Shown: positions 1-62,817, counted from the stretch's first letter. The stretch is 62,817 nt of DNA from a virus (IMGVR_UViG_3300023184_000121:1-62817), one strand, 5' to 3'. Notes: generated from the sequence alone by a model not told the origin. Program-made: numbers and translations.

Positions 1-162
1 CGCCCTCCGGGAGGTGATCGATTGGGCAGAATTCCCGGCGCCCGGTCGTCGGGCAGTCGTACGCGGCCTCAAAACGATAGGAGCCCGGGCGGGAGTATGC
101 AGTGGTCTTCTTGAATGCGCGGAATGCTTTGAGCAGTTTCATAATATAATAATGGATGGATG
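1..162. repeat. Terminal direct repeat, left copy (matches 62656-62817); contains the 5' part of the same small minus-strand gene
   Basis: Manual alignment: 14 mismatches in nt 1-95 and identity over nt 96-162. Confidence 0.9.
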
Positions 163-244
163 GATGGTTAACTCTGACGGCCTCGTCAGTGCCCGCTTTA
201 CGGGTCAGACCGGGGAGGATTGAACTGCCCCGGTTTCGGCCTAA

Positions 245-511
245 TTAGCGAGAAGCCCGAAACGCTGCTTGAGCTGGCGCCAGAACATTTAACTCCCAGT
301 CCCACTTGAGCTTGAGAGCTGTTGACCGCACGCTGTCGTGGTCGTTGTCTGGCCCAAGGGTTGCGAGGTCACAATAAGCGAGGAACACAGGGTCTTCAGC
401 GAGATCGTTTGGATTAGCGAGCTGCCGGGCTACCCGGGTAACTGCGTTTGGGTTAGCGATGTCTTCACGGACGAGGCCGAAGGCGGGGTGGGTGTAGTTG
501 GATGTTTTCAT
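245..511 (-). CDS. Hypothetical early protein (88 aa)
   Basis: ORF with an AT-rich leader, downstream of a conserved promoter-like motif. Confidence 0.65.
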   Translation of the reverse strand: MKTSNYTHPAFGLVREDIANPNAVTRVARQLANPNDLAEDPVFLAYCDLATLGPDNDHDSVRSTALKLKWDWELNVLAPAQAAFRASR

Positions 512-528
512 AGATAGATAAAGTAATG

Positions 529-590
529 ACCGACGCCACTAATGAAAGCAGGTCGGCCATTACCCGTACAGGATTTTTTTAAAAAATCTG
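529..590 (-). promoter_or_regulatory. Early promoter-like motif, copy 1
   Basis: Minus strand AGATTTTTTAAAAAAA..CTGTAC..GTCGGT, with the same spacing as copies at ~59893 and ~61998. Confidence 0.6.
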
Positions 591-631
591 CATCTGTCCT
601 ATAAATGGGTCAAACCCAAGTGCTTACACAA

Positions 632-1303
632 CTACAGAATTCTGTAATTTCCACAATTCAGCTCCAAAAGACCGCCTCCTTCCTTGCTCCGGGACATTGC
701 AGAATCACCGACGCTTGCCGCTAAAGCTTCAGCTTTTAGGTTCGAGATGATTATGGTGTCCTTCATGTCGGCGTAACGTGCGTCTATCAAGTGGGTTAAC
801 TTGGCATCTTCAAACGGAGTGTCTGATCGCACTTGGATCTCATCAATGATCAGCAAAGACGGCGATATGAACGGCTTAATCGCGTCCCGGTCGCTCGTCT
901 TCTGGGCGCCCCCAAAGGAAGCCCTGAGATCCATGAAAAGGCCCATTGCGGTCGTGTAATAAACGCTCCTGCCGAGGTTTGCCTGCGATCGAGCCAGCGA
1001 CACTGCCATCTGGGTCTTCCCGGTGCCCCTTGGCCCGATAATGCTCAGCACGGCGCCCCGCTTGTTCAGCATGGACTCAAGCCCGCGCTTGTTCTCGAGC
1101 CACTCGTCACCATGCAGCTCTGCTTCCTTCGTTGTCAGGTGCCGCTTCGGCAGGTGAGACGCTTGCAGTATCTTTGCTGCCTTCTCCCGGATCTCCCGGG
1201 CTTGAGCCTCGCGCTCCCTCTCGGCGTACTCCTCCGAAGGTAAGCTGATTGACCGATACTGCTTCATCAAACTCTCTGCTACGCTGCTCGCTTCTGTGAT
1301 CAT
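632..1303 (-). CDS. DnaC/IstB-like AAA+ helicase loader
   Basis: Walker A GPRGTGKT, Walker B LLIIDE, LIDARY...TIIISN; follows the initiator gene; start uncertain. Confidence 0.85.
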   Translation of the reverse strand: MITEASSVAESLMKQYRSISLPSEEYAEREREAQAREIREKAAKILQASHLPKRHLTTKEAELHGDEWLENKRGLESMLNKRGAVLSIIGPRGTGKTQMAVSLARSQANLGRSVYYTTAMGLFMDLRASFGGAQKTSDRDAIKPFISPSLLIIDEIQVRSDTPFEDAKLTHLIDARYADMKDTIIISNLKAEALAASVGDSAMSRSKEGGGLLELNCGNYRIL

Positions 1304-2063
1304 GTTTCTGCTGTTTTGATTTATGGACTGTTTTTTGGTCTGGTTCGTACAAACTGCTCCATCCACCCATGATTGAGTGATGAATGGCAAGAATGGCCTT
1401 TTCCGCTCCAATGGTGGCACATCTCAAGAGCGATAGCCTCTTTGCAGTCGGAGTCATGCCGACTCGATTCTTTTTATCGAGATCGATACGGTGCTGCACC
1501 CATTGATCCCAAGCTTCGCAAAACTCTGGCGTATTCAACTCTTCCGGGATGGCAGGGGCATCCCCCGGAGGGGGGACTGAGGGGGATTTCTTGGTTCTGG
1601 TTCTGGTTCTGGTTATTGGTTCTTGGTTACTGGTTAACGGTTGGCATCCCTCACGCGGGGATTCCTCACGCGGGCATACCGTCGGCAGGTTTTCCTGTGC
1701 CGGGGGCAGGTTTCTTTGTGCCGGGGGCAGTGTTTTTGACTGGTCTGAATATCGCTTCAGCGCACGCTGCCGTTGCACGTCTCCAAACTCCCGAAATCTT
1801 TTCAACTCAGCGTCAGCTCGCTTGTTGGAAAACTTGCCGTCTTCCATTACCGGGAAGAACTCGGAAAGCACCGTAGAAACCGCATGACGCTCGTCTCTAG
1901 ACCGGGCTGATATCTTTCGGCAAAGCGCCTCAACATCCCCGGAAATTGGGCCGCCGTTGAGGTAATAAACGTCGAGGATCCGGCTATAAACGCCGTGCTC
2001 CAGCAGGGACAAATGCCCGCAATCCCTCAAATAGTCGCCAATATGGCGAGGGTAGTGATTCAT
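1107..2063 (-). CDS. Replication initiator, YdaU/DUF1376-type (lambda O-like)
   Basis: N-terminus MNHYPRHIGDYLRDCGHLSLLEHGVYSRILDVYY; internal iteron-like repeats; C-terminal AWDQWVQHR domain. Confidence 0.85.
   Translation of the reverse strand: MNHYPRHIGDYLRDCGHLSLLEHGVYSRILDVYYLNGGPISGDVEALCRKISARSRDERHAVSTVLSEFFPVMEDGKFSNKRADAELKRFREFGDVQRQRALKRYSDQSKTLPPAQRNLPPAQENLPTVCPREESPREGCQPLTSNQEPITRTRTRTKKSPSVPPPGDAPAIPEELNTPEFCEAWDQWVQHRIDLDKKNRVGMTPTAKRLSLLRCATIGAEKAILAIHHSIMGGWSSLYEPDQKTVHKSKQQKHDHRSEQRSREFDEAVSVNQLTFGGVRREGARGSSPGDPGEGSKDTASVSPAEAAPDNEGSRAAW
1590..1732. repeat. Iteron-like repeats, putative replication origin within the initiator gene
   Basis: 21-bp unit ggcaggttt(t/c)(c/t)(c/t)tgtgccggg x2.3; cctcacgcggg x2; (tggttc)-type 6-mer array. 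Confidence 0.65.
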
Positions 2064-2483
2064 TTAGAATAATGGATAAATTTCGCATTCGATGGATGGC
2101 TCTTCGCCTTTGGCCGCGTACCACTTTTCTGTCTGGCACTGGCAGATTTGAGCATCGTCCAGCCAGAACCCGTCTAGCGAGTCCCGGAGAGGCTTTTGCA
2201 GGTTGTCGTCGTCTGGTCGCCTCCAGCACCTAACTCGACCGTCTGGATCTGATTTCCGCCCAAAGGCCTTCGGGCGTGCGAGCACAAAGACAAAACGAAC
2301 CCCGACCGGGCCTTCCATCGGACTGGTCGGGGCGTGTTGTCTGGCAAAAAGGCGCACGGCGTCCTGCCAGCGTGACACCTTACCTTCCTTGAAAAACATG
2401 ATCCTCCCTCCCCGGGAGCAGATGCGCTTGCCAGCGGTCTGGGACGACATCGGCGCTACGGGAAGGGTGAATCTGTAGGTCAT
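2064..2483 (-). CDS. rusA: RusA-family Holliday junction resolvase
   Basis: RPDDDNLQKPLRDSL...DDAQI motif. Confidence 0.85.
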   Translation of the reverse strand: MTYRFTLPVAPMSSQTAGKRICSRGGRIMFFKEGKVSRWQDAVRLFARQHAPTSPMEGPVGVRFVFVLARPKAFGRKSDPDGRVRCWRRPDDDNLQKPLRDSLDGFWLDDAQICQCQTEKWYAAKGEEPSIECEIYPLF

Positions 2484-2677
2484 AAGAGGTTGTTGAATTG
2501 GTCGGACTGGCAATTCTCACATCGGTAGAGATTCTTCCGGGGGTTGCCCCTGTCACGATGAGTAATGTACAGAGGCGTCCCGGAGATCACGTCCTTTCCT
2601 CGAATCTGCTCACTGCAATCGTTGCAAATAAACACATCCTTCGGAGAGACTTCCCGAGAAGAAAGCAGTTCGGCCAT
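2480..2677 (-). CDS. Small Zn-ribbon protein
   Basis: CNDC...CENC; ATGA coupling with rusA. Confidence 0.6.
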   Translation of the reverse strand: MAELLSSREVSPKDVFICNDCSEQIRGKDVISGTPLYITHRDRGNPRKNLYRCENCQSDQFNNLL

Positions 2678-2681
2678 AAGC

Positions 2682-3257
2682 TTAGAACGGGATATCGTCG
2701 TCCGCGAGATCTTCAGTAAATGTCGCGGCATTCACGGTCTTCCGGGGCGCTGGGCTGGCAGCCTTCGGAGCGGCAGCCCGGGGAGACGCATCAGCGTTCT
2801 CAAGCGCCTTTGTTCTGCGGGCAAGCATAGCAACTAGCGCGTCGGCTTTTTGCTTTGGCATGACCTCTCGCTCCTGCGATGAATCCGGGTTGTTGACCCA
2901 CTTGATTCGCACAGACGGCTTACCGTTGTAGTACTCGGTTTCACAGACCAACTCAGCCTCAAGCCCGACGAATGTGAATTTCCCGGCGTGCAGGGACGAC
3001 CAGTCGCCATTGAATCCAAAGGCTTTCTTGAGCGTCTTGAGCGTGTTCTCAAAGGCCGCGTCGGTTAGATATCCACGCCAATTAATGTACTGCCCGTCTC
3101 GATCCGGGTTTTCGGCGCACATAATTTGAAAAGGAATTTCAATGAACGGCTTTCCCGGCCCGCCATCTTTTCCGGCAGACTCATCGAACCATCCGGCCAG
3201 TGGTTCGCGCACGATTGCTGTGTATGTTCCCGGAACGTCTAAATATCTTGATGCCAT
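2682..3257 (-). CDS. Phage single-stranded DNA-binding protein (DUF669-like)
   Basis: Acidic C-terminal DDDIPF tail; PGTYTAIV start; adjacent to the Sak4-like ATPase. Confidence 0.75.
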   Translation of the reverse strand: MASRYLDVPGTYTAIVREPLAGWFDESAGKDGGPGKPFIEIPFQIMCAENPDRDGQYINWRGYLTDAAFENTLKTLKKAFGFNGDWSSLHAGKFTFVGLEAELVCETEYYNGKPSVRIKWVNNPDSSQEREVMPKQKADALVAMLARRTKALENADASPRAAAPKAASPAPRKTVNAATFTEDLADDDIPF

Positions 3258-3261
3258 AAAT

Positions 3262-4170
3262 TTACTTTTTGAGTTTTGCTTCCAATTTTGCGACTGCTTC
3301 TTCTAGTTTTTCAAGTGGCATAGTCTCTGGAACCATGCGTGCGACCTTCTCTGCGACCTCGCCCTCAAACTTGCATTGAGGCACGAGCTTTCTAAACAAC
3401 GCGCACAGTTCAGCAATGCGCTTTTGCTGAGCGGCAAGAGCAGCGAGCCCGGCCTTCGCCTCCTCATCAAACGAGTGCCAGTTCAACTCAATCGTCGCAG
3501 GAAGGTTGAATCGGTTTTTCGCATCCCATCCCGGATGCCAAACGGTGTGAATCAGGCGCCCTCCGTCAACAAGGCGCTCACTCTTTCCGTCCTTGGTGAC
3601 AAAGATGTCGTAGGTCGCGAACAGAATCGCATCGACCCATTCTTTAATCTTCCCGGAGAACTTCTTGTGACCCTTCAAGCTAAAGCGGTCATGCGTCGGC
3701 TGCCCGGGCGTTGAGTGCGTCTTAATCTCGACGTGCGAAAGCAAGATGATGTGCATCCCTTTCTTCCACAACGCCTCGAGTAGTGAAAGCATCGTTGCCA
3801 ACTCCAGCTCGGCGACAATGTATCCCTGCCCGAAGTCGTAGGCGCTGATGTTTGCTTTTTTATCCCGGTCGCAGATGTGCTGGTGAATCAAGGCTTCCAG
3901 CCAATCGACGGTGTCGATGACAATCGACTTAAATGGGCTTTTCCCGGCAGTTCCCACAAGCTCTCGCAGGAACTCTATGAGCTTCGGAAAGCTCTCTGGC
4001 TCGAAGCGGTCAACACTGGGAAGACCAACCAATCCATTCTCCGCGCAGACAAAGATAGGCGCCGGAGAGCTGGCAGCGAACGTCGATTTTCCAATGCCTT
4101 CAGGCCCAGCAAGTATTACGCGATACGGGAGGTTCTGCTCTCCCTTTTTGATTTGTGATAATAGACTCAT
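3262..4170 (-). CDS. AAA_24 / Sak4-like ssDNA-annealing ATPase
   Basis: GPEGIGKST, IVIDTVDWLE, EWVDAILF, AKNR motifs. Confidence 0.85.
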   Translation of the reverse strand: MSLLSQIKKGEQNLPYRVILAGPEGIGKSTFAASSPAPIFVCAENGLVGLPSVDRFEPESFPKLIEFLRELVGTAGKSPFKSIVIDTVDWLEALIHQHICDRDKKANISAYDFGQGYIVAELELATMLSLLEALWKKGMHIILLSHVEIKTHSTPGQPTHDRFSLKGHKKFSGKIKEWVDAILFATYDIFVTKDGKSERLVDGGRLIHTVWHPGWDAKNRFNLPATIELNWHSFDEEAKAGLAALAAQQKRIAELCALFRKLVPQCKFEGEVAEKVARMVPETMPLEKLEEAVAKLEAKLKK

Positions 4171-4185
4171 ATTAATGTACTTATG

Positions 4186-5232
4186 TTACTGCTTTACGAA
4201 GTGCTTCAGATACGCTTCTGCTGCATTGTGGAACATGGTTCCCAGCAGTAGCGCCTCGTCTTTTTCTCCAACCCGCTCAACAGGTTCTTCGTAGCGGAGA
4301 AAGTGTAGTCGCGCACAACGGCGCAGGGTCGAAAGCCTCGAGTTTGTCAGGAACTCCTTGTCGCCTTCCTTGGACTCAAGTTCAGCGTGCTTCTGTTTTG
4401 GAGCGTAGTTCACGCCGTCCACAGACGCCCGGGAGGCGCACAACTCGAGGAACTCGCAAGTTCCGAATTGGAGGCAAGCAGACGGGTTTCGAGGCCACAA
4501 CTTTCGCTTCTTAAAGTACAGCAAAGTCTGGGAATGCGCCCATGCGTCGTTCATGTACTCGAGGAGGTCAACGTCCGTTCGTGCGATCTCTCGCTGGGCA
4601 AAAATGGATCCCATGTTCGAGCGGATGTACTCGAGGTTGCGATTGTAGAACTCGACCGGGGTTTCTTCCCGGGACTCAACGGAGTATCCCAACTCGGTGT
4701 CTCCAGTCTGGCGCCACTTCTTGCCATCCTTCGTCATCACTCGGTTGCCAAAGGTGTCACGCACGACTTTGTTCCCCTCGGCGTCCAGTAGCGCGATCTG
4801 AGAAGGTCTCAAGCCCGGCTTCTTCACGACGTCGTAGAGTGAAGAGAAGCACTCTAGACCCTGCGACTTTAGGTACAGGACGTATTTGGATGGCTGGGTG
4901 TCCATCGTCAGGCGCGGCCAGTAGTCGCTGTCGGACTCGATAGAGTCGGATGTCGTCTTATGCTCGAGTACCTTGTACAGGCCGCTCGTGCGGTCACGGA
5001 TGACAGCGTCAATTTTTCCCGCCTCCACAAACGTCCTCGAGGCCGATTCAGTCTCGGGGTTCAACAGCGGCATCTGGAATTCCAGCTCCACATTCAAGAC
5101 ATCATGGCTATCCAAGACAGGCTGAATTGCGTGCGTCCAGCACTCAAACATTGCCCGCGCCTTCGCGGATACAAAGGTCATTTCCTCCGGGAACGTAGAC
5201 GTCCCGGACTTCACTGCATCGATCTGATTCAT
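4186..5232 (-). CDS. PD-(D/E)XK Cas4/AddB-like exonuclease, apparently circularly permuted
   Basis: GKIDA...EHKT catalytic motifs, C-x5-C-x5-C cluster; the usual N-terminal S-x-L-x4-C...GT-x2-H block lies at the C-terminus. Confidence 0.8.
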   Translation of the reverse strand: MNQIDAVKSGTSTFPEEMTFVSAKARAMFECWTHAIQPVLDSHDVLNVELEFQMPLLNPETESASRTFVEAGKIDAVIRDRTSGLYKVLEHKTTSDSIESDSDYWPRLTMDTQPSKYVLYLKSQGLECFSSLYDVVKKPGLRPSQIALLDAEGNKVVRDTFGNRVMTKDGKKWRQTGDTELGYSVESREETPVEFYNRNLEYIRSNMGSIFAQREIARTDVDLLEYMNDAWAHSQTLLYFKKRKLWPRNPSACLQFGTCEFLELCASRASVDGVNYAPKQKHAELESKEGDKEFLTNSRLSTLRRCARLHFLRYEEPVERVGEKDEALLLGTMFHNAAEAYLKHFVKQ

Positions 5233-5250
5233 AGAATAATAAACTGACGG

Positions 5251-5421
5251 TTAATAAGTGTAGATGGTTCTGCCGGGGGCGACTTTCACTGACTTTGCCG
5301 TCGATTGCCCCCACTTAATCGACGAGAAATTGCTGCGAAACTTGGTCTTGTCCACTGGCCGGGGTCTGGATCCCTTTCCGAAACCGGGCCTGTTGTACTC
5401 CTTGAAGAGTCCGTCTTTCAT
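5251..5421 (-). CDS. Small conserved phage protein (56 aa, GKGSRPRPVD motif), absent from the ORF track
   Basis: Manual translation MKDGLFKEYNRPGFGKGSRPRPVDKTKFRSNFSSIKW...; ATGA overlap with the upstream ORF. Confidence 0.65.
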   Translation of the reverse strand: MKDGLFKEYNRPGFGKGSRPRPVDKTKFRSNFSSIKWGQSTAKSVKVAPGRTIYTY

Positions 5422-5561
5422 TTTTTGCCGGGCTTAGATTTAAGCCCCCCAATCTTACTGGAAAGGCTCTTGCGTGTCTCAGGCTTGATGCGCGTGTTCC
5501 TGAGCCGTTCTTGAGCATCAAGAACCTCCTGCTGGCGCTGAATGTCGTTCTTTTTTTTCAC
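5418..5561 (-). CDS. Small basic protein (47 aa), absent from the ORF track
   Basis: Manual translation from GTG: MKKKNDIQRQQEVLDAQERLRN...PGKK; fills the gap in a tightly packed operon. Confidence 0.5.
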   Translation of the reverse strand: MKKKNDIQRQQEVLDAQERLRNTRIKPETRKSLSSKIGGLKSKPGKK

Positions 5562-5563
5562 GG

Positions 5564-5809
5564 CTACTTTTTGAGTTTCATCGCCCGGGTCGTTGGGGCT
5601 CCCGTGTTCTGAATCAACTTGCGAGCTGGCTTTTCAGACGGAGTAGTCACCCGTGCTGATTTTGTTGTGGTGTCCGGGCAGCAGGCTCGTGCAGCAGCAG
5701 GGTTTGTCCCGATCGCTTTAGACGAGCCCTTGTTGGCGCCCATTGGGTTAACCCGGGCTGCCCTCTCGGAGGTCTTGTAGCCGGGAACATTCGTACAGTC
5801 TTTTTTCAT
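5564..5809 (-). CDS. Small basic hypothetical protein
   Basis: ORF coupled to its neighbours. Confidence 0.55.
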   Translation of the reverse strand: MKKDCTNVPGYKTSERAARVNPMGANKGSSKAIGTNPAAARACCPDTTTKSARVTTPSEKPARKLIQNTGAPTTRAMKLKK

Positions 5810-6042
5810 AGTCGGTCGTAGTATTGGTTGATGACTTCTTCCACAACGTCGAACGCAAATTCAACCGTCTCCTCGACGTTGCTGCGCTGGAGCGATGGGT
5901 TCGCCATGATCCCCTGAAGTACCTTGAACAGGCAGAGATCTCTCGCGTTTACCCCAGTATTGAATGCGACCGGGGGATTTACATCGTCTCCCGGATATGG
6001 CGCCACAGGGAAGGCGTTCCAGCTAAGTGCTCCTTTTTTCAT
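5806..6042 (-). CDS. Small hypothetical phage protein (AFP...G-x-x-x-RD...QGIMANP family-like)
   Basis: AFPV..., GVNARDL...LQGIMANP motif seen in small phage proteins. Confidence 0.6.
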   Translation of the reverse strand: MKKGALSWNAFPVAPYPGDDVNPPVAFNTGVNARDLCLFKVLQGIMANPSLQRSNVEETVEFAFDVVEEVINQYYDRL

Positions 6043-6088
6043 AAAATGACTAATCTCCTTGTTTTAACTAGCTGACACATACCGTCAA

Positions 6089-6754
6089 CTAGAATTGCTT
6101 GTTTTCCCAAAAAAGCTTCGCAGACGCCGTAGTAAATGTCGGCTTGCCGATCCTTTGATTTACCGAGTTGTGTAACAACACAGTCCACTCGAAGAAGTTG
6201 CCGAAGTCTGGCGGAGTCTGTTCCATGTAATCCTTCAGGTGCTTCTCGCACGGGCATCCCTCAAACGGAATCCCGGAAACCCAGAAATCCAGCCAGTATC
6301 GCAAGTCCCGGGCTGGTAGAACCTGAGAGTCAACCCGGAGAGCGTACAGGTGAAGCTCTGTCCAGTATCTGCTTCCATGCCGTAGCAGTGCGCTCTTGTT
6401 TAACTCGTTACGAGCATCAATCCGCCCCAGCTCTCGCCAGACATTCATAGCCCACTTGTTGTGCTCTTCCCATTTGACTGACAATGCGATTGCCAACTCG
6501 CGCTCGATTGCTATGGCAATCTGCCTCTGCCTAAGAGTCTTGGGAGCCAGTTCGCCTTCTCGATTTGTGATTCCGTCTCGACGGCACAGAAAAGCCTCCA
6601 CAACCTCACGGAGAGCTAATATCAAGGCGTTTGTCTCCTGCCTGCCGTAATCCGGCACTGTCACGAGCAGTTCGTCAGGAGAGATCCACGACCAGTCCCC
6701 GGCAGACGGCTTTCTCATTGCCGCCGGGTCTAACGTCTTTATGGTCAGGTTCAT
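6089..6754 (-). CDS. Fusion protein with a C-terminal Erv1/Alr-like FAD sulfhydryl oxidase domain
   Basis: WTELH...IPFEGCPCEKH...PP...FFEWTVLLHNSVNQRIGKP matches the Erv/Alr W-x3-HN-x-VN-x2-(L/I)GKP signature. Confidence 0.7.
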   Translation of the reverse strand: MNLTIKTLDPAAMRKPSAGDWSWISPDELLVTVPDYGRQETNALILALREVVEAFLCRRDGITNREGELAPKTLRQRQIAIAIERELAIALSVKWEEHNKWAMNVWRELGRIDARNELNKSALLRHGSRYWTELHLYALRVDSQVLPARDLRYWLDFWVSGIPFEGCPCEKHLKDYMEQTPPDFGNFFEWTVLLHNSVNQRIGKPTFTTASAKLFWENKQF

Positions 6755-6771
6755 TGATTGCAACCCCTACT

Positions 6772-7041
6772 CTATTTGCAGTTCCAGCGTTTAAGTGATG
6801 CGGCTTTACGGGTTGGGCGTCCTTTCTCGTCTTTCATTGGCCCGGGATTGCCCTTCATACGGGCACAGAACGAAGCCTTTCTGCCAGCGTCGGCCTTGGT
6901 CTTTGGGTGCGGCGCAGGCGCCTTCAGGTTGCTGCCAGTTGCCGCGTTGATTTTGGCTCGGCCTTTTGCAGTGAGTCCGGCGCCCCGGGAAACAGGAAGC
7001 TTATCTCCCTTTGATACAGATAGTTTTGGCGTTTTTGGCAT
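6772..7041 (-). CDS. Basic phage protein, DUF6321-like
   Basis: GLTAKGR...RKASFCARM...SLKRWNC. Confidence 0.7.
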   Translation of the reverse strand: MPKTPKLSVSKGDKLPVSRGAGLTAKGRAKINAATGSNLKAPAPHPKTKADAGRKASFCARMKGNPGPMKDEKGRPTRKAASLKRWNCK

Positions 7042-7045
7042 ACGA

Positions 7046-10000
7046 TTAATCTTCTTCTTCTTCTTCCCCTTCGGCTTCTTTTCTTAGTCTTTCTGCTTCT
7101 TTGACGGCTTTTTCTTTTTCCATCAATTGCTTCATAAGTCCTTTGTTTGGTGACTTTACGCCAGTCAATTGAGCCTCTTCGGCTCCGGGCAAGAGTCGCA
7201 CTGTTTTGCCCTTGCGATCCACTTGAAACAATCCTCCAGCCTGAATGATATCCAAGGCAAACTTGGCGGCGTCAGCGTAATCCGCTGGCTCTGCGCCAGT
7301 TGTGGCCGCTCCATATTTGCCAAACAGCTCTTTTTCATTGAACCACAAAGCGGCCTGCATATCAGCAATCGTCACATTGATGCCAGCGCGAGCAAGCTTA
7401 GCTTGAGCGTCTTCCATAGTTGTCTGCTGAAAGGCTCGTTCGTTAGCGGCCCGGGGAGCTGCAAGCGGCGTCGTGCGATCTTGTACCCAGTTTTTGGCCG
7501 CTCTTCGCAACTCAGTCTTTCCCTTAAAGCCGCCAGTTCTGAATACTTTTTCCAGATGCTCGGCAAACTCAAGCAAGGCGCCGCTGTCTTCGAGTAATTT
7601 GTGAAATTCCTTCTTTGAAAGATTGGGCGCGTCTTCTCCGTAAAGGTACGGGGTCTCCTCACCTTTCTTAATAAGAACCCGTTCGGTGTAGTCTTTGCCT
7701 TTTTTAAGCGTTTGATTCCTGTTGTATTCCTCAATCAACGCATCTTCAAACCGTTCAAATTGGTTTCCTTCTTTCAGCGGATCATACTTGAATGAACGAC
7801 CGAGAATTCGATTCCAAGTACGGGTATACCAAAGGTCAGCAGTAAGGGTTGAGTAGTCGCCGTGCAGGTTGTTGATGAAAGACCCAATCTTGGGGCCAAA
7901 GATCATAAACCCGGTCACCATTTGATTTTTTCCTCCCTTAACCGACAGCGGCTCTCCGTTGTAGTACAAGGATGTGTCTTGTTTCAGTTTCTTGTTCCAA
8001 TTTGCAACAGTGTCTGTTTTGAACAAAATGGCTCGGAGTTGACTTGGCGTATGCCTTGTAAGCAACTCGTGCAATTTCAATATGTTGTTTTCAATTGCGG
8101 CAGTCTTGTCGCCAAACGTGCCGTGCAATGCGGTGACAATTTCTGGAAGAGTTTTTCCCTGCTCTAGCATTAGAGTCACCCGGGTTGCCATTTTGGCATT
8201 CTCAAAGACATCGTTGCCTTGAGATGCAATGCCAAGCACCGCATCAAAGATAAGGCTCTTGTCCGCGTCGTGCTTGGGAGAACCAACCTCAAGCCAAGGG
8301 AAGAGTTGAGAGTACATCCCCTTCATCCGCTTTAGGGCCGCGTCGTACCATCCGATTGCGTTTGGCGCTTTTGGATTTAGTGCGGCTCTTGCCATATGCT
8401 GCTGCACCTCGTCTGTAACAACAGATGAAATGATATCCATAGCCCTCGGACTGTAGTCTCCGGGCAGAATTACGCCATCACTAGCCGCCCGATTCTGCAA
8501 CGCATGAATCATGTCCGGGACGGCTGTTTCCCGCTTGCCTGCAAGCGTGTACGTTGACCTCACAGGCAGGATTTCGGTTCCTGCCAACAACGGACTGGCG
8601 CTTCGAGTCAGCGGATCCGTTGGGTACAGTTTGTCGATTATGTATTTGGCGTCGGAGTCACTGAGTCCGTACCGCTTGGCGTAGAGGGCGGGGTCGAAGA
8701 TGTAGCCTTGCGCTGCTGCTGCTTTGGCGTAGTCGATAAGAAGGCTATCGATACTTCGTTGTAATAAGGACTGTCCGCCGGAAGTGGCGTTGAGCCAATT
8801 CGGGAGAATTCTCTGCGAGTCTCTTCCCTTGAATATTTTTTCAGTTTCATAGAGCTCTGAGTCTACAAGTGTTTCGTGTACTTGATTAATTGATGCTGCT
8901 GTTTGGATTTCCTTGATCTTGTCTGCAAAGTTCTCGGTTCCAAAGTTTAGAGCTTTTATGCCCTTGCCGTCCGTTGTCGTAGAAACGTCTACGCCAACTT
9001 CTCTTGCTTTGTCAAAAACGAGCTTCAACTGGTCGTCAGTGAGCCTTTCAGAATGGATCAGGTATGCTGCCTGAATACCTTCTTTAAGGTCAATTGACGG
9101 CTTGTAGGTAATGCCAGCGTCTTGAGCAAAAGCAAGAGTTAGAAGCTGAGTGATTTGCTTCGCCTTGTCAAACGTAAGGTCGGGATGAACCAAATCAAAC
9201 GATGGCTCAACCTTGCCCTGCCAAGTTCCTGCAATTGGCCTAACATCAAGGCCATCAAGGCCGAAGAAGTCTTTCAGTATGCCGTTAAACCCATCGGATT
9301 TTAGAATGTCATGCACTGCGTCTCCCAGCTCTGCCATACTACGAATTCCAAGCGGATTGGCGGTGAATGGAGCAGGGGTTGCCTTTAATGACATCTCTTC
9401 AAACGACCTGTTTAGCTTTTTCACTTGAGCTTTCCACGCGGCATCTTCCGGGCTCATATTCTGCATCTTTTCCGGGAACTGCGAGCGCATCTCTTCAATC
9501 TGAGTGTCCAGCAAGGCAATTTTTTCCGCATAGGCGGCTTTTTTCGCCTCAAACTCCGCTGCTTTTTCAGGCTTCTTTGCGTTCTTGGCCGACTCGTCCG
9601 CTTTAGCAATTAACTCAAGTTGGCGTTGCTTTTTAAGCTGCAATTCGCCCCACGTTTCAACTGCTGCCTTTTGGCCGGAAATTGTTTTAAGCGTATCCCT
9701 TAGCTCGGATGCTGTTCTAAAGCTGTACCCGTGCTCTCCGGGCTTGGCGCCGATAACAATGCTGAACATCCCACGTTCATCAGTGATGGTTTTCGGCGTG
9801 AACGTAAGGGGACTAAGTTCTAGGTCGCCTACAGCTTTCTCCCCGGGCTCCCCGGCAAACCTTGGTTGGTTTATGGATTGAGTGCTTTGCGCCCCGGGAG
9901 AGCCCTCGTTGGGGAGGCTGAATTTAGGCCCGCCTTCCCAGTATTCTGGAGCCTTTGGATCGGTCAAAAACGGCTTCAGCTCGGCGTACCTCTCTTGGCT

Positions 10001-13000
10001 GATTTTGCCGTTCATCAGCTTGCCTCTCATCAGCTTGTTGAACTGCTCAATCGTCGCAACGTCCGCTTCTGTCGCAAACCGAAACGGAGTGTCGATCAGG
10101 TGTATTTTTTCTACTCCGTTTGCATCGATCCCGGAAACAACATTTCCGGCGTGAGCATCCTGAAGAAACACTTTCGCCTTGGGGTTGTAGTATTCTAAGT
10201 GCTTGTAAGACGGAACTTTGAAAAAGTTTCTTTCTGCCAAGAAGTCGCTGATTTGATCTTGAGACAATGGAGTTTTGCTGATTTTGACGTAGGGCTGTCT
10301 TGTGACCACATATGCCCCGGCGCGGCGCGGATCCGTGTATTCGGCACCGCCTCTGAACATCGCAAGCGCATCAAGCGCACTTGAGCCTAGAACAGACTCA
10401 GCATTGAGATCGTTCAAGAACTCAGGCTCTCCCGAATCTGGCTTTACCTTTTGATCATGTACTCCCTGAATTGAAATTTCCGTTTCCGGGAAATAACGAT
10501 TGTGGATTTTGATTCTGTCAAAGTAGTCGCTCCAGTTGTTGTGGAACAACGGAATGTTCGTTCGCTTTTCAACAAATGGACTCCCCTTATCAAAGGCAAC
10601 AAGGTGCTCTGCTCCCTTCGTTCCTCCCGACTCTCTCCACCGTTTCAAAAAGTCAGAGGGATCCAGCAGCATATCATGCTGCGCTGCCGCCTCAACTAAG
10701 GCCGCGTCCTGTGCGTGTTTTGCGTCCCTAGATGATTGCCTGCTCTCAGATTCGCCTCGAACTCTTTTTGCCTCGCTATCCGTTCCTCGAACGGCGTCTT
10801 CGAGTAGTCTTGCACTGCCGCGAATCTCGCCGGAAGGTCTCCCAGCCTCTTGTGGATCTCGGTCGCGTCCTGCTCCACCAAGGCGAGCCTCTTCTCTAGT
10901 GTCTCGTTGTCCATATTTAATAATATCTGTAAACTCTTTGTCTTCTTTTGGTGCCGCTTCTGTCAAGTTGAATCGGGTGTCGCTTCCGGCTTTCTCCCCG
11001 GGCTCCCCGGCGAACCTTGCCTGCCCGGCCTTAACGGCGCTTTGCATTTCGGGCGTGATGGCTACCTTCCAGATGGGGGCAAGTTCTGGGTTTTCAAATA
11101 CTTCTCCAGCTTTAGTTTCAGATCGATCAATGGCTCTCTGAGCGCCTTCACGGCTAGTGTATCCGTCGTCTGAAGGAATATCTCTGTTCCCGCGAACCGA
11201 CCATGCCATATCAGTTACAACGTCAGACTTTTCAACACTTGCCCCCCACTGCTTGACGTATTTGCCAATCTCCTTTGGAAGCATGACGTCGTAAAAGCCC
11301 TTCATGCCTTCTCCGCCAAGCTTTAAATCAACGCCATCGTATACTTCTCTATCTCCAGCTTCTTTTTGATTTTCGACTATTTTTTTTGCCAGTTCTTTGC
11401 CAATTGTCGCTTCAAGCTCGGACTCGGTTGTGATTCCTTTTTGAAAAACAGCAACTCCTTGATCTCTACCTTCAATGTGCCAGCCATCTTCTTCCCTGCA
11501 AACAAGCAAAGCGTCAATTTTTGAGGCTAATTTATATCGATCAGCCTGCGCCTCCCCGGCAGTCCATCCAATCCACTCTTTGCCGTCGGCAACGGCTTTC
11601 TGTAGCGCGTACTTGAAAAGCTGAATGCTGTAATCATTGCGAAACGGAGCGTCTGAAATGCCTTTTGTATAATGCTTTTCCTTGCCTGACTTGTGCGCCT
11701 CCATTTCGGACTCAACGTCATGTAAGGCAAGGTTTATAACGTCAATTTCGTTTAAAATTTTTGCTGTGGATTCATTGATTTGATCAACTTTTTTAATTTG
11801 CTCTGCGCTCATTTCATCCCGCCTGCCCGGCATTGATCGCAATTCTTTGCGAGCGTCTTTGTAAGCCTTAAAAAGCCTTTCGCTTTCTTCATTTAAAACA
11901 GCAATGTCCGACTCGTATTTTGGGCGCATCGCCTCAAACGAGATTCTTTCCCTGTATCCAATCGGCTTATCGTTTTCGTCTTTTTTGCGAGCATCCTTAT
12001 GCAAATCAGACTGCAACTCTTCGATCAAGCGACCAGTGCCGTGGTCTGCTGTCCTCATGTGCGCGACGTAGTTTTCAACGTCTTGAAAGTGGCGAGATGT
12101 GTAAGATCTAATTTTGTACTGGCCTGAATTTATCCTGTCCGAAAGCATCTTAAAAGCAGCATCTTGCGTCGGCCCGTAGCCATAGTTTGTTAAATTCGGA
12201 ATTCGTGCCTGAATGCCATCTTCGGTCTTTGTGTATGTAACATCAGACGGGTCAAAAACAGGCGGCATACGGAGAATAACTTCTTCGTAGTTCTTACCCC
12301 CGGGAAGCGCGTACTGGGAATATGTGGTCGGGTCTTGGCCCCTAACCTCTCGCATCCCAACCATCGACTCAGCATCCGCCTGAATAGACTCATCAATCGC
12401 GTCTAAAGCTTCTTGCTCAGATTCGTAACTTCTTTCAAATCTATGATACGAGCCGTCATCAAGCCTAGTCCTTTGAATTATGCTATCACTAAGGGCATCA
12501 ACAATGTTCCATTCTCCAGTTTCGCTTATGCTCGCATAAAGGTCAGAGTCGTTTTTCAACTCTGAGTACAGCCTCCTTATGCCGTCATCCATTGCCTTTT
12601 TGGCGGCTTCGTATGTGTCGTAAGTCTCGGTCTCTCCTTGGTACGTTACGTCATATTTTGAAATCTTGTCATTCTGACTGAATGTTTGAACTTCAAATTT
12701 TGCGGCGTAGTTGCTCTTCAAAAAGTTGGCAATGTCCTCTTTGGACACAAAGCCTTTTTCGGCCTGCAACTTCTCAATGTGGGGAATGATTCCACTCCAC
12801 TTTAGCTCGTCTGGCTTAACTCCAGACCCTTTTTGCGGATCCAGAATACCCTTAATTTGCTCGGCAGACGCCTTGCTTGGCATTTTGTCCAGCAACACTC
12901 GCCCGGCCTTAGAGTAGAAGCCGGGAGCAACCATAGTCGGGTCTTCCTCTGCTTCCGGGCGCTCTCCAGCAAACTTAACTCTACTGATGTTTCGCGCAAC

Positions 13001-16000
13001 AATCCCTCCCCTTGGCGCCGGGCGCGGCTCAATTGCTTCGACATCGCTAAGCGGGAACCCCCACTTGGAAGCGCCGGGCTTGATGTCGTATTTGGATCCA
13101 GCAGGCACAAGGTGTCTACGCTCGTCTGCCCGGAAGCTCGCCTCGTCCTTGTACTCGATCGGCTCTCCGATATTTGCAAAGCCAACAATCTTGGCGTCGT
13201 CCGCTGTCTTCTTAGTTGAAATAAGCCCAACGCGCTTGCCAATGTAGGACTTTAGCGAAATTGGGTTATCGCGGGTCTCAATCGTCTTTTCTCCGCTCAG
13301 GATTTGAGCCGTAAACGGCAACTCAGAATCGTTGATGTTGATTCCCATCCGAGGCAAGACGCGCTCGGTTTCTTTGGCTTGCCGTTGAGGAGCCGTCTCC
13401 GGCGTCTGCCCCGCCTCACGAGGCTCCCCGGCAAGGTTGTAGATTGCCTTTCCGTAGTCTACCGGGAGCTTCGGCGCTGTAGGATCCGGGTTCAAAACAA
13501 TCCCGGCGATGTGCCGCAAGTTTCTCGAGCGAACAAGCACGTTCGGGTTGGATGACTTCTCATCAGCCTTTTGTTCAGCCGTCAGCTTAACATTCGGGAG
13601 CACCGTCCTGTCGTCATTTGTGTGGACGGTCTCTTTGTTGTACATATTCAAAAAGTCATTGAATACGTCGCGCTTTTGCTTGGCCTTTGCCTCGTTTGCG
13701 TCAAGCCCCACCCAGCCTTCTCGCCCCTCCATCCAATTGCGAAGGTACACGTTAGCAAACTCGTTAACAAAATTGTTTTTGTTGAAGTTCCAGTCCTTCA
13801 GACGACTGGGCATATGCTGCGCCCAACGGTCGAGCTTCTCTTCCATCGAGGAGACGTCAAACGTCGTGACTAACCAAGTGCCAGCCTTTGAAAGGTGAAG
13901 CCCAATCGGAACCATCTCGACGTGCTTTGGCGAAAACTCGACGTAGGATCCGTTGCGAGCGTATCGGTTGGCGTAGTCAATAATGTAGCGTGATCCGTCG
14001 GCCCGATCAATTGCGTCAGTGAGCGTAAACAACAGCGTCTTTACGGATAGCGGAACGACGTTTTCTGGCAGTGCTGCGATTGCCCTTTTTTGCGCGTCCG
14101 TAAGCTTGCCGCGATACGTTAAGCCGTCTTCGGAAACAGCCCGGAACCTTCCCGGGGTGCCTTCATCTCCAGAGTTGTCGATAGCGTAGCGAATTGCTGC
14201 CTCTCGATTTCGGATGGTCTTCTTTACGTTAGCTCCACCGAGTTCAACGGGAACTCCGTTGTTATCGTAAATAACCTCTCTGCGAATTGTGACCTTCCCG
14301 CCTTCAGGCACGTTAATGAAGTCCGGGAGGGATCCAAATCCCCGCACTCGCTTTGGCTCTGCCTTCCCCGTCTCCGGGTTAACGGAGTGCTCCCAATCAC
14401 CTTCAAAAGTGCCTTCAGGCAGATCAACAATTTGCTTCTCTCCGGCACTGTTTTCGATTGTAGCGCGAACCCGGGTCGCAAACATCCCGTCGTCTTTTGC
14501 GTAGTGATCGACGAGCTTTTTGTTCTTGGTGAATTCGCCCTTGGTGATTTTTGGGGTCACCTTCGAGTTGTTGTACTGCATCTGCCCTTGCAAATCCGAA
14601 ACAGCGCGAAGCACTCGAATATTTGCGTCCACCAACTCTTTTGAAAAACGAACCCCTGTCTCTCCACCAGTATAGTCTCCAGCAGATAAATTTGCCGCCT
14701 CCCTGACAGCGTTCCCGAGATTTGTCTCCGCCATGTACTTGGTCGTGAACCAGTCCAGCAACCCGGCAACCGGGCCAAATCTGTTGGAATTAATGCCATG
14801 CAGGAATCCTGAACCGATCAAATCGGCCAGCACTTCTTCTTTCATGTACTCAACAGCGGCAACATCGTTGACCTTGTTGTTTTCAGCATCCCACAGACCG
14901 TTTGACTCGCACCATTTTTGGAAGTCGTTGTCCTTTAACCCGCCAAGATATTCTTCGCGAAAAAGCTTCAGCAGTTCTTCCGGCTTCAAAGCCCCCTCTT
15001 CTTTCCGAAGCACCTCTCCATTCAAGTCGACGTCTTCATGTCCAAATAGGTACGCGACAATTCCTGCGTACTTTTCATTGAACTCCTGTCGGTCTCGAGC
15101 GGCGTGCCCGGCCTCGTGCGCTATCAGTTGAGCCAACGGCTTATTGTGCGCCGTCTGAGCTTGATTCACGCGATCCATGTTGATGATGAGCGCGTCTTTC
15201 AAGGGATCAAAAACAATTGCCCCTTCGGACGTTTTGATCTGACCATTTGGAAGCATGACGTCTCCAGAGCGGAGCATTCGCATTCCCCGGCGATTCGCCA
15301 TATCCCGTAAGATTGCGTCGTTATGAGCTTCCACTTCGGGCGTAGCGTTTGTGAATAGAAGCGGGTTTGCGGCGCGTAGCTTCTGATAAATCTCCTCCCC
15401 GGTGAGAAGCTCAATACCAAGCGTCTTCCCGGGTGTCAGGGCGCCGGAGTACGTCTGATCAATATCCGCCATCAGGTGACCCATTTCGCGCTTGTACGCG
15501 AGCCTAGTGCCGTTTGTAGCGTTCTCCATCCCGTGATACTGGGCGGCGAGCCGCCTTGCCTTAGCTTCAGACTCAGACAACTTTGCCTGAGCCGCCTCGA
15601 TTCCATCATGGGCAGCCTGAACTTGTTCCGGCGTGCCCCCTCCAAAAACAGCCTGCTGCCTCGCGGCCTCGGCCTGCTGAAGCTCTTGTTCTGCCTCGAG
15701 AACTTTGGAGTGCTCTTTTTCAAAAGCGATTCTGTTTTGTTCAATAACAGCCTCCCAGCTCCCTACTCTTTCAAAGTTTGCACGAGCCTCCGGGGACATC
15801 GCATTAATTGTGATGCGGGCCTGATGGTCGTTACGATTATTTTCGGCGGCTGCCACTTTTGGGTCTTTCCCCATCGCGTGCGAGTATACCCCCGTGATCC
15901 ACGATAGGTATGCGCCCTCTCCCCAAGTGTCCAACATCCCGACGGCGTCTTGGTTATTAAAGATACCAAGCGGGATGGCAAGCTTACCCATCTCTACGCC

Positions 16001-17830
16001 CCGCCCGATGTAGTCTGTCAAGTTTCTGGCGGCCCAAGAAATCGATGAAGGTTTTACGCCAACCTTTTCAGCGGTAGCCGCAAGACCTTTCGTCCATCCC
16101 GAGGACTCTGGCATGATCGACGCCGCCGTAAACGCATCAATACGCCCTCCTCCAGCCGCCCTCCTGCCCCGGATAAGGTCTCTGGCAACCATCGGGGCAG
16201 CCAATAGCCCGGCGCCGCCAAGAGCGCCGTAAATGAACCCTTGTGACGGGTTGTCGCTGTTTATCGCACTTCCCGCAGCCCCAGCTACGCCCGCCGCCCC
16301 GGTCACCTCGAGGGCACGCCTAGCGGCGCCTTGAGCCTCTTTTGGAAGCTTTGATATAGCGTCATCAATGCTGTTCGAGATTCCCTGAATCTTTTGACCT
16401 GCTTTTTCAGCAAGATTTCCGGCGCCAATCACGACATCTCCAGCAACGTTTCCCTTTTGAATAGCCTCTGCCTCGGCTTGCAGTCTCGCATTTCGTAGTG
16501 CATCGGCAGCCTCTGGGCCTTGCTCAATATAAGCAAGCTTCTCTTCCGCTTGAAGCCCAGCGGTCTCAGCATTAAATCTTTCCAGATACCGCGCTTTTGC
16601 TGCGCCGGACATCCCGGACGTCTCGCGATTAATTGCTCTGGATACCGCTTTTTCAATGCGCCTAGCAGTGCTAAATCCATGAAGTATTTTTTCGGCGTAC
16701 CAAAACTCATTTCCGCCGGGAACCGCAAAAGAGGCGAGCAATTCGGCGTCTGGGTTCTGCTTGTATTTTTCGGTTTCCTGCATCAGATCCTGAATGATCT
16801 GATCCCCGGCGCCCTTGGCTTGTTCTACCCTAATTTTTTCGGCATTCTCCCTAGTGCGCTGCCCCGGGGGCAACGAGGCCATAATATCTTCAACAGTTGG
16901 CCCGAGCGTCCGCACTGCTGCTGCTGCTGTTGCCCTTGATGCCGGATTGTCTATGATACGAGATAAGACGTGCGGGTTGTCGTAGTCGTACCATGCATTT
17001 CGAGCCCTCGCCGCTTCCCGGTCATACGCATTTTGAAGCGTTTCTTCTCGAGACTGAACGTGCCCGTCCCAGTCAGACGGGTAGTTTTCATTTATCAGAT
17101 CCACAAAGGCATTTCCGCCTTCAAAGTTTTCTTTTACGCCTCTGGCGATATGTTCGGCAGTGCTTGCAATGACGTTTACTGGGGCAAACAGTGTCCCGGT
17201 ATCATCTCTGCTTTGTTGCGTGTTTCGACGCTTTGCGGCGACGGCAGGGTCTTCAAAATCCTGCTCCAATGAACTGCCATCAACATCCCCGGCGCCAAGG
17301 TCAGCTATTTTTCTAAGGGCAGCCATCCCATAGTCAAAGGCGCCAACTCCAAGGCTTTTAGCCATGTGTGGAGCAGACTTTATGATTTTGCCAACCGCTT
17401 CTCCGACAACATCCGAAGCCGGGCGATTCCTTTGATACTCCTGCTTGATGTCGCTCTGTTCCTTGCTCATCAAGTGCCAAGGAATGTACTCATTAATTTT
17501 CTCAATCCTCTTTGGGTCTCGCTCCAGTCCAAGAAGATCAATTTCTTCTGGGGTCTGCTGGTGAGGCCCGCGAGCGTTCATCTCGGCGAGGCGCTCTGCA
17601 AATGGATCCGGCGCCTCTTCGTTTGCCCTTCCTAGATTAGACAGTAAATTTCCGCCGCCAAAAGTTCCGTAATTCCCCATCGAGGATCCCATCGAGGATC
17701 CCGCTGCTGGCGCCGATTCACCTGCGCTTGCTTGTGTCGCTGGCTTCTGTCCAGAAGGCTCTCCGAGTGCTTGTTTCTTTAAGCGCTCAATGTCTGCCGC
17801 CACTAAAGGGTCAATGGATTCGTCTGGCAT
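7046..17830 (-). CDS. Giant polyvalent (probably ejected) protein, 3594 aa: zincin HExxH, ASCH, LPD-type region, polyvalent kinase, HhH-glycosylase-like C-terminus
   Basis: HEAGH; FTAQILSGEKTIETR (ASCH); FYSK...GVKPDELKW...LPGGKNYEE...IEELQSD; GAEH...QPY...DAHAGNV...IDTP; WY...GPKIGSF...TADLW...QAALW; last gene of the ejection cluster. Confidence 0.85.
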   Translation of the reverse strand: MPDESIDPLVAADIERLKKQALGEPSGQKPATQASAGESAPAAGSSMGSSMGNYGTFGGGNLLSNLGRANEEAPDPFAERLAEMNARGPHQQTPEEIDLLGLERDPKRIEKINEYIPWHLMSKEQSDIKQEYQRNRPASDVVGEAVGKIIKSAPHMAKSLGVGAFDYGMAALRKIADLGAGDVDGSSLEQDFEDPAVAAKRRNTQQSRDDTGTLFAPVNVIASTAEHIARGVKENFEGGNAFVDLINENYPSDWDGHVQSREETLQNAYDREAARARNAWYDYDNPHVLSRIIDNPASRATAAAAVRTLGPTVEDIMASLPPGQRTRENAEKIRVEQAKGAGDQIIQDLMQETEKYKQNPDAELLASFAVPGGNEFWYAEKILHGFSTARRIEKAVSRAINRETSGMSGAAKARYLERFNAETAGLQAEEKLAYIEQGPEAADALRNARLQAEAEAIQKGNVAGDVVIGAGNLAEKAGQKIQGISNSIDDAISKLPKEAQGAARRALEVTGAAGVAGAAGSAINSDNPSQGFIYGALGGAGLLAAPMVARDLIRGRRAAGGGRIDAFTAASIMPESSGWTKGLAATAEKVGVKPSSISWAARNLTDYIGRGVEMGKLAIPLGIFNNQDAVGMLDTWGEGAYLSWITGVYSHAMGKDPKVAAAENNRNDHQARITINAMSPEARANFERVGSWEAVIEQNRIAFEKEHSKVLEAEQELQQAEAARQQAVFGGGTPEQVQAAHDGIEAAQAKLSESEAKARRLAAQYHGMENATNGTRLAYKREMGHLMADIDQTYSGALTPGKTLGIELLTGEEIYQKLRAANPLLFTNATPEVEAHNDAILRDMANRRGMRMLRSGDVMLPNGQIKTSEGAIVFDPLKDALIINMDRVNQAQTAHNKPLAQLIAHEAGHAARDRQEFNEKYAGIVAYLFGHEDVDLNGEVLRKEEGALKPEELLKLFREEYLGGLKDNDFQKWCESNGLWDAENNKVNDVAAVEYMKEEVLADLIGSGFLHGINSNRFGPVAGLLDWFTTKYMAETNLGNAVREAANLSAGDYTGGETGVRFSKELVDANIRVLRAVSDLQGQMQYNNSKVTPKITKGEFTKNKKLVDHYAKDDGMFATRVRATIENSAGEKQIVDLPEGTFEGDWEHSVNPETGKAEPKRVRGFGSLPDFINVPEGGKVTIRREVIYDNNGVPVELGGANVKKTIRNREAAIRYAIDNSGDEGTPGRFRAVSEDGLTYRGKLTDAQKRAIAALPENVVPLSVKTLLFTLTDAIDRADGSRYIIDYANRYARNGSYVEFSPKHVEMVPIGLHLSKAGTWLVTTFDVSSMEEKLDRWAQHMPSRLKDWNFNKNNFVNEFANVYLRNWMEGREGWVGLDANEAKAKQKRDVFNDFLNMYNKETVHTNDDRTVLPNVKLTAEQKADEKSSNPNVLVRSRNLRHIAGIVLNPDPTAPKLPVDYGKAIYNLAGEPREAGQTPETAPQRQAKETERVLPRMGININDSELPFTAQILSGEKTIETRDNPISLKSYIGKRVGLISTKKTADDAKIVGFANIGEPIEYKDEASFRADERRHLVPAGSKYDIKPGASKWGFPLSDVEAIEPRPAPRGGIVARNISRVKFAGERPEAEEDPTMVAPGFYSKAGRVLLDKMPSKASAEQIKGILDPQKGSGVKPDELKWSGIIPHIEKLQAEKGFVSKEDIANFLKSNYAAKFEVQTFSQNDKISKYDVTYQGETETYDTYEAAKKAMDDGIRRLYSELKNDSDLYASISETGEWNIVDALSDSIIQRTRLDDGSYHRFERSYESEQEALDAIDESIQADAESMVGMREVRGQDPTTYSQYALPGGKNYEEVILRMPPVFDPSDVTYTKTEDGIQARIPNLTNYGYGPTQDAAFKMLSDRINSGQYKIRSYTSRHFQDVENYVAHMRTADHGTGRLIEELQSDLHKDARKKDENDKPIGYRERISFEAMRPKYESDIAVLNEESERLFKAYKDARKELRSMPGRRDEMSAEQIKKVDQINESTAKILNEIDVINLALHDVESEMEAHKSGKEKHYTKGISDAPFRNDYSIQLFKYALQKAVADGKEWIGWTAGEAQADRYKLASKIDALLVCREEDGWHIEGRDQGVAVFQKGITTESELEATIGKELAKKIVENQKEAGDREVYDGVDLKLGGEGMKGFYDVMLPKEIGKYVKQWGASVEKSDVVTDMAWSVRGNRDIPSDDGYTSREGAQRAIDRSETKAGEVFENPELAPIWKVAITPEMQSAVKAGQARFAGEPGEKAGSDTRFNLTEAAPKEDKEFTDIIKYGQRDTREEARLGGAGRDRDPQEAGRPSGEIRGSARLLEDAVRGTDSEAKRVRGESESRQSSRDAKHAQDAALVEAAAQHDMLLDPSDFLKRWRESGGTKGAEHLVAFDKGSPFVEKRTNIPLFHNNWSDYFDRIKIHNRYFPETEISIQGVHDQKVKPDSGEPEFLNDLNAESVLGSSALDALAMFRGGAEYTDPRRAGAYVVTRQPYVKISKTPLSQDQISDFLAERNFFKVPSYKHLEYYNPKAKVFLQDAHAGNVVSGIDANGVEKIHLIDTPFRFATEADVATIEQFNKLMRGKLMNGKISQERYAELKPFLTDPKAPEYWEGGPKFSLPNEGSPGAQSTQSINQPRFAGEPGEKAVGDLELSPLTFTPKTITDERGMFSIVIGAKPGEHGYSFRTASELRDTLKTISGQKAAVETWGELQLKKQRQLELIAKADESAKNAKKPEKAAEFEAKKAAYAEKIALLDTQIEEMRSQFPEKMQNMSPEDAAWKAQVKKLNRSFEEMSLKATPAPFTANPLGIRSMAELGDAVHDILKSDGFNGILKDFFGLDGLDVRPIAGTWQGKVEPSFDLVHPDLTFDKAKQITQLLTLAFAQDAGITYKPSIDLKEGIQAAYLIHSERLTDDQLKLVFDKAREVGVDVSTTTDGKGIKALNFGTENFADKIKEIQTAASINQVHETLVDSELYETEKIFKGRDSQRILPNWLNATSGGQSLLQRSIDSLLIDYAKAAAAQGYIFDPALYAKRYGLSDSDAKYIIDKLYPTDPLTRSASPLLAGTEILPVRSTYTLAGKRETAVPDMIHALQNRAASDGVILPGDYSPRAMDIISSVVTDEVQQHMARAALNPKAPNAIGWYDAALKRMKGMYSQLFPWLEVGSPKHDADKSLIFDAVLGIASQGNDVFENAKMATRVTLMLEQGKTLPEIVTALHGTFGDKTAAIENNILKLHELLTRHTPSQLRAILFKTDTVANWNKKLKQDTSLYYNGEPLSVKGGKNQMVTGFMIFGPKIGSFINNLHGDYSTLTADLWYTRTWNRILGRSFKYDPLKEGNQFERFEDALIEEYNRNQTLKKGKDYTERVLIKKGEETPYLYGEDAPNLSKKEFHKLLEDSGALLEFAEHLEKVFRTGGFKGKTELRRAAKNWVQDRTTPLAAPRAANERAFQQTTMEDAQAKLARAGINVTIADMQAALWFNEKELFGKYGAATTGAEPADYADAAKFALDIIQAGGLFQVDRKGKTVRLLPGAEEAQLTGVKSPNKGLMKQLMEKEKAVKEAERLRKEAEGEEEEED
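9834..9864. repeat. 31-bp direct repeat, copy A (RFAGEPGEKA linker)
   Basis: gctttctccccgggctccccggcaaaccttg; one mismatch to 10989-11019. Confidence 0.9.
10989..11019. repeat. 31-bp direct repeat, copy B (RFAGEPGEKA linker)
   Basis: gctttctccccgggctccccggcgaaccttg. Confidence 0.9.
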
Positions 17831-17831
17831 A

Positions 17832-19790
17832 TTACTCGGCGCTTATTCCCACGCTTGATATTCCAGCTCCATTCCATCCGGGAACTTTTGCAGGATCGTA
17901 GTCCCGGAATTCGCGCAAGTTTGTTGGTTTTCCAGTTTTTTTGGCAATCGCTGCTTCTTTTGAAATCTCCTCTGCTTTTTTCAAAAGCTCAGCATATCCC
18001 GGATCAGTGCGCTTGAGTTTACTTAATTTCTCAGTAACTGTCTCAAGCTCCTCGGTGAGATATGCGGAAGTTCTCAATATCGGCCAAGGGTGTGGCCTTT
18101 CTTCAGGAAGTAAATTTGGATGTTTAGAATCCAAAATTCGATTGATGCCTTCTACCATTGGATTCAACCCTCTAGTCGTAAGGTTGTAAGAGTCATACAT
18201 GATGTCTCTCATCTCTTGAATTTGTTCTCTCCGTAAAAACCCCCTCCCGGCGTACTTCCACCAATTTCTCTGCACTTCTGCAAGAAGACCATCATAGGCA
18301 GTGGCGGCGGCATGATATTGCGCTTCAGTAGGCACTTTCCCAGCCGCAAATCGTACAAATTCATCCAAAACTGCAAGGTCAGCAGTCCCCGGAGATTTCG
18401 AGTGTCCTGAAAGAATTGAGTCAGCAGCAGCGTCAAACTGTTGCAAAATAGGCAACCTCAACTGCTGCATTCTTACAACTGCGTTTTGATTAAAAGCCTG
18501 CGCTCTTCTTGCTAGTGCGTTTTCTTTTTGAAGATCTAATTTAGCAATCTGATTCTGGTTTCTTTCCCAGAACTCTAACATTGAAATCTGCTTGGCGGCA
18601 TTTTGCTGAGTTACGTTGTTCCATTTAACTTCGTATTGCCCATTTTTCAACAATTTAGGAGCGCCATCAGGCTCGTACGCTGGGTTAATATTTCCCATTG
18701 TCCACTTTGCAATATACGTCTGCGCGTCCCTTAAAGAATTAAAATAGTTATCAGGAGGCAGTCCGGGATATTTGCCTCGAAACTGTTGCGCGATAGCGCC
18801 AAGATTTTGAGCGCCCGGGCCAAATTTTGGCTGCCCCATTTGGGCTACTGGACTGTCTGTATTTTCGGTCAACACGGACAATGGAGTATCCTGCTTAACA
18901 GAAGCGCCTCCCCTTGTTGGCGCCTGCTCGAGTGTTGCTCCCATACTACGGCGCTGAGGCATCCCGGCGCCCATCTGCGAAATCATCTGCGAGATTTGCG
19001 CTTGTTGGGTTGGGATTGGCATCCCGGGCAAAAGCTGAGTTGAGGTTGTGACTGGAAGCGCAGCTTGTGCCCACTGATCCATTGCTGGAGCAGTGGCAGG
19101 AGCGCGGCCTCTTAATAAAGTTGGATCAGGCAATTGAAGAGCCGGGCCAGATGCCGCATTTGGAGCCAAAGATACCGCTCCAAGACCCGGGGCAGCCCGC
19201 AGCACGCTATCTGGGATGTTTGGTGCAAGCGAAATCGCAGGCGCATTAGGGTCTAAAATAGACAGATCTTTTTGGGTGCGCCGCATCAAGGGAATTGGCT
19301 TATCTTCTTCGTTTAACCCATTTTCTTCCGCCCACTGTGCAAGACCTTCGTTGACTGCTTTTTTTTCATCGGCGGCGCCACTCGGGGGAGCGTTAAATAT
19401 GGGGCTGTTTGGATCGCCCACGGAAGCCATGTTTGCTGGAAGTGTCGCTTTTTTTCGAGCGTCAATAAGCTTCTTATGGAATTCAGCTTCCTCAAGTGCC
19501 TTATACCAATCCAAATTTGCCTTATCTTGCTTCCAAGCCTCTTCCTTCTTCTCCTGCTTAGATTTGATGTACTGTGCAGAAATGGTCGAGGCTGCCTTCT
19601 CAATTCCGCCAGCCACAAGCTCAGACTTCGAGGATGGCACATCCCAAGGTCGTCCGGCCTGAATGTTAATAGGCGACTGCAACCCGCCCGCGAATGACAA
19701 CGGCTTCAGCCCGGCAAGCGGCGCCAACTCGAGAGGAGTAAGGTTCAGCTCTGTTGGTTGAATGGTTATCCCACGGGGGTCGAAAGCCAT
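17832..19790 (-). CDS. Putative internal virion/ejection protein (~652 aa)
   Basis: Directly upstream of the giant protein; Pro/Ala/Gln-rich with a helical C-terminal half. Confidence 0.65.
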   Translation of the reverse strand: MAFDPRGITIQPTELNLTPLELAPLAGLKPLSFAGGLQSPINIQAGRPWDVPSSKSELVAGGIEKAASTISAQYIKSKQEKKEEAWKQDKANLDWYKALEEAEFHKKLIDARKKATLPANMASVGDPNSPIFNAPPSGAADEKKAVNEGLAQWAEENGLNEEDKPIPLMRRTQKDLSILDPNAPAISLAPNIPDSVLRAAPGLGAVSLAPNAASGPALQLPDPTLLRGRAPATAPAMDQWAQAALPVTTSTQLLPGMPIPTQQAQISQMISQMGAGMPQRRSMGATLEQAPTRGGASVKQDTPLSVLTENTDSPVAQMGQPKFGPGAQNLGAIAQQFRGKYPGLPPDNYFNSLRDAQTYIAKWTMGNINPAYEPDGAPKLLKNGQYEVKWNNVTQQNAAKQISMLEFWERNQNQIAKLDLQKENALARRAQAFNQNAVVRMQQLRLPILQQFDAAADSILSGHSKSPGTADLAVLDEFVRFAAGKVPTEAQYHAAATAYDGLLAEVQRNWWKYAGRGFLRREQIQEMRDIMYDSYNLTTRGLNPMVEGINRILDSKHPNLLPEERPHPWPILRTSAYLTEELETVTEKLSKLKRTDPGYAELLKKAEEISKEAAIAKKTGKPTNLREFRDYDPAKVPGWNGAGISSVGISAE

Positions 19791-19791
19791 A

Positions 19792-20310
19792 TTAAGAACC
19801 TCCAAATGTTGTATTTTGACCAGAGTTGATCACATTTGCGCCCATCGCTCTTGAACCACCAACAGGGGCGCCAGTATTAGGAGTAATAGCCGCCGCGTTT
19901 GTTGCGGCAATTGAGCCGCGCCCTCCGCCTCCAGCAAGCCCCTGCGATGCGTACTGCGCCTGCTGCGCCTGCGCCGGATTATACACGCTTCCGGCAGAGC
20001 CAGCGGCACCAGCCGAGTTTACGGAATTCAGCATCGATGTCTGAGCGTCCTCGGCGGCCTGTTGAGCGTTCATTGCCCCAAGCGAGCTAAGCGCAGCTTG
20101 CTGTCCTGCCTGCTGTTGTTGGTTGGCGGCAAGATCTTGCTGCGTGATCTGCTGCTGGCGAACCCGGGCCTGCTCTGCCCTAGCCGCCTCCTCTTGCTGC
20201 GCTTTCAGGGATGCCGCCGCTGCTTCCGCCGCCTTTTGAGACGCCTCTGCATTAGCCTGCGCTTGTCGCGCTGCTTCGCCAGTATTTCCGCCTCGTCCTC
20301 CTCCTCCCAT
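19792..20310 (-). CDS. Ala/Gln/Gly-rich ejection-type paralog 3 (MGGGG...TFGGS)
   Basis: Start re-called at MGGGG, 1 nt after the upstream stop; shares ITPNTGAPV and the terminal FGG motif with neighbours. Confidence 0.7.
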   Translation of the reverse strand: MGGGGRGGNTGEAARQAQANAEASQKAAEAAAASLKAQQEEAARAEQARVRQQQITQQDLAANQQQQAGQQAALSSLGAMNAQQAAEDAQTSMLNSVNSAGAAGSAGSVYNPAQAQQAQYASQGLAGGGGRGSIAATNAAAITPNTGAPVGGSRAMGANVINSGQNTTFGGS

Positions 20311-20311
20311 A

Positions 20312-20998
20312 TTATTTTGAACCTCCAAATTTTATGCCGGATAAATCAGGCATGGAAAAAGATGCATTTGACTGTGCCGTTGGGGCGCCTTGCACTGGCG
20401 CTCCTGTGTTTGGCGTAATTGAAGCGCCGTTAACAGAATTCATGGCATTCATTCGCCCTCCAGATCCGGGCATGGCGCCAGTCTTGGCGTAGGATGCTGC
20501 CGACGATGCGCCTTGGTCAAAGACTCCACCAGTCCCGCCAGATCCGGGAGAAACAATATTTGTACCAATAAGAGCGGAAGCGTCTTGTAGCTTCTGTTGG
20601 CTGTTTTGAGCAGAAAGCGCTTTCTGGGCCAGTGCGTTTCCTCCCTCAGCAAGAAGCCCAGCGGCCTGATCTTGTCGATTGATTTCTGCCTTTCTGTTTG
20701 CAGCATCTAACGCTTCCTGCGCGGCCTTTGCTTCTGCTTGCTGCCTCGCCAGTTGCTCCGCAAGGGCGTCGGCAACTTGTTTGGCGGAAGCAGCAGCGGC
20801 GTCGGCCTGCGCCTGCGCCTGCGCCTGCGCCTCGTCGGCGCCCTCATTCATCGAATTCTGGATAGCTGTAATTCCAGTTTCGGCTTTTAGTACCTCAAGA
20901 GGAGTTCTCGCGCTTGCAAGCTCATCAATCCCAGCAACTCGACCAATAACTCGAGTTGGGTAAGTTACAATACTTGCTAAACTCTTCCAGAATCCCAT
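20312..20998 (-). CDS. Ala/Gln-rich ejection-type paralog 2 (MGFW...KFGGSK)
   Basis: Coiled-coil AQ core, ITPNTGAPV, FSMPDLSGIKFGG. Confidence 0.7.
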   Translation of the reverse strand: MGFWKSLASIVTYPTRVIGRVAGIDELASARTPLEVLKAETGITAIQNSMNEGADEAQAQAQAQADAAAASAKQVADALAEQLARQQAEAKAAQEALDAANRKAEINRQDQAAGLLAEGGNALAQKALSAQNSQQKLQDASALIGTNIVSPGSGGTGGVFDQGASSAASYAKTGAMPGSGGRMNAMNSVNGASITPNTGAPVQGAPTAQSNASFSMPDLSGIKFGGSK

Positions 20999-20999
20999 A

Positions 21000-21479
21000 T
21001 TAGGCGCCTCCGAAAGTTAAGCCGGATGTGTTCGGCATAGAGAATTGATTGGCGGACTTTGCCGTGGTCATAGCCGGATTTTTACTCATCCCGGAGATGT
21101 TTGCGTCAGTCTTTGGAAGAGCGCTAGAAGCCATGTTCAGATTGGCTTTCTGGGCAGCCTGCTGCGCGTTGATGTCGTACGCCCCGCCGACTTGAGCGGC
21201 ACCTCCAGCGGCAGCCTGCTGCTGCAACGCCATAGAGGCAGCGGCGTCTTGAGACTTTTGGTATTGGTTCAGCATTCCAAGCGTCTGCTGCGCTTGGTAG
21301 GCGCCTTGGTTTGCTCCGGCAGACGCGGCGTTGTCTTGAGCCGTGGAAATTGCCTCCTTTTGAGCCTTGGCAGCATCTTCTCGGGCCTGAGCCTGAGCGG
21401 TCTCCATATTGGCAATCATTTTCAGCATCGGCCCATTGTCCGGCGCTGGCATCGAAATAACTCTAGTTCCTCCTCCCAT
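21000..21479 (-). CDS. Ala/Gln-rich ejection-type paralog 1 (MGGG...TFGGA)
   Basis: AQ core, FSMPNTSGLTFGG. Confidence 0.7.
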   Translation of the reverse strand: MGGGTRVISMPAPDNGPMLKMIANMETAQAQAREDAAKAQKEAISTAQDNAASAGANQGAYQAQQTLGMLNQYQKSQDAAASMALQQQAAAGGAAQVGGAYDINAQQAAQKANLNMASSALPKTDANISGMSKNPAMTTAKSANQFSMPNTSGLTFGGA

Positions 21480-21491
21480 AATTTTGTTGTG

Positions 21492-21995
21492 TTAGCTGAC
21501 ATCATCTACCCCGCCTAAAAGGCTAAAGTCGGGTTCTTTGTTTGGGTTTGAATTCTGTTTTTTCTTTTTTGCGGCATCGGCTGCTTGTCCTTGCTTCTTT
21601 GCCCCGTAAACAGAAAGCCCCACACTCACCGCATTGTTTACGCCCTTCTCAACCCCTTGAGCTACCTTTTCCGATCCTGAGCTTTCGATGTTCCAAGGAC
21701 GGTCTGCTTCAAACGTAAGCGCGGTATCGTCCGATGTTTGACCGCTATTTCTTGGGTCGGTATTAAGTTCTTTTGCAGGGGCGCTTGGGGCGCTTGGGGC
21801 GCTTGCGCTCCCGGATCCGGCATTGGCTCTAGAAAATGTTGCTGCTAGGTTTGCCCACTTCTGACCATTGGGATCTGCGGCGCCGCTATTGGCCCCCATC
21901 TCATCGATAACTTTATTCCGCCGAGCTTCTTGCTCAGACTGAAAGTCTGGCGAGCTTGACGCGCCTGATTTGGATGATTCGGTAGATCCTCCCAT
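21492..21995 (-). CDS. Low-complexity protein starting MGGS, partly paralogous to 17832-19790
   Basis: ATG 1 nt after the TfuA stop; RPWNIESSGSEKVAQGVEK resembles RPWDVPSSKSELVAGGIEK. Confidence 0.65.
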   Translation of the reverse strand: MGGSTESSKSGASSSPDFQSEQEARRNKVIDEMGANSGAADPNGQKWANLAATFSRANAGSGSASAPSAPSAPAKELNTDPRNSGQTSDDTALTFEADRPWNIESSGSEKVAQGVEKGVNNAVSVGLSVYGAKKQGQAADAAKKKKQNSNPNKEPDFSLLGGVDDVS

Positions 21996-21996
21996 A

Positions 21997-22998
21997 TTAT
22001 TTTTTGTTGAAGGCTTGAAATTGGATGGCAAGAGGGGCGACCTCGGAACCGCAAGTGGTTGAATTGAACCAGTCGAGCATATTTTGCCTTATTGCCTTCC
22101 TGATTGCAAACTTGTTCCACTCTTGGTCAGAAATTCCATTTATAGCCATCCAGTGCGCGGCAGATTCCGGGTCAAATATACCAAGACTGCTCCACATTTT
22201 AAACGATTGTTCCTGAATGTCTGAATCGGAAGCCACAACGCCCTGATTCATGGCCAACTCAGTCAGCGCGTAAAAATCAAACGCCTCGTCCTTTAAAATC
22301 GCCGTCTCCCATTTCCTTACCCCGTTCACAAGGGTGTCGTTTTTCAAAAGCGCCACAAACAAAGAGTTTAAAGCGTTTTCAGACGGTGCCGCCGGAATAC
22401 GAGGAGTTTCAATCATCGCCTTTAAGATTGCCTCCTCGGCGTCTATTTTCTTTTGATCGACGTACCAATCTCGAATCAATTCATGCTCTTGAACCCGGTG
22501 CTTAATCGCCGACCAATTCCGCTCCGGGTAGTAAATCTCGGCGCACTCTAAAACCGCTTTTTCGGCGCTTGTAATTGCTCCCTTTGCCTCGAGGGCAAGG
22601 CAGGTTGCCAAGATGTTAACGAGCGGCACAGAAGCTGGCTCGTAGTCGCCTTCAACGTCGGCGTGAGCAAGAGCAACATCAGCATCGTCTGTGCAGGTGC
22701 CGTCTTTGTACCATTCGGCAATTTTACCGTAGACCTCCATCCCATATCGCTCGCATTCAACGCCCCGGAGGGCGCCAAGCGAGGCAGCGCCAATAACCCG
22801 GACGCCCGCCTGAATAGCAAAAAGGATCTCCTTGTGCCAAGGGGCCAAGTGATGAGTGAAAAGACCGTCAATCAGCACGATTGTTTTAACGCCGTCCAAA
22901 ACAGCGGTCGCAATGTCGCCCTGTTGCGCCGGGGGATAGACCTCAGCTCCCGGCGGAATTTGAGCCCTTGTTGGGCCGATAAAAATCCTCACTTGCAC
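21997..22998 (-). CDS. tfuA: TfuA-like protein (YcaO partner in thioamidation)
   Basis: FIGPT, PPAQQGD, LIDGLF, PWHKEIL, GAASLGALR, GM...G-x-I...Y, DDADVA, VPLVNI: the full TfuA signature. Confidence 0.92.
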   Translation of the reverse strand: MQVRIFIGPTRAQIPPGAEVYPPAQQGDIATAVLDGVKTIVLIDGLFTHHLAPWHKEILFAIQAGVRVIGAASLGALRGVECERYGMEVYGKIAEWYKDGTCTDDADVALAHADVEGDYEPASVPLVNILATCLALEAKGAITSAEKAVLECAEIYYPERNWSAIKHRVQEHELIRDWYVDQKKIDAEEAILKAMIETPRIPAAPSENALNSLFVALLKNDTLVNGVRKWETAILKDEAFDFYALTELAMNQGVVASDSDIQEQSFKMWSSLGIFDPESAAHWMAINGISDQEWNKFAIRKAIRQNMLDWFNSTTCGSEVAPLAIQFQAFNKK

Positions 22999-24137
22999 CG
23001 TCCTTTCTTGCCAAACAAATGGCTATACCCGGCCAGTCCCGGGGCAAGAACTCGAACAACAGAGCACGGATACGGATGCTGAAATTCCTTGTAGTAAATT
23101 GATCCGAATCCGGCATCGGAAAGTCGCTGCTTCAAAACTTCAATATCCCCTGAAAATGTGTCTGTCGAACAGTCGCCGTGCATGGCGCTCGATACGACGT
23201 TTTTGCTCGAAAGGATTTTGGCGACGTTGTCAGAAGTGTCATTCTTTTTGTTTTCAACAAACATCTGGTGCGAGATGTCGTCCCTCGATCCAGACATCCA
23301 AACCACCCGCCCTTGGACAGCCTCACACAAGGCCCGGCATTGAGCGACCACAGGATCAAGGTGGGAGGCATAGCCCCGGTAGATCCCAGTCCCGCGCTCG
23401 GAGTCGTACAAATACGCCATGAATGTCGGAACTCCAATATCTCCAGTGCAGTCAAAGATGACTGGGAATATCCCCTTTTGACGCAACGCGCCAACAAGGC
23501 CAAGCAGTGTTGAGTTGGCAATTGTGTCCAGATCAACCCGTGGAGGCGGATCAGGAAGACTCATAGCGGCATCAACTTGATCGCGCTCAATAACCTCGTA
23601 AATCCCCCCGGCAAGCGCTTCGTCTAGCGAATTACCCGAAGATAGACCGTTGCTTGATGAAACGAAACACGAGTGAAAGAGAGGGAACACTGGCTGCCTC
23701 GGAACTAGCTGAACAACCTCAACTGGAACAAATGCGCTTTCCCCAAGAAGGCCGGAAACCGACGTCCACCTACGCTCGACCCTTGGGTCGTAAAAAGCGC
23801 CTCGCATTAACTGAAACCGGGTCTCGTGACCATCAAGGTCGGCGCCGGAAGCGCTGAATGCCGGGAGTTTCGCTGTTTCGCCAACGTGCCGCTCAAATCC
23901 TTCCATCACGGCACTCGCTCTGGCTGCCGATTTGGTTGCCCCCTTCCCGGAGTCTGCTGACAAATAAATAGCATCAGGCCGGATGCACTGGGAAACGTGA
24001 ATTCCAGAGCAATCAAGCCCGGTAATATCTGAAACCCGAGTGATCCCGGCGGCGAAATAAAAAGGACGCATCCGCTCGAGCGTTTCCTCCGGGGTGCAGG
24101 ATCTTTGCGCCCCGTCCAAGCGAAGCTTTATGCCCAT
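22989..24137 (-). CDS. ycaO: YcaO-family enzyme, TfuA-associated (thioamide-forming) type
   Basis: GITRVSDITGLD, SGKG...SAVMEGFER, SSNGLSSGN...EVIERD, RALCEAVQGR...SGSRDD, VVRVLAPGL. Confidence 0.93.
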   Translation of the reverse strand: MGIKLRLDGAQRSCTPEETLERMRPFYFAAGITRVSDITGLDCSGIHVSQCIRPDAIYLSADSGKGATKSAARASAVMEGFERHVGETAKLPAFSASGADLDGHETRFQLMRGAFYDPRVERRWTSVSGLLGESAFVPVEVVQLVPRQPVFPLFHSCFVSSSNGLSSGNSLDEALAGGIYEVIERDQVDAAMSLPDPPPRVDLDTIANSTLLGLVGALRQKGIFPVIFDCTGDIGVPTFMAYLYDSERGTGIYRGYASHLDPVVAQCRALCEAVQGRVVWMSGSRDDISHQMFVENKKNDTSDNVAKILSSKNVVSSAMHGDCSTDTFSGDIEVLKQRLSDAGFGSIYYKEFQHPYPCSVVRVLAPGLAGYSHLFGKKGRCK

Positions 24138-25141
24138 TTTCTTTCAAGGGAGCAGAGAACAACCTTGGATACCATTTTTGCAAGCGATGAAGACTCAACA
24201 ATCTCGGCGATTTTTTGTCCTTTCCTGCAATACCCAGAGATAAACCAATCTGGAGCAGATCTGAACATTGCCGCCCGAAATCTCTTCCATCTGTCTGTCT
24301 TGGTGCCAAATGTTGCCCGGGCAACCCAGCAAGCGGCAACAGCAGCGCCAACAGCAGATCCTCCCGCGCCAATCAGTGCCCCAGTGGAGGCGTTCTTTGA
24401 CTGGGCATTATTGGTAGCGTTCGTAAGCATTGCCTGCTGGTAGTTTTGCCAGTTCGAGTTGTGGGCGTTTACGGCGCCGCTCCCCGTCGCCATCAGTTGA
24501 TTGATCCAATCAGTCGTCGATTGTGCGTTGCCCTGAGCGGCTCCAAGAACCCCCGCCCGCTGAGCCTGCCTGCCTTGCATTGCCTGAGCCTGCTGTCCCT
24601 GCTGCATCTTTAGCAGCGTTCCGGCGTCAATTCCAACTGGCGCTTGCGGGTTTGCTGCAACGTAATTTTGAGCCTTTTGTTCTTGAGCGTTCCGAAACGC
24701 CTCTCCCTCCTGAGTAGCCGCATCAAAAAACGCAGAATCGCGCACTGTTCCAGATGCGCCTGAGCCTAGATAACGAGTGAGCCCAGTCTTTCGAGTCCAG
24801 TCGTCCATTCGCCTCTGGGCGCCGCCGTTTAAGTCCTCAGATATCATCTGGGGAATCTGACGGCGCATCTGCGCTAGTGCTGGGTTGTTTTGGTTCTCTA
24901 CCTGCGAGTTCCTGAATGCGTTAACAGCCGCCACTTGTCCGGCTTGATTTTGCAACCCTTGCTCGCCCCATATGTCCGGCTGCCATGATTCCGTGGGCAT
25001 CCCGGCGGCATACCCAAGCAACCTGTTTTGGTTTTGCAGATTCCCGATGCCAGCATTGGTCAACAAATTCATCTGAGCGATGCTCAGAGTGTCGTCTGGT
25101 GGGCGAATAGCATTGCCCGGGTCAACTGTTGTTCCTCCCAT
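24128..25141 (-). CDS. Putative ejection/pilot protein (MGGT start) with a C-terminal CWVAR / CFI-box-CTERM-like domain
   Basis: Gln/Ala/Asn-rich body, hydrophobic GALIGAGG segment, then CWVARATFG...WKRFR...PDWF...Y...G. Confidence 0.7.
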   Translation of the reverse strand: MGGTTVDPGNAIRPPDDTLSIAQMNLLTNAGIGNLQNQNRLLGYAAGMPTESWQPDIWGEQGLQNQAGQVAAVNAFRNSQVENQNNPALAQMRRQIPQMISEDLNGGAQRRMDDWTRKTGLTRYLGSGASGTVRDSAFFDAATQEGEAFRNAQEQKAQNYVAANPQAPVGIDAGTLLKMQQGQQAQAMQGRQAQRAGVLGAAQGNAQSTTDWINQLMATGSGAVNAHNSNWQNYQQAMLTNATNNAQSKNASTGALIGAGGSAVGAAVAACWVARATFGTKTDRWKRFRAAMFRSAPDWFISGYCRKGQKIAEIVESSSLAKMVSKVVLCSLERKWA

Positions 25142-25142
25142 A

Positions 25143-25529
25143 TTAAGCAGGTTTGTAAAGTTCTCTATGCAGTCTGACTAGACCAAGTTTCGACATGGTC
25201 TCTTCCGGGAAGTTTCCAAGCCCTCCTCGGTTGTCAAATGGTACTCCAAGGTGCCCGGGCTTTCCAGACAATTGCGTTGCCGCCTTCCAGTCTCGCATCA
25301 CGTCAATAACGTCTCGTGGAGTGGTAAATTCCGGGTGAAAGGCCGGGTAAACAACTGGGATGAAAATGTGATCGGAATACCCAAACAGCCTGCCTTCGCG
25401 AAAATGCGCGTACACATTTGTGTAAGCGTTTGGAACAATCTCGTGATCAAACGATTTGGCAAACTCTTGGATTTTGGAAAAATCCTCGGATCCCGGGGCG
25501 ACAAATTTGTAATCAATTGATGGTCTCAT
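25143..25529 (-). CDS. Hypothetical protein, possibly a gp13-like/GNAT-fold assembly factor
   Basis: 128 aa between nozzle and ejection genes; the fold guess is mostly positional. Confidence 0.45.
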   Translation of the reverse strand: MRPSIDYKFVAPGSEDFSKIQEFAKSFDHEIVPNAYTNVYAHFREGRLFGYSDHIFIPVVYPAFHPEFTTPRDVIDVMRDWKAATQLSGKPGHLGVPFDNRGGLGNFPEETMSKLGLVRLHRELYKPA

Positions 25530-25771
25530 GGAGTAATCGCAATGTCAGTTGAGTCGTATAACGGAGTCTGCAATCGAGTTGACGCATTTGCAATCAATCG
25601 CTGGCGCTCTGTCGCGTTTCCGCACGCGGAGCATGGCATACACTGAGTCCCGTTCCCAAGATTGATTGGAATAGACGAGTACAACGGAGACGCTCCGTCG
25701 TTGCCAAATGGCGAAATAAACAAATTTGGAAAAAATGTTATCTGCTCAGTTAAATCAGTGATGTTTGGCAT
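25526..25771 (-). CDS. Small Cys-containing structural-module protein
   Basis: CMPCSAC; coupled to both neighbours. Confidence 0.55.
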   Translation of the reverse strand: MPNITDLTEQITFFPNLFISPFGNDGASPLYSSIPINLGNGTQCMPCSACGNATERQRLIANASTRLQTPLYDSTDIAITP

Positions 25772-25772
25772 T

Positions 25773-27899
25773 TTAGCACGGGTTCTTGATTCTGTACTGC
25801 TGCGCCGCAGTCGTTGCCTGCCTAGTGGCTATCGCCGTTGCCTGAATGTCAGCGTCTTCTTGAGAGACATACGAAATAAACTCTGCCGTTGATGTCCCGG
25901 AGACAGAGGGGCTCCCATTTGTGCATGAAAGCTTGATCGTGATTGTTTTTTGAGAAACCCAAACGTCCTTTGTGGTAGCAACGTCTTTTGATGGAGTCTC
26001 CAAGTTCACAATCATTGAGCTACCATCCTCTGCGACAACGCACGGCACGCTTTGATCCAAAGAGAGCCTGCCAACTGAAGGCTCTGGGTACGGATCCAGA
26101 AACATTCGGATCGACTCAACCCCAAATGCCCCACACCACTCCATCAGCAAAGAGAAGGCTTTATCGACTTCTGGAGAGTTAATCGACTCGCAAGTGCTTG
26201 TGTTTGTTCGATGAACGCTTTCTGTTGTGAGGCGCCTATACTGGGTTCTCAGCAGTCCCATCTCCCGAATCTTGTCTGCATCTGCCGAGTTTTCCCATTG
26301 GTACTTGTCGGTGATGGCAATTATTCGCTGCTGCAAAATATCTTTGTACTGCCCTTTTGAGCCCCTGTACGAGACCTTTACGTCAACGCTTCCAGATATT
26401 TGAGAAGCGTCTATTTCGGCGTACACCATTTGCTTTAGATCCATTGCGTCACCTAAAAGCCCGGTCTCCATCGAGGCATAAATTCGCTGATTCTTTTCTG
26501 TCGCAGACCCGTCTTGATTGATCGTCAAATAAGTGTCGAACCTGTTCGGAGTGAACGCTTCCCAAATGTGATTAAAGGAGGCGTCCTCGGTTGCGCCGTA
26601 GTCCACGGAAAATGCAAAAAGACGAGGTTGATTTCCAATAAACCCAGACGTCCATTCAATTGGACGGATTCCAGTCCAGATTCCGGCCCATGCCGGAGAC
26701 CTAGATTGATTCCATTCTGACGCCGGGACGTAGTCCAGAACCATTGTTGCGCTGTTTCCCTTCTCTAGGTAGGGAATTGAAGTCAAAAGGTAGTTTTCAA
26801 AAGAAGCAGCGCAAATTTGAGTGATATCCTGAGCCATCAATCGCTTCACTCGAGCCATTTCCACGTCCTTGTACAAAACCTGCGACGACAAGTACGAAGA
26901 TGCCGCAACGTCGGCGCTTACAAGCCCCCCTTGGCTAAACCACCACATCATGCCTGCCTGAAAGCAGATCGATTTTCCGGCAACGCATCCAATGTTAGGG
27001 TAAAGCGTATTTTGAAAGTTTGGAGTGGATGCCCAAAGCGACCTGTCGAGAACCCCGGAGGCAAATGAAAATGTGCTGCGATCACTGAACACGAAGAGCC
27101 TAGAGTCATTATTCTGCCCAATGTGGTCTGTCATGCCCGTTACGGGCCTTGGAATTGAAAAATCGCCCCTCCCCGCCCCAGACACCCGCTCTGTCCAACC
27201 AAGTGGATTTCCTAGATCTGAAGCTTGGATCACGTTCTCCGAGGCAACCCATAGTCTATTTCCTGAAAACGCCATCCAAAATCCAACAGGAGCATCAGCG
27301 GCCCGTTGACCTGTTAAATCCGATCCATCCCAATAATGCGGTGTGGACACGCCATCCTGAATCACAACAATTCGATGCGATGGAGTCACCGTTACGCCGC
27401 CAGCCGGGTTTGTTTCTGCGCTTTTTGTCGCAATAGCAAAGTTGACCCGATCAATATTTGGATCCAGCTCAATTCCAGAAAGCCTGTAATCATCCCAGTC
27501 TTTAGGCTGGGTTAAAGGAAAGGGCGCGTAGTAAACTCGCCCGTTAACGCAAAAAACGATGTAGGATATCTCGCGCTCAGAGGATTCCTGCCCGGATGGA
27601 GTAAATATTGTCGGCGCCCTGTAGACTATTGACCCGGTATTAGTTGTGATTGTAGTGGCTGCTGATGCTTGCTTGTTTGCGTTGAAAACAACCCCTCCTT
27701 GAAAGTTTCCTTTAGGCACAGAAAGCCTCATTGAAAACCCGGGCCTAGTTTGAACAATGCCGCCGCGCACATTTATGTTCACTCCCCACTTAAACTGGTC
27801 TTCTGGAAGCGCCCAAGGCGAGCGCACCGAGTTTACTCCATGCACCCATCCGGCAGAGGCTTTTTGCTGCCGCCCGGAAGTAATGTTTGGACTCTTCAT
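25773..27899 (-). CDS. Putative tail nozzle / tail tubular protein B (beta-propeller type)
   Basis: 708 aa; N-terminal G-x-NS...NINVRGGIVQTRPG, GNRLWVA...SD, IGCVA; follows the adaptor-like gene. Confidence 0.7.
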   Translation of the reverse strand: MKSPNITSGRQQKASAGWVHGVNSVRSPWALPEDQFKWGVNINVRGGIVQTRPGFSMRLSVPKGNFQGGVVFNANKQASAATTITTNTGSIVYRAPTIFTPSGQESSEREISYIVFCVNGRVYYAPFPLTQPKDWDDYRLSGIELDPNIDRVNFAIATKSAETNPAGGVTVTPSHRIVVIQDGVSTPHYWDGSDLTGQRAADAPVGFWMAFSGNRLWVASENVIQASDLGNPLGWTERVSGAGRGDFSIPRPVTGMTDHIGQNNDSRLFVFSDRSTFSFASGVLDRSLWASTPNFQNTLYPNIGCVAGKSICFQAGMMWWFSQGGLVSADVAASSYLSSQVLYKDVEMARVKRLMAQDITQICAASFENYLLTSIPYLEKGNSATMVLDYVPASEWNQSRSPAWAGIWTGIRPIEWTSGFIGNQPRLFAFSVDYGATEDASFNHIWEAFTPNRFDTYLTINQDGSATEKNQRIYASMETGLLGDAMDLKQMVYAEIDASQISGSVDVKVSYRGSKGQYKDILQQRIIAITDKYQWENSADADKIREMGLLRTQYRRLTTESVHRTNTSTCESINSPEVDKAFSLLMEWCGAFGVESIRMFLDPYPEPSVGRLSLDQSVPCVVAEDGSSMIVNLETPSKDVATTKDVWVSQKTITIKLSCTNGSPSVSGTSTAEFISYVSQEDADIQATAIATRQATTAAQQYRIKNPC

Positions 27900-27900
27900 G

Positions 27901-30900
27901 TCAGAACATTATTGGATCTTGCCCATCACCGTATGTGATGTTGTTTATTTGAGGCGTAGACATTGCGTGCCCCTCGGCGGCTTCGGTTTGTAATTGTAAA
28001 TATCGAACAGCCGTGGCCCAATATTTTTGAGCCTGCTCAAAGAAATCCTTATTCTCGAGGTCTACGGCGTGAACGGCAGCAATAATTGCCCGCACGTTTT
28101 CAATCGGCAAATAGTCATAAACTGACGTCACGACCGGGGCTTGAACGCGGTAAAGAATTCTTGCCCAAGCACAAGGCCTACCGATTCGGATTCTTCGATA
28201 TTTTGGATTTGTCTCGTCCGGGTGATACTGCCCAATCAACGTCATGTCGTTTGATCTGCCGTAATCAAAAGCGTAGAGAGAAATGTACCCAACGCTTTTT
28301 GGCTTTTCGACGTGCAGGATGACCTTTGCCAAGGTTGGTTGAAGAAGAGAATCTATAAAAAAAGTGCTCTTAACACTGTCTCCGACAGACTGATACTTAA
28401 CAAGCCCGGTAACTGAGGATGTGTTTATTGCGTGAGCGTATGTGTCGTAAAGCTGAAAAGACGAGGCATCAAACCTTCTAATGTAATAATATTGAGGAAC
28501 TAGCGCAGTAGACTCACTGAGCCCGCCGGGAAGAGAATCGTCTATGTTTGGTCGAGCGGTCACCTGCTGCCCGGTTTCAAAAATTGACTTGAGCGCAACT
28601 ATTTCAGTTGATGCCTTTGGCTTAGAATTAAAAACGTAAACCATTCGCAATTGGCCTACAGTCAATGACGTAAGCGTCACCTTGGATCCGCTCAAGTAAA
28701 CGGTGATGCTGTTCCCTGAGATTTTTATTGAGTAAAGCGTAGTCGCAGACAATGGGGCCGGAAGCGTCCCGGACGACGCAAAGTAAACAGGCATTCCATC
28801 TTGCAGATACTCTATACTGAAGGGAATTATTTCACTATTGTAAACTGCTGCGGACGCCGTCGCCCTATACGCAAAATAACTTTGCCCAGTCCCGAGCGCC
28901 GTAATGGATAGCGGAACCCGGTTTGTGACCGACGGCGGATCGACGTATATGTACGCGCCGTTTGTTGTTTTCCCTATGTAATACTGGATCGACCCAACTC
29001 CAACCGAAGGCGACGTAATTGGAAAAATGTAATCGCTACCAAGAAATACTGGCTGAGTAGAAGATATCCCAGAAAAATCACCGTACCAAATTCCAGTAAA
29101 ACCTACTCCAAATGCCCTTGTTAGAGCTAAATACAAGGTTCCGCTACCCGTCGATGTTATGATTATGTCCGAGAAATCTGGATTCTTAATCGTGAACGAA
29201 CCATTTGATGATGGGCCTTCTGCCCGATAGGTTGCCCCCTGCTGTAGCGGAGATGGCAACGTGCCAGTGCTCGAAAACTGAACAAAAATACCAGTAGAAG
29301 GAAGAATTGAAACGGTCGGGGCATAAGAATACCCGGTGCCTTCTGTTACTACCGTGATTCCAGTGACCACTCCTGTGAATTTGGTTGTAAAAGAAGCGCC
29401 TGATCCCTTTGAAAAGCTGTAAACGGGTGAAGAGTACCCGCTTCCGGGAGTCAGTATATTTAAACCAACAAGATTGCCAGCAGCATTAGAAACAACCGTT
29501 GCGGTAGCCCCGCTCCCGCTTCCTCCAAGGACATCTGTTATTACAACGGTTGCTCCGTTATAATTAATCCCGCCTGCTGTAACTAAAATTGAACCAATCC
29601 CACGAGAATCAAGGGTTGCTGTTCCACTTGCCCCTGTTCCACCTCCTCCCGTGATGTAAACAGCCGGAGCAGACGTGTAGTCGTAGCCGCTGTCTATCAT
29701 TTGAAAGGCAGTCACAAACGAAGTTGTAATAGAACACTGGGCATTTGCGTTCCCGGCGCTCAGCGCGACCCGTGGAGGGTATGCATACCCAGACCCGGCA
29801 GACGTAATAACAATTGCGTTAATTGCTTGAGAAACCGTATTTATGGAAGCGTAGGCAGACGCGCCCGATCCATAGCCAGTCAACGTGACGCCAGTCACCG
29901 CTCCTGCGCCATTAACAACGGCAACTCCTTTAGCATGGAACCCTGTCGCAGACAACCCTCCTCCAGAAAACACAACAGCCGGAGGAGAGGCAGCGCTATA
30001 TCCACTATTTCCGGCAGACACAGCAACAGAAGCAACATACTGTTTTCCTGTTGCCGCGTCGGTTGCCATTGTTGCCGTGGCTGTTGCCTGAACTCCAGTT
30101 GTGCCCCCCACAATCAACACTGTCGGCACTGCGGTGTACCCAATTCCGCCAATATCCGAAAATGTAACAGTCGGAGCTGACGTGTACCCTGTATTTGTGC
30201 CTCCAAAGCTTGCGCTAGTCACTGGCCCAGTAATTACCGCTATTGCCGATGCTCCTGATCCAGTGGCATTTGGGAGCGAAAAATTGGCGGCAATTTGGTT
30301 TCTATTCCCGGGAGCGGCAGTTGCCGTAATTAGCTTCACAACGCTATTAATTCCGCTTCCAAGAGTCGTAAAATTAATACTATTCGTCCCAGCAATAGCG
30401 TCCGCGTAGTTTGTGTGCAGAGTGCAAGAAAGAGGCTCGTTTTGCAGCAGTCCGATGTAATACGTCTGCCCGGCAATTAAAGGCGCAGGAAGCGTTCCTC
30501 CGTTGGTGTAAACCTGCACCGAGTCTCCAAGCGCGTATTGAGGAGCGACAGAAAAAATCAGCTTTGTCTGAGGCGATATAGCCTTCCGAATGTCTATCGC
30601 AAAAGAGCCAGAGCTGCCAGTCATGCGAATCTGATTTGACCCAGAGATTGCATCTGAAATGCTTTCATAAATTGCCAGATCCGTTGTGCTTATTGGAATG
30701 GCAAAGTAGGTCGTATCTTGAATTATTGGTGATGGCGCAATGAACGTAGTCGATCCCTGCTTGGACGGGAACACGACTTCGTTCGGGCTATCAATAGAAA
30801 TGGGCATAGCGACACTCGCTCTCACAACAGTGTTGAGATCGCAAAGCCTGTTGTCGTTCAGGACAACAGGGAGAGCGCTGTTAATGTTGTTAAAGAGCAC

Positions 30901-31659
30901 CGGGTTAATGCCCTGAATTGCATCAAGTTGATTTGCGTGTAGTTGAATATTGAGGTCATCAACCACCGAGGCGTAATACGTCGATCCTACGGTTAGCCCC
31001 TCTCCGACTCCTGTTGTAAGAGCGTCAACAGTAAATGGCTCCCCGCTAGTTGCGTAGTGTCCGTTAACTGTGTCGGTTGTGGTCAGTTGAGTCAGCGGAG
31101 AAACAGCAACCTCCCGGGTTTGAATCGTGACTCCGTCGGGAGCTATTGTTCCAAAAGCAAAATCCTGCTGGCTATGCACCGGGACAAGCATCCCGTCTAA
31201 CAGCGTTCCGTCTTCTGCTTGAGTTCTAAGCGCCCGGTTTGAAGAGTCTGTGCCTATAACTCGAATTTTGAGCCCAACGTCGGAGTTGTGCTCGGCAACA
31301 GCAACTAGTTGAGACGGCTGGCGAATGTCCATCAATGTACTCACCATCCCACGGTCATCCCATGCCCACTCAACCGTGTTATACATCCCCCCCTTGTTGA
31401 CGTGGAACTGAAATAGCCTGTTTCGGAAGTAGGTAGGGCTGCCATCCACGTTGACGGCGAGGGGTATCTCTACCCCCCGGGGAAGCGTAACAGTTACGCC
31501 ATCCCATCCAGTGCAGACGTCCACCTCGCGATTTTGATGAAACCAGTGAGCTTGATCCATCAGGCTTTGAACAGCCTGAGTGATCGTCCTAAACGCCTTT
31601 GCCTTATCGGCAGTGGCAAGGATCTCTTGAACTTCCTCAATGATCTCCGAAACAAACAT
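27901..31659 (-). CDS. Putative head-tail adaptor (tubular A-like termini) carrying ~900 aa of inserted beta-rich repeats
   Basis: Helical N- and C-termini; repeated GTLP(A/S)PL...TYY and G-x-GY-x-x-(A/P)P-x-V units inside. Confidence 0.65.
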   Translation of the reverse strand: MFVSEIIEEVQEILATADKAKAFRTITQAVQSLMDQAHWFHQNREVDVCTGWDGVTVTLPRGVEIPLAVNVDGSPTYFRNRLFQFHVNKGGMYNTVEWAWDDRGMVSTLMDIRQPSQLVAVAEHNSDVGLKIRVIGTDSSNRALRTQAEDGTLLDGMLVPVHSQQDFAFGTIAPDGVTIQTREVAVSPLTQLTTTDTVNGHYATSGEPFTVDALTTGVGEGLTVGSTYYASVVDDLNIQLHANQLDAIQGINPVLFNNINSALPVVLNDNRLCDLNTVVRASVAMPISIDSPNEVVFPSKQGSTTFIAPSPIIQDTTYFAIPISTTDLAIYESISDAISGSNQIRMTGSSGSFAIDIRKAISPQTKLIFSVAPQYALGDSVQVYTNGGTLPAPLIAGQTYYIGLLQNEPLSCTLHTNYADAIAGTNSINFTTLGSGINSVVKLITATAAPGNRNQIAANFSLPNATGSGASAIAVITGPVTSASFGGTNTGYTSAPTVTFSDIGGIGYTAVPTVLIVGGTTGVQATATATMATDAATGKQYVASVAVSAGNSGYSAASPPAVVFSGGGLSATGFHAKGVAVVNGAGAVTGVTLTGYGSGASAYASINTVSQAINAIVITSAGSGYAYPPRVALSAGNANAQCSITTSFVTAFQMIDSGYDYTSAPAVYITGGGGTGASGTATLDSRGIGSILVTAGGINYNGATVVITDVLGGSGSGATATVVSNAAGNLVGLNILTPGSGYSSPVYSFSKGSGASFTTKFTGVVTGITVVTEGTGYSYAPTVSILPSTGIFVQFSSTGTLPSPLQQGATYRAEGPSSNGSFTIKNPDFSDIIITSTGSGTLYLALTRAFGVGFTGIWYGDFSGISSTQPVFLGSDYIFPITSPSVGVGSIQYYIGKTTNGAYIYVDPPSVTNRVPLSITALGTGQSYFAYRATASAAVYNSEIIPFSIEYLQDGMPVYFASSGTLPAPLSATTLYSIKISGNSITVYLSGSKVTLTSLTVGQLRMVYVFNSKPKASTEIVALKSIFETGQQVTARPNIDDSLPGGLSESTALVPQYYYIRRFDASSFQLYDTYAHAINTSSVTGLVKYQSVGDSVKSTFFIDSLLQPTLAKVILHVEKPKSVGYISLYAFDYGRSNDMTLIGQYHPDETNPKYRRIRIGRPCAWARILYRVQAPVVTSVYDYLPIENVRAIIAAVHAVDLENKDFFEQAQKYWATAVRYLQLQTEAAEGHAMSTPQINNITYGDGQDPIMF

Positions 31660-31662
31660 GAG

Positions 31663-32025
31663 TTAGTATTTTTTGGATCCCTCTTGGGCAATGGATTTCA
31701 AAAACTTCTCATCTTCCGACAAGGGCTCTTGCGCTTCCTGATCAGCAGACTCCATTGCTTCCTCCTCGGGGGACTCAGTGCCGCCATATGCCATTGTTCC
31801 TCCCTTTTGTCCCTCAACAGCCATTGAGGCGGCTTTCAGTGCCTGCGATAGCTCGCTCACAAGCATATTGACGGTGTCAAAGATCTCCTTTGGCATTGAA
31901 AGCATTACGGATCCGTCTGCCGGGGATCCAGCGGGGGCACCCATAGGAGCGCCTTGCATTGATGCTGCGATATCGCCCTCACCCATTCCGGGATTGGCGC
32001 TCATGTTCATGTCTTTTGGTGGCAT
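31663..32025 (-). CDS. Acidic hypothetical protein (120 aa)
   Basis: ORF preceded by a promoter-like element. Confidence 0.6.
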   Translation of the reverse strand: MPPKDMNMSANPGMGEGDIAASMQGAPMGAPAGSPADGSVMLSMPKEIFDTVNMLVSELSQALKAASMAVEGQKGGTMAYGGTESPEEEAMESADQEAQEPLSEDEKFLKSIAQEGSKKY

Positions 32026-32045
32026 AGTGTGTAGGTGTAGGGAAG

Positions 32046-32078
32046 CAATAATGCTTCAGATTATTTTTTTCTCAAGAC
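32046..32078 (-). promoter_or_regulatory. Possible sigma70-like promoter for the tail operon
   Basis: Minus strand TTGAGA-aaaaaaataatctgaag-CATTAT. Confidence 0.4.
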
Positions 32079-32668
32079 GATAACACTAATTCTAGGTTGT
32101 CGCCTTCTTGAGCACCAACGGAGTACTTCAGTGCTGCATACAACCTTAGCGTAAAATCTAGATGCTCAGGATTTGTCAGCGAATTGCTCTCAAAAACAAT
32201 TTTACTTGGTGCAAGGCTTGGCTTTTTAAGCATCTCAATAAAAAACCACTTCAAAACAGAACAATCGCCGCCCTCAGTGTCAATTTTTAACAAATTTATG
32301 GACTCCACGTTGTTTCCAGAAATCAGCTCGGAAATAGGCATTAACGGAACCTGATCAACGGTTAGCGCGTGCGTGCATTGCAGTTTGTAATGTTGAGGAT
32401 GTGGCCCCCCAATTGAATTACACCCCCTCAACCAGTCAGGAAGTCCAAGATTGGCAATTACGTCAGGATGAACAAAATAGACATCGCAATATCCGCCTGT
32501 GTTGTCAAATGAGATTGCCGCGTGGATCTTTTTGACGTTTTGCCTTTCTGGCAAAGCTGCCAAATAAAACCCAATAGGCTCAACACACAATCCCACTGCG
32601 TCTGGTGCTGATTTTTCAACAACTGACTCAAAGTCAGACGTGCCAATTTCTATAAAGTCGTAATGCAT
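32072..32668 (-). CDS. FkbM-family methyltransferase
   Basis: DFIEIGTSDF, VEP, AAIS, INLLKIDTEGGD, IVFE. Confidence 0.85.
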   Translation of the reverse strand: MHYDFIEIGTSDFESVVEKSAPDAVGLCVEPIGFYLAALPERQNVKKIHAAISFDNTGGYCDVYFVHPDVIANLGLPDWLRGCNSIGGPHPQHYKLQCTHALTVDQVPLMPISELISGNNVESINLLKIDTEGGDCSVLKWFFIEMLKKPSLAPSKIVFESNSLTNPEHLDFTLRLYAALKYSVGAQEGDNLELVLSS

Positions 32669-32669
32669 A

Positions 32670-33563
32670 CTATTCAATTAATTTTACCCAAGCTTCAACG
32701 CGAGTGCGCCAGTCAAAATGGTCTCTTGCATAAGCTTGTGAACGCTCGCAGGCTTGTTTATAAATTGTCGGATCGCGATGCGCTAGAAGCGCGGCCTTGG
32801 CATCTTCGACCCATTCATCTTCTGGAAGGCGCAATGGAATGCCAAAATTTCCGTCAAAATAACCAACCCCGGCGGAGCACAAAACCAATCGACCTGCCGC
32901 TGTTGCTTCCAGCATAGGCAAGCCACAGGCTTCGTAATCCGATGGAAGTAAAAGTGCGTCTATTGACTCATAAAACCCAGCCATGCACAGATGATGCATG
33001 AAGGTGTGATCGCGAAACTCAAGCGGCAACCCGTCCAGCGTCTTTGAGACCAAGTGCTTTCTTTTGAAATCCTTACCAGACGGGCGCTCGTGAAACAGCG
33101 CACCAGCATACCCAACAACGCGCAAAGAGTTGCTGGCTTTTGAATAAAAATGATCAAAATCAATTCCGTTTAAAACGACGTCAGGAATCCGTTGAACCCC
33201 AAATTGTTTACTCGACTCCACGAGTGTTGGATTGATTACTCCGTAAGCTTTTAATTCATCAAATACCTCTGCTCCTGAGGTTTGCACGCACTGGTGAATG
33301 TCTGTGTCATTGTGGGCGACAGTCACAATCCGATTTTTTGGAATTGCAAATGTATGCAATAGATGGGGTAGCGCTTGTGGAATAGTGTACCAGACTTGAA
33401 ATTTTTGCCTCAAATACTCGATCTCTGTTGCGCTGTAAGAGCTTCTCCAGTCGAGAATGTGAGCGTAAATTCCGCGCTCCCAAAACCTTTTGATTAAAGC
33501 GTTGTGAATCTGACCGAAAGCCCATGCGTTCTCGATGAAGAATAAAACGGATCGGCTATACAT
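32670..33563 (-). CDS. GT-B (GT4-like) glycosyltransferase, tandem paralog B
   Basis: NGID...VGYAG...K...FYESIDALLLPSDYEACGLPMLEA. Confidence 0.85.
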   Translation of the reverse strand: MYSRSVLFFIENAWAFGQIHNALIKRFWERGIYAHILDWRSSYSATEIEYLRQKFQVWYTIPQALPHLLHTFAIPKNRIVTVAHNDTDIHQCVQTSGAEVFDELKAYGVINPTLVESSKQFGVQRIPDVVLNGIDFDHFYSKASNSLRVVGYAGALFHERPSGKDFKRKHLVSKTLDGLPLEFRDHTFMHHLCMAGFYESIDALLLPSDYEACGLPMLEATAAGRLVLCSAGVGYFDGNFGIPLRLPEDEWVEDAKAALLAHRDPTIYKQACERSQAYARDHFDWRTRVEAWVKLIE

Positions 33564-33564
33564 A

Positions 33565-34458
33565 TTATTCAATTAATTTTACCCAAGGCTCGATGCGGTC
33601 ACTCCAATCGAAATGGTCTCGAGCGTACTGCTGGGATCGCTCGCAGGTCTCTCGGTATATTATTGGGTCTTGGTGCGCCAATAGGGCGGCTCTGGCGTCC
33701 TTAACCCACTCGTCTTCCGGGAGACGGCAATTAACTCCAAAATTTCCGTCAAAATAACCAACTCCAGAGGAACATAGCACTAATCTTCCGGCGGCAGCCG
33801 CCTCCATCATGGGCAAGCCGCAGGCTTCATAGCTAGAGGGCAGCAAAAGAGCGTCTATCGTCTGGTAGAACGAAGCCATGCACAAGTGATGCATGAAATT
33901 GTGGTCTTTAAACTCAAGCGGCAACCCATCCAGCACCCTTGGGATAAGTTCCTTTCGTTTACAGTCAACTCCATCGGGACGGTTATGAAACAGCGCCCCG
34001 GCGTACCCGGCAATCTTCACTGCATTGCCTATGGGCGAGTAGAAAAAGTCAAAATCAATGCCGTTGAGTACGACATCTGGAACTCGCGTCAGCCCAAACT
34101 GCTGGCTAGACGATACCAGCGACTCGTGGACGGCTCCATAGGCTTTGAGGCCGTCAAACATCTCAGGGCCAGCAGCCATGACTGCTTTGTGGATGTCGTC
34201 GTCAGCGTGCGCGACCGTAATGATGCGTTCTTTTGGAATTCCAAACGTCTGCATCAAAACAGGAACCTGCGGCGGGTTCGTGTACCAGTACTCAAACTTT
34301 TGCCGCAAGTACTCTATCTCAAGGGCACTGTAGCTCAGATTCCAGTCGAGAATGTGAGAGTAAATACCATGCTGCCACAGTCTCTTCACAAGTGCATTGT
34401 GAATTGTTCCAAACGCCCAAGCGTTACGAGTAAAAAACAGGACAGAATTTTTATACAT
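33565..34458 (-). CDS. GT-B (GT4-like) glycosyltransferase, tandem paralog A
   Basis: FYQTIDALLLPSSYEACGLPMMEA; colinear with 32670-33563. Confidence 0.85.
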   Translation of the reverse strand: MYKNSVLFFTRNAWAFGTIHNALVKRLWQHGIYSHILDWNLSYSALEIEYLRQKFEYWYTNPPQVPVLMQTFGIPKERIITVAHADDDIHKAVMAAGPEMFDGLKAYGAVHESLVSSSQQFGLTRVPDVVLNGIDFDFFYSPIGNAVKIAGYAGALFHNRPDGVDCKRKELIPRVLDGLPLEFKDHNFMHHLCMASFYQTIDALLLPSSYEACGLPMMEAAAAGRLVLCSSGVGYFDGNFGVNCRLPEDEWVKDARAALLAHQDPIIYRETCERSQQYARDHFDWSDRIEPWVKLIE

Positions 34459-35593
34459 ACAAGCTCTTGTAATTCAACCCGAGCGAAGTCAACGGTCGGT
34501 CATGTAGCTCATACCATCCATTTCCGCGCATCACATCCGAAAAGTCGTCAAATGCTCTCTGGAACTTAGGACGAACTGCGTCCAACGAGAAATTATCCTG
34601 AGCAAAACGAATCATTCGATCCCGGTTAATGGTCGGAACCAATCGAATGGCCCGAAGGATATCTCCCATCGTGGTACATCTGAACCCATTCACTCCATCT
34701 ACGATGTATTCCGTCATTGCTCCTGCATCAGTGCAGACCGGGACACACCCGCTCAACATCGACTCAACAGCGGTTCCCCCAAACGGTTCCCAGTACGTTG
34801 AAAGGAGGAATGAAAAAGATGCTTCTCCAAGAAGCCGTTTCCGGGTTTCGAGATCAGCGTATCCAATGTACTCGACGTGATCGGGCCATTTCTCGTATCC
34901 CACATCCTGCGGGCCTCCCTGCCCGGCTATGACCAATTTGACGCCAGCTCGGAACGAAACCTCAATTGCAATATCAACGCCCTTATTTGGGCCAATCCGA
35001 CCCAATGCAACCGCATAAGGCTGGCGCTCGCTTTTTGCCTCGAAGTCTCGAAGGTCAAAATAATTTGGAACGACTCGCCCGTACCATTCCGGGTTACAAT
35101 ACGCAACTGTCTGCGTCCCGGCAAAAGCCGCTTTAAGCGGATAGGACTCGTAGCAGCGAAATTGAGCAAAGGCGTATCCACACCCAATGCCGGGCTCAAC
35201 GACAATCAAGTCGCCGTCTTTATTTGCCTCATGCGCGGACTGAGCTGTACCTCCCCAGAAGCACAAAACAAAGTCCCCCCGTTGTTTTCGAGCATAAATT
35301 TCCCGCCCAGCGTTTTCGTTGAACGTCTTGTGGGCGTGGTCGTCAATTGAATGCTTGAACAAGCCCTTCTTCCAGTCGTATCCCCCGTAAGCCTGCTCGA
35401 GCGTGTCATTGTCTGTGACCGTCACCTGCTCGTCGGCATCCGTCACGGAGTCCTTGTGGCCGTAATGGATCGTCTTGTAACCATGCCCCCGAAACATGGT
35501 CAGAAACTTACGCACCTTTTGGGTAAAGGCGCACGCTACATAGTCAGCGTTGGAGATGGTGTGAGGGAGTCCAAGGCAGTGTAGTTGAGTCAT
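34451..35593 (-). CDS. GT4-family glycosyltransferase
   Basis: LGRIGPNKG...AGQG...EPFGGTAVESMLSGCVPV. Confidence 0.88.
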   Translation of the reverse strand: MTQLHCLGLPHTISNADYVACAFTQKVRKFLTMFRGHGYKTIHYGHKDSVTDADEQVTVTDNDTLEQAYGGYDWKKGLFKHSIDDHAHKTFNENAGREIYARKQRGDFVLCFWGGTAQSAHEANKDGDLIVVEPGIGCGYAFAQFRCYESYPLKAAFAGTQTVAYCNPEWYGRVVPNYFDLRDFEAKSERQPYAVALGRIGPNKGVDIAIEVSFRAGVKLVIAGQGGPQDVGYEKWPDHVEYIGYADLETRKRLLGEASFSFLLSTYWEPFGGTAVESMLSGCVPVCTDAGAMTEYIVDGVNGFRCTTMGDILRAIRLVPTINRDRMIRFAQDNFSLDAVRPKFQRAFDDFSDVMRGNGWYELHDRPLTSLGLNYKSLYV

Positions 35594-35863
35594 TTATTGT
35601 TTTTGTATATTGATGATGCGGCTGTCATCCTGAGTCGCGATAAATTCATGCATTTGGAACGCTGGCAGGTCAATGACCGCCCCGGCCTGAAACACTTGAT
35701 CTAGCACAGGAGTTATAACCCTGATGGATCCCCTTGCCACAATCGTGATGTGCTGCGTTGTCTCGTTGTGTCCGTGCGAAGGGAGAATGTCGTCAACTTG
35801 TGGAAAATCGTAAATTGAACCAACAATAATTCCAAATCTGAACGGCTTTGGTGTCACTACCAT
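35594..35863 (-). CDS. Small cupin-fold protein
   Basis: LPSHGH...HITIVARGS...HEFIA. Confidence 0.7.
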   Translation of the reverse strand: MVVTPKPFRFGIIVGSIYDFPQVDDILPSHGHNETTQHITIVARGSIRVITPVLDQVFQAGAVIDLPAFQMHEFIATQDDSRIINIQKQ

Positions 35864-35864
35864 A

Positions 35865-36131
35865 TCACAAAACGGTTGGCTGCTCAGTGCTTGTGCATTC
35901 GGCAGGGTCAACGGGCGCTTTACGCGCCTTACTCAGCTCAAATAGCGGATCGATCGGACATTCTACAAACCCTTCACCCGTATACCTGTGTGTCTTCGGC
36001 GCTACCTGTAGGTCGTCTGGTATTTCAACCCAAATCACTCCGGGGAAATCTCCTTCAATTTTTTGATCTAAAACCTCGCAAAACCTGTACGGTTGCTCGG
36101 ATTCAAACGTCGTTATAAGAGCGTATTTCAT
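35865..36131 (-). CDS. Hypothetical protein, tail-fibre-assembly-like
   Basis: MKYALI...WVEIPDD; follows the Gly-rich fibre gene. Confidence 0.5.
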   Translation of the reverse strand: MKYALITTFESEQPYRFCEVLDQKIEGDFPGVIWVEIPDDLQVAPKTHRYTGEGFVECPIDPLFELSKARKAPVDPAECTSTEQPTVL

Positions 36132-36134
36132 AAA

Positions 36135-36914
36135 TTAAGTAATTGATGACCCCCATTCAATCCTGACGTAGCCTCGATTAATCAATCCGCCATCAAGACA
36201 ATCTCCAACAGTAATTGCGTTTGTATATGTAGTTGCTCCAGACAAATTCATAGTAAAGTAAGCATACCCTCCTGCCCCGCCTCCTCCTACTGGGTATAAA
36301 TTACCAACTTGGTCTCCCACTACCCCTTTTCCATGACCTGCTAATGGAATGGCGTCTCCAACCCCATAACCTCCACCATTCCCCCCAATAGTTCCGCCTG
36401 TTGGATCGGGTGCGGGGTAGCCATAAAATGGGCCGGGAATGCCTTGATCTGGCCCGGCTCCTCCTCCTCCTCCGTAATGACTATAGCTTCTTCCATAGCA
36501 TCCGCAAAAATCAGTGTTAAACCCGCCGCCGCCGCCGCCTCCCATTGAGACTCCGTATGTCGCAACGCCCCGGGCTCCCGGTTCTCCGTCATATGCATAA
36601 CCTCCCGCTCCTCCACTGACTGATACAGCATACCCAGCCGTTCCAGACACGCCTCCTCCACTCCCTCCAGAAGAACTGAGGCTTGCGGGCCCAGCCCATA
36701 CTCCACCAGTTGCAATTACGGAAACTCCATTTGCAGAAAATGAACTTGAACCTCCATTTTGCTTAAATCCTCCTGCCCCAACAACATGAACTCTGACTCT
36801 AGTCACCCCAGCAGGAATCATCGCAGATGTGATGGACTGGTTTGTGCCTGCCGTTGTGAACTCAACAAAGCTGACGCCACTGCTGGCGCCAATAAATCCT
36901 GCTGAGATAATCAT
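36135..36914 (-). CDS. Glycine-rich virion/fibre protein
   Basis: FTTAG...PAGVTRVRVHVVGAGG...GGGGAGGY...GYVRIEW. Confidence 0.75.
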   Translation of the reverse strand: MIISAGFIGASSGVSFVEFTTAGTNQSITSAMIPAGVTRVRVHVVGAGGFKQNGGSSSFSANGVSVIATGGVWAGPASLSSSGGSGGGVSGTAGYAVSVSGGAGGYAYDGEPGARGVATYGVSMGGGGGGGFNTDFCGCYGRSYSHYGGGGGAGPDQGIPGPFYGYPAPDPTGGTIGGNGGGYGVGDAIPLAGHGKGVVGDQVGNLYPVGGGGAGGYAYFTMNLSGATTYTNAITVGDCLDGGLINRGYVRIEWGSSIT

Positions 36915-36916
36915 AA

Positions 36917-37546
36917 TTAAGCGGCGTCTCCAGCTAATGCCCAAGAGTCAGTCGCTGTTTTAATAAGCGTGACAATTGACCACTGAGTGTTTGTTTTTGT
37001 TTTGGATGATTGAAGCGTCACTCCGCCAGTGGCAACGATAGTCACTTGATTAGCGGATGCGCCAACCTGCTGAATAAGAATCTGCGTCCCAATTGGAAAC
37101 GCTTGAGCTGAGTTTAATGGAATGGTTACGTTGGCTGTCGCGGTAAACGGGATAAGTGTATTGGCGTCACTCAAAACCAGCGGATAGCTTGCAGATTTTG
37201 AGGCTTGAACCTGAAGCGTTTTAGGCTCGTATTGAGATGTTCCAGCATTCCATGCGAGCGTCTCGCCGTTGACAGGAGCCGTGCTTGCCACTGTGCGACC
37301 CTGAATCTTTCCAACGGTTGTCGAAACGGTTCCGCCATCTGTTGCGCTTGTTGGCGCAGCGGTAGTCCCAGTCACGTCGCCAGTCAATTGAGTTCGAGCG
37401 GCATCAACTACGAGGCTGTTCTCGTTTTTAAGATACAGACGAGACGTAAATTTGTTTGAAGCAAGCTCGCCAATAACGAGCGCACTGGCTAATGGCGCAG
37501 ATACAGACCCCGATGACGAGTTGGTTTTTGGGATTAAAGCGGCCAT
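36917..37546 (-). CDS. Fibre-type structural protein
   Basis: GELA-x-N...LY-x-K repeat; C-terminal AFPIGTQI...W-x-LAGD domain. Confidence 0.7.
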   Translation of the reverse strand: MAALIPKTNSSSGSVSAPLASALVIGELASNKFTSRLYLKNENSLVVDAARTQLTGDVTGTTAAPTSATDGGTVSTTVGKIQGRTVASTAPVNGETLAWNAGTSQYEPKTLQVQASKSASYPLVLSDANTLIPFTATANVTIPLNSAQAFPIGTQILIQQVGASANQVTIVATGGVTLQSSKTKTNTQWSIVTLIKTATDSWALAGDAA

Positions 37547-37548
37547 AA

Positions 37549-38853
37549 TTAGTAGGTTCCAAATGATTTTTGCGTGAGTACGTTATCTCTAGAAGAGGAG
37601 GAATTTGTCAACCACATGGTGCTTCCATCCCACTCCACTGCGTGAGCTTGTTCGGCGGACATTAAGCTGCCAGCTTGAAAATAAAATGGAGCTTGGTTAG
37701 CAGAAGTGCCATTTGCCCTAAAAGTCTGCGATCCTGTAAATGTATTTGCACCAAGGTTTTGAACGCCTGTTGCCCCGTTATAACCTGTTCCCCCTTGAAA
37801 CCCGGTTGCCCCAAATCCAGTGCTGCCCTGAAAGCCAGTAGCTCCAACGCCTGTACTGCCCTGAAAGCCAGTAGCTCCAACGCCTGTACTGCCCTGAAAG
37901 CCAGTAGCCCCCAGCCCAGTGGATCCCTGAAATCCAGAGCCAGTGCTACCTTGAAACCCGGTACTTCCTTGAAAGCCCGTCGATCCGATTCCAGTGGCTC
38001 CCTGAAATCCAGATCCAGTACTTCCCTGAAACCCGGTGCTCCCCTGAAGCCCGGTTGATCCAATTCCAGTGGATCCCTGAAATCCAGAGCCAGTACTGCC
38101 TTGATAGCCAGTGCTGCCTTGATAACCCGTTGATCCAATTCCAGTTGCTCCTACTGGGCCGCCAGCCGGGCCAGTGCTCCCAGAAAAACCTGTCGCACCC
38201 TGAAACCCAGCACCTGTACTGCCCTGAAATCCAGTGCTGCCTCGAGGCCCGGTGCTGCCGTCAAATCCAGTCGCGCCGCTTCCCGTGCTGCCGCGAAGCC
38301 CGGTACTGCCCTGATAACCAGTACTGCCGTCAAATCCAGTACTCCCGCGAAGCCCCGTACTGCCGTCAAATCCCGTGCTGCCGCGAAGCCCGGTACTGCC
38401 CTGATAACCAGTTGCTCCGGCTCCAGTTGCTCCAATCCCGGTGCTGCCTTGATACCCGGTGCTGCCCTGATACCCGGTGCTGCCCTGAAACCCGGTTGAT
38501 CCAACCCCAGTCGCGCCGCTTCCCGTACTACCCTGATACCCGGTACTACCCTGATACCCAGTGCTGCCCCGATAACCAGTTGCGCCGATGATAGCTGAAG
38601 CCTGAAGCGCCCTTATGAAATAGCACATCAATCCTTCGCCGACGTTCCTTGGAATGCCAAATACTGTCTGAGCTTGATTTGGGTCGCAGGTCGTCCAAGT
38701 CACCCTTCCGCTGACCACGTTCTTTTGCACATCCCCGTAAAGTGCCTGAATCAAATTTGCAATCAGGCTTGGGACAGACTCCGCCGAAACGCTTGGATAC
38801 GGCACATCCAAAGTGCAGGCTTGCCCATAGGGATTATTACAATCGCAGCTCAT
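37549..38853 (-). CDS. Collagen-like Gly-X-Thr/Gln repeat fibre protein (434 aa)
   Basis: Long interrupted G-X-Y run (GST/GAT/GYQ/GFQ); C-terminal EWDG...FGTY module. Confidence 0.85.
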
Positions 38854-38857
38854 AAAA

Positions 38858-39103
38858 TCAGTGGTTATCTCGTTGTTTTAGCGCAGAAACCGCATTGAGA
38901 ATATCTTTCTCGCACGCGGCGTACCGAGCGGCGGAATGCCAAACCTCATTTCCCGATGCCGTGTACGTCTGGCCCGGGGACAGGCGCAGGATCCCCCCGG
39001 GATGGGACAATGCCGGAGGAACTGAGGAGACGGTCGCGCAGGACGTCAGCGCGAGCGTCGTCGCCATTTGCGCGAGCAGTGAGAATTTGATTTTGTACGT
39101 CAT
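38858..39103 (-). CDS. Putative lipoprotein, o-spanin (Rz1-like)
   Basis: Lipobox LALTSC; overlaps 38946-39206 in another frame; lies in the lysis cassette. Confidence 0.6.
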
Positions 39104-39206
39104 CGCAGTAATTGGCTATGTCTCTCTCAAGCTCCCACCGGGCACGGATGCTCTTAATGCTAAGAAACGCCTCAAGGCACTTTAGGAGCGACAGCAGAAG
39201 CGGCAT
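38946..39206 (-). CDS. Putative i-spanin-like (Rz-like) protein
   Basis: Hydrophobic N-terminus followed by a helical region; overlaps the lipoprotein gene. Confidence 0.5.
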   Translation of the reverse strand: MPLLLSLLKCLEAFLSIKSIRARWELERDIANYCDDVQNQILTARANGDDARADVLRDRLLSSSGIVPSRGDPAPVPGPDVHGIGK

Positions 39207-39372
39207 TTTTCTCCTTTCGGAACACGTTAATCACGCCCACTGCCGCAAGCCCGGCGCTGATAATGGACTCAGCCATGTCCGGGCGGAGCTTTACGCCAAG
39301 GCCAGTCAGCAAAGAAATAATTCCGCGCCAAGTAGACGTCTCGTTAAGTCGCTCAATGATATACTGGATCAT
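39172..39372 (-). CDS. Putative holin (2 hydrophobic segments)
   Basis: RLNETSTWRGIISLLTGLG...AAVGVINVFRKE; adjacent to the endolysin. Confidence 0.65.
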   Translation of the reverse strand: MIQYIIERLNETSTWRGIISLLTGLGVKLRPDMAESIISAGLAAVGVINVFRKEKNAASAVAPKVP

Positions 39373-39395
39373 AGGTTTGTTTTTTTGGATTTGAT

Positions 39396-39863
39396 TTATG
39401 CTAAAGACACCCACTCTCCGCTTTTTTTGCGGTCGCGCAGTTGCGACAATCTAAGCGGAGTATCAAGTTCAAAATGGGGCTCGTCAACAATCGTCTTAAA
39501 GTTGCCGCCCCAGCGAATCCCGTGCTCTTTTGCAAGCTCGCTCGCTGCTTTATGCATGGCGCTGGCAGTTTTTGGATCACTCTCATCAAGATACTTGCCG
39601 CCTCGAAACACGCCGCAATCAATTGCGATGCCAAAGTTGTGCATTGAATTCCCGGGAGGTGCGTTCGTAACAACCTTGCCCGGAGCAGTGCGGCCCTGAG
39701 CGTAAATCTTTGCCTGCTCCTCCCATGAACGAGTTCCACATATCACTTTGTACTCAAGCCCCTTAGTTTGGGCTAGTGCCTGCGCCTCGAGCAAAAATGA
39801 CTCAAAACGCTTTTGAACGTCAGGATGCAATGTTGCTAAATTGGCTTTGGATCGTTCGTCCAT
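39396..39863 (-). CDS. Endolysin, M15-family L-Ala-D-Glu peptidase
   Basis: RSWEEQ...YAQGRT...VTNA...SMHNFGIAID...WGG...DEPHFE. Confidence 0.92.
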   Translation of the reverse strand: MDERSKANLATLHPDVQKRFESFLLEAQALAQTKGLEYKVICGTRSWEEQAKIYAQGRTAPGKVVTNAPPGNSMHNFGIAIDCGVFRGGKYLDESDPKTASAMHKAASELAKEHGIRWGGNFKTIVDEPHFELDTPLRLSQLRDRKKSGEWVSLA

Positions 39864-39864
39864 A

Positions 39865-40092
39865 TTACTTGGTTATTTTTGACCAAAGCTCTTTACGGTC
39901 TCGCTCGCATTCAAGGATTGCCTCTTTCAAATCGTTAATCTGTTGCCCAAGCGCTTTCATGTGCTCGTGCCGCTCTTCGTTTAGCCTTGTAATGAGCCCT
40001 CTGTTCATTTGTTGAATAAAGGCAAGGGCAATACAGGCCATTATAAATGGAATCCCTTGGCTTTTTGAAGCTTCTATAAATAGCTGTTCCAT
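39865..40092 (-). CDS. Small membrane protein, holin/antiholin-like
   Basis: One TM segment plus coiled coil, directly upstream of the endolysin. Confidence 0.5.
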   Translation of the reverse strand: MEQLFIEASKSQGIPFIMACIALAFIQQMNRGLITRLNEERHEHMKALGQQINDLKEAILECERDRKELWSKITK

Positions 40093-40095
40093 AAA

Positions 40096-42165
40096 TTAGT
40101 AGGTTCCGAATGCCCCAGCCGTTAGCAGGCTGTCTCTATTTGCCACAGTAAACGAGGAAGCGGTTCCTGTGTTTGTTGGGTTAGCGCCAACAGTAAACGT
40201 CGTGAGGCTGTTAATTGCGGTCACATACAACTGTGCTGCGCCAGTGATCCCAGACGCAATTGCCGCACCCACAACCAATCCTGACGTTGTTCCAGTGGTG
40301 AGCGTCACGGTAGTGCTACCTGTGGTCCAAGTTCCTGCCAATGAAATAACTGAGGTTAAGTATTCGGTTTTTCCGTCCCATTCAATGCTGCCGCCAACTG
40401 GAGTTGTTAACAGCGTCTGAGTGGTTCCGCTGTTAAATTGAGCTGGCGCAACTGTTGCGCTGTTGGCTGCAAAAATTTGGCGTCCGGTGTACGTATTTCC
40501 AACTGTTGTTGCGTTCGTAGATCTTGAGTAAATCAAGTTTGCGCTCAACGATTGCAACCCCACACTTATCAAGGATGTTCCAGCAACTGAAGATGTTATG
40601 CCAATTACCACGCCTTGGCTCGATGTCCCGTAGGCGGCCAAAATTGTTATCGGATAAGCGGCTCCAGTCCACCAGCTTGGGCGCGTCAAAATCATGCTCT
40701 GGCTCGCAGTTCCAAGCTGTGTCACCACCCATGGGCCGTTGGTGGGTGTCTGCGTTTGCGAAGTCATGCACAACGTTGTCCCGATTGCTAACGTAATACC
40801 TTCCACCGCAGCTTGTACACCTACTGGATAGGTGAAGGTGGTTGGCGTTGTTGCAAATATGGCGATGGTCGCAGGCGTTGATTGAGTGCCCGCAGGCGCT
40901 TGTGAAACAACAAATTGTGTCGAATTTGTGATACTTACAATAGCGCAGGACGCTAAATTAGTTGTGCTGAACGTATTACCCACAGACAACAAAGAGGTAT
41001 CTCCAGTTGTGAGGGTTATAGTGGTTGATGCGGTTGACCACGTCGCCTGATACGGCCCAGTCAACTGCAATGGATTTTGTTGCGCAAATTGGCGAACATC
41101 GACTATGTGAAACGGAGAACCAAGATTGTTAAGCGCGGTGTGCGCGTCCGTTGCGTTAGTCCCCCCGTTTGAAACAGAAACAGGCGTTGCAATGCTTGGG
41201 CCAGTAGCCCCCGTGGCCCCCTGTGTCCCGGCGCCAGTGGCCCCCTGTGTCCCGGCGCCAGTGGCCCCCTGAAACCCGGTTGCGCCCAAGCCAGTTGCTC
41301 CCTGTGCCCCTTGGGTTCCAAGCCCCGTTGCCCCTTGCAACCCTTGAGCTCCAATGCCCGTGGCGCCCTGATAACCAGTGGCCCCAATGCCCGTGGCCCC
41401 GGTAGCTCCAATGCCCGTGGCCCCGGTTGATCCCTGAGTTCCGCTCCCGGTAGCTCCTTGAAATCCCGTCGCTCCAATCCCGGTCGCCCCCTGATTCCCT
41501 GCACCCGTACTTCCCTGATACCCAGTGCTTCCTTGGAACCCCGTTGAACCGATCCCAGTGCTTCCTTGGAACCCCGTTGCTCCGCTGCCAGTTGCGCCTT
41601 GGTAACCCGTTGCCCCAGAAGAGCCAATGCCTGTACTGCCCTGAAAGCCAGCACCCGTACTACCTTGATAACCCGTACTACCTTGATACCCGGTCGAGCC
41701 AATCCCAGTGCTTCCTTGGTAACCTGTTGCTCCGCTACCAGTTGCTCCCTGATAGCCCGTGCTACCCTGATAACCAGTTGCGCCAACGCCAGTTGCACCT
41801 TGGGTGCCAATGCCAGTAGCGCCCTGCAAGCCTTGAGAGCCAATGCCAGTACTACCTTGATAGCCCGTAGCCCCAAGACCCGTAGCGCCTTGAAATCCCG
41901 TCGCTCCAAGCCCGGTCGAACCCTGCAACCCAATTCCTGTGCTGCCTTGATAGCCTGTGCTGCCGCTATACCCGGTTGCCCCAATGGTTCCGCCTCCTCC
42001 TCCTCCTCCATGAACAGAAATGTACTCCAGCAGCATCAAGACGTACTGCCTGTAGACCGCTGTGGATAAATTGCTATGAATACCCACAACTCCCGATGAT
42101 CCAGCAATTTGCTGAAGCAGGGTAAGCGCGTACTGCTGAAAGGCTGCTGTAGACAAGTTAGACAT
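40096..42165 (-). CDS. Collagen-like Gly-X-Thr repeat fibre protein (689 aa), possible head fibre
   Basis: ~265 aa of GAT/GST/GYQ repeats; Thr-rich beta C-terminus ending FGTY; directly after the capsid gene. Confidence 0.85.
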
Positions 42166-42185
42166 AACCTTATGTAAGCTAATCA

Positions 42186-42216
42186 GAAGGGGCTGACATT
42201 AGCCAACCCCCTCTTC
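42186..42216 (-). terminator. Possible terminator hairpin after the capsid gene
   Basis: gaagggg...cccctcttc imperfect stem in the intergenic gap. Confidence 0.4.
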
Positions 42217-42232
42217 ATTAACTTACCTAAGA

Positions 42233-43486
42233 TTAGAAGCCTGTTGCGGCAGTGCTGCAAATCAGCGGCACGCCGTCAAACGGGCAGCGCTTATACAGAA
42301 CCGGGCAAACATTCTGCGGGCGAATCGGTTGCATCGCACGCTGGATCTGGTAGATATGCTGCCCGTAATCGAGGTACAGGTTGTCGCAGTTGTCGCGAAT
42401 CATCGTCCACTCGAGTTCCCCCATCGAGAGCTGAGGCGCGAATTTAAACGTCCCCTCACCCAGATTTTGCTCAGGAACCAAGCGCTTGAAGCTATCGCCT
42501 GCAATCACAAACCCCACCTCGTAGGGGGCATTAACCCACGCCGTGTTGCGGCGCTGCCCAAAGCCATTACTGACAGCAGTGGAGGTGATTGGACTGACAA
42601 GCGCCAAAGATCCATCAGCATTGAACCCGGTTGCGCGTAACGGTTGCTGATCGATGCCAAACGCAAACCCACGATAGCCCTCGAACTGGTAGCCGCTGAT
42701 GGACTCTTCGCCGAGCTTGAACGAACCAGTGGTAAGAGCAATAAGGTCTTCCTTAACGTCGGCGTCGTTTCGCAAGCCTTCGATTGCGTCGGCACCAAGC
42801 ATCACCTGAAAAAATTCGCCGTCTTTTGACTGAAACGGTTCTGCGAGCATTTCCTCACGCATAAACGTCCCGATTCGGTACAGCGTTTTGAAGTTCAGAG
42901 GAGCGTCAGGGCTTGTCCTCGTGGTGCCAGTGTCGATGGCCCAAGGAGTAGACAGCACCTGCATATCGCCGGACATACTAGCATTGAACCCCTTTGTGGA
43001 GTTCACGGTGTACTTGATGCCGGACTTGATCAGCAACTGATATCGAATATCAGCGTTGATGATTTGCATGATAGTCTTCTCGAGCGAAACCTGCGCCTGC
43101 AAGTAACTGCCCTTGAACGCAGTACGCGCCTGTTTAACGCAAACGCGAGGCCCGGCGCCGCGAAGCGTCTCAAGTTGGTAGCTGTACGTCGTAGTCCCGA
43201 CTTGGTCTGCCGTTGCCCCGACGCCGCACATAGAGACATCGTTAACAAACAGAGGCGCAGCAAGGGCGCCGTAAGTGCTGACAGAGGCAGCGTTGGGAAT
43301 GGACATTTCTTCAACAACGCTAACGACGGTGTCGGAAACATTAGGAAGCGTCCCCCCATCGAGGCTGTTAATATAGGGCGATTTCCGGGCTAAAACGCGG
43401 GCTATCTGGCCCACGATCCTGTTAGTGTCCTTGCTTGCAAAGTCTTGCACAGCAGAGAGAGCGATACAATTGGTTGGCGTTGCCAT
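42233..43486 (-). CDS. Putative major capsid protein (417 aa)
   Basis: Size; position after portal/scaffold; own long leader and downstream hairpin. Confidence 0.75.
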   Translation of the reverse strand: MATPTNCIALSAVQDFASKDTNRIVGQIARVLARKSPYINSLDGGTLPNVSDTVVSVVEEMSIPNAASVSTYGALAAPLFVNDVSMCGVGATADQVGTTTYSYQLETLRGAGPRVCVKQARTAFKGSYLQAQVSLEKTIMQIINADIRYQLLIKSGIKYTVNSTKGFNASMSGDMQVLSTPWAIDTGTTRTSPDAPLNFKTLYRIGTFMREEMLAEPFQSKDGEFFQVMLGADAIEGLRNDADVKEDLIALTTGSFKLGEESISGYQFEGYRGFAFGIDQQPLRATGFNADGSLALVSPITSTAVSNGFGQRRNTAWVNAPYEVGFVIAGDSFKRLVPEQNLGEGTFKFAPQLSMGELEWTMIRDNCDNLYLDYGQHIYQIQRAMQPIRPQNVCPVLYKRCPFDGVPLICSTAATGF

Positions 43487-43690
43487 AAAAAAAAAAGAGG
43501 TAACTGAACGTGTTCCTCAAGTGCCTACGGCGCCACACAGCGAACGATGCACCCGAGGTCGATCGCATCTGAAAAGACGGATCTTGGGTTTGTGTCTGCA
43601 TCGCCCCCGACCGGGTAGGGCATTTTAGCGGCCTGTGTGCAAATTAACGTCTCGCGAGACGAGCGCCATGCGGAAGCGCGTAACCGTGCT
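43487..43690 (-). ncRNA. Candidate structured 5' leader RNA of the capsid gene
   Basis: Nested stems cacacag/ctgtgtg, cgatgca/tgcatcg, gatc/gatc, tct-gaaa-aga, gccc/gggc; 14-bp palindrome cgtctcgcgagacg. Confidence 0.45.
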
Positions 43691-43754
43691 ATAATTTATG
43701 ACATTGATTTTTCTGGACGCAAGCCATTTTCCGAATAAAAAGAACACATCTATT

Positions 43755-44948
43755 ATGTCTATTAAATCACTACCCGCCTCAGACCTCCGTCTTGTTTTTA
43801 TTGCCGTCGCCGAAAATTTCGGAGATCAAGACGAAGCAATCATTGAAGTTGAGCACGTTATCCACGACCCGGTTGCGTACGCCCGGTACGAGGCAACGCC
43901 TCACACCCTTTCCCGGAAATGTTCCTGCTGCGGATCCCGGCTTAAATACGTTTCCGTTGTCGAACACGCCCCAACCGGGGAGTTCTTTCAGGTTGGCAAA
44001 GATTGCGCCCGGGGAATCGCCTGCCTGTCTCGCTCTGTCTCCGCGATCGAGGGCGCCAGCGTTGCCCTTGCCCAGCGCCTCGAGTGCTCTCGCCGGGAGG
44101 CTGCTTTCCGGGCGCAGAACCCGGGCGCCTGCGAGGCGCTGGATTGGGCCGCTACAGGAATCAACAAAAAGGCAGCCGACCTCCGGCAAAAGCTTCGTAA
44201 GTTTGGAGCTTTGAGTGAGAAGCAGACCGAGTTCCTTGTTAAACTGCACGCCTCCGACAAGGCTGCCCGGGAAGCGGCAACTGGATCAGCAGTATCCGGG
44301 CGCCAAGAAATCACCGGGACAGTGGTGAGCGTGAAGCAAGTATGGTCTGACTACACCCGCGAGTACAAAAGCAAAGCGCTTGTCGTCCAAGACAACGGGG
44401 TAAAGCTTTACGGGAATATCCCTGACTCAATCAGCGATGCGGCTTCTCTGGCAGGCCAAAAAGTAACATTTACGGCGAATGTAGAGCCATCAGACAAGGA
44501 TCCGTTGTTTGGGTTTTTCTCCCGGCTCAGCGGCCTGCGCGACGCCTCCGCCCCGGCTCCCGTAAAGCCAAAGAAGGCGCCCCTGTCAAAGGAAGAGAAG
44601 GCGGCACGGGCAAAAGTTGCCATCAAGAAAGGAAATCGTTCCCGGAATGTTTCATTTTTTCTGGCAGACCTTCCGGCGCGTTTCATTCAGAACGGAACCA
44701 ATATCACGCTCGAGAAAGACGCCGAAGTGAAGTGTGACCACTCAGGTGAATTGTGCGTTATCCCGGCTGGCACAATACTTCGCCTGTTTCACGGAACCGC
44801 ACCGGGCGTCGGTCGTCGCGGGCATCGGGTGGAAGTTCTTGGAAGAGCAGACTCCGAAATCTTCCCTGAAAATTTCGGAATCCCTTTCTACTCACAGTTT
44901 TTCAAGAAACAACCTGCTCAGTCTCTGGCACAAGAAGCTCTTGCATAG
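43755..44948 (+). CDS. Zn-ribbon plus OB-fold-like hypothetical protein; the only credible plus-strand gene
   Basis: 397-aa ORF with CSCCG...GKDC and GRQEITGTVVSVK...KVTFTANV; AT-rich leader. Confidence 0.75.
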   Translation: MSIKSLPASDLRLVFIAVAENFGDQDEAIIEVEHVIHDPVAYARYEATPHTLSRKCSCCGSRLKYVSVVEHAPTGEFFQVGKDCARGIACLSRSVSAIEGASVALAQRLECSRREAAFRAQNPGACEALDWAATGINKKAADLRQKLRKFGALSEKQTEFLVKLHASDKAAREAATGSAVSGRQEITGTVVSVKQVWSDYTREYKSKALVVQDNGVKLYGNIPDSISDAASLAGQKVTFTANVEPSDKDPLFGFFSRLSGLRDASAPAPVKPKKAPLSKEEKAARAKVAIKKGNRSRNVSFFLADLPARFIQNGTNITLEKDAEVKCDHSGELCVIPAGTILRLFHGTAPGVGRRGHRVEVLGRADSEIFPENFGIPFYSQFFKKQPAQSLAQEALA

Positions 44949-45486
44949 CCCTAGAGCGGGGCTCCCCGCGTGCGTGGACGAGGTTGCAGAGGATCTCGTC
45001 CGGCACCGGGGCGGCTGCCACAAGCTCTATTTCTGGAACGCGGACTCCGTCTTTAAAAAGCTCAGAGTCCGTAAGCTTACGGACAGCCGCCGCTGCCATT
45101 TCTCGTGAGGCGTAGAAAATCCACGCCTTCCCCGGCGATACCATCAGGCTGCTTTTCTCTTGCGCCTTTTTTGCCATTTCCGGGGTGAACCCCATGTTTA
45201 CGACATCGTAATCTGCAACCCAGCCGCCACACATTGACAGCGCCAGCCAGCGGTAGTAACGGCTGGAAAACTTTGCAAGGCTTTCGTTGCAGACGTTCCG
45301 CTGAAACGCCTCCATCACCCTCTTGTTTAACCGGGTGAATCCCGGGACAGTCACAACATGGGACGAATTTAGCATGACCGGGTTCCACTCGTGCAACATC
45401 CACGAGCGCTTCCACCAGTTTGCCCGCTCAAACTCCTCGGCTTGCGGCAGGTCTGCGGAGGATTGATAAAAAGAAAATACGTTCAC
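44902..45486 (-). CDS. DXD-type glycosyltransferase-like protein (GT32-like)
   Basis: W-x2-SW...W-x-P, RWLAL...GGWVADYDV. Confidence 0.6.
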   Translation of the reverse strand: MNVFSFYQSSADLPQAEEFERANWWKRSWMLHEWNPVMLNSSHVVTVPGFTRLNKRVMEAFQRNVCNESLAKFSSRYYRWLALSMCGGWVADYDVVNMGFTPEMAKKAQEKSSLMVSPGKAWIFYASREMAAAAVRKLTDSELFKDGVRVPEIELVAAAPVPDEILCNLVHARGEPRSRAMQELLVPETEQVVS

Positions 45487-46499
45487 AGCGTGCCGCCTCC
45501 GTAAAAGTGCGTGCCCTGATGGTAAACCGGGGATCCAAGGTCACAGTACGGTTGATGCCCCGCCTGCTTTGCTCGCAGGCAAAACGAAACATCTTCGCCG
45601 TACCCGGGAGTCCGTCGGAAATATTCAAACGGCGCCCCGGGCTGCCCTGCAAGTTCCGGGAAACGCGCCCGGATATCGTCGAACACTTGCCGATGAATGA
45701 GCAGCATCCCAGTACCAATCCAATCGCACGGGATGACAGAATTGAGATGCACCTTTGCGTTTGCTGCCTGCTGCTGCGCGGAGCAGTTGAACATACCGTT
45801 TGGACGACGCCCAAAGTAAGCGGCGCCAATGAGCGACTGGCGAGTGTTCATCAATCGTTCGACGACGTTTCGATTTAGCACCTCATCCGGGATGCTGGCT
45901 GGAATTCGCGCAAGCACGCGCAGGAAAGCGGCTTTTCCGATTGCCGGAATCATGTCGTCATCAAGCATGAGAAGGTACTTGGAGTCGGTAGCCAAGAACC
46001 GGGCCACAAGTTCGTTTCGGGCGTCTTCCACGCTTGCGTTGCCTTCAACAATGTCGCCCCGGATTTTATCCCCAAACTGCTTTACGATATTTACAAACGC
46101 GAGACAAGTAAGCGGTGCAACCGTCTTGAATGAAATCATTCCAAGATACAACTCGGCACCATTCCACATTCCGACGTAATCGTGCCATCCATTTGCGTTT
46201 GGAACTGCCTTTACCAAATCGTCTTGAACGTCCTTGATAGGCTCAGATTCGATTGGCTCTGATGGAAGAACCGGGGCGGCGTTTTTAGGAGGTCTGCCTC
46301 TTCGGCGAGGGATTGGATTTGCCTCAGCCTTGCGTGCCGCCTCCTCTGCGACCAGTCGCTCTGCCATCGCTTGCATCCTGCCTGTGCCCGGGCCGTAACG
46401 GCGAGGTTGAACAATTGAATTGAACGGGTTTGGAGAAGCCTCCGCTTCAAGCCGCTTGATCTCTAACTTTGATTTTGCTGTTTCAATAATGGGTTGCAT
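45483..46499 (-). CDS. GT-A (GT2-like) glycosyltransferase with a disordered N-terminus
   Basis: ARNELV...YLLMLDDDM...GTGMLLIHRQVF...GEDVSFC. Confidence 0.8.
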   Translation of the reverse strand: MQPIIETAKSKLEIKRLEAEASPNPFNSIVQPRRYGPGTGRMQAMAERLVAEEAARKAEANPIPRRRGRPPKNAAPVLPSEPIESEPIKDVQDDLVKAVPNANGWHDYVGMWNGAELYLGMISFKTVAPLTCLAFVNIVKQFGDKIRGDIVEGNASVEDARNELVARFLATDSKYLLMLDDDMIPAIGKAAFLRVLARIPASIPDEVLNRNVVERLMNTRQSLIGAAYFGRRPNGMFNCSAQQQAANAKVHLNSVIPCDWIGTGMLLIHRQVFDDIRARFPELAGQPGAPFEYFRRTPGYGEDVSFCLRAKQAGHQPYCDLGSPVYHQGTHFYGGGTL

Positions 46500-46502
46500 A
46501 AA

Positions 46503-47780
46503 TTATCCTCTAAGTGCTTCATCTAGACCCGCATCAATAGCATCGGAAGAATTCATCTTCAGACGATCTTGGAGCGACGTTGACTGCGCTGCTGAATGGG
46601 TTGATATGTTGCTGCGGGGCATACGGGAAGCCCCCCTAATCTGCGCCAGCTCGTCCTTGGCTTGTTTCAGCTCTTGTTGCAATTGCGTCCGATACTGCTG
46701 CTCGATTCGGAGCTGGGGAACCAAGACGTGGACGTAGGTCGCTGCCCCCGCAACTCGAGCCCGCTCCTGAGCGTCTTTTGGATATCTTGCGGCGTTAAAA
46801 ATGTTTTTGAGTTCATTCAACCCATCGTTGTGCTTTTGGATTGCTTCAACCATAGCTGGCGTTGCGTTTTCCGGCACCTGTTGATAGTGAAGATATGGTT
46901 TATCTTTAACGAGTTCCGCTAATTCGTTGTCGATTACTTTTGTCTCTTCATTGTACCACTCCGAGCGTTTTGTAAGTTGCTGCTGCTCGTATTGCTGAAT
47001 GTTTGCCGTCGATCCCTCGATTTCTTGGGCCTGCTCTTCTTGCAGTCGATAAGCGTCGGTCAGATTTCGGACAAGATCTTGTTTTTGAAATTCCGAAAAC
47101 TTGCCGAGATTGTCCTCCCACCACTTTTTATCAACCATTGCAGGCCCGCCAGCGGCCTTGATTGAGTCAATGATACGCTGGGGCACATTTGCCTGTTCGA
47201 GCGTGCTGTAGACGCCTCGGGACGCTTTCTCAATAGGCTCCTGATATTTTTTAATAAACTCAGGATCGTTCTTGATGTCGTATACTGCCCGAAACCGCTT
47301 CAGATCCTCGTAGTCAGGAGGCGCCTGCGGAGTTGCTTTTTGACGCTCAAGCTCTTCGTAGCGCTGGCGCAACACTTCCGCCTCTTGCGCCTGCCTCTTC
47401 CACATAGTTGAAGACTCTTGAAGCTTTCTCCAGTTTGCGCGGTTGCTCTCCGACATTCCCTTTGGCGCCTCAATCGCGGCTACCTCTGGGTCGATTTCAA
47501 TTTTATTTTCCGGGGGCGCTGGCGCTTGTTTTTGTTGAGCGGCTTCACGAGCCTGAAGCTCTGGCTGAACTGGAGAAATTTCCCTGTTTGGAACAACCGA
47601 CGGATCCGGCGTTCGTAGTTGCTTTTCGATGTGCTCGGAAAGCTCCGGGTTTGCATCAAACTTTGATTCCGACTCGGCAAGAAGGGCGTCCAGTTGGGCG
47701 CTCAAGTCTACGTCTTGCTCCCCGATGTCCGAGGAGCCAGAATTATTAATCAAATCATCCGTCTCTTGGTCGTCATTCAT
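46503..47780 (-). CDS. Putative scaffolding protein
   Basis: Acidic coiled-coil protein between portal and capsid. Confidence 0.65.
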   Translation of the reverse strand: MNDDQETDDLINNSGSSDIGEQDVDLSAQLDALLAESESKFDANPELSEHIEKQLRTPDPSVVPNREISPVQPELQAREAAQQKQAPAPPENKIEIDPEVAAIEAPKGMSESNRANWRKLQESSTMWKRQAQEAEVLRQRYEELERQKATPQAPPDYEDLKRFRAVYDIKNDPEFIKKYQEPIEKASRGVYSTLEQANVPQRIIDSIKAAGGPAMVDKKWWEDNLGKFSEFQKQDLVRNLTDAYRLQEEQAQEIEGSTANIQQYEQQQLTKRSEWYNEETKVIDNELAELVKDKPYLHYQQVPENATPAMVEAIQKHNDGLNELKNIFNAARYPKDAQERARVAGAATYVHVLVPQLRIEQQYRTQLQQELKQAKDELAQIRGASRMPRSNISTHSAAQSTSLQDRLKMNSSDAIDAGLDEALRG

Positions 47781-47782
47781 AA

Positions 47783-48022
47783 TTACATTTCTTGATACTT
47801 GTCATTTTCGGGCTCATCCCCGGGTGACCTTAATTCCAGCAACTCGTCGTAAACTTGCAGAAGATACTCTGCTCCCGCCCGAAACTTTGCCTCAAGCGCA
47901 ACAGCCTCAATTGTGTGTCCCTCAAGAGGAGGTATCATTTCGGCAAGCTTCTTCCGAAGAGCGCCTTTTGTTTTTTCGTGAAAAGTTCGTAACGCTGCTG
48001 AGTCTCTGGGCTGCCATTGCAT
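47783..48022 (-). CDS. Small head-module protein
   Basis: 79-aa ORF between portal and scaffold. Confidence 0.6.
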   Translation of the reverse strand: MQWQPRDSAALRTFHEKTKGALRKKLAEMIPPLEGHTIEAVALEAKFRAGAEYLLQVYDELLELRSPGDEPENDKYQEM

Positions 48023-48026
48023 AAAA

Positions 48027-50444
48027 TTATCGAGCTGTCGGAGGACGAGGCGGAGTTGCAATTTGATCTACAATTCCGGCCTGCGAACCCATTTCGTCCT
48101 GAGTTCCCTGCATGATGAAATTCTGCTGCGCTACAGATGGAGAGCGTCCCCCATTTCCGCCTCCGCCTCGGTGCATTGCTGCTGGCTGGATCTCCGGCGG
48201 GGGAGGTGTTCCTTGAGCAGATGTCAAATGCGCCGCCGCCTGCTTGTATGCATTCTTGAGCTTCCCAAGCTCTTTCTTTGGAACGCCCTTTGCCTCGGCA
48301 GCCGACAAGTGATCGGCAAAATGCTTGAGAGCAGATCCGACGGCGTTGACCAACTCGGGCGGCAAAGACCCGGGAGGGGCAGCCTGAATGACTGGCAACA
48401 ATTTAGTCACCATCGTATCCAGATGAACCATGTCATTGTCTAGCGGCGACACATCCACCTGCTGCCCGGTCATTATTGACGTAAGCTCCATCACCTGCTG
48501 CCTTGTTGCTTCAATCTGAATAGCTTCAACATGGTTCTTCGGAAGAATCACTTGATTTGCAACTGTTTCCCCAAGTTTCCGAGACCAATCCAATTTCATC
48601 AGTGCGCCTTGATCGATTGCCGGATTGCCCATGTACCGGGCAATCAAAACATCAAGCAGGGCGTTGTCCTGAGCCGTGGTGTCTGTAGTCAGTTCCGCTG
48701 CCGGAGAAAACGCCATAAGCAGGATGTCGCTTGGTGGAATGTTTTTCTCCAGCATTTCGTAACAGGCATTGATTGCGTCCTCGTCCAAGTGTGGAGGAAC
48801 CTCGAACGGAATCATAAACGGAGGCAATTCAATGTGCGCCTTTTCAAAAGCGTCAACAACCTCGCGCCGAGCCCATTGAGCGTTAGGGCTCTGCATTCTA
48901 CCAATATCAATCCTCGTTTTCAAATCTGCTGCCGCCTTTAAGTTCTCGGGGTGACAAATGCCGCGTTGCATCCGTTCGACGCCGTGAGAAAACTGTTTAG
49001 AAAACCGCATCAGGATTCCTTGGCGCAATTGATTTTCAATGGCGGCAACCCGGTTGACTTCGCTGGCTGTTTTTCTGGTTTGGGTTTCCACTGGAGACCC
49101 GGGAAGAAAAGTTCCGACCTGTATTTCAGCGAGCTGACTTACGAATTGATCGAGGCGCAAAAAGTCCTCTACGTCGGCAGGCATTGCAGTCTGCTGCACC
49201 TCAAATCCCTCCGCGATGTAAGCAATCGGATGATTGACGGTAAGCGGGGCTGCCCCGGGCTTTGCGTTGGGCGTTTTCTTTAGCAGCAACAGCCCTTTAA
49301 TGTAGCTGTTATCAACGACGAGGTTTCTGGCTTTATCAACCGCAACGTGCGTGTTGTAAAGGTCTCGCCCTGCGCCCCTTGAGGACATCAGTCCGCCGGA
49401 TCCGACCTCAACCGCAAACAGCGAAAGGCACTCCGACATTTTGTTGTACCGATCGACCTGCGTGCAAATTTCGTACCCGGCCTTGTCGTCGAACAAATAC
49501 CTCGAGATCTTTCCGTGCGGTTCCCGGACAAGGATTTCTCCAAGCTCAACATACTTAGCATCAGTCTCGTACGAGGCGCCGTAGCTCCCTTCCCGGTTCC
49601 AGTCTTCAACGCGCCGGGCGTCGTCGTTAGAGTCCAAGGTTCTGCCCGCTGGGGTAGCGTTGTTAATTGAGCGCACCAGATTATTGATGTGCCATCCGGC
49701 AAGCATGGAGTGTTCGGGACGCTCCAAAATAGGCAACAACTCCGCAATCTGATATCTCCGTTTACGCGCCCAAATAGGCGTTTCATCAACGACTTGCGGC
49801 GTCTCAATGCTGAAAAAGGTATAGTCCTGTCGCAAAAATTCCGGCTTCCAATCCCGGGTGTCATCCCAAGTCCAAGCGCAGTATCCAAAGACCGTATTTT
49901 CATGCACTGTCTGGCTCAATAGGTCATCAAATCCAGCCCATCCACGGATGCATTTCGTAATCACCTCCCGAAAGACTTTTGTCTTATTCTCGGCGTCCAA
50001 GGAATCAATTGGGTACTTTGCAAACGTAAGCGTCGGCGCCATCTCAATAACCTGCTTGAAAGGAGGCTGGATGCGACTGCACATGGTAGACAAAAACCCA
50101 GTCGGACGATTGCTCCTCCAGTTTTGCCCCATGCTCTCGAGCTTTTTTTGCGCGTATGGCGGCTCATTGTTGAGCTTCCGTTGAATCAACTGGTTCTTCC
50201 TGTTGCGCTCAAGATTCTGTTGCTTTAGGCGCTTGTAAGAAGAGTGGGCCTGCTCCGCATTTTTAAATGTGCGGCGAACCTGTAGCGTCTTTGGATCGAC
50301 CGTTTCAGTCGTGCTTGAGCTTGGATCCCGGACATCGAGATCTAAAATCCGGGGCTTGTCGGCTCCCGTCTGAACTCGCGGCGCCTTGTCGGCGTACGAA
50401 TTTGTAACGACCGGGTTAAGAGGCTTTGAAGAATCGCTTGCCAC
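48027..50444 (-). CDS. Putative portal protein (805 aa)
   Basis: Size; synteny after terminase; KTASEV motif typical of podoviral portals. Confidence 0.75.
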   Translation of the reverse strand: MASDSSKPLNPVVTNSYADKAPRVQTGADKPRILDLDVRDPSSSTTETVDPKTLQVRRTFKNAEQAHSSYKRLKQQNLERNRKNQLIQRKLNNEPPYAQKKLESMGQNWRSNRPTGFLSTMCSRIQPPFKQVIEMAPTLTFAKYPIDSLDAENKTKVFREVITKCIRGWAGFDDLLSQTVHENTVFGYCAWTWDDTRDWKPEFLRQDYTFFSIETPQVVDETPIWARKRRYQIAELLPILERPEHSMLAGWHINNLVRSINNATPAGRTLDSNDDARRVEDWNREGSYGASYETDAKYVELGEILVREPHGKISRYLFDDKAGYEICTQVDRYNKMSECLSLFAVEVGSGGLMSSRGAGRDLYNTHVAVDKARNLVVDNSYIKGLLLLKKTPNAKPGAAPLTVNHPIAYIAEGFEVQQTAMPADVEDFLRLDQFVSQLAEIQVGTFLPGSPVETQTRKTASEVNRVAAIENQLRQGILMRFSKQFSHGVERMQRGICHPENLKAAADLKTRIDIGRMQSPNAQWARREVVDAFEKAHIELPPFMIPFEVPPHLDEDAINACYEMLEKNIPPSDILLMAFSPAAELTTDTTAQDNALLDVLIARYMGNPAIDQGALMKLDWSRKLGETVANQVILPKNHVEAIQIEATRQQVMELTSIMTGQQVDVSPLDNDMVHLDTMVTKLLPVIQAAPPGSLPPELVNAVGSALKHFADHLSAAEAKGVPKKELGKLKNAYKQAAAHLTSAQGTPPPPEIQPAAMHRGGGGNGGRSPSVAQQNFIMQGTQDEMGSQAGIVDQIATPPRPPTAR

Positions 50445-50456
50445 AGGTTTTTATGG

Positions 50457-51176
50457 TTAAGCGGCAGGTTCGGACTCAGGTTCAATCGCAACCTCTGACG
50501 CCTGTTCTTCTTCAACCGGGACAGGATCAGGTAATGCATCGGGAGTAAATAGAGGCGTTGGCTCTTGTGCTGGAGTGGCCTCTGGGGCCGGAGCAGAAGC
50601 GGGAGCGGAAGGCGCCGACAAAAGCCAGCAGAAGTCAGGAAGCCCAGCAGCGGGAGTCAAATTCTCGGCGTCTAGGAAGACAGCGGTTCGAGCGTCAAAT
50701 CTGTTTACAGAGCACCCGCCAAGATTGGCAGAGTGATAAACGTCCCGGGCCTGCCGGACGGTCGCCAACTGGCGCTCGACAGTAGAAACGCAAGTGCGGC
50801 AGGAGGACTTCCAGTTTGTGTTGTTAGGACACTGCTCACAGATGGCTGCCCTTGCATCTGCAAGCTCATCAGAAACCATGTTGTACCCCTCGCCGCCGAG
50901 AAGGTTCATCGACCAAACCCGGACATCGTCCAGCAAAAGAGCCGGGATCTTCTTTTCCTCGGAAGCAACGTGCGTAAAAATACCACAAAAGTGAGGCCAT
51001 CGGGAGCAAATGTATTCGTCCACGTCGGCTTCAACATCGCCTTGCGGGAGGTTGTTGTTCGCCCGGAAGGTCTCGACCGCAATTAAAAGCTGGTCATACC
51101 CACTGGCATCAATTCGCACGCCGTCCTGCTCATAGTGCCAGCCGCTGGGTGGAAACATTCCGATCGTCGGTTTCAT
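50457..51176 (-). CDS. Cys-rich hypothetical protein
   Basis: RAAICEQCP-x-N, CRTC, C...CW; acidic Pro-rich tail. Confidence 0.7.
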   Translation of the reverse strand: MKPTIGMFPPSGWHYEQDGVRIDASGYDQLLIAVETFRANNNLPQGDVEADVDEYICSRWPHFCGIFTHVASEEKKIPALLLDDVRVWSMNLLGGEGYNMVSDELADARAAICEQCPNNTNWKSSCRTCVSTVERQLATVRQARDVYHSANLGGCSVNRFDARTAVFLDAENLTPAAGLPDFCWLLSAPSAPASAPAPEATPAQEPTPLFTPDALPDPVPVEEEQASEVAIEPESEPAA

Positions 51177-51196
51177 GCCGACATTTATCCTACCCA

Positions 51197-51239
51197 GTGT
51201 TCAATTTCGCAACACTTTTGTGTTCAATTTCTGAACACA
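51197..51239. promoter_or_regulatory. Tandem palindromic operator-like sites upstream of the head operon
   Basis: gtgttcaatttcgcaacac and tgtgttcaatttctgaacaca. Confidence 0.55.
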
Positions 51240-51241
51240 AT

Positions 51242-51439
51242 TTATTTTTCCAGCTCGTGACACCGGGAGTGGGTCTCACACAAAACGAGCAGACCCAGCC
51301 CCTTTACTTTAAATTTTTTTGACGTAAGTGTGTCGCATCGAACGAACTCCCCCGGGGAAAACACTTCGACGTGAGAGCACCGGGACAATTTTGGAACCTT
51401 GGGTGCCTTTTCTGTTTTGGGCGCCTTGTAATCTTTCAT
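51242..51439 (-). CDS. Small Cys/His protein
   Basis: RCSH...RCD...LCETH. Confidence 0.5.
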   Translation of the reverse strand: MKDYKAPKTEKAPKVPKLSRCSHVEVFSPGEFVRCDTLTSKKFKVKGLGLLVLCETHSRCHELEK

Positions 51440-51443
51440 TTCT

Positions 51444-51797
51444 TTAATCCTTTTCCTCAAAATCCCCGTCAATCACCTTGAACAGGTCTTCGTGCATGAT
51501 TGAAATAGAGTTGATTGAGCTATCTCCTTCTTCAGACAACCAAACATCTAATACGTTTGATATGTGAGGTTTAAACTCCTCAAGCGTCTTTCTGATAATT
51601 CCAGAAACTATTTTGTGCTGCTGGTCTTCCGTGCAGCACCTGAATGCGGAATAAAATCCCGGGTTCTCCTGCTGGAACTTAATAACCTCCAGTCGAATGG
51701 TGTCAAATATGGCGTCGTGGATATGAAGTCCAATATCCATAAAGTCAACGGCGCTACTGATTAATGAATTTACCTGCTTTTCTGTTAGCTTGATCAT
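51444..51797 (-). CDS. Hypothetical protein
   Basis: ORF downstream of TerL. Confidence 0.55.
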   Translation of the reverse strand: MIKLTEKQVNSLISSAVDFMDIGLHIHDAIFDTIRLEVIKFQQENPGFYSAFRCCTEDQQHKIVSGIIRKTLEEFKPHISNVLDVWLSEEGDSSINSISIMHEDLFKVIDGDFEEKD

Positions 51798-51834
51798 AAT
51801 TAATTTAATTTTCCCGGCGGAATTACCGGGCGGC

Positions 51835-53694
51835 TTAGAATTCAACAAAAATCGAGGAATCGTCAACGACGCTTTCGTAAGGTTTTTCCCGGGGCTCAGG
51901 CTTGGGAGCGGTCATAGTCGGAACAATTCCAGCCTTTTGGCGCACCAGATAAACCAAAATGGACAGAGAATCGAGTTCGTCGGGGGATTTTGACCGGGTG
52001 CGCTTACAGTACTCCTGTTTGCTCTCCACCCGGACGAGCCCTTTCCCCTTTTGTTTATAGCGCCGGGCAGTGGCTTGCTGCTGCAAAGCTTCATTTCGGA
52101 AGGACGGGACGATCTTGATCCACTCAAACTCCATGTACCGAGCAAGGCCGAAGATCAACTCGGTGACGACGCCCTGATACATCTCGGAAGCTTTCTTGGA
52201 GTCCTCCCCAAGAATATGGGTATCAGACGCCGCCCATGAGTAGTTGATCCCTAGCACTTCGCTGCCAAAGGTAGAGACCAACACGTCGTGGATCCCGGCG
52301 CCGTTGCCCGTGCGGTCAACCGCAAGCCAGCCCGGGGAGATCTTCATGCTCTTGCAGAACTTTGCGATCGCCCCGGCCTGCTCGAGGGTCGGAAGCTTCG
52401 GGAAGTTGATCTGCCCATCCAGTTGGAGCATGGTGCGAACGCCGCCCAAATGTGGGCGAAAGACGCCGTCCTGAGCCGTCCAGCCGTCAGAAGTCCCGAT
52501 TCTCCCGTGAGAGCAGACAACCTGATCGTTCCCCTCGAGCGCCAAGTCGAACGCGGCGCAAGGGATGGTCGGGCCAATGAAACGGACGACGCCTACAGTG
52601 TTGTCCACCATCCCCGGGGTGATAACGCCCATCGCAACCCCCTCGTCCGGGAACCATCCCCGGGCCATAGTCAGAGCCTCGGCAGACTTGCCCTTTGCCA
52701 TGTAGGACATAAACCCGTCGTAGGTTTGAAGCCCGTGATAGACAACCTTCTTCTCGAGGACGTTCTCGCACCGAGCGGCATCTACCCGGAGAATCTTGTA
52801 CCCGTCCCCGGAATCCCACTCGTGGTCGTCCTCTATATCCACAGAGCCCCACCCGGCAACAGGCTTGCATCGGCGCCCAAACTCCGAGGTCTGATCCTTC
52901 GGGTTCGAGGCGCCAAAAATCTTGATGCGCCCCGGGTTTGACCAGTCAGCGCTCGAGAGGATGTTGTTAATGCCCTCCCATACCCCGGCGCCCACTTCCT
53001 CGGCCTCATCCACGACGACGTGCGTGCGCGTCAGGCGCCCCCACCGGGGATGAGAAGGGCCGAAGCGCGGCATGGGATGGAAGCCTCGAAGAACCCCGTG
53101 CCCATGCTCTCCCTTGGGAATTGCGACGAGGTGAATTCCTTGTTTCTTGTCAGAGGTGACGGCGATCGATGCGGATACCTCGTCAGACCCGTCCCCGGGC
53201 CGGACAAGCGCCTGACGGTGAAACGTCTTAATGTTGGCGAAAATGTTCCGGGTAGCGTGCTCCCGGGTCTGAGAGATCACCTTGATGCTGGTATGTGCCG
53301 GATCTCGGAACCAATCGAGGTAGAACCAAGCAGCGGCGCCAAAGGATTTGCCCATCGACCCGGCGCCTTGAATCAAGACCTTGTCGTGCTCGAATAGACA
53401 GCGCCAGACGTCAGCAGAGGCTCGAGGGCGCCAGTTGTACACGTCAGCGCCCCACAAGATGGTAGCAGCGGCCTCGAACTGGTCATTCTCGAGCAGAGCC
53501 TGCACATACTGAAGCATCGTCGCCCGGGCAGTCTCAAGCGTGATCCGAGCCCCATCCGGGGGACGAGAAGACGCCGTCTGTAGAATGTACACGACGGCGT
53601 CTAACAATCCGCGATCCTCATCTGCATCAACGATGCGGCGCACCTCCTCCGCATGGGCAATGCATTCCGCTACCGTCTTGTCCTCGTGCTGCAT
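51835..53694 (-). CDS. terL: Terminase large subunit
   Basis: Walker A GAGSMGKS, Walker B VVVDEAEE, ASNP coupling motif, nuclease FDLA-x2-G-x-D, VDRTGNG, SPDELD. Confidence 0.9.
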   Translation of the reverse strand: MQHEDKTVAECIAHAEEVRRIVDADEDRGLLDAVVYILQTASSRPPDGARITLETARATMLQYVQALLENDQFEAAATILWGADVYNWRPRASADVWRCLFEHDKVLIQGAGSMGKSFGAAAWFYLDWFRDPAHTSIKVISQTREHATRNIFANIKTFHRQALVRPGDGSDEVSASIAVTSDKKQGIHLVAIPKGEHGHGVLRGFHPMPRFGPSHPRWGRLTRTHVVVDEAEEVGAGVWEGINNILSSADWSNPGRIKIFGASNPKDQTSEFGRRCKPVAGWGSVDIEDDHEWDSGDGYKILRVDAARCENVLEKKVVYHGLQTYDGFMSYMAKGKSAEALTMARGWFPDEGVAMGVITPGMVDNTVGVVRFIGPTIPCAAFDLALEGNDQVVCSHGRIGTSDGWTAQDGVFRPHLGGVRTMLQLDGQINFPKLPTLEQAGAIAKFCKSMKISPGWLAVDRTGNGAGIHDVLVSTFGSEVLGINYSWAASDTHILGEDSKKASEMYQGVVTELIFGLARYMEFEWIKIVPSFRNEALQQQATARRYKQKGKGLVRVESKQEYCKRTRSKSPDELDSLSILVYLVRQKAGIVPTMTAPKPEPREKPYESVVDDSSIFVEF

Positions 53695-53697
53695 GGT

Positions 53698-54024
53698 TTA
53701 AGCACGCAGAATAGGGCAATTTGGATAACGCCTACGGGGCGTCACATAAGCCATAGGAACCCCGACAAGCCTTCCGCCGATAGTCTGCACCTGAGCGTCG
53801 TAACGGACGCGGACGCGGACAATCCTGCCGCTCGTCATGTCCCGAAACGTCGCCCGGGATCTCGTGGTCTTCAAGCAGCGATACGGAGTAATGCCCGTAG
53901 AAGCAGCGGCATTCTGTACCTGAGTCGAGCCAACAGACGTGCCGTAATAGGCGCCGTCAGGTGATGCCACAGATACAGTGGGAGACGCGGTGTAAGTAGT
54001 GCCTCGAACAAATGCGTTTTTCAT
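53698..54024 (-). CDS. Hypothetical protein
   Basis: ORF ending 3 nt before terL. Confidence 0.55.
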   Translation of the reverse strand: MKNAFVRGTTYTASPTVSVASPDGAYYGTSVGSTQVQNAAASTGITPYRCLKTTRSRATFRDMTSGRIVRVRVRYDAQVQTIGGRLVGVPMAYVTPRRRYPNCPILRA

Positions 54025-54342
54025 AGCGCACACAAAATACCAGCGTTCAAAAATAATACAATCCCGCGCACCCAAAATCACCTCCCCTAATTAAGCTGCC
54101 TAAAAAGGGGTGGTAAAAAATTTAGGATCCCTATTTCGATAGGGGGGGTCTAATTGGGGTAGGGGGGTCAACTTTTCAAAACATGGACGTAGCGCCTGAG
54201 TGGGTGGGCGGATCCCTTTCGCACCTGCTCGCTGCTGGGGCGCATAGGGGGGCCGGGTGGTGGTGCCCTCCGACGGGAAGCGCAGAGGCGGCAGCCTTGG
54301 CAAGCACGAGCGCACAGAGGCGCATGGTGCATAGAGGCTGAG

Positions 54343-54771
54343 CTATAGCCTCTTAAAGGATGATATCGGAATGTGAACCATCGGTTCGATATCGAGCGAT
54401 TCGCCTCTGTCCCGGCGGCCACCGACACGCACATCATCCAAAGTCGGGATGACCCATCCCGTCGCATCAGCCCACTGCACGACGAGCAGGAATGGAACGC
54501 CGTGCGCCAATGCGAGACGCTGCCCGGCCTTAACCTTGGCAAGGCTCACGATGTAGGTTGGATACTTCTGCCGCTCAACCCGGCGGCACTTAACCTCTGC
54601 CCATGCCTTGATATCCTCTCCTCGGAACAGGGCGTAATCGACCCGGAACTCGACTGGCAATTTGACTGGAATGACCCTCCAAGCCCGGGAAATGGCTATA
54701 GCAACTCCTTGCTCATTAAGGAGATCTGACTCCGACTCATGCCACTGACGCCTGCCAATTCCACATGACAC
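54343..54771 (-). CDS. PD-(D/E)XK-family small endonuclease
   Basis: RVDYAL...WAEVKCR...YPTYIVSLAK...GGRRDRG...DIEP. Confidence 0.75.
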   Translation of the reverse strand: MSCGIGRRQWHESESDLLNEQGVAIAISRAWRVIPVKLPVEFRVDYALFRGEDIKAWAEVKCRRVERQKYPTYIVSLAKVKAGQRLALAHGVPFLLVVQWADATGWVIPTLDDVRVGGRRDRGESLDIEPMVHIPISSFKRL

Positions 54772-54810
54772 TGATTGTATTGGGTTATGGGTTAAATGCC
54801 TCGAGTGAGG

Positions 54811-55410
54811 CTACTTACGCTTACCTCGTTTTGGAGGCGGAACGAGGTCGTCCAATCTCGGCTTCGAGAGGTCAACTTCCCGGGCATTCTCAACTTTGAG
54901 AAGAGCCTGCTCTCGAGGCGCCGAGGGACGCTCCACGACCTGAACACTCTCCCCGGGAATGTCTATCGTCTCACCGCTCAGGAAGCCTCTAGGAGCGAAT
55001 TTATCGCCTCTGCGATACAGTTTGAATGTGACTGCCAGCCCGGGATCCTGACGCTCTGTGACAGGCTCCAGCTCCCCGGCAAGCTTGGCATCGATCTGAA
55101 GCGCCAGTAAGCGGTCGAAGTGAATCTCGGTGCCAGCAGGCTTCATCACGGTCTTCGTAGGTATCTCCCCGGCGATCATTTGCCTGAGCAACTCACGCTT
55201 CTCGTCGAGGGCGCACAGAGACCGGGAATGCACCTCGGTCTGAATCTCAGCGATACGCTCCTTGATCCCGGGACGACGGTACAACGAATAGCCCAGCTCC
55301 TTCGGACGGTTAACGTGAGGATGGGTTTGCTTGTACGCCTCTGTCCGGCTTAGCCCTTCAGCGACTAGCCAACAGAAGCGCTCTTGGAGACGGTCGTCGA
55401 GGCGCGGCAT
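54811..55410 (-). CDS. Putative terminase small subunit
   Basis: QERFCWLVAEGLSRTEAY...L...P-x-I-x2-RI-x-E-I HTH pattern; start re-called at MPRL. Confidence 0.7.
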   Translation of the reverse strand: MPRLDDRLQERFCWLVAEGLSRTEAYKQTHPHVNRPKELGYSLYRRPGIKERIAEIQTEVHSRSLCALDEKRELLRQMIAGEIPTKTVMKPAGTEIHFDRLLALQIDAKLAGELEPVTERQDPGLAVTFKLYRRGDKFAPRGFLSGETIDIPGESVQVVERPSAPREQALLKVENAREVDLSKPRLDDLVPPPKRGKRK

Positions 55411-55608
55411 AAAAGAAAAAGAAGGAACCGGGAGCGGGAAACGCGAGAGGGGGCGCCACTCACAGAGGCGTACGTTCCCACGGTGTATTATTTTTGTACA
55501 GTGTATAATTATACTACACACTAGGCAATTATCTGTCGCTGATAGGCATAAATTGCCGATAATTAGTCTGAGCTTGACAGTGTACCTCAAAACCCCCTAT
55601 GTACCCCA

Positions 55609-56013
55609 TTAAATATTCCCTTTGATGTCTGTATTGAAGTGTTTATCTACCTCGCTCTTCTTGAGCTTAAAGATCCCGGCGAGCGCTGGGTTCTCCCGCA
55701 TGATAAATCGAGCGTAAGGTGCGGCGAGCGGGTCTGATATCTTGAATGCGCTTTCGGTGCGTACGGTTTCGATATTGGTTCGCCAGCGCAGAACCTCGAA
55801 GAGCATAGCGATACTGATGTTGCGTGCTCCTGCCCGGGAAGCGGTGAATGCCATCTCGGTGAGCTTGACTGCGACGTGCGGGTTCGCCTCGTGATACCGG
55901 GTAAACTTTTCCATGAGAGTGAGCCGCTTGTCTTCCTCGGGCTCTGGCTTATCAAAGTTGAATTCTGGCTGCCCGCCGTTGAGCCAGTGATCTGGATCGT
56001 GAGGGTCATTCAT
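55609..56013 (-). CDS. Conserved phage hypothetical protein
   Basis: F-x2-YH-x-ANPHV...FEVLRW...FKI...YAR-x-IM...F pattern. Confidence 0.7.
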   Translation of the reverse strand: MNDPHDPDHWLNGGQPEFNFDKPEPEEDKRLTLMEKFTRYHEANPHVAVKLTEMAFTASRAGARNISIAMLFEVLRWRTNIETVRTESAFKISDPLAAPYARFIMRENPALAGIFKLKKSEVDKHFNTDIKGNI

Positions 56014-56222
56014 AGTCTGTTTCTGTACACTCCTGACCACCTTGTTTAGGTGTTTACTCTGTAGAACCGTACTTTCGTACGATTAATAGGGAAGGGAGCG
56101 GGGGTGGGTTAGGTATTCTGATAGCGATCGAACTCAAGCCTCCCCACTGGATACAAGCTCTGTCGCTTTATAGCTATGTGGCTTTGTAGCTATGTATCGA
56201 TTGGGTGAGATGCGGATGCTCC

Positions 56223-56504
56223 TCATCTGAATGTCCTGTAGCTGAGTGTGTGTCCGTTTCGATCGAGCCAAGCCCGGCAGGCTTTAAGAACGCTCGTGGA
56301 ATCGCAATCTGGCCTGTAGGAGGCGACGAGGTCTGGGTGAGCGACGCTGACCCTGTAATGATGCCCCCGGAAGCCGCCTTCCTTATCGATGGCAGGAGGC
56401 GCCGTGTTGACGTGCAAGGCCTCCCGGCGTGCTGATGTGTCAACCTTGCTGTCGTCCTTGTGGGGATCCACCCAGAACCCGGCTCGTTGAGTCAGGGTCA
56501 TCAT
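56223..56504 (-). CDS. Hypothetical protein
   Basis: ATGA-coupled ORF. Confidence 0.45.
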   Translation of the reverse strand: MMTLTQRAGFWVDPHKDDSKVDTSARREALHVNTAPPAIDKEGGFRGHHYRVSVAHPDLVASYRPDCDSTSVLKACRAWLDRNGHTLSYRTFR

Positions 56505-56788
56505 TTGGTGTCCTCCTTGGGAGCGAAGATCTCCACCAGTGTTTTGCCGTTGCTGAGGGCTTCCCGGGCGATGTCCCGGACGGCGTCCATGCGGTCGGGC
56601 AGCGAGATGACCCAATCGCAGTCCCGGAGGCGCTCGAGGGCTGCCTCGAGCTTCTGGATGCGAGCGGCTGCCTCGAGCAGCAATGCGTCGGTCTGTGCTT
56701 CATCGATTGGAGACATCTCCCCGCAATCCCCAGACCACCTCTTAGGAACGTATACGCACCCGCTCATCAGGCGTGTAGTGAGATTCAT
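56501..56788 (-). CDS. Hypothetical protein
   Basis: EAAARIQKLEAAL helical motif; coupled to the MazG gene. Confidence 0.55.
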   Translation of the reverse strand: MNLTTRLMSGCVYVPKRWSGDCGEMSPIDEAQTDALLLEAAARIQKLEAALERLRDCDWVISLPDRMDAVRDIAREALSNGKTLVEIFAPKEDTK

Positions 56789-57249
56789 TTTTCCTCCTTC
56801 ACGAATACTCCCCCGGGAAGCATTTTACCCTTTCGGTCTTTGATTGTTTCGTACGCTACGTTGAGGCAATCCACTAGCGTGGTGCCCTTGATCTCGCATA
56901 GGTTAATAAGGCAAACGACGGTGTCTCCCACCGCATCCACAAGCCCGAGATGATCGTCCTTTGCAATTGCGTCCGCCAGTTCACCCATTTCCGACGCCGC
57001 TTTAAGGTACTGCGACGTTGCGGTGGAGTTTTGGATGATTCCACGGTCGCGTGCCCAGCGCACAACCTTGTCTTCGAGGTCTTCGTATTTTGGCGCCTCG
57101 GGCGACGTCGGCCTATCGGAGAGCGTCACCTTGTTCGAGCGATGCATGACTGCGCGAAAGTCGATGCTACTACTGAGCCCGGCTTGCACGGCGGCATATT
57201 GGAATTCTCGGACGATGGATCTGAGTTCTGTTTCTAGTTCTGTTGGCAT
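56785..57249 (-). CDS. MazG-like NTP pyrophosphohydrolase
   Basis: WARDRGI...SEMGELADAI...DAVGD...AYETIKDRKG...FVKE. Confidence 0.85.
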   Translation of the reverse strand: MPTELETELRSIVREFQYAAVQAGLSSSIDFRAVMHRSNKVTLSDRPTSPEAPKYEDLEDKVVRWARDRGIIQNSTATSQYLKAASEMGELADAIAKDDHLGLVDAVGDTVVCLINLCEIKGTTLVDCLNVAYETIKDRKGKMLPGGVFVKEEK

Positions 57250-57506
57250 GGTTTGATTTTGATAAATGTTGGAGTTGCCGGGCCTACATAGGCGCCGATG
57301 ATGTTGAAGTCGAAGTACTCGAGCGCCTCGTCGTGGGTCATATCCCGGCAAAGGATTTCGATGACCTTGTCGAGGTCGTAGATGGCCTTGCATTGACTCT
57401 CGAATCCCATTTGCACGCCCACAAAGGCTTCGTCAAAGCCGTCGAGCGTGAGGATGGGTGCTTGTTCTGGGTCGTCGTATTCTTCAAGGAATTCTTGAAT
57501 GGTCAT
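57234..57506 (-). CDS. Conserved phage hypothetical protein
   Basis: DGFDEAFVG...AIYD...EALEYFDFNIIGAYVG-x2-TP. Confidence 0.75.
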   Translation of the reverse strand: MTIQEFLEEYDDPEQAPILTLDGFDEAFVGVQMGFESQCKAIYDLDKVIEILCRDMTHDEALEYFDFNIIGAYVGPATPTFIKIKPCQQN

Positions 57507-57568
57507 TGGGTGATGTTAGTTTGGAATCTCAACCAGTAAACGCCGGGCGGCGTTTGGTGATGAACGGG

Positions 57569-57608
57569 AAAACCCCCGGCCCGTCATGTGACGGTGTCCG
57601 GGGCGTTT
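57569..57608. terminator. Intergenic hairpin, possible terminator
   Basis: aaaccccgg-ccgtca-tg-tgacgg-ccggggcgttt. Confidence 0.45.
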
Positions 57609-57611
57609 CAT

Positions 57612-57830
57612 TTACTCGCCGTGCTCGAGTTCATGGGTTATCTCGCGCACCCGCTTCTCGGGAAGTTCCCCGGCAAGGCGTGAGGTTAATTCTGCGAGCG
57701 AGTCGTGTTGGTGCCGAATGAACGCCAACATTTGGCGCATCGACAGCATCACGCTGTCTTGATCTTCGAGGGTATTTTTAAGCTCCCGAATCTTTCTTTG
57801 AAGCGATGCAATGCTTGGAGGTTTCTTCAT
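57612..57830 (-). CDS. Small coiled-coil protein
   Basis: ORF in the early region. Confidence 0.55.
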   Translation of the reverse strand: MKKPPSIASLQRKIRELKNTLEDQDSVMLSMRQMLAFIRHQHDSLAELTSRLAGELPEKRVREITHELEHGE

Positions 57831-57984
57831 GGAATATCTGGCTCAGGAGTGTTGTCCCATTCTTTCCCGCAATCGAGGCAATGCGACTCGTACTGACACT
57901 TTGCCACAACGACGCCCCTACACTCGGGGCACTCCCATTCCGGCTCTTCGTCCCGGGGATCTGAATCTCCGGGGAATCCTGTGC

Positions 57985-58245
57985 TTAACACGCGACACCT
58001 CCAAGCAGCGCACGCATCCCGGCGCCGTAATAGGCGTCCTTGATGCGGTTGATGGTATCAGATGATACCCCGGGAAACCGGGATTCCCGGAAGTCCTGAG
58101 AGACGTGCTTCTCACCGACGTACACGAGCCCTTGCGGAACGTCCGGGGTAGGCTGCCTGACAGATCGGTAGATGATCAGGTTGCAGTCCTGATCCATCTT
58201 CCCGATAAAAATCCCGTCGTCGTAAATGGTTTTGGTTGTTCTCAT
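57985..58245 (-). CDS. Hypothetical protein
   Basis: ATGA-coupled ORF chain. Confidence 0.55.
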   Translation of the reverse strand: MRTTKTIYDDGIFIGKMDQDCNLIIYRSVRQPTPDVPQGLVYVGEKHVSQDFRESRFPGVSSDTINRIKDAYYGAGMRALLGGVAC

Positions 58246-58415
58246 TTTTCTAAACGAATCTCGGTTGCTGATACCAGCATCACCGCTGTCGCGGCCAGTA
58301 TCAACGCAACTGCGACCAAACTTTCGATCGGGTTCATGTATTGCCCGTAGAAGCGGATAGCCAGAGCGTCTGCTAGGCAGAGCGCGAATGCGGAGAAGAA
58401 AACGAAGTATTTCAT
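58242..58415 (-). CDS. Small two-TM membrane protein
   Basis: MKYFVFFSAFALCLA...LVAVALILAATAVMLV. Confidence 0.55.
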   Translation of the reverse strand: MKYFVFFSAFALCLADALAIRFYGQYMNPIESLVAVALILAATAVMLVSATEIRLEK

Positions 58416-58750
58416 GCTTTGAATAAGGTGAAGAGGATTGAGGTGAATTCTGTTGAGACGACTATCTTCCGGCCTGCCGGATGACGAATGTAAGCAAAGG
58501 GGGTAATTCCCGCGCACTGGAGCACCGTGACGGCTTGTGTGGACTCGCAGTCGATGTCGTAGTCGTACTGTCGGGTCAACGCCCTCTTGTGCCCCTCAAA
58601 CGTGATTTTGACGCGCTGCTTTAGGGTCTTGGTGGGCTTCAATAACTTGACGCTGATGATGTGCGCCGTTGGAATCTTCCGGGCATCCCCGGCAAATAAC
58701 ACGGCGCCCAATTCTTCGGCGAAGGTTTGTTTTGTTGGTTTGGTCTTCAT
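58412..58750 (-). CDS. Hypothetical protein
   Basis: I-x-VK-x-L-x-PT...RVKIT...YDY pattern; coupled ORF. Confidence 0.6.
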   Translation of the reverse strand: MKTKPTKQTFAEELGAVLFAGDARKIPTAHIISVKLLKPTKTLKQRVKITFEGHKRALTRQYDYDIDCESTQAVTVLQCAGITPFAYIRHPAGRKIVVSTEFTSILFTLFKA

Positions 58751-59007
58751 TTGAGTCGTGCGAATACGGTTGGCTTTTGGTCGATGGGCAATTCCCGGAG
58801 AAGGGCGTTGCAGGCTGCCTCGTGAGCGAATTTGGCGCTGTCTTGGTTGCCCGTGTAGATGGCTTCATCAATCTGGTTAAAGTTCTCGTCCTTTGTTTGG
58901 GTGACCCATGAGGTCGTGCCCCGGTCGTACCAAGTTTCCACAAAGCGCCCTTCGACGTTACAGTGGATTTTGATGTAGTGATGTTGGGCGGCTGATCCTA
59001 GTGACAT
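58747..59007 (-). CDS. Hypothetical protein
   Basis: WYDR-x2-x-SW...D-x3-NQI pattern; coupled ORF. Confidence 0.6.
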   Translation of the reverse strand: MSLGSAAQHHYIKIHCNVEGRFVETWYDRGTTSWVTQTKDENFNQIDEAIYTGNQDSAKFAHEAACNALLRELPIDQKPTVFARLK

Positions 59008-59089
59008 AATGAATTAATGAGGTGATCGGAGCGGGATTGCTCCCTCCTCCCTTCTGATCGGGCGACCAGAAGGGAGACGGGAACCATCG

Positions 59090-59869
59090 TTACTCAACGC
59101 CAAACTTGGCAACAAGCTCAGCGTAATACGCTTTGAACGCTTTAGTGTTCTTGGTGCCCACCTGCTTGGCGATGCATTCGAGTAGAATGTAAAGCGCCCG
59201 GCCTTGTGGCGCATGACCCTGAAGTAGCCCGGTTGAGATGGAGCACAGAAAGCCGCCTGCAAAGCCTTTTGTCCATGCGTCGAGGGTAGAGTCGCCAACT
59301 TCGCTTAGAAGCGCCTTGGCGAGGCTCTCAGCCGCTGCTTCGGCAGCTTCGCGCTCGGGGGCGAGCAGCGCCTTTGCGAACACTTGCGTGCGTGCGGAGT
59401 CGGTGTCGGGCTTGAAGCTTTGGTTGGCAAACCATTCTAGGTAGCCTTTATCTTCCGAGTACACCTCGACGACGTACTTCCCGGCGTGCTTACCCCCCTG
59501 AAACTTGGAGAAATCGGTGGAGGCGACACGAGCCGCTTCAGCCGCCCGGCGGGCTTCGGCTTGCTCACGAGAGATGCGTGCGATCTCATCGAGATCAAAG
59601 TTGACCACGCCGCTGAATTTGGCGTTGGGGTAATTCTTGGAGAGGTACTCCCGGGCGGAGTTGAGCGCCTGTGCCTTGTCAGTGCTCAAGTTCTTAATGT
59701 AGACCGAAGCGTCGTCGGATTCGGTGGATACGTTGCCTTCGTCGTCCCTGATATGGCGGGTACGAGTTCCGTAAGCCTTGAGTGTATAAAACCCATTTTT
59801 GTCACCAGTGGAGATGCCAAAGTGATTGATTCTGATGAGGTTGCCGTAGATGTCAGATAGGATGATCAT
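59090..59869 (-). CDS. Early protein with an F-x-GGKHAG...D-x-GYLEW motif (DUF3820/ExoX C-terminal-like)
   Basis: Motif visible in translation; downstream of promoter copy 2. Confidence 0.65.
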   Translation of the reverse strand: MIILSDIYGNLIRINHFGISTGDKNGFYTLKAYGTRTRHIRDDEGNVSTESDDASVYIKNLSTDKAQALNSAREYLSKNYPNAKFSGVVNFDLDEIARISREQAEARRAAEAARVASTDFSKFQGGKHAGKYVVEVYSEDKGYLEWFANQSFKPDTDSARTQVFAKALLAPEREAAEAAAESLAKALLSEVGDSTLDAWTKGFAGGFLCSISTGLLQGHAPQGRALYILLECIAKQVGTKNTKAFKAYYAELVAKFGVE

Positions 59870-59892
59870 AATAATTTGATGTAATGAATGGA

Positions 59893-59968
59893 ACCGACAG
59901 GCAGAAGAATGAGCCAGCCGGGAATCGCTGTCGATCTGTTTTTTTAAAAAATCTGACAGCGATTCCCG
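59893..59968 (-). promoter_or_regulatory. Early promoter-like motif, copy 2, overlapped by a 14-bp inverted repeat
   Basis: cgggaatcgctgtc (59919-59932) and gacagcgattcccg (59955-59968) flank ttttttaaaaaatct. Confidence 0.6.
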
Positions 59969-59978
59969 TAAATACCGC

Positions 59979-60239
59979 TCAATGATGGTCTTGTATTTGG
60001 TTGTTTCTTTTGAAAATAGCCGCTTTCCGGCGGATATAATCATTCACTGCACGCCTCCCGGCGCATGGTTGGCAGGGGCAAACCTTTGAAAACGTGGCAA
60101 TTATCGCCGCCCCGTCTTGAGGCCCGTCTACGATATTCATACTCATGTTCAACTCTTCCACGCCGTTATGCACCGTCCACCCTGCCACTAGCGATACGAG
60201 TTCCCGGACGTCTTCCTCGGTGACTGGAGGGATGTTCAT
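59979..60239 (-). CDS. Hypothetical protein
   Basis: ORF with CPCQPC. Confidence 0.5.
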   Translation of the reverse strand: MNIPPVTEEDVRELVSLVAGWTVHNGVEELNMSMNIVDGPQDGAAIIATFSKVCPCQPCAGRRAVNDYIRRKAAIFKRNNQIQDHH

Positions 60240-60541
60240 TATTCCTCCCCCTCCCATTGCACGTCGTCTACCCAGTGCTCAGCTATTTCGCTCCAGTTGA
60301 TGCGGTTGACCGCTCCGATCAGGAGGTCTGCGACGAGCCCGGTCGCCTTGTCGTCCGGGTAGAAGATCTCGTCACAGTATTCCTTCAGGGCGTCCGCCAG
60401 CGCTGACACCTTTTCAGACTTATATTCCTCATCGCTTTGATCGTCGCGCTCAGGCGCTTCCAGTTCTTCGATCGGGCACTCCTCAAGCCAAAGAGGCACC
60501 AACCAAGTTTCTCTGTTTTCCCAGCCGTTATAGTCGCTCAT
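60239..60541 (-). CDS. Conserved acidic phage protein (YNGW-x-N-x-ETW family)
   Basis: YNGWENRETWLVPLW...INWSEIA. Confidence 0.75.
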   Translation of the reverse strand: MSDYNGWENRETWLVPLWLEECPIEELEAPERDDQSDEEYKSEKVSALADALKEYCDEIFYPDDKATGLVADLLIGAVNRINWSEIAEHWVDDVQWEGEE

Positions 60542-60565
60542 TTTGTGTGTTTTCTATGTTTAGTG

Positions 60566-61084
60566 TTATGCCAAAAGTTCTGATGCGTACCCGCTAAAGT
60601 GAGCCCCCCGGGCGTTCCCAAGCAAGTCGGCAAAGTCCCGGAAGTCAAACTGAGAACGATGCTCCCGGATGTACCTGATGCGCTCCGCCGTCGAGTAGCA
60701 GTCCGCCCAAACGCGCTGAGCTTCTTCCTCCTCACGCCTTGACCAGTCTTCCTCATCCAGCACCGGGTAGTCCTCGAGGGAAGTGTGAATCTCAACAGCG
60801 GTGTCGTATTCCGGCGTGCCTTCCCGGACGCCGATGTACTCAATCCAGCCGCAAGCCCAATGCCCGATGCGGACAACCTCTACGTTCTCGCCCTCGCCTC
60901 CGAGTTGCTCGAGCGCCGTCTCGAAGTTTGAGTTTGAGAGCAGATCAGAGTCCCGGTTGCGGGCGACCAGCAAGCCCCAGCCCTCGTCCGGGAGTTCCCC
61001 GGCGAAGTTGGACAGCGAATCGAGGCCAGTGGGGCTGGAAACAGCCTTCCTGAGCGAAGGCAGGGAGAATTCGTTTTTATTCAT
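60566..61084 (-). CDS. Conserved acidic early phage protein
   Basis: RDSD-x-L-x2-SNF...HWACGWIE...LEDYPVLDEE. Confidence 0.75.
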   Translation of the reverse strand: MNKNEFSLPSLRKAVSSPTGLDSLSNFAGELPDEGWGLLVARNRDSDLLSNSNFETALEQLGGEGENVEVVRIGHWACGWIEYIGVREGTPEYDTAVEIHTSLEDYPVLDEEDWSRREEEEAQRVWADCYSTAERIRYIREHRSQFDFRDFADLLGNARGAHFSGYASELLA

Positions 61085-61112
61085 GGATGTTGGTTTTTAT
61101 AAGAGTGAAAGA

Positions 61113-61146
61113 AGGGGAGGGGAATTTTTGTTTTATTCCCCTCCCC
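61113..61146. terminator. Intergenic hairpin, possible terminator
   Basis: ggggaggggaat...attcccctcccc, followed by ttctttc on the minus strand. Confidence 0.6.
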
Positions 61147-61156
61147 GGTGAGTTTG

Positions 61157-61975
61157 TTAGGCTTTAGCGGCCTCGTGAGCGGCTTTAGCGAGGAGGTAGC
61201 CGTTGTTAAGGGCTTCGACCGTTTCGGCGTATTCGGCGAACCCGAATTCCCGGAGCTGGCTGATGAGCTTTGGCACAGAGTTCACGTTGCTGCCGCCAGC
61301 GGTGACAAACTTTTTCAAGATGGCGTTATCCAAAAAGATAACCCCCGGGTTCGCCGCAAAGAAGGCTGCCTTGGCAGCGTAAAACTCGACGTTAGCAACC
61401 TCTTCAACCGTGCTACGGTAGAACTCGATATCCTTGGTCAAGGCACGCTTGGCAGCGACTACCGCTTTGCCGAGCGCCTGAATGCCCTTGCGAGCGCCCT
61501 TTACGGCCTGCTCCTTGGCTTCCACTACTTCGACCGGGATCAGCGCTGCTGGCGCCCATGCCGCGATGCGTGCCTCAGCGAAAGGAACAAACCCAACATT
61601 TGCCCAGTACTGCTCCCCCTTGGCTCTCCAAGCCGCTTCTGCCTGCTCGTCTGCAACCCACTGAGCGGAGCGCTCCACCTTAGCCCGGTTGTAGCCAGAG
61701 GTGAACCTGCCGGGCGTCGTGCGCTTTGGAGCGGGCTCTTCAACGTAGTTGGCGATACTGATCTTGATGCTGGCGAGCACGGAGACCAGCAGGTCGCAGG
61801 ACACTTCGTAAGGAAGCTCATTGCTGCCCCGGCAAACGCCGTTGAAGAAGCCGTACTTGACGTCGTAGCCGTGCTTGGCGAGGTAGCCGCCGGGAGCCTT
61901 TTGAAGGCTGCCACAGAGCTGGCAGGAGCCGTAGTGAGTCGCGGAGCGGGAGGAGGAGGTGGATGTAGTTGTCAT
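61157..61975 (-). CDS. Early protein with an N-terminal Zn-binding motif
   Basis: THYGSCQLCG...HGY...GVCRGS...PYE. Confidence 0.7.
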   Translation of the reverse strand: MTTTSTSSSRSATHYGSCQLCGSLQKAPGGYLAKHGYDVKYGFFNGVCRGSNELPYEVSCDLLVSVLASIKISIANYVEEPAPKRTTPGRFTSGYNRAKVERSAQWVADEQAEAAWRAKGEQYWANVGFVPFAEARIAAWAPAALIPVEVVEAKEQAVKGARKGIQALGKAVVAAKRALTKDIEFYRSTVEEVANVEFYAAKAAFFAANPGVIFLDNAILKKFVTAGGSNVNSVPKLISQLREFGFAEYAETVEALNNGYLLAKAAHEAAKA

Positions 61976-61997
61976 TTTTAATGTATTGATGAGGTTG

Positions 61998-62060
61998 ACC
62001 GACAAGCAGGAGTAAATCAGAGGCCCGGATTTCTGTACACCACTTTTTTTTAAAAATCTT
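61998..62060 (-). promoter_or_regulatory. Early promoter-like motif, copy 3
   Basis: AGATTTTTAAAAAAAA..GTGTAC..GTCGGT with spacing matching copies 1 and 2. Confidence 0.6.
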
Positions 62061-62116
62061 ATATGTGCCTACGCAAACTGCTCGCAGCAAGCACTTCAGT
62101 GGTTTTATTTTTTTCA

Positions 62117-62152
62117 CAAAAAAGGCCGACAGAACAATGTCTGTCGGCCTTC
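62117..62152 (-). terminator. Rho-independent terminator
   Basis: aaggccgacaga/tctgtcggcctt stem followed by a T-run on the minus strand. Confidence 0.75.
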
Positions 62153-62165
62153 CCGGGCGTTGTTT

Positions 62166-62489
62166 TTAGTTCAGAGCCTTCAGGGCTTGGTTCAGGTCGT
62201 GATAGAGCCCCTGCCTTACTCTCCGGGCGTTGCTAAGCTCCGTGTCCAGAAGCTTTTCTGCTTCTGCCTTCACCCGGTTAAAGTGCGCCTCAGCCGTGTT
62301 GCGAGCCTCAGCGGTGATGTACTCAGCCCGCTGCCGGGCCTCAGCTAATGTCAGCACCGGGACAAAGTCAGAGCGGAGATCCCGCTCCAGCTCGTCGATG
62401 ATCGATGCCAGCCAAGACCCAAGGTAAGACGCTGCCCCGAGCGTTTTTGCGGCTTCCCGGAGGATTGCGATTTCGTTGTCTTTAGTCAT
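62166..62489 (-). CDS. Hypothetical coiled-coil protein
   Basis: MTKDNEI...SYLGSWL...RSDF. Confidence 0.65.
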   Translation of the reverse strand: MTKDNEIAILREAAKTLGAASYLGSWLASIIDELERDLRSDFVPVLTLAEARQRAEYITAEARNTAEAHFNRVKAEAEKLLDTELSNARRVRQGLYHDLNQALKALN

Positions 62490-62527
62490 AAATAAAAAAG
62501 TTGATGGTGATTTCGGACGAAGTCGAA

Positions 62528-62797
62528 TTAGACGCCGATCTGCTTCGCTATAAGATTGGCACCGTCCCACTTAGCGTTGAATGAGTGGATCCAGTTAGAC
62601 TCGCGGTCTCCGATCGGCCCCTGAAGTTCGTAGACGTCGATGATGAACTCAGAGACACCTTCCGGGAGGTGATCAATCGGGCAGAACTCCCGGCTCCCAG
62701 TCTTTGGGCAGTTATACGCGGCCTCGAAGCGATAGGAGCCCGGGCGGGAATATGCAGTGGTCTTCTTGAATGCGCGGAATGCTTTGAGCAGTTTCAT
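62528..62797 (-). CDS. Hypothetical early protein (89 aa)
   Basis: 11 of 14 differences from the copy at 1-142 fall in third codon positions, supporting real coding. Confidence 0.75.
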   Translation of the reverse strand: MKLLKAFRAFKKTTAYSRPGSYRFEAAYNCPKTGSREFCPIDHLPEGVSEFIIDVYELQGPIGDRESNWIHSFNAKWDGANLIAKQIGV

Positions 62798-62817
62798 AAT
62801 ATAATAATGGATGGATG
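62656..62817. repeat. Terminal direct repeat, right copy
   Basis: Aligns to 1-162. Confidence 0.9.

What the first reader, a model, noticed from the sequence alone, without database searches (positions are those of the whole stretch)
19792..25141. Phage-encoded YcaO-TfuA thioamidation system embedded in the ejection-protein operon
Seen: full-length YcaO (22989-24137) with intact ATP/Mg motifs (MEGFER, SSNGLSSG...EVIERD, EAVQGR) and a full TfuA (21997-22998). The pair overlaps the upstream pilot-type gene by 10 nt, the two genes overlap each other by 10 nt, and TfuA ends 1 nt before the next ATG. They are therefore wired into the late structural transcript rather than being a loose moron. Known: YcaO-TfuA pairs install backbone thioamides (thioviridamide-type RiPPs; thioglycine of methyl-coenzyme M reductase), with TfuA supplying sulfide from a ThiS-thiocarboxylate. 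No RiPP transporter, protease, ThiS or ThiF was recognised here. Inference: the phage thioamidates its own virion/ejection proteins (protease resistance, conformational tuning, immune evasion) or a host target. I know of no characterised phage example.
Basis: partly seen in the sequence, partly recalled or inferred. Interest (0 to 1): 0.95.

Follow-up and report, generated by a model that had tools for sequence, protein, structure and literature searches.

The report
Phage YcaO-TfuA thioamidation pair
An uncultured freshwater phage, like dozens of related viral contigs, carries an intact YcaO-TfuA enzyme pair (the machinery that swaps oxygen for sulfur in a peptide backbone) wired directly behind one virion-module protein, which is probably its substrate and would be the first viral case of this rare protein modification.

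Summary
Window 22989-24137(-) is a full-length YcaO (PF02624, E 5.5e-55) and 21997-22998(-) a TfuA (PF07812, E 3.1e-33; model matches PDB 6XP8). The window is a complete 62.8-kb virus record with terminase, tail fibres and a 3594-aa polyvalent protein.

The pair is not a one-off. Two YcaO-seeded scans of IMG/VR gave 33 distinct contigs. TfuA follows YcaO in 32; the other contig ends inside ycaO.

In 29 of the 33 the gene directly upstream is the same kind of protein. It is Q/N-rich and ends in a Gly/Ala hydrophobic stretch. In 23 it also carries a basic C-terminal 'CW[VIL]AR' domain; in 6 that domain is missing.

That domain is common in phages that have no YcaO, and none of 80 bacterial YcaO loci has it. 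GenBank phages gave no YcaO hit, and five paper searches found no phage YcaO-TfuA report.

My best reading (about 0.45) is that the pair thioamidates this upstream internal-virion/ejection-type protein, using ATP and host-derived sulfide. A complex prediction gave only weak support. No chemistry is shown, and a host target or inherited synteny remain live rivals. I rate it a new variant of a known kind, of high interest.

The parts
22989..24137 (-). ycaO, 382 aa, ATP-dependent amide-activating enzyme
   Evidence: PF02624 E 5.5e-55, full profile. Best NCBIfam match is TIGR03266, the McrA-glycine thioamidation YcaO, at 174.7 bits, below its 365 cut-off. Best PDB match is MJ1094, 6PE3, E 2.8e-20. 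E79, E82, E181, E184, R185, D186, E272, Q275 and R277 are invariant in 16 phage sequences.
21997..22998 (-). tfuA, 333 aa (331 aa if it starts at GTG 22992): TfuA domain at about residues 18-174 plus a helical C-terminal extension
   Evidence: PF07812 E 3.1e-33. NF033432 133.5 bits, below its 235.2 cut-off. PDB 6XP8 by sequence, E 1.2e-27. AlphaFold2 model pLDDT 83.1, Foldseek to 6XP8 E 1.1e-13, TMt 0.79. The extension is conserved in phage homologues and shared with bacterial TfuAs, with tblastn reaching query residue 311 or beyond in Azospirillum and others.
24128..25141 (-). Candidate substrate: 337-aa Q/N/A/G-rich protein of unknown family
   Evidence: No Pfam, PHROG or PADLOC match. A homologue sits directly upstream of ycaO in 19 of 22 loci of the first scan, and a protein of the same kind in 10 of 11 new contigs of the second scan.
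24332..24382 (-). Gly/Ala-rich hydrophobic stretch (residues 254-270) of the upstream protein; proposed site of modification (inference)
   Evidence: Read from the translation. It is the very C-terminus of the protein in the variants that lack the C-terminal domain: L016-18, L198, L201, L203.
24131..24331 (-). Basic C-terminal domain (residues 271-337) beginning CW[VIL]AR; remote relative of CFI-box-CTERM
   Evidence: Alignment A1: invariant C24, W25, A27, R28, G32, W38, R42. NF041770 matches 7 of 12 members, best E 9.3e-5, below the cut-off. 1092 representative proteins at E<=1e-3. pI 9.8-11.8.
21492..21995 (-). 167-aa Ser/Ala/Gly-rich protein starting MGGST; its ATG lies 1 nt after the tfuA stop
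   Evidence: No family match.
19792..21479 (-). Three small Ala/Gln-rich proteins (159, 228 and about 172 aa), two starting MGGG, all ending in ..[TK]FGG[AS](K)
   Evidence: Translations. Similar termini in the closest relatives L002 and L016 but not in more distant loci. The 228-aa protein gives only a weak, compositional TolA match.
17832..19805 (-). 657-aa protein of unknown family in the same operon
   Evidence: No family match. Weak homologues at the same place in L002 and L016-18.
7046..17830 (-). 3594-aa giant polyvalent-type protein
   Evidence: PF18762 Kinase-PolyVal E 5.9e-15 at residues 2373-2460. Partial homologues (27-32% identity over 720-902 aligned positions) downstream of the pair in L002 and L016-18.
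25143..27899 (-). Upstream structural genes: 708 aa (possible tail hub/nozzle; a lead only), 81 aa and 128 aa
   Evidence: Conserved at 45-63% identity, in the same order, in L002 and L016-18. Atlas look-alikes are all viral, and one cluster carries PF11134 on 16% of its members. The structure model failed at pLDDT 33.

Best explanation
A phage-encoded, catalytically intact YcaO works with its TfuA partner to convert one or more backbone amides of a phage protein into thioamides. YcaO activates the amide oxygen with ATP. TfuA supplies sulfide by hydrolysing a host ThiS/MoaD-type protein thiocarboxylate, since the phage encodes neither ThiS nor ThiF. The most likely substrate is the product of the gene directly upstream (24128-25141). 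This is a Q/N-rich protein that sits at the internal-virion/ejection position of the structural operon. It ends in a Gly/Ala-rich hydrophobic stretch, usually followed by a basic 'CW[VIL]AR' domain. ycaO is translationally coupled to it, so enzyme and substrate are made together late in infection. Shown: family membership, conserved catalytic residues, the recurrent three-gene arrangement and the coupling. Inferred: the chemistry (thioamide), the sulfur source, the identity of the substrate, the site (I favour the Gly/Ala stretch, because it remains when the C-terminal domain is lost) and the benefit (protease resistance or altered backbone hydrogen bonding of a membrane-inserting ejection protein).
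For: Families: PF02624 and PF07812 are well above their cut-offs. The nearest curated and solved relatives are the methanogen McrA-thioamidation pair. The acidic and Arg positions that align with MJ1094 are invariant in 16 phage YcaOs down to 27% identity.

Recurrence: the first YcaO-seeded scan gave 22 viral loci. tfuA lies directly downstream in 21; the other contig ends in ycaO. A homologue of the upstream gene lies directly upstream in 19, of which 16 carry the C-terminal domain and 3 do not. A second scan seeded with the distant YcaO clade gave 11 new contigs. All 11 have tfuA downstream. 7 have the domain upstream by HMM. 3 have a homologous upstream protein (E 1e-18 to 1e-101 against domain-bearing ones) that stops at the Ala-rich stretch. 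1 has something else.

Reverse test: of 80 viral loci found with the C-terminal domain, 43 have ycaO starting directly after it, 27 do not and 10 are too short to tell. The 43 include YcaOs only 27-34% identical to the window's.

Coupling: in 16 of 16 main-clade loci examined, the ycaO start (ATG in 11, TTG in 1, CTG in 4) lies inside the last Trp codon of the upstream gene.

Specificity to phages: 0 of 80 bacterial YcaO loci have the domain, although 67 have TfuA.

Co-variation: YcaO-adjacent domains read ARA[AC]FG, where 23 of the 26 distinct YcaO-less ones read ARE[VI][YF]G.

Complex prediction of YcaO + TfuA + the last 90 aa of the upstream protein: VERDICT weak support. Score 0.59, best of 3 controls 0.00. 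The mark was reached by 58 of 80 solved complexes and 2 of 110 mismatched pairs, but at 0.60 or under by only 7 of those 80 and by both mismatches that passed. The runs agree in at least 30% of contacts, and the partner's pLDDT is at least 67. The score fell to 0.00 when YcaO was replaced.

Precedent: YcaO enzymes thioamidate whole proteins (MCR, uL16), and TfuA plus ThiS carriers deliver sulfide (PMC13063428, abstract and passages). TsaH/TsaI iteratively thioamidate an Ala-rich peptide tail, and thioamides protect against proteolysis (PMC8153245, passages).
Against: No chemical or expression evidence of any kind.

Adjacency may be inherited synteny. All phage YcaOs may form one clade: the constrained tree is not rejected (p-AU 0.827), so the arrangement may stem from a single insertion into a strongly syntenic structural module.

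In 3 of 22 loci (L008, L009, L023) the pair stands apart from structural genes, on the other strand. In the one complete genome among them (G001) the only domain-bearing protein is about 16 kb away and is of the YcaO-less sequence type. L200 has an unrelated upstream gene.

The C-terminal domain is dispensable: it has been lost in L016-18, in L198/L201 and in L203. It is also widespread without YcaO, in 7 of 8 records that are at least 90% complete. It therefore cannot be a dedicated recognition element.

The Gly/Ala stretch is also present in YcaO-less phages. The complex score is in the band where passes are more often wrong than right unless the guess was already likely. The co-variation rests on at most two or three independent lineages.
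Confidence: 0.45

Rival explanations
1. The pair thioamidates a host protein (for example a ribosomal or envelope protein) or another phage protein. Its position behind the Q/N-rich gene is only inherited gene order.
For: Both known protein substrates of YcaO thioamidation are encoded far from the enzyme gene or are recognised by tertiary structure (PMC13063428). The pair sits away from structural genes in L008, L009 and L023. Phage YcaO monophyly is not rejected, so one ancestral insertion could explain the synteny. The C-terminal domain is dispensable and common without YcaO.
Against: The start-in-stop-region overlap with the upstream gene is kept in 16 of 16 main-clade loci. The three-gene order survives divergence to 27% YcaO identity while the other neighbours change. 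The complex prediction gave weak support for the upstream protein's tail (score 0.59, best control 0.00; 58 of 80 solved and 2 of 110 mismatched pairs reach the mark; only 7 of those 80 solved, and both passing mismatches, lie at or below 0.60).
Confidence: 0.25
2. The system is RiPP-like. The Ala-rich C-terminal part of the upstream protein, or an unannotated small ORF, is thioamidated and released as a small bioactive peptide, for example against competitors or the host membrane.
For: The Ala-rich hydrophobic stretch resembles in composition the iteratively thioamidated Ala-rich tail of thioamitides (residues Val2, Met3, Ala4, Ala5, Ala7; PMC8153245 passages). The enzymes follow the 'precursor' gene as in RiPP clusters.
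Against: No protease, transporter, dehydratase or other tailoring gene was recognised among the neighbours. The 'precursor' is 240-977 aa long and sits among virion genes. No conserved small ORF was seen upstream in the main clade.
Confidence: 0.12
3. The YcaO performs a different amide activation: thiazoline formation at the invariant Cys of the CW[VIL]AR motif, amidine formation, or cleavage. TfuA would then have an accessory role.
For: The Cys directly after the Ala-rich stretch is invariant in A1. The YcaO also matches azoline-forming enzymes, more weakly: TIGR03604 at 84.3 bits, and MusD, TruD and LynD at E 1e-16 to 1e-11. YcaO chemistry is diverse (PMC13063428 introduction).
Against: The Cys is equally invariant in phages without YcaO. 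It is absent from the domain-less upstream proteins that still keep ycaO-tfuA. TfuA is kept in 32 of 33 YcaO contigs. No E1-like/Ocin-ThiF partner is present. The closest solved and curated relatives are thioamide-forming.
Confidence: 0.1
4. Artefact: a chimeric assembly, or bacterial DNA misfiled as viral.
For: The window is a metagenome-assembled record. Logan contigs of the likely source run break at a repeat at 20784-20842.
Against: The same gene order (708-aa, 81-aa and 128-aa genes, upstream gene, ycaO, tfuA, small proteins, giant protein) occurs at 42-73% protein identity in L002 and, mostly, in L016-18, from other records. There are 33 YcaO-seeded viral contigs in all. One contig of run X1 spans 20843-27000 with no differences, and an independent study (X2) holds 25 identical short contigs. 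The best bacterial YcaO among 185,579 species' genomes is only 40-42% identical.
Confidence: 0.01

Closest known systems
Methanogen YcaO-TfuA pair that makes the thioglycine of methyl-coenzyme M reductase (MJ1094, PDB 6PE3/6PEU; M. acetivorans TfuA, PDB 6XP8)
   Same: Best solved and curated relatives of both proteins. Two adjacent genes. Acts on a full-size protein. No RiPP accessory genes.
   Different: Scores are far below the equivalog cut-offs (174.7 against 365; 133.5 against 235.2). The phage TfuA has an extra helical C-terminal extension of about 150 aa. It is encoded by a virus, and there is no McrA.
Orphan bacterial YcaO-TfuA pairs (Azospirillum, Micromonospora, Gemmatimonadales, Actinomycetota MAGs)
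   Same: Closest cellular sequences: 40-42% YcaO identity, with TfuA directly downstream and carrying the same long C-terminal extension.
   Different: None of 80 loci has the CW[VIL]AR domain gene. The phage sequences form their own clades (SH-aLRT 100 and 96). The bacterial substrates are unknown to me.
Thioamitide TsaH (YcaO) / TsaI (TfuA), thiostreptamide S4
   Same: A YcaO-TfuA pair placed after its substrate gene. Iterative thioamidation of an Ala-rich stretch. Thioamides protect against proteolysis (PMC8153245 passages).
   Different: That substrate is a short precursor peptide inside a multi-enzyme RiPP cluster. Here the upstream product is a 240-977-aa virion-module protein and no tailoring genes are present.
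E. coli YcaO acting on ribosomal protein uL16
   Same: YcaO-dependent thioamidation of an intact, highly basic protein (PMC13063428, abstract and passages). The phage C-terminal domain is also highly basic, pI about 10-11.8.
   Different: EcYcaO works without TfuA and is a different subfamily (NF040716 43.9 bits against 700). The phage YcaOs are not unusually acidic: median pI 6.0 against 5.8 for the bacterial homologues.
CFI-box-CTERM domain (NCBIfam NF041770)
   Same: The 67-aa C-terminal domain aligns over profile positions 1-66 of 69, starting at its Cys.
   Different: Only 7 of 12 members match, the best E is 9.3e-5, and the window scores 13.3 bits against a cut-off of 40. It is not a member. 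I found no paper on the domain.
Internal-virion/ejection proteins of podoviruses (T7 gp14-16, P22 gp7/20/16); the comparison is recalled, not tested
   Same: Position after tail-hub-type genes and before very large proteins. A hydrophobic segment and low-complexity composition. PHROG 'internal virion protein' and 'virion structural protein' matches in neighbouring genes of related loci.
   Different: No sequence or structure match to any named ejection protein was obtained.

Membership tests
YcaO superfamily (PF02624) | Profile match above Pfam's gathering score over the whole domain | tested here: met
   187.4 bits against 25.7, profile positions 1-324 of 325. Repeated on the record.
YcaO superfamily (PF02624) | Conserved acidic/Arg residues of the ATP-Mg2+ site (the roles of these residues are recalled from the literature, not from a call) | tested here: met
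   The MEGFER, E-x2-ERD and E-x2-Q-x-R stretches align with MJ1094. E79, E82, E181, E184, R185, D186, E272, Q275 and R277 are invariant in 16 phage sequences.
TfuA (PF07812) | Profile match above the gathering score, and the TfuA fold | tested here: met
   114.5 bits against 30. 6XP8 by sequence, E 1.2e-27, and by fold, E 1.1e-13, TMt 0.79. Model pLDDT 83.1.
TfuA-dependent thioamidation system | ycaO and tfuA adjacent and co-oriented | tested here: met
   Overlapping genes in the window. Adjacent in 21 of 22 loci and in 11 of 11 new contigs.
TfuA-dependent thioamidation system | A ThiS-type sulfur carrier and its activating enzyme are available | tested here: not met
   No PF02597 or PF00899 match in the phage record. 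The carrier would have to come from the host: the same searches match 13 (ThiS) and 14 (ThiF) of 14 control genomes. The host is unknown.
TfuA-dependent thioamidation system | An O-to-S exchange on a defined substrate | not testable with these tools
   Needs mass spectrometry.
McrA-glycine thioamidation equivalogs (TIGR03266, NF033432) | Score above NCBIfam's equivalog cut-off | tested here: not met
   174.7 against 365, and 133.5 against 235.2. It works like them but is not a member.
Azoline-forming TOMM cyclodehydratase (TIGR03604) | Score above the cut-off; an E1-like/Ocin-ThiF partner | tested here: not met
   84.3 against 219.25. No ThiF-family match in the record.
uL16/S12-type YcaO (NF040716) | Score above the cut-off | tested here: not met
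   43.9 against 700.
RiPP (thioamitide-type) gene cluster | A short precursor peptide plus tailoring, protease or export genes | tested here: not met
   The neighbours have no Pfam, NCBIfam, PHROG or PADLOC match of that kind. The upstream product is 337 aa.
CFI-box-CTERM (NF041770) | Score above the 40-bit cut-off | tested here: not met
   The window scores 13.3 bits, E 0.054. 7 of 12 relatives match, best E 9.3e-5.
Phage virion/ejection module | Neighbouring genes match virion protein families; a giant injected-type protein is present | tested here: inconclusive
   The 1252-aa gene matches virion structural PHROGs. Related loci match tail collar fibre, internal virion and virion structural PHROGs. 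The giant protein has PF18762. The immediate neighbours, including the proposed substrate, match nothing, and the 708-aa model failed.

The most novel reading that the evidence does not exclude
This would be a third natural class of protein backbone thioamidation, and the first encoded by a virus. A lineage of freshwater podovirus-like phages would use its own YcaO-TfuA to install one or several thioamides in the Gly/Ala-rich, membrane-inserting tail of an ejection protein. That would chemically harden or tune the part of the virion that crosses the host envelope. Hundreds of related phage proteins carrying the same tail and the CW[VIL]AR domain would then be candidates for unmodified or differently modified versions.
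Probability: 0.3. Interest if true: 0.9.

Novelty: new variant of a known kind. Interest (0 to 1): 0.8.

Why it matters
Backbone thioamides in proteins are described as exceptionally rare: only methyl-coenzyme M reductase and ribosomal protein uL16 are cited (PMC13063428). A virus-encoded YcaO-TfuA pair, conserved in dozens of contigs and genetically tied to one virion-module protein, would extend this chemistry to viruses and to structural proteins.

It also offers a compact, directly testable enzyme-substrate pair of three adjacent genes with no other accessory genes. It gives a functional handle on a very large family of phage proteins of unknown function: 1092 representative sequences share the C-terminal domain.

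If the modification protects ejection proteins from host proteases or changes how they insert into membranes, it would be a new kind of virion maturation step.

Tried and rejected
1. GenBank phages (INPHARED). tblastn with YcaO, the upstream protein and the 708-aa protein, and blastn with 19000-26000, found nothing. The lineage has no cultured or deposited relative in that collection, so no annotation could be borrowed.

2. PHROGs, Pfam, NCBIfam and PADLOC on the immediate neighbours gave no useful match.

3. The structure of the 708-aa protein, predicted from a 7-row alignment, reached mean pLDDT 33.4 and is unusable, so it was not sent to a fold search. 'Nozzle' remains a lead from one Atlas cluster in which 16% of members carry PF11134.

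4. A word-based search with the TfuA C-terminal extension (residues 178-333) found only 4 close relatives. A fold search gave no match for that part. Its role is unknown. It is not phage-specific.

5. I first took the CW[VIL]AR domain to be the recognition element or substrate. I dropped this as a requirement for two reasons. Homologous upstream proteins without it still precede ycaO (L016-18, L198, L201, L203). And 7 of 8 near-complete phage records with the domain lack YcaO.

6. I considered the C-terminal ..FGG[AS] motif of the small downstream proteins as a target. It occurs only in the closest relatives (L002, L016), not across YcaO loci.

7. I tested whether two independent acquisitions sit next to the same gene. 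The tree leaves the two phage clades unresolved, and holding them together is not rejected (p-AU 0.827). Independent acquisition is therefore not shown.

8. Electrostatic complementarity, as for EcYcaO-uL16: the phage YcaOs are no more acidic than the bacterial homologues.

9. Sequencing runs: no RNA holder listed. Contigs of X2 to X4 leave parts of the stretch uncovered, and none of the listed X2 pieces bridges a gene junction.

10. Papers. These searches found no report of a phage YcaO-TfuA or of the domain: 'YcaO+TfuA+phage', 'YcaO+bacteriophage+thioamide', 'YcaO+viral contigs', 'YcaO+virion', 'CFI-box' and a recalled motif. The library lacks most subscription journals, and supplements were closed; the supplementary data sets of PMC13063428 (YcaO similarity networks) could list viral members that I could not see.

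Full report
WHAT IS THERE. All genes between about 7 kb and 43 kb of the window lie on the minus strand.

The ORF at 22989-24137 is a full-length YcaO. It scores 187.4 bits on PF02624 against a cut-off of 25.7 and covers profile positions 1-324 of 325. The ORF at 21997-22998 carries a TfuA domain: PF07812 at 114.5 bits against a cut-off of 30.

Their nearest curated relatives are the two methanogen families that make the thioglycine of methyl-coenzyme M reductase. Both score far below the equivalog cut-offs: TIGR03266 at 174.7 against 365, and NF033432 at 133.5 against 235.2. The best solved relatives are M. jannaschii MJ1094 (6PE3, E 2.8e-20) and M. acetivorans TfuA (6XP8, E 1.2e-27).

An AlphaFold2 model of the TfuA (pLDDT 83.1) superposes on 6XP8 (Foldseek E 1.1e-13, TMt 0.79). 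It adds a helical extension of about 150 residues that matches nothing solved.

The acidic and Arg positions in them are invariant in 16 phage YcaOs, down to 27% identity.

- a 10-nt overlap between the upstream gene and ycaO;
- an overlap of 10 nt, or more probably 4 nt (GTGA), between ycaO and tfuA;
- 1 nt between the tfuA stop and the next ATG.

CONTEXT. The window is a whole virus record of 62,817 b, rated 100% complete. It encodes:
- a large terminase, a possible small terminase, two tail-fibre proteins and a 1252-aa virion structural protein;
- a Sak4-like annealing protein, an exonuclease and a primosomal protein.

Downstream of the pair lie four small low-complexity proteins, a 657-aa protein and a 3594-aa giant with a polyvalent-protein kinase domain (PF18762, E 5.9e-15). 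None of the immediate neighbours matches any Pfam, PHROG, NCBIfam or PADLOC family.

In related loci the genes just upstream match tail collar fibre, 'virion structural protein' and 'internal virion protein' PHROGs. The reading 'structural/ejection module' is therefore reasonable, but it is not proven for the neighbours themselves. My attempt to model the 708-aa putative nozzle failed at pLDDT 33.4.

No ThiS or ThiF is encoded in the record.

RECURRENCE. GenBank phages hold no YcaO relative, but IMG/VR does. A scan seeded with the window's YcaO returned 22 loci at 49-73% identity.
- tfuA, full length including the extension, follows directly in 21. The last contig ends inside ycaO.
- In 19 of the 22 the gene directly upstream is a homologue of window gene 24128-25141.
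- In 16 of those the conserved part is the last 60 or so residues. In 3 (L016-18) only the N-terminal 230 or so residues match, and the protein stops at an Ala-rich stretch.
- In the remaining 3 (L008, L009, L023) the pair stands alone among genes of the other strand, next to a conserved divergent 73-80-aa ORF.

A protein search shows about 60 clusters at 49% identity or more, on contigs of at most about 62 kb. Identity then drops to 45% or less, where bacterial chromosomal homologues appear.

Among one genome for each of 185,579 prokaryote species, the best YcaO is 40-42% identical (Azospirillum). None of the 80 best loci encodes the upstream protein's C-terminal domain, although 67 have TfuA, 61 of them directly downstream.

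THE UPSTREAM PROTEIN. It has three parts:
- a long Q/N/A/G-rich region;
- a Gly/Ala-rich hydrophobic stretch of about 17 residues;
- a basic domain of about 67 residues (pI about 10-11.8) that begins CW[VIL]AR.

The domain is a remote relative of NCBIfam's CFI-box-CTERM: 7 of 12 members match, best E 9.3e-5, all below the cut-off. A profile of it finds 1092 representative proteins at E<=1e-3 among 1.84 billion. They are 80 to 1165 aa long, and by eye over the 150 listed rows the match sits at or near the C-terminal end. Atlas look-alikes are all viral.

I then scanned IMG/VR with this profile, which is the reverse test. Of 80 loci, 43 have ycaO starting directly after the domain, 27 have no YcaO within the flank and 10 are too short to tell. 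The 43 include four YcaOs that are only 27-34% identical to the window's. Of the 27 without, only one record has a YcaO anywhere, and 7 of the 8 records that are at least 90% complete have none.

So the domain is a common phage module, and a subset of phages have ycaO-tfuA right behind it. The YcaO-adjacent domains form a sequence subtype, ARA[AC]FG..T[DN][RK]W. By contrast, 23 of the 26 distinct YcaO-less sequences read ARE[VI][YF]G, mostly followed by ..NP.W. In YcaO-less phages the domain-bearing gene is followed by proteins of about 480-530 aa and about 1100-1200 aa. From memory, that order is like the internal core genes of T7-type phages.

A SECOND, LESS BIASED TEST. A scan seeded with the distant YcaO clade gave 11 contigs not seen before.
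- All 11 have tfuA directly downstream.
- 7 have the domain directly upstream by HMM.
- 3 (L198, L201, L203) have an upstream protein that is homologous over almost its whole length to domain-bearing ones. For example, L203 is 74% identical to L079's protein over 214 aligned positions. These proteins end exactly at the Ala-rich stretch.
- 1 (L200) has an unrelated upstream gene.

Over both YcaO-seeded scans, 29 of 33 contigs have this kind of protein directly upstream: 23 with the domain and 6 without. The constant neighbour is therefore the Q/N-rich protein ending in the Gly/Ala stretch. The basic domain has been lost at least three times while ycaO-tfuA stayed in place.

COUPLING. In 16 of 16 main-clade loci examined, the ycaO start codon (ATG in 11, TTG in 1, CTG in 4) lies inside the last Trp codon of the upstream gene. 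The upstream stop follows 4 to 24 nt later. This explains the invariant terminal Trp in the alignment and shows a conserved overlap typical of translational coupling.

PHYLOGENY. The tree has 114 distinct YcaO rows: 41 phage and 73 bacterial. It was built with IQ-TREE quick search under LG+G4. Matches covering fewer than 300 query residues, and identical duplicates, were dropped (133 rows reduced to 114). The 11 contigs were fetched later and are not in it.

The phage sequences form a clade of 37 (SH-aLRT 100) and one of 4 (96), both joining an unresolved node with bacterial clades. Holding all phage rows together gives a better likelihood (+23.6) and is not rejected (p-AU 0.827). A single ancient capture is thus possible. 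That weakens adjacency as independent evidence, but it implies that the three-gene order has been kept over very deep divergence while the genes downstream changed.

COMPLEX PREDICTION. I submitted YcaO + TfuA + the last 90 residues of the upstream protein, each with its own alignment.
- Verdict: weak support. Score 0.59, best of 3 controls 0.00.
- The mark was reached by 58 of 80 solved complexes and by 2 of 110 mismatched pairs. At 0.60 or under, however, it was reached by only 7 of those 80 and by both mismatches that passed.
- The runs agree in at least 30% of contacts, and the partner's pLDDT is at least 67.
- With YcaO replaced by an unrelated protein the score was 0.00.
- No interface was reported.

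I count this as a small push in favour, not as proof.

MECHANISM. What follows from established knowledge: YcaO enzymes activate a backbone amide with ATP. With sulfide as nucleophile they give thioamides. TfuA hydrolyses a thiocarboxylated ThiS-type carrier to deliver that sulfide (PMC13063428 passages; PMC8153245 passages).

The phage has the two enzymes but no carrier, so the host must supply it (inference). The substrate is most likely the upstream protein (inference from the linkage, the coupling, the co-variation and the weak complex support).

For the site I favour the Gly/Ala stretch, because it is what remains in the domain-less variants. In addition, thioamitide YcaO-TfuA pairs iteratively thioamidate an Ala-rich tail (residues Val2, Met3, Ala4, Ala5 and Ala7 are named in PMC8153245). 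This is a resemblance, not a test.

The benefit is speculative: resistance to proteases, as reported for thioamitide fragments, or altered hydrogen bonding in a membrane-inserting segment.

WHAT SPEAKS AGAINST IT.
- There are no chemical or expression data.
- The pair stands alone in L008, L009 and L023. The complete genome G001 carries only a YcaO-less-type domain protein, about 16 kb away.
- L200 is an exception.
- Both the domain and the Gly/Ala stretch are common in phages without YcaO.
- Possible monophyly makes the synteny a single historical event.
- The complex score lies in an unreliable band.

A host target therefore remains a serious rival.

ASSEMBLY. A contig of run X1 (possibly the source of the record) spans 20843-27000 without a difference. 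An independent freshwater study (X2) holds 25 identical short contigs across the stretch. Together with the many syntenic contigs, this excludes a chimeric join.

NOVELTY. Six full-text searches found no paper on a phage YcaO-TfuA pair or on the domain. Subscription journals and supplements were not covered. The enzymes are of a known kind. The viral setting, the link to a virion-module protein and the candidate substrate class are new. I rate it a new variant of a known kind, interest 0.8.

Noticed in passing
window 32072-35593 (-): Three consecutive GT1-type glycosyltransferase genes (the 380-aa one matches PHROG 3408 at E 3.7e-103) and an FkbM-type methyltransferase. They sit inside the structural operon, between the tail-fibre genes and the 1252-aa virion protein. 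This could mean glycosylation of virion proteins or of the host surface.
   Followed up: partly
window 19792-21995 (-); also L002 10282-11081 and L016 12140-13058: A set of small Ala/Gln-rich proteins share N-termini MGG[GST].. and C-termini ..[TK]FGG[AS]. The upstream 337-aa protein also starts MGGTT. The feature is seen only in the window's closest relatives. Its meaning is unknown; processing or a packaging signal are possibilities.
   Followed up: partly
window 7046-17830 (-): A 3594-aa single ORF with a polyvalent-protein Ser/Thr/Tyr kinase domain at residues 2373-2460, and nothing else recognised. Partial homologues lie in L002 and L016-18.
   Followed up: partly
L008 9776-9997 (-), L009 9763-9999 (-), L023 6924-7166 (-): A conserved 73-80-aa ORF is encoded divergently, with its start only 3 nt from the ycaO start, in the three loci where the pair stands apart from structural genes. 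Its function is unknown.
   Followed up: no
window 24131-24136 and the equivalent place in 15 loci: The ycaO start codon lies inside the last Trp codon of the upstream gene in all 16 main-clade loci examined. In four of them it reads CTG, an unusual start.
   Followed up: yes
L099 7423-7821, L100 7442-7708: An extra ORF of 132 or 88 aa lies between ycaO and tfuA in two related contigs.
   Followed up: no
L046, L069, L079 (tfuA at 7641-8969, 7410-8741, 7989-9350): In the distant phage clade TfuA is 443-454 aa long, with a further C-terminal segment of about 100 residues beyond the extension seen in the window.
   Followed up: no
L005 7455-10001, L019 7656-9995, L022 7065-9998, L066 1740-5348: The CW[VIL]AR domain is attached to N-terminal parts of very different lengths, giving proteins of 261 to 1202 aa. 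The long forms match no PHROG.
   Followed up: partly
window 20784-20842: A short repeat inside the 228-aa Ala/Gln-rich gene (an AQ-repeat region) is where the Logan contigs of run X1 break.
   Followed up: no
window 56785-57393 (-) and 1107-5232 (-): A weak MazG-like match (E 9.3e-4, below the cut-off), and a replication/recombination block of primosomal protein, Sak4-like annealing protein and exonuclease.
   Followed up: no
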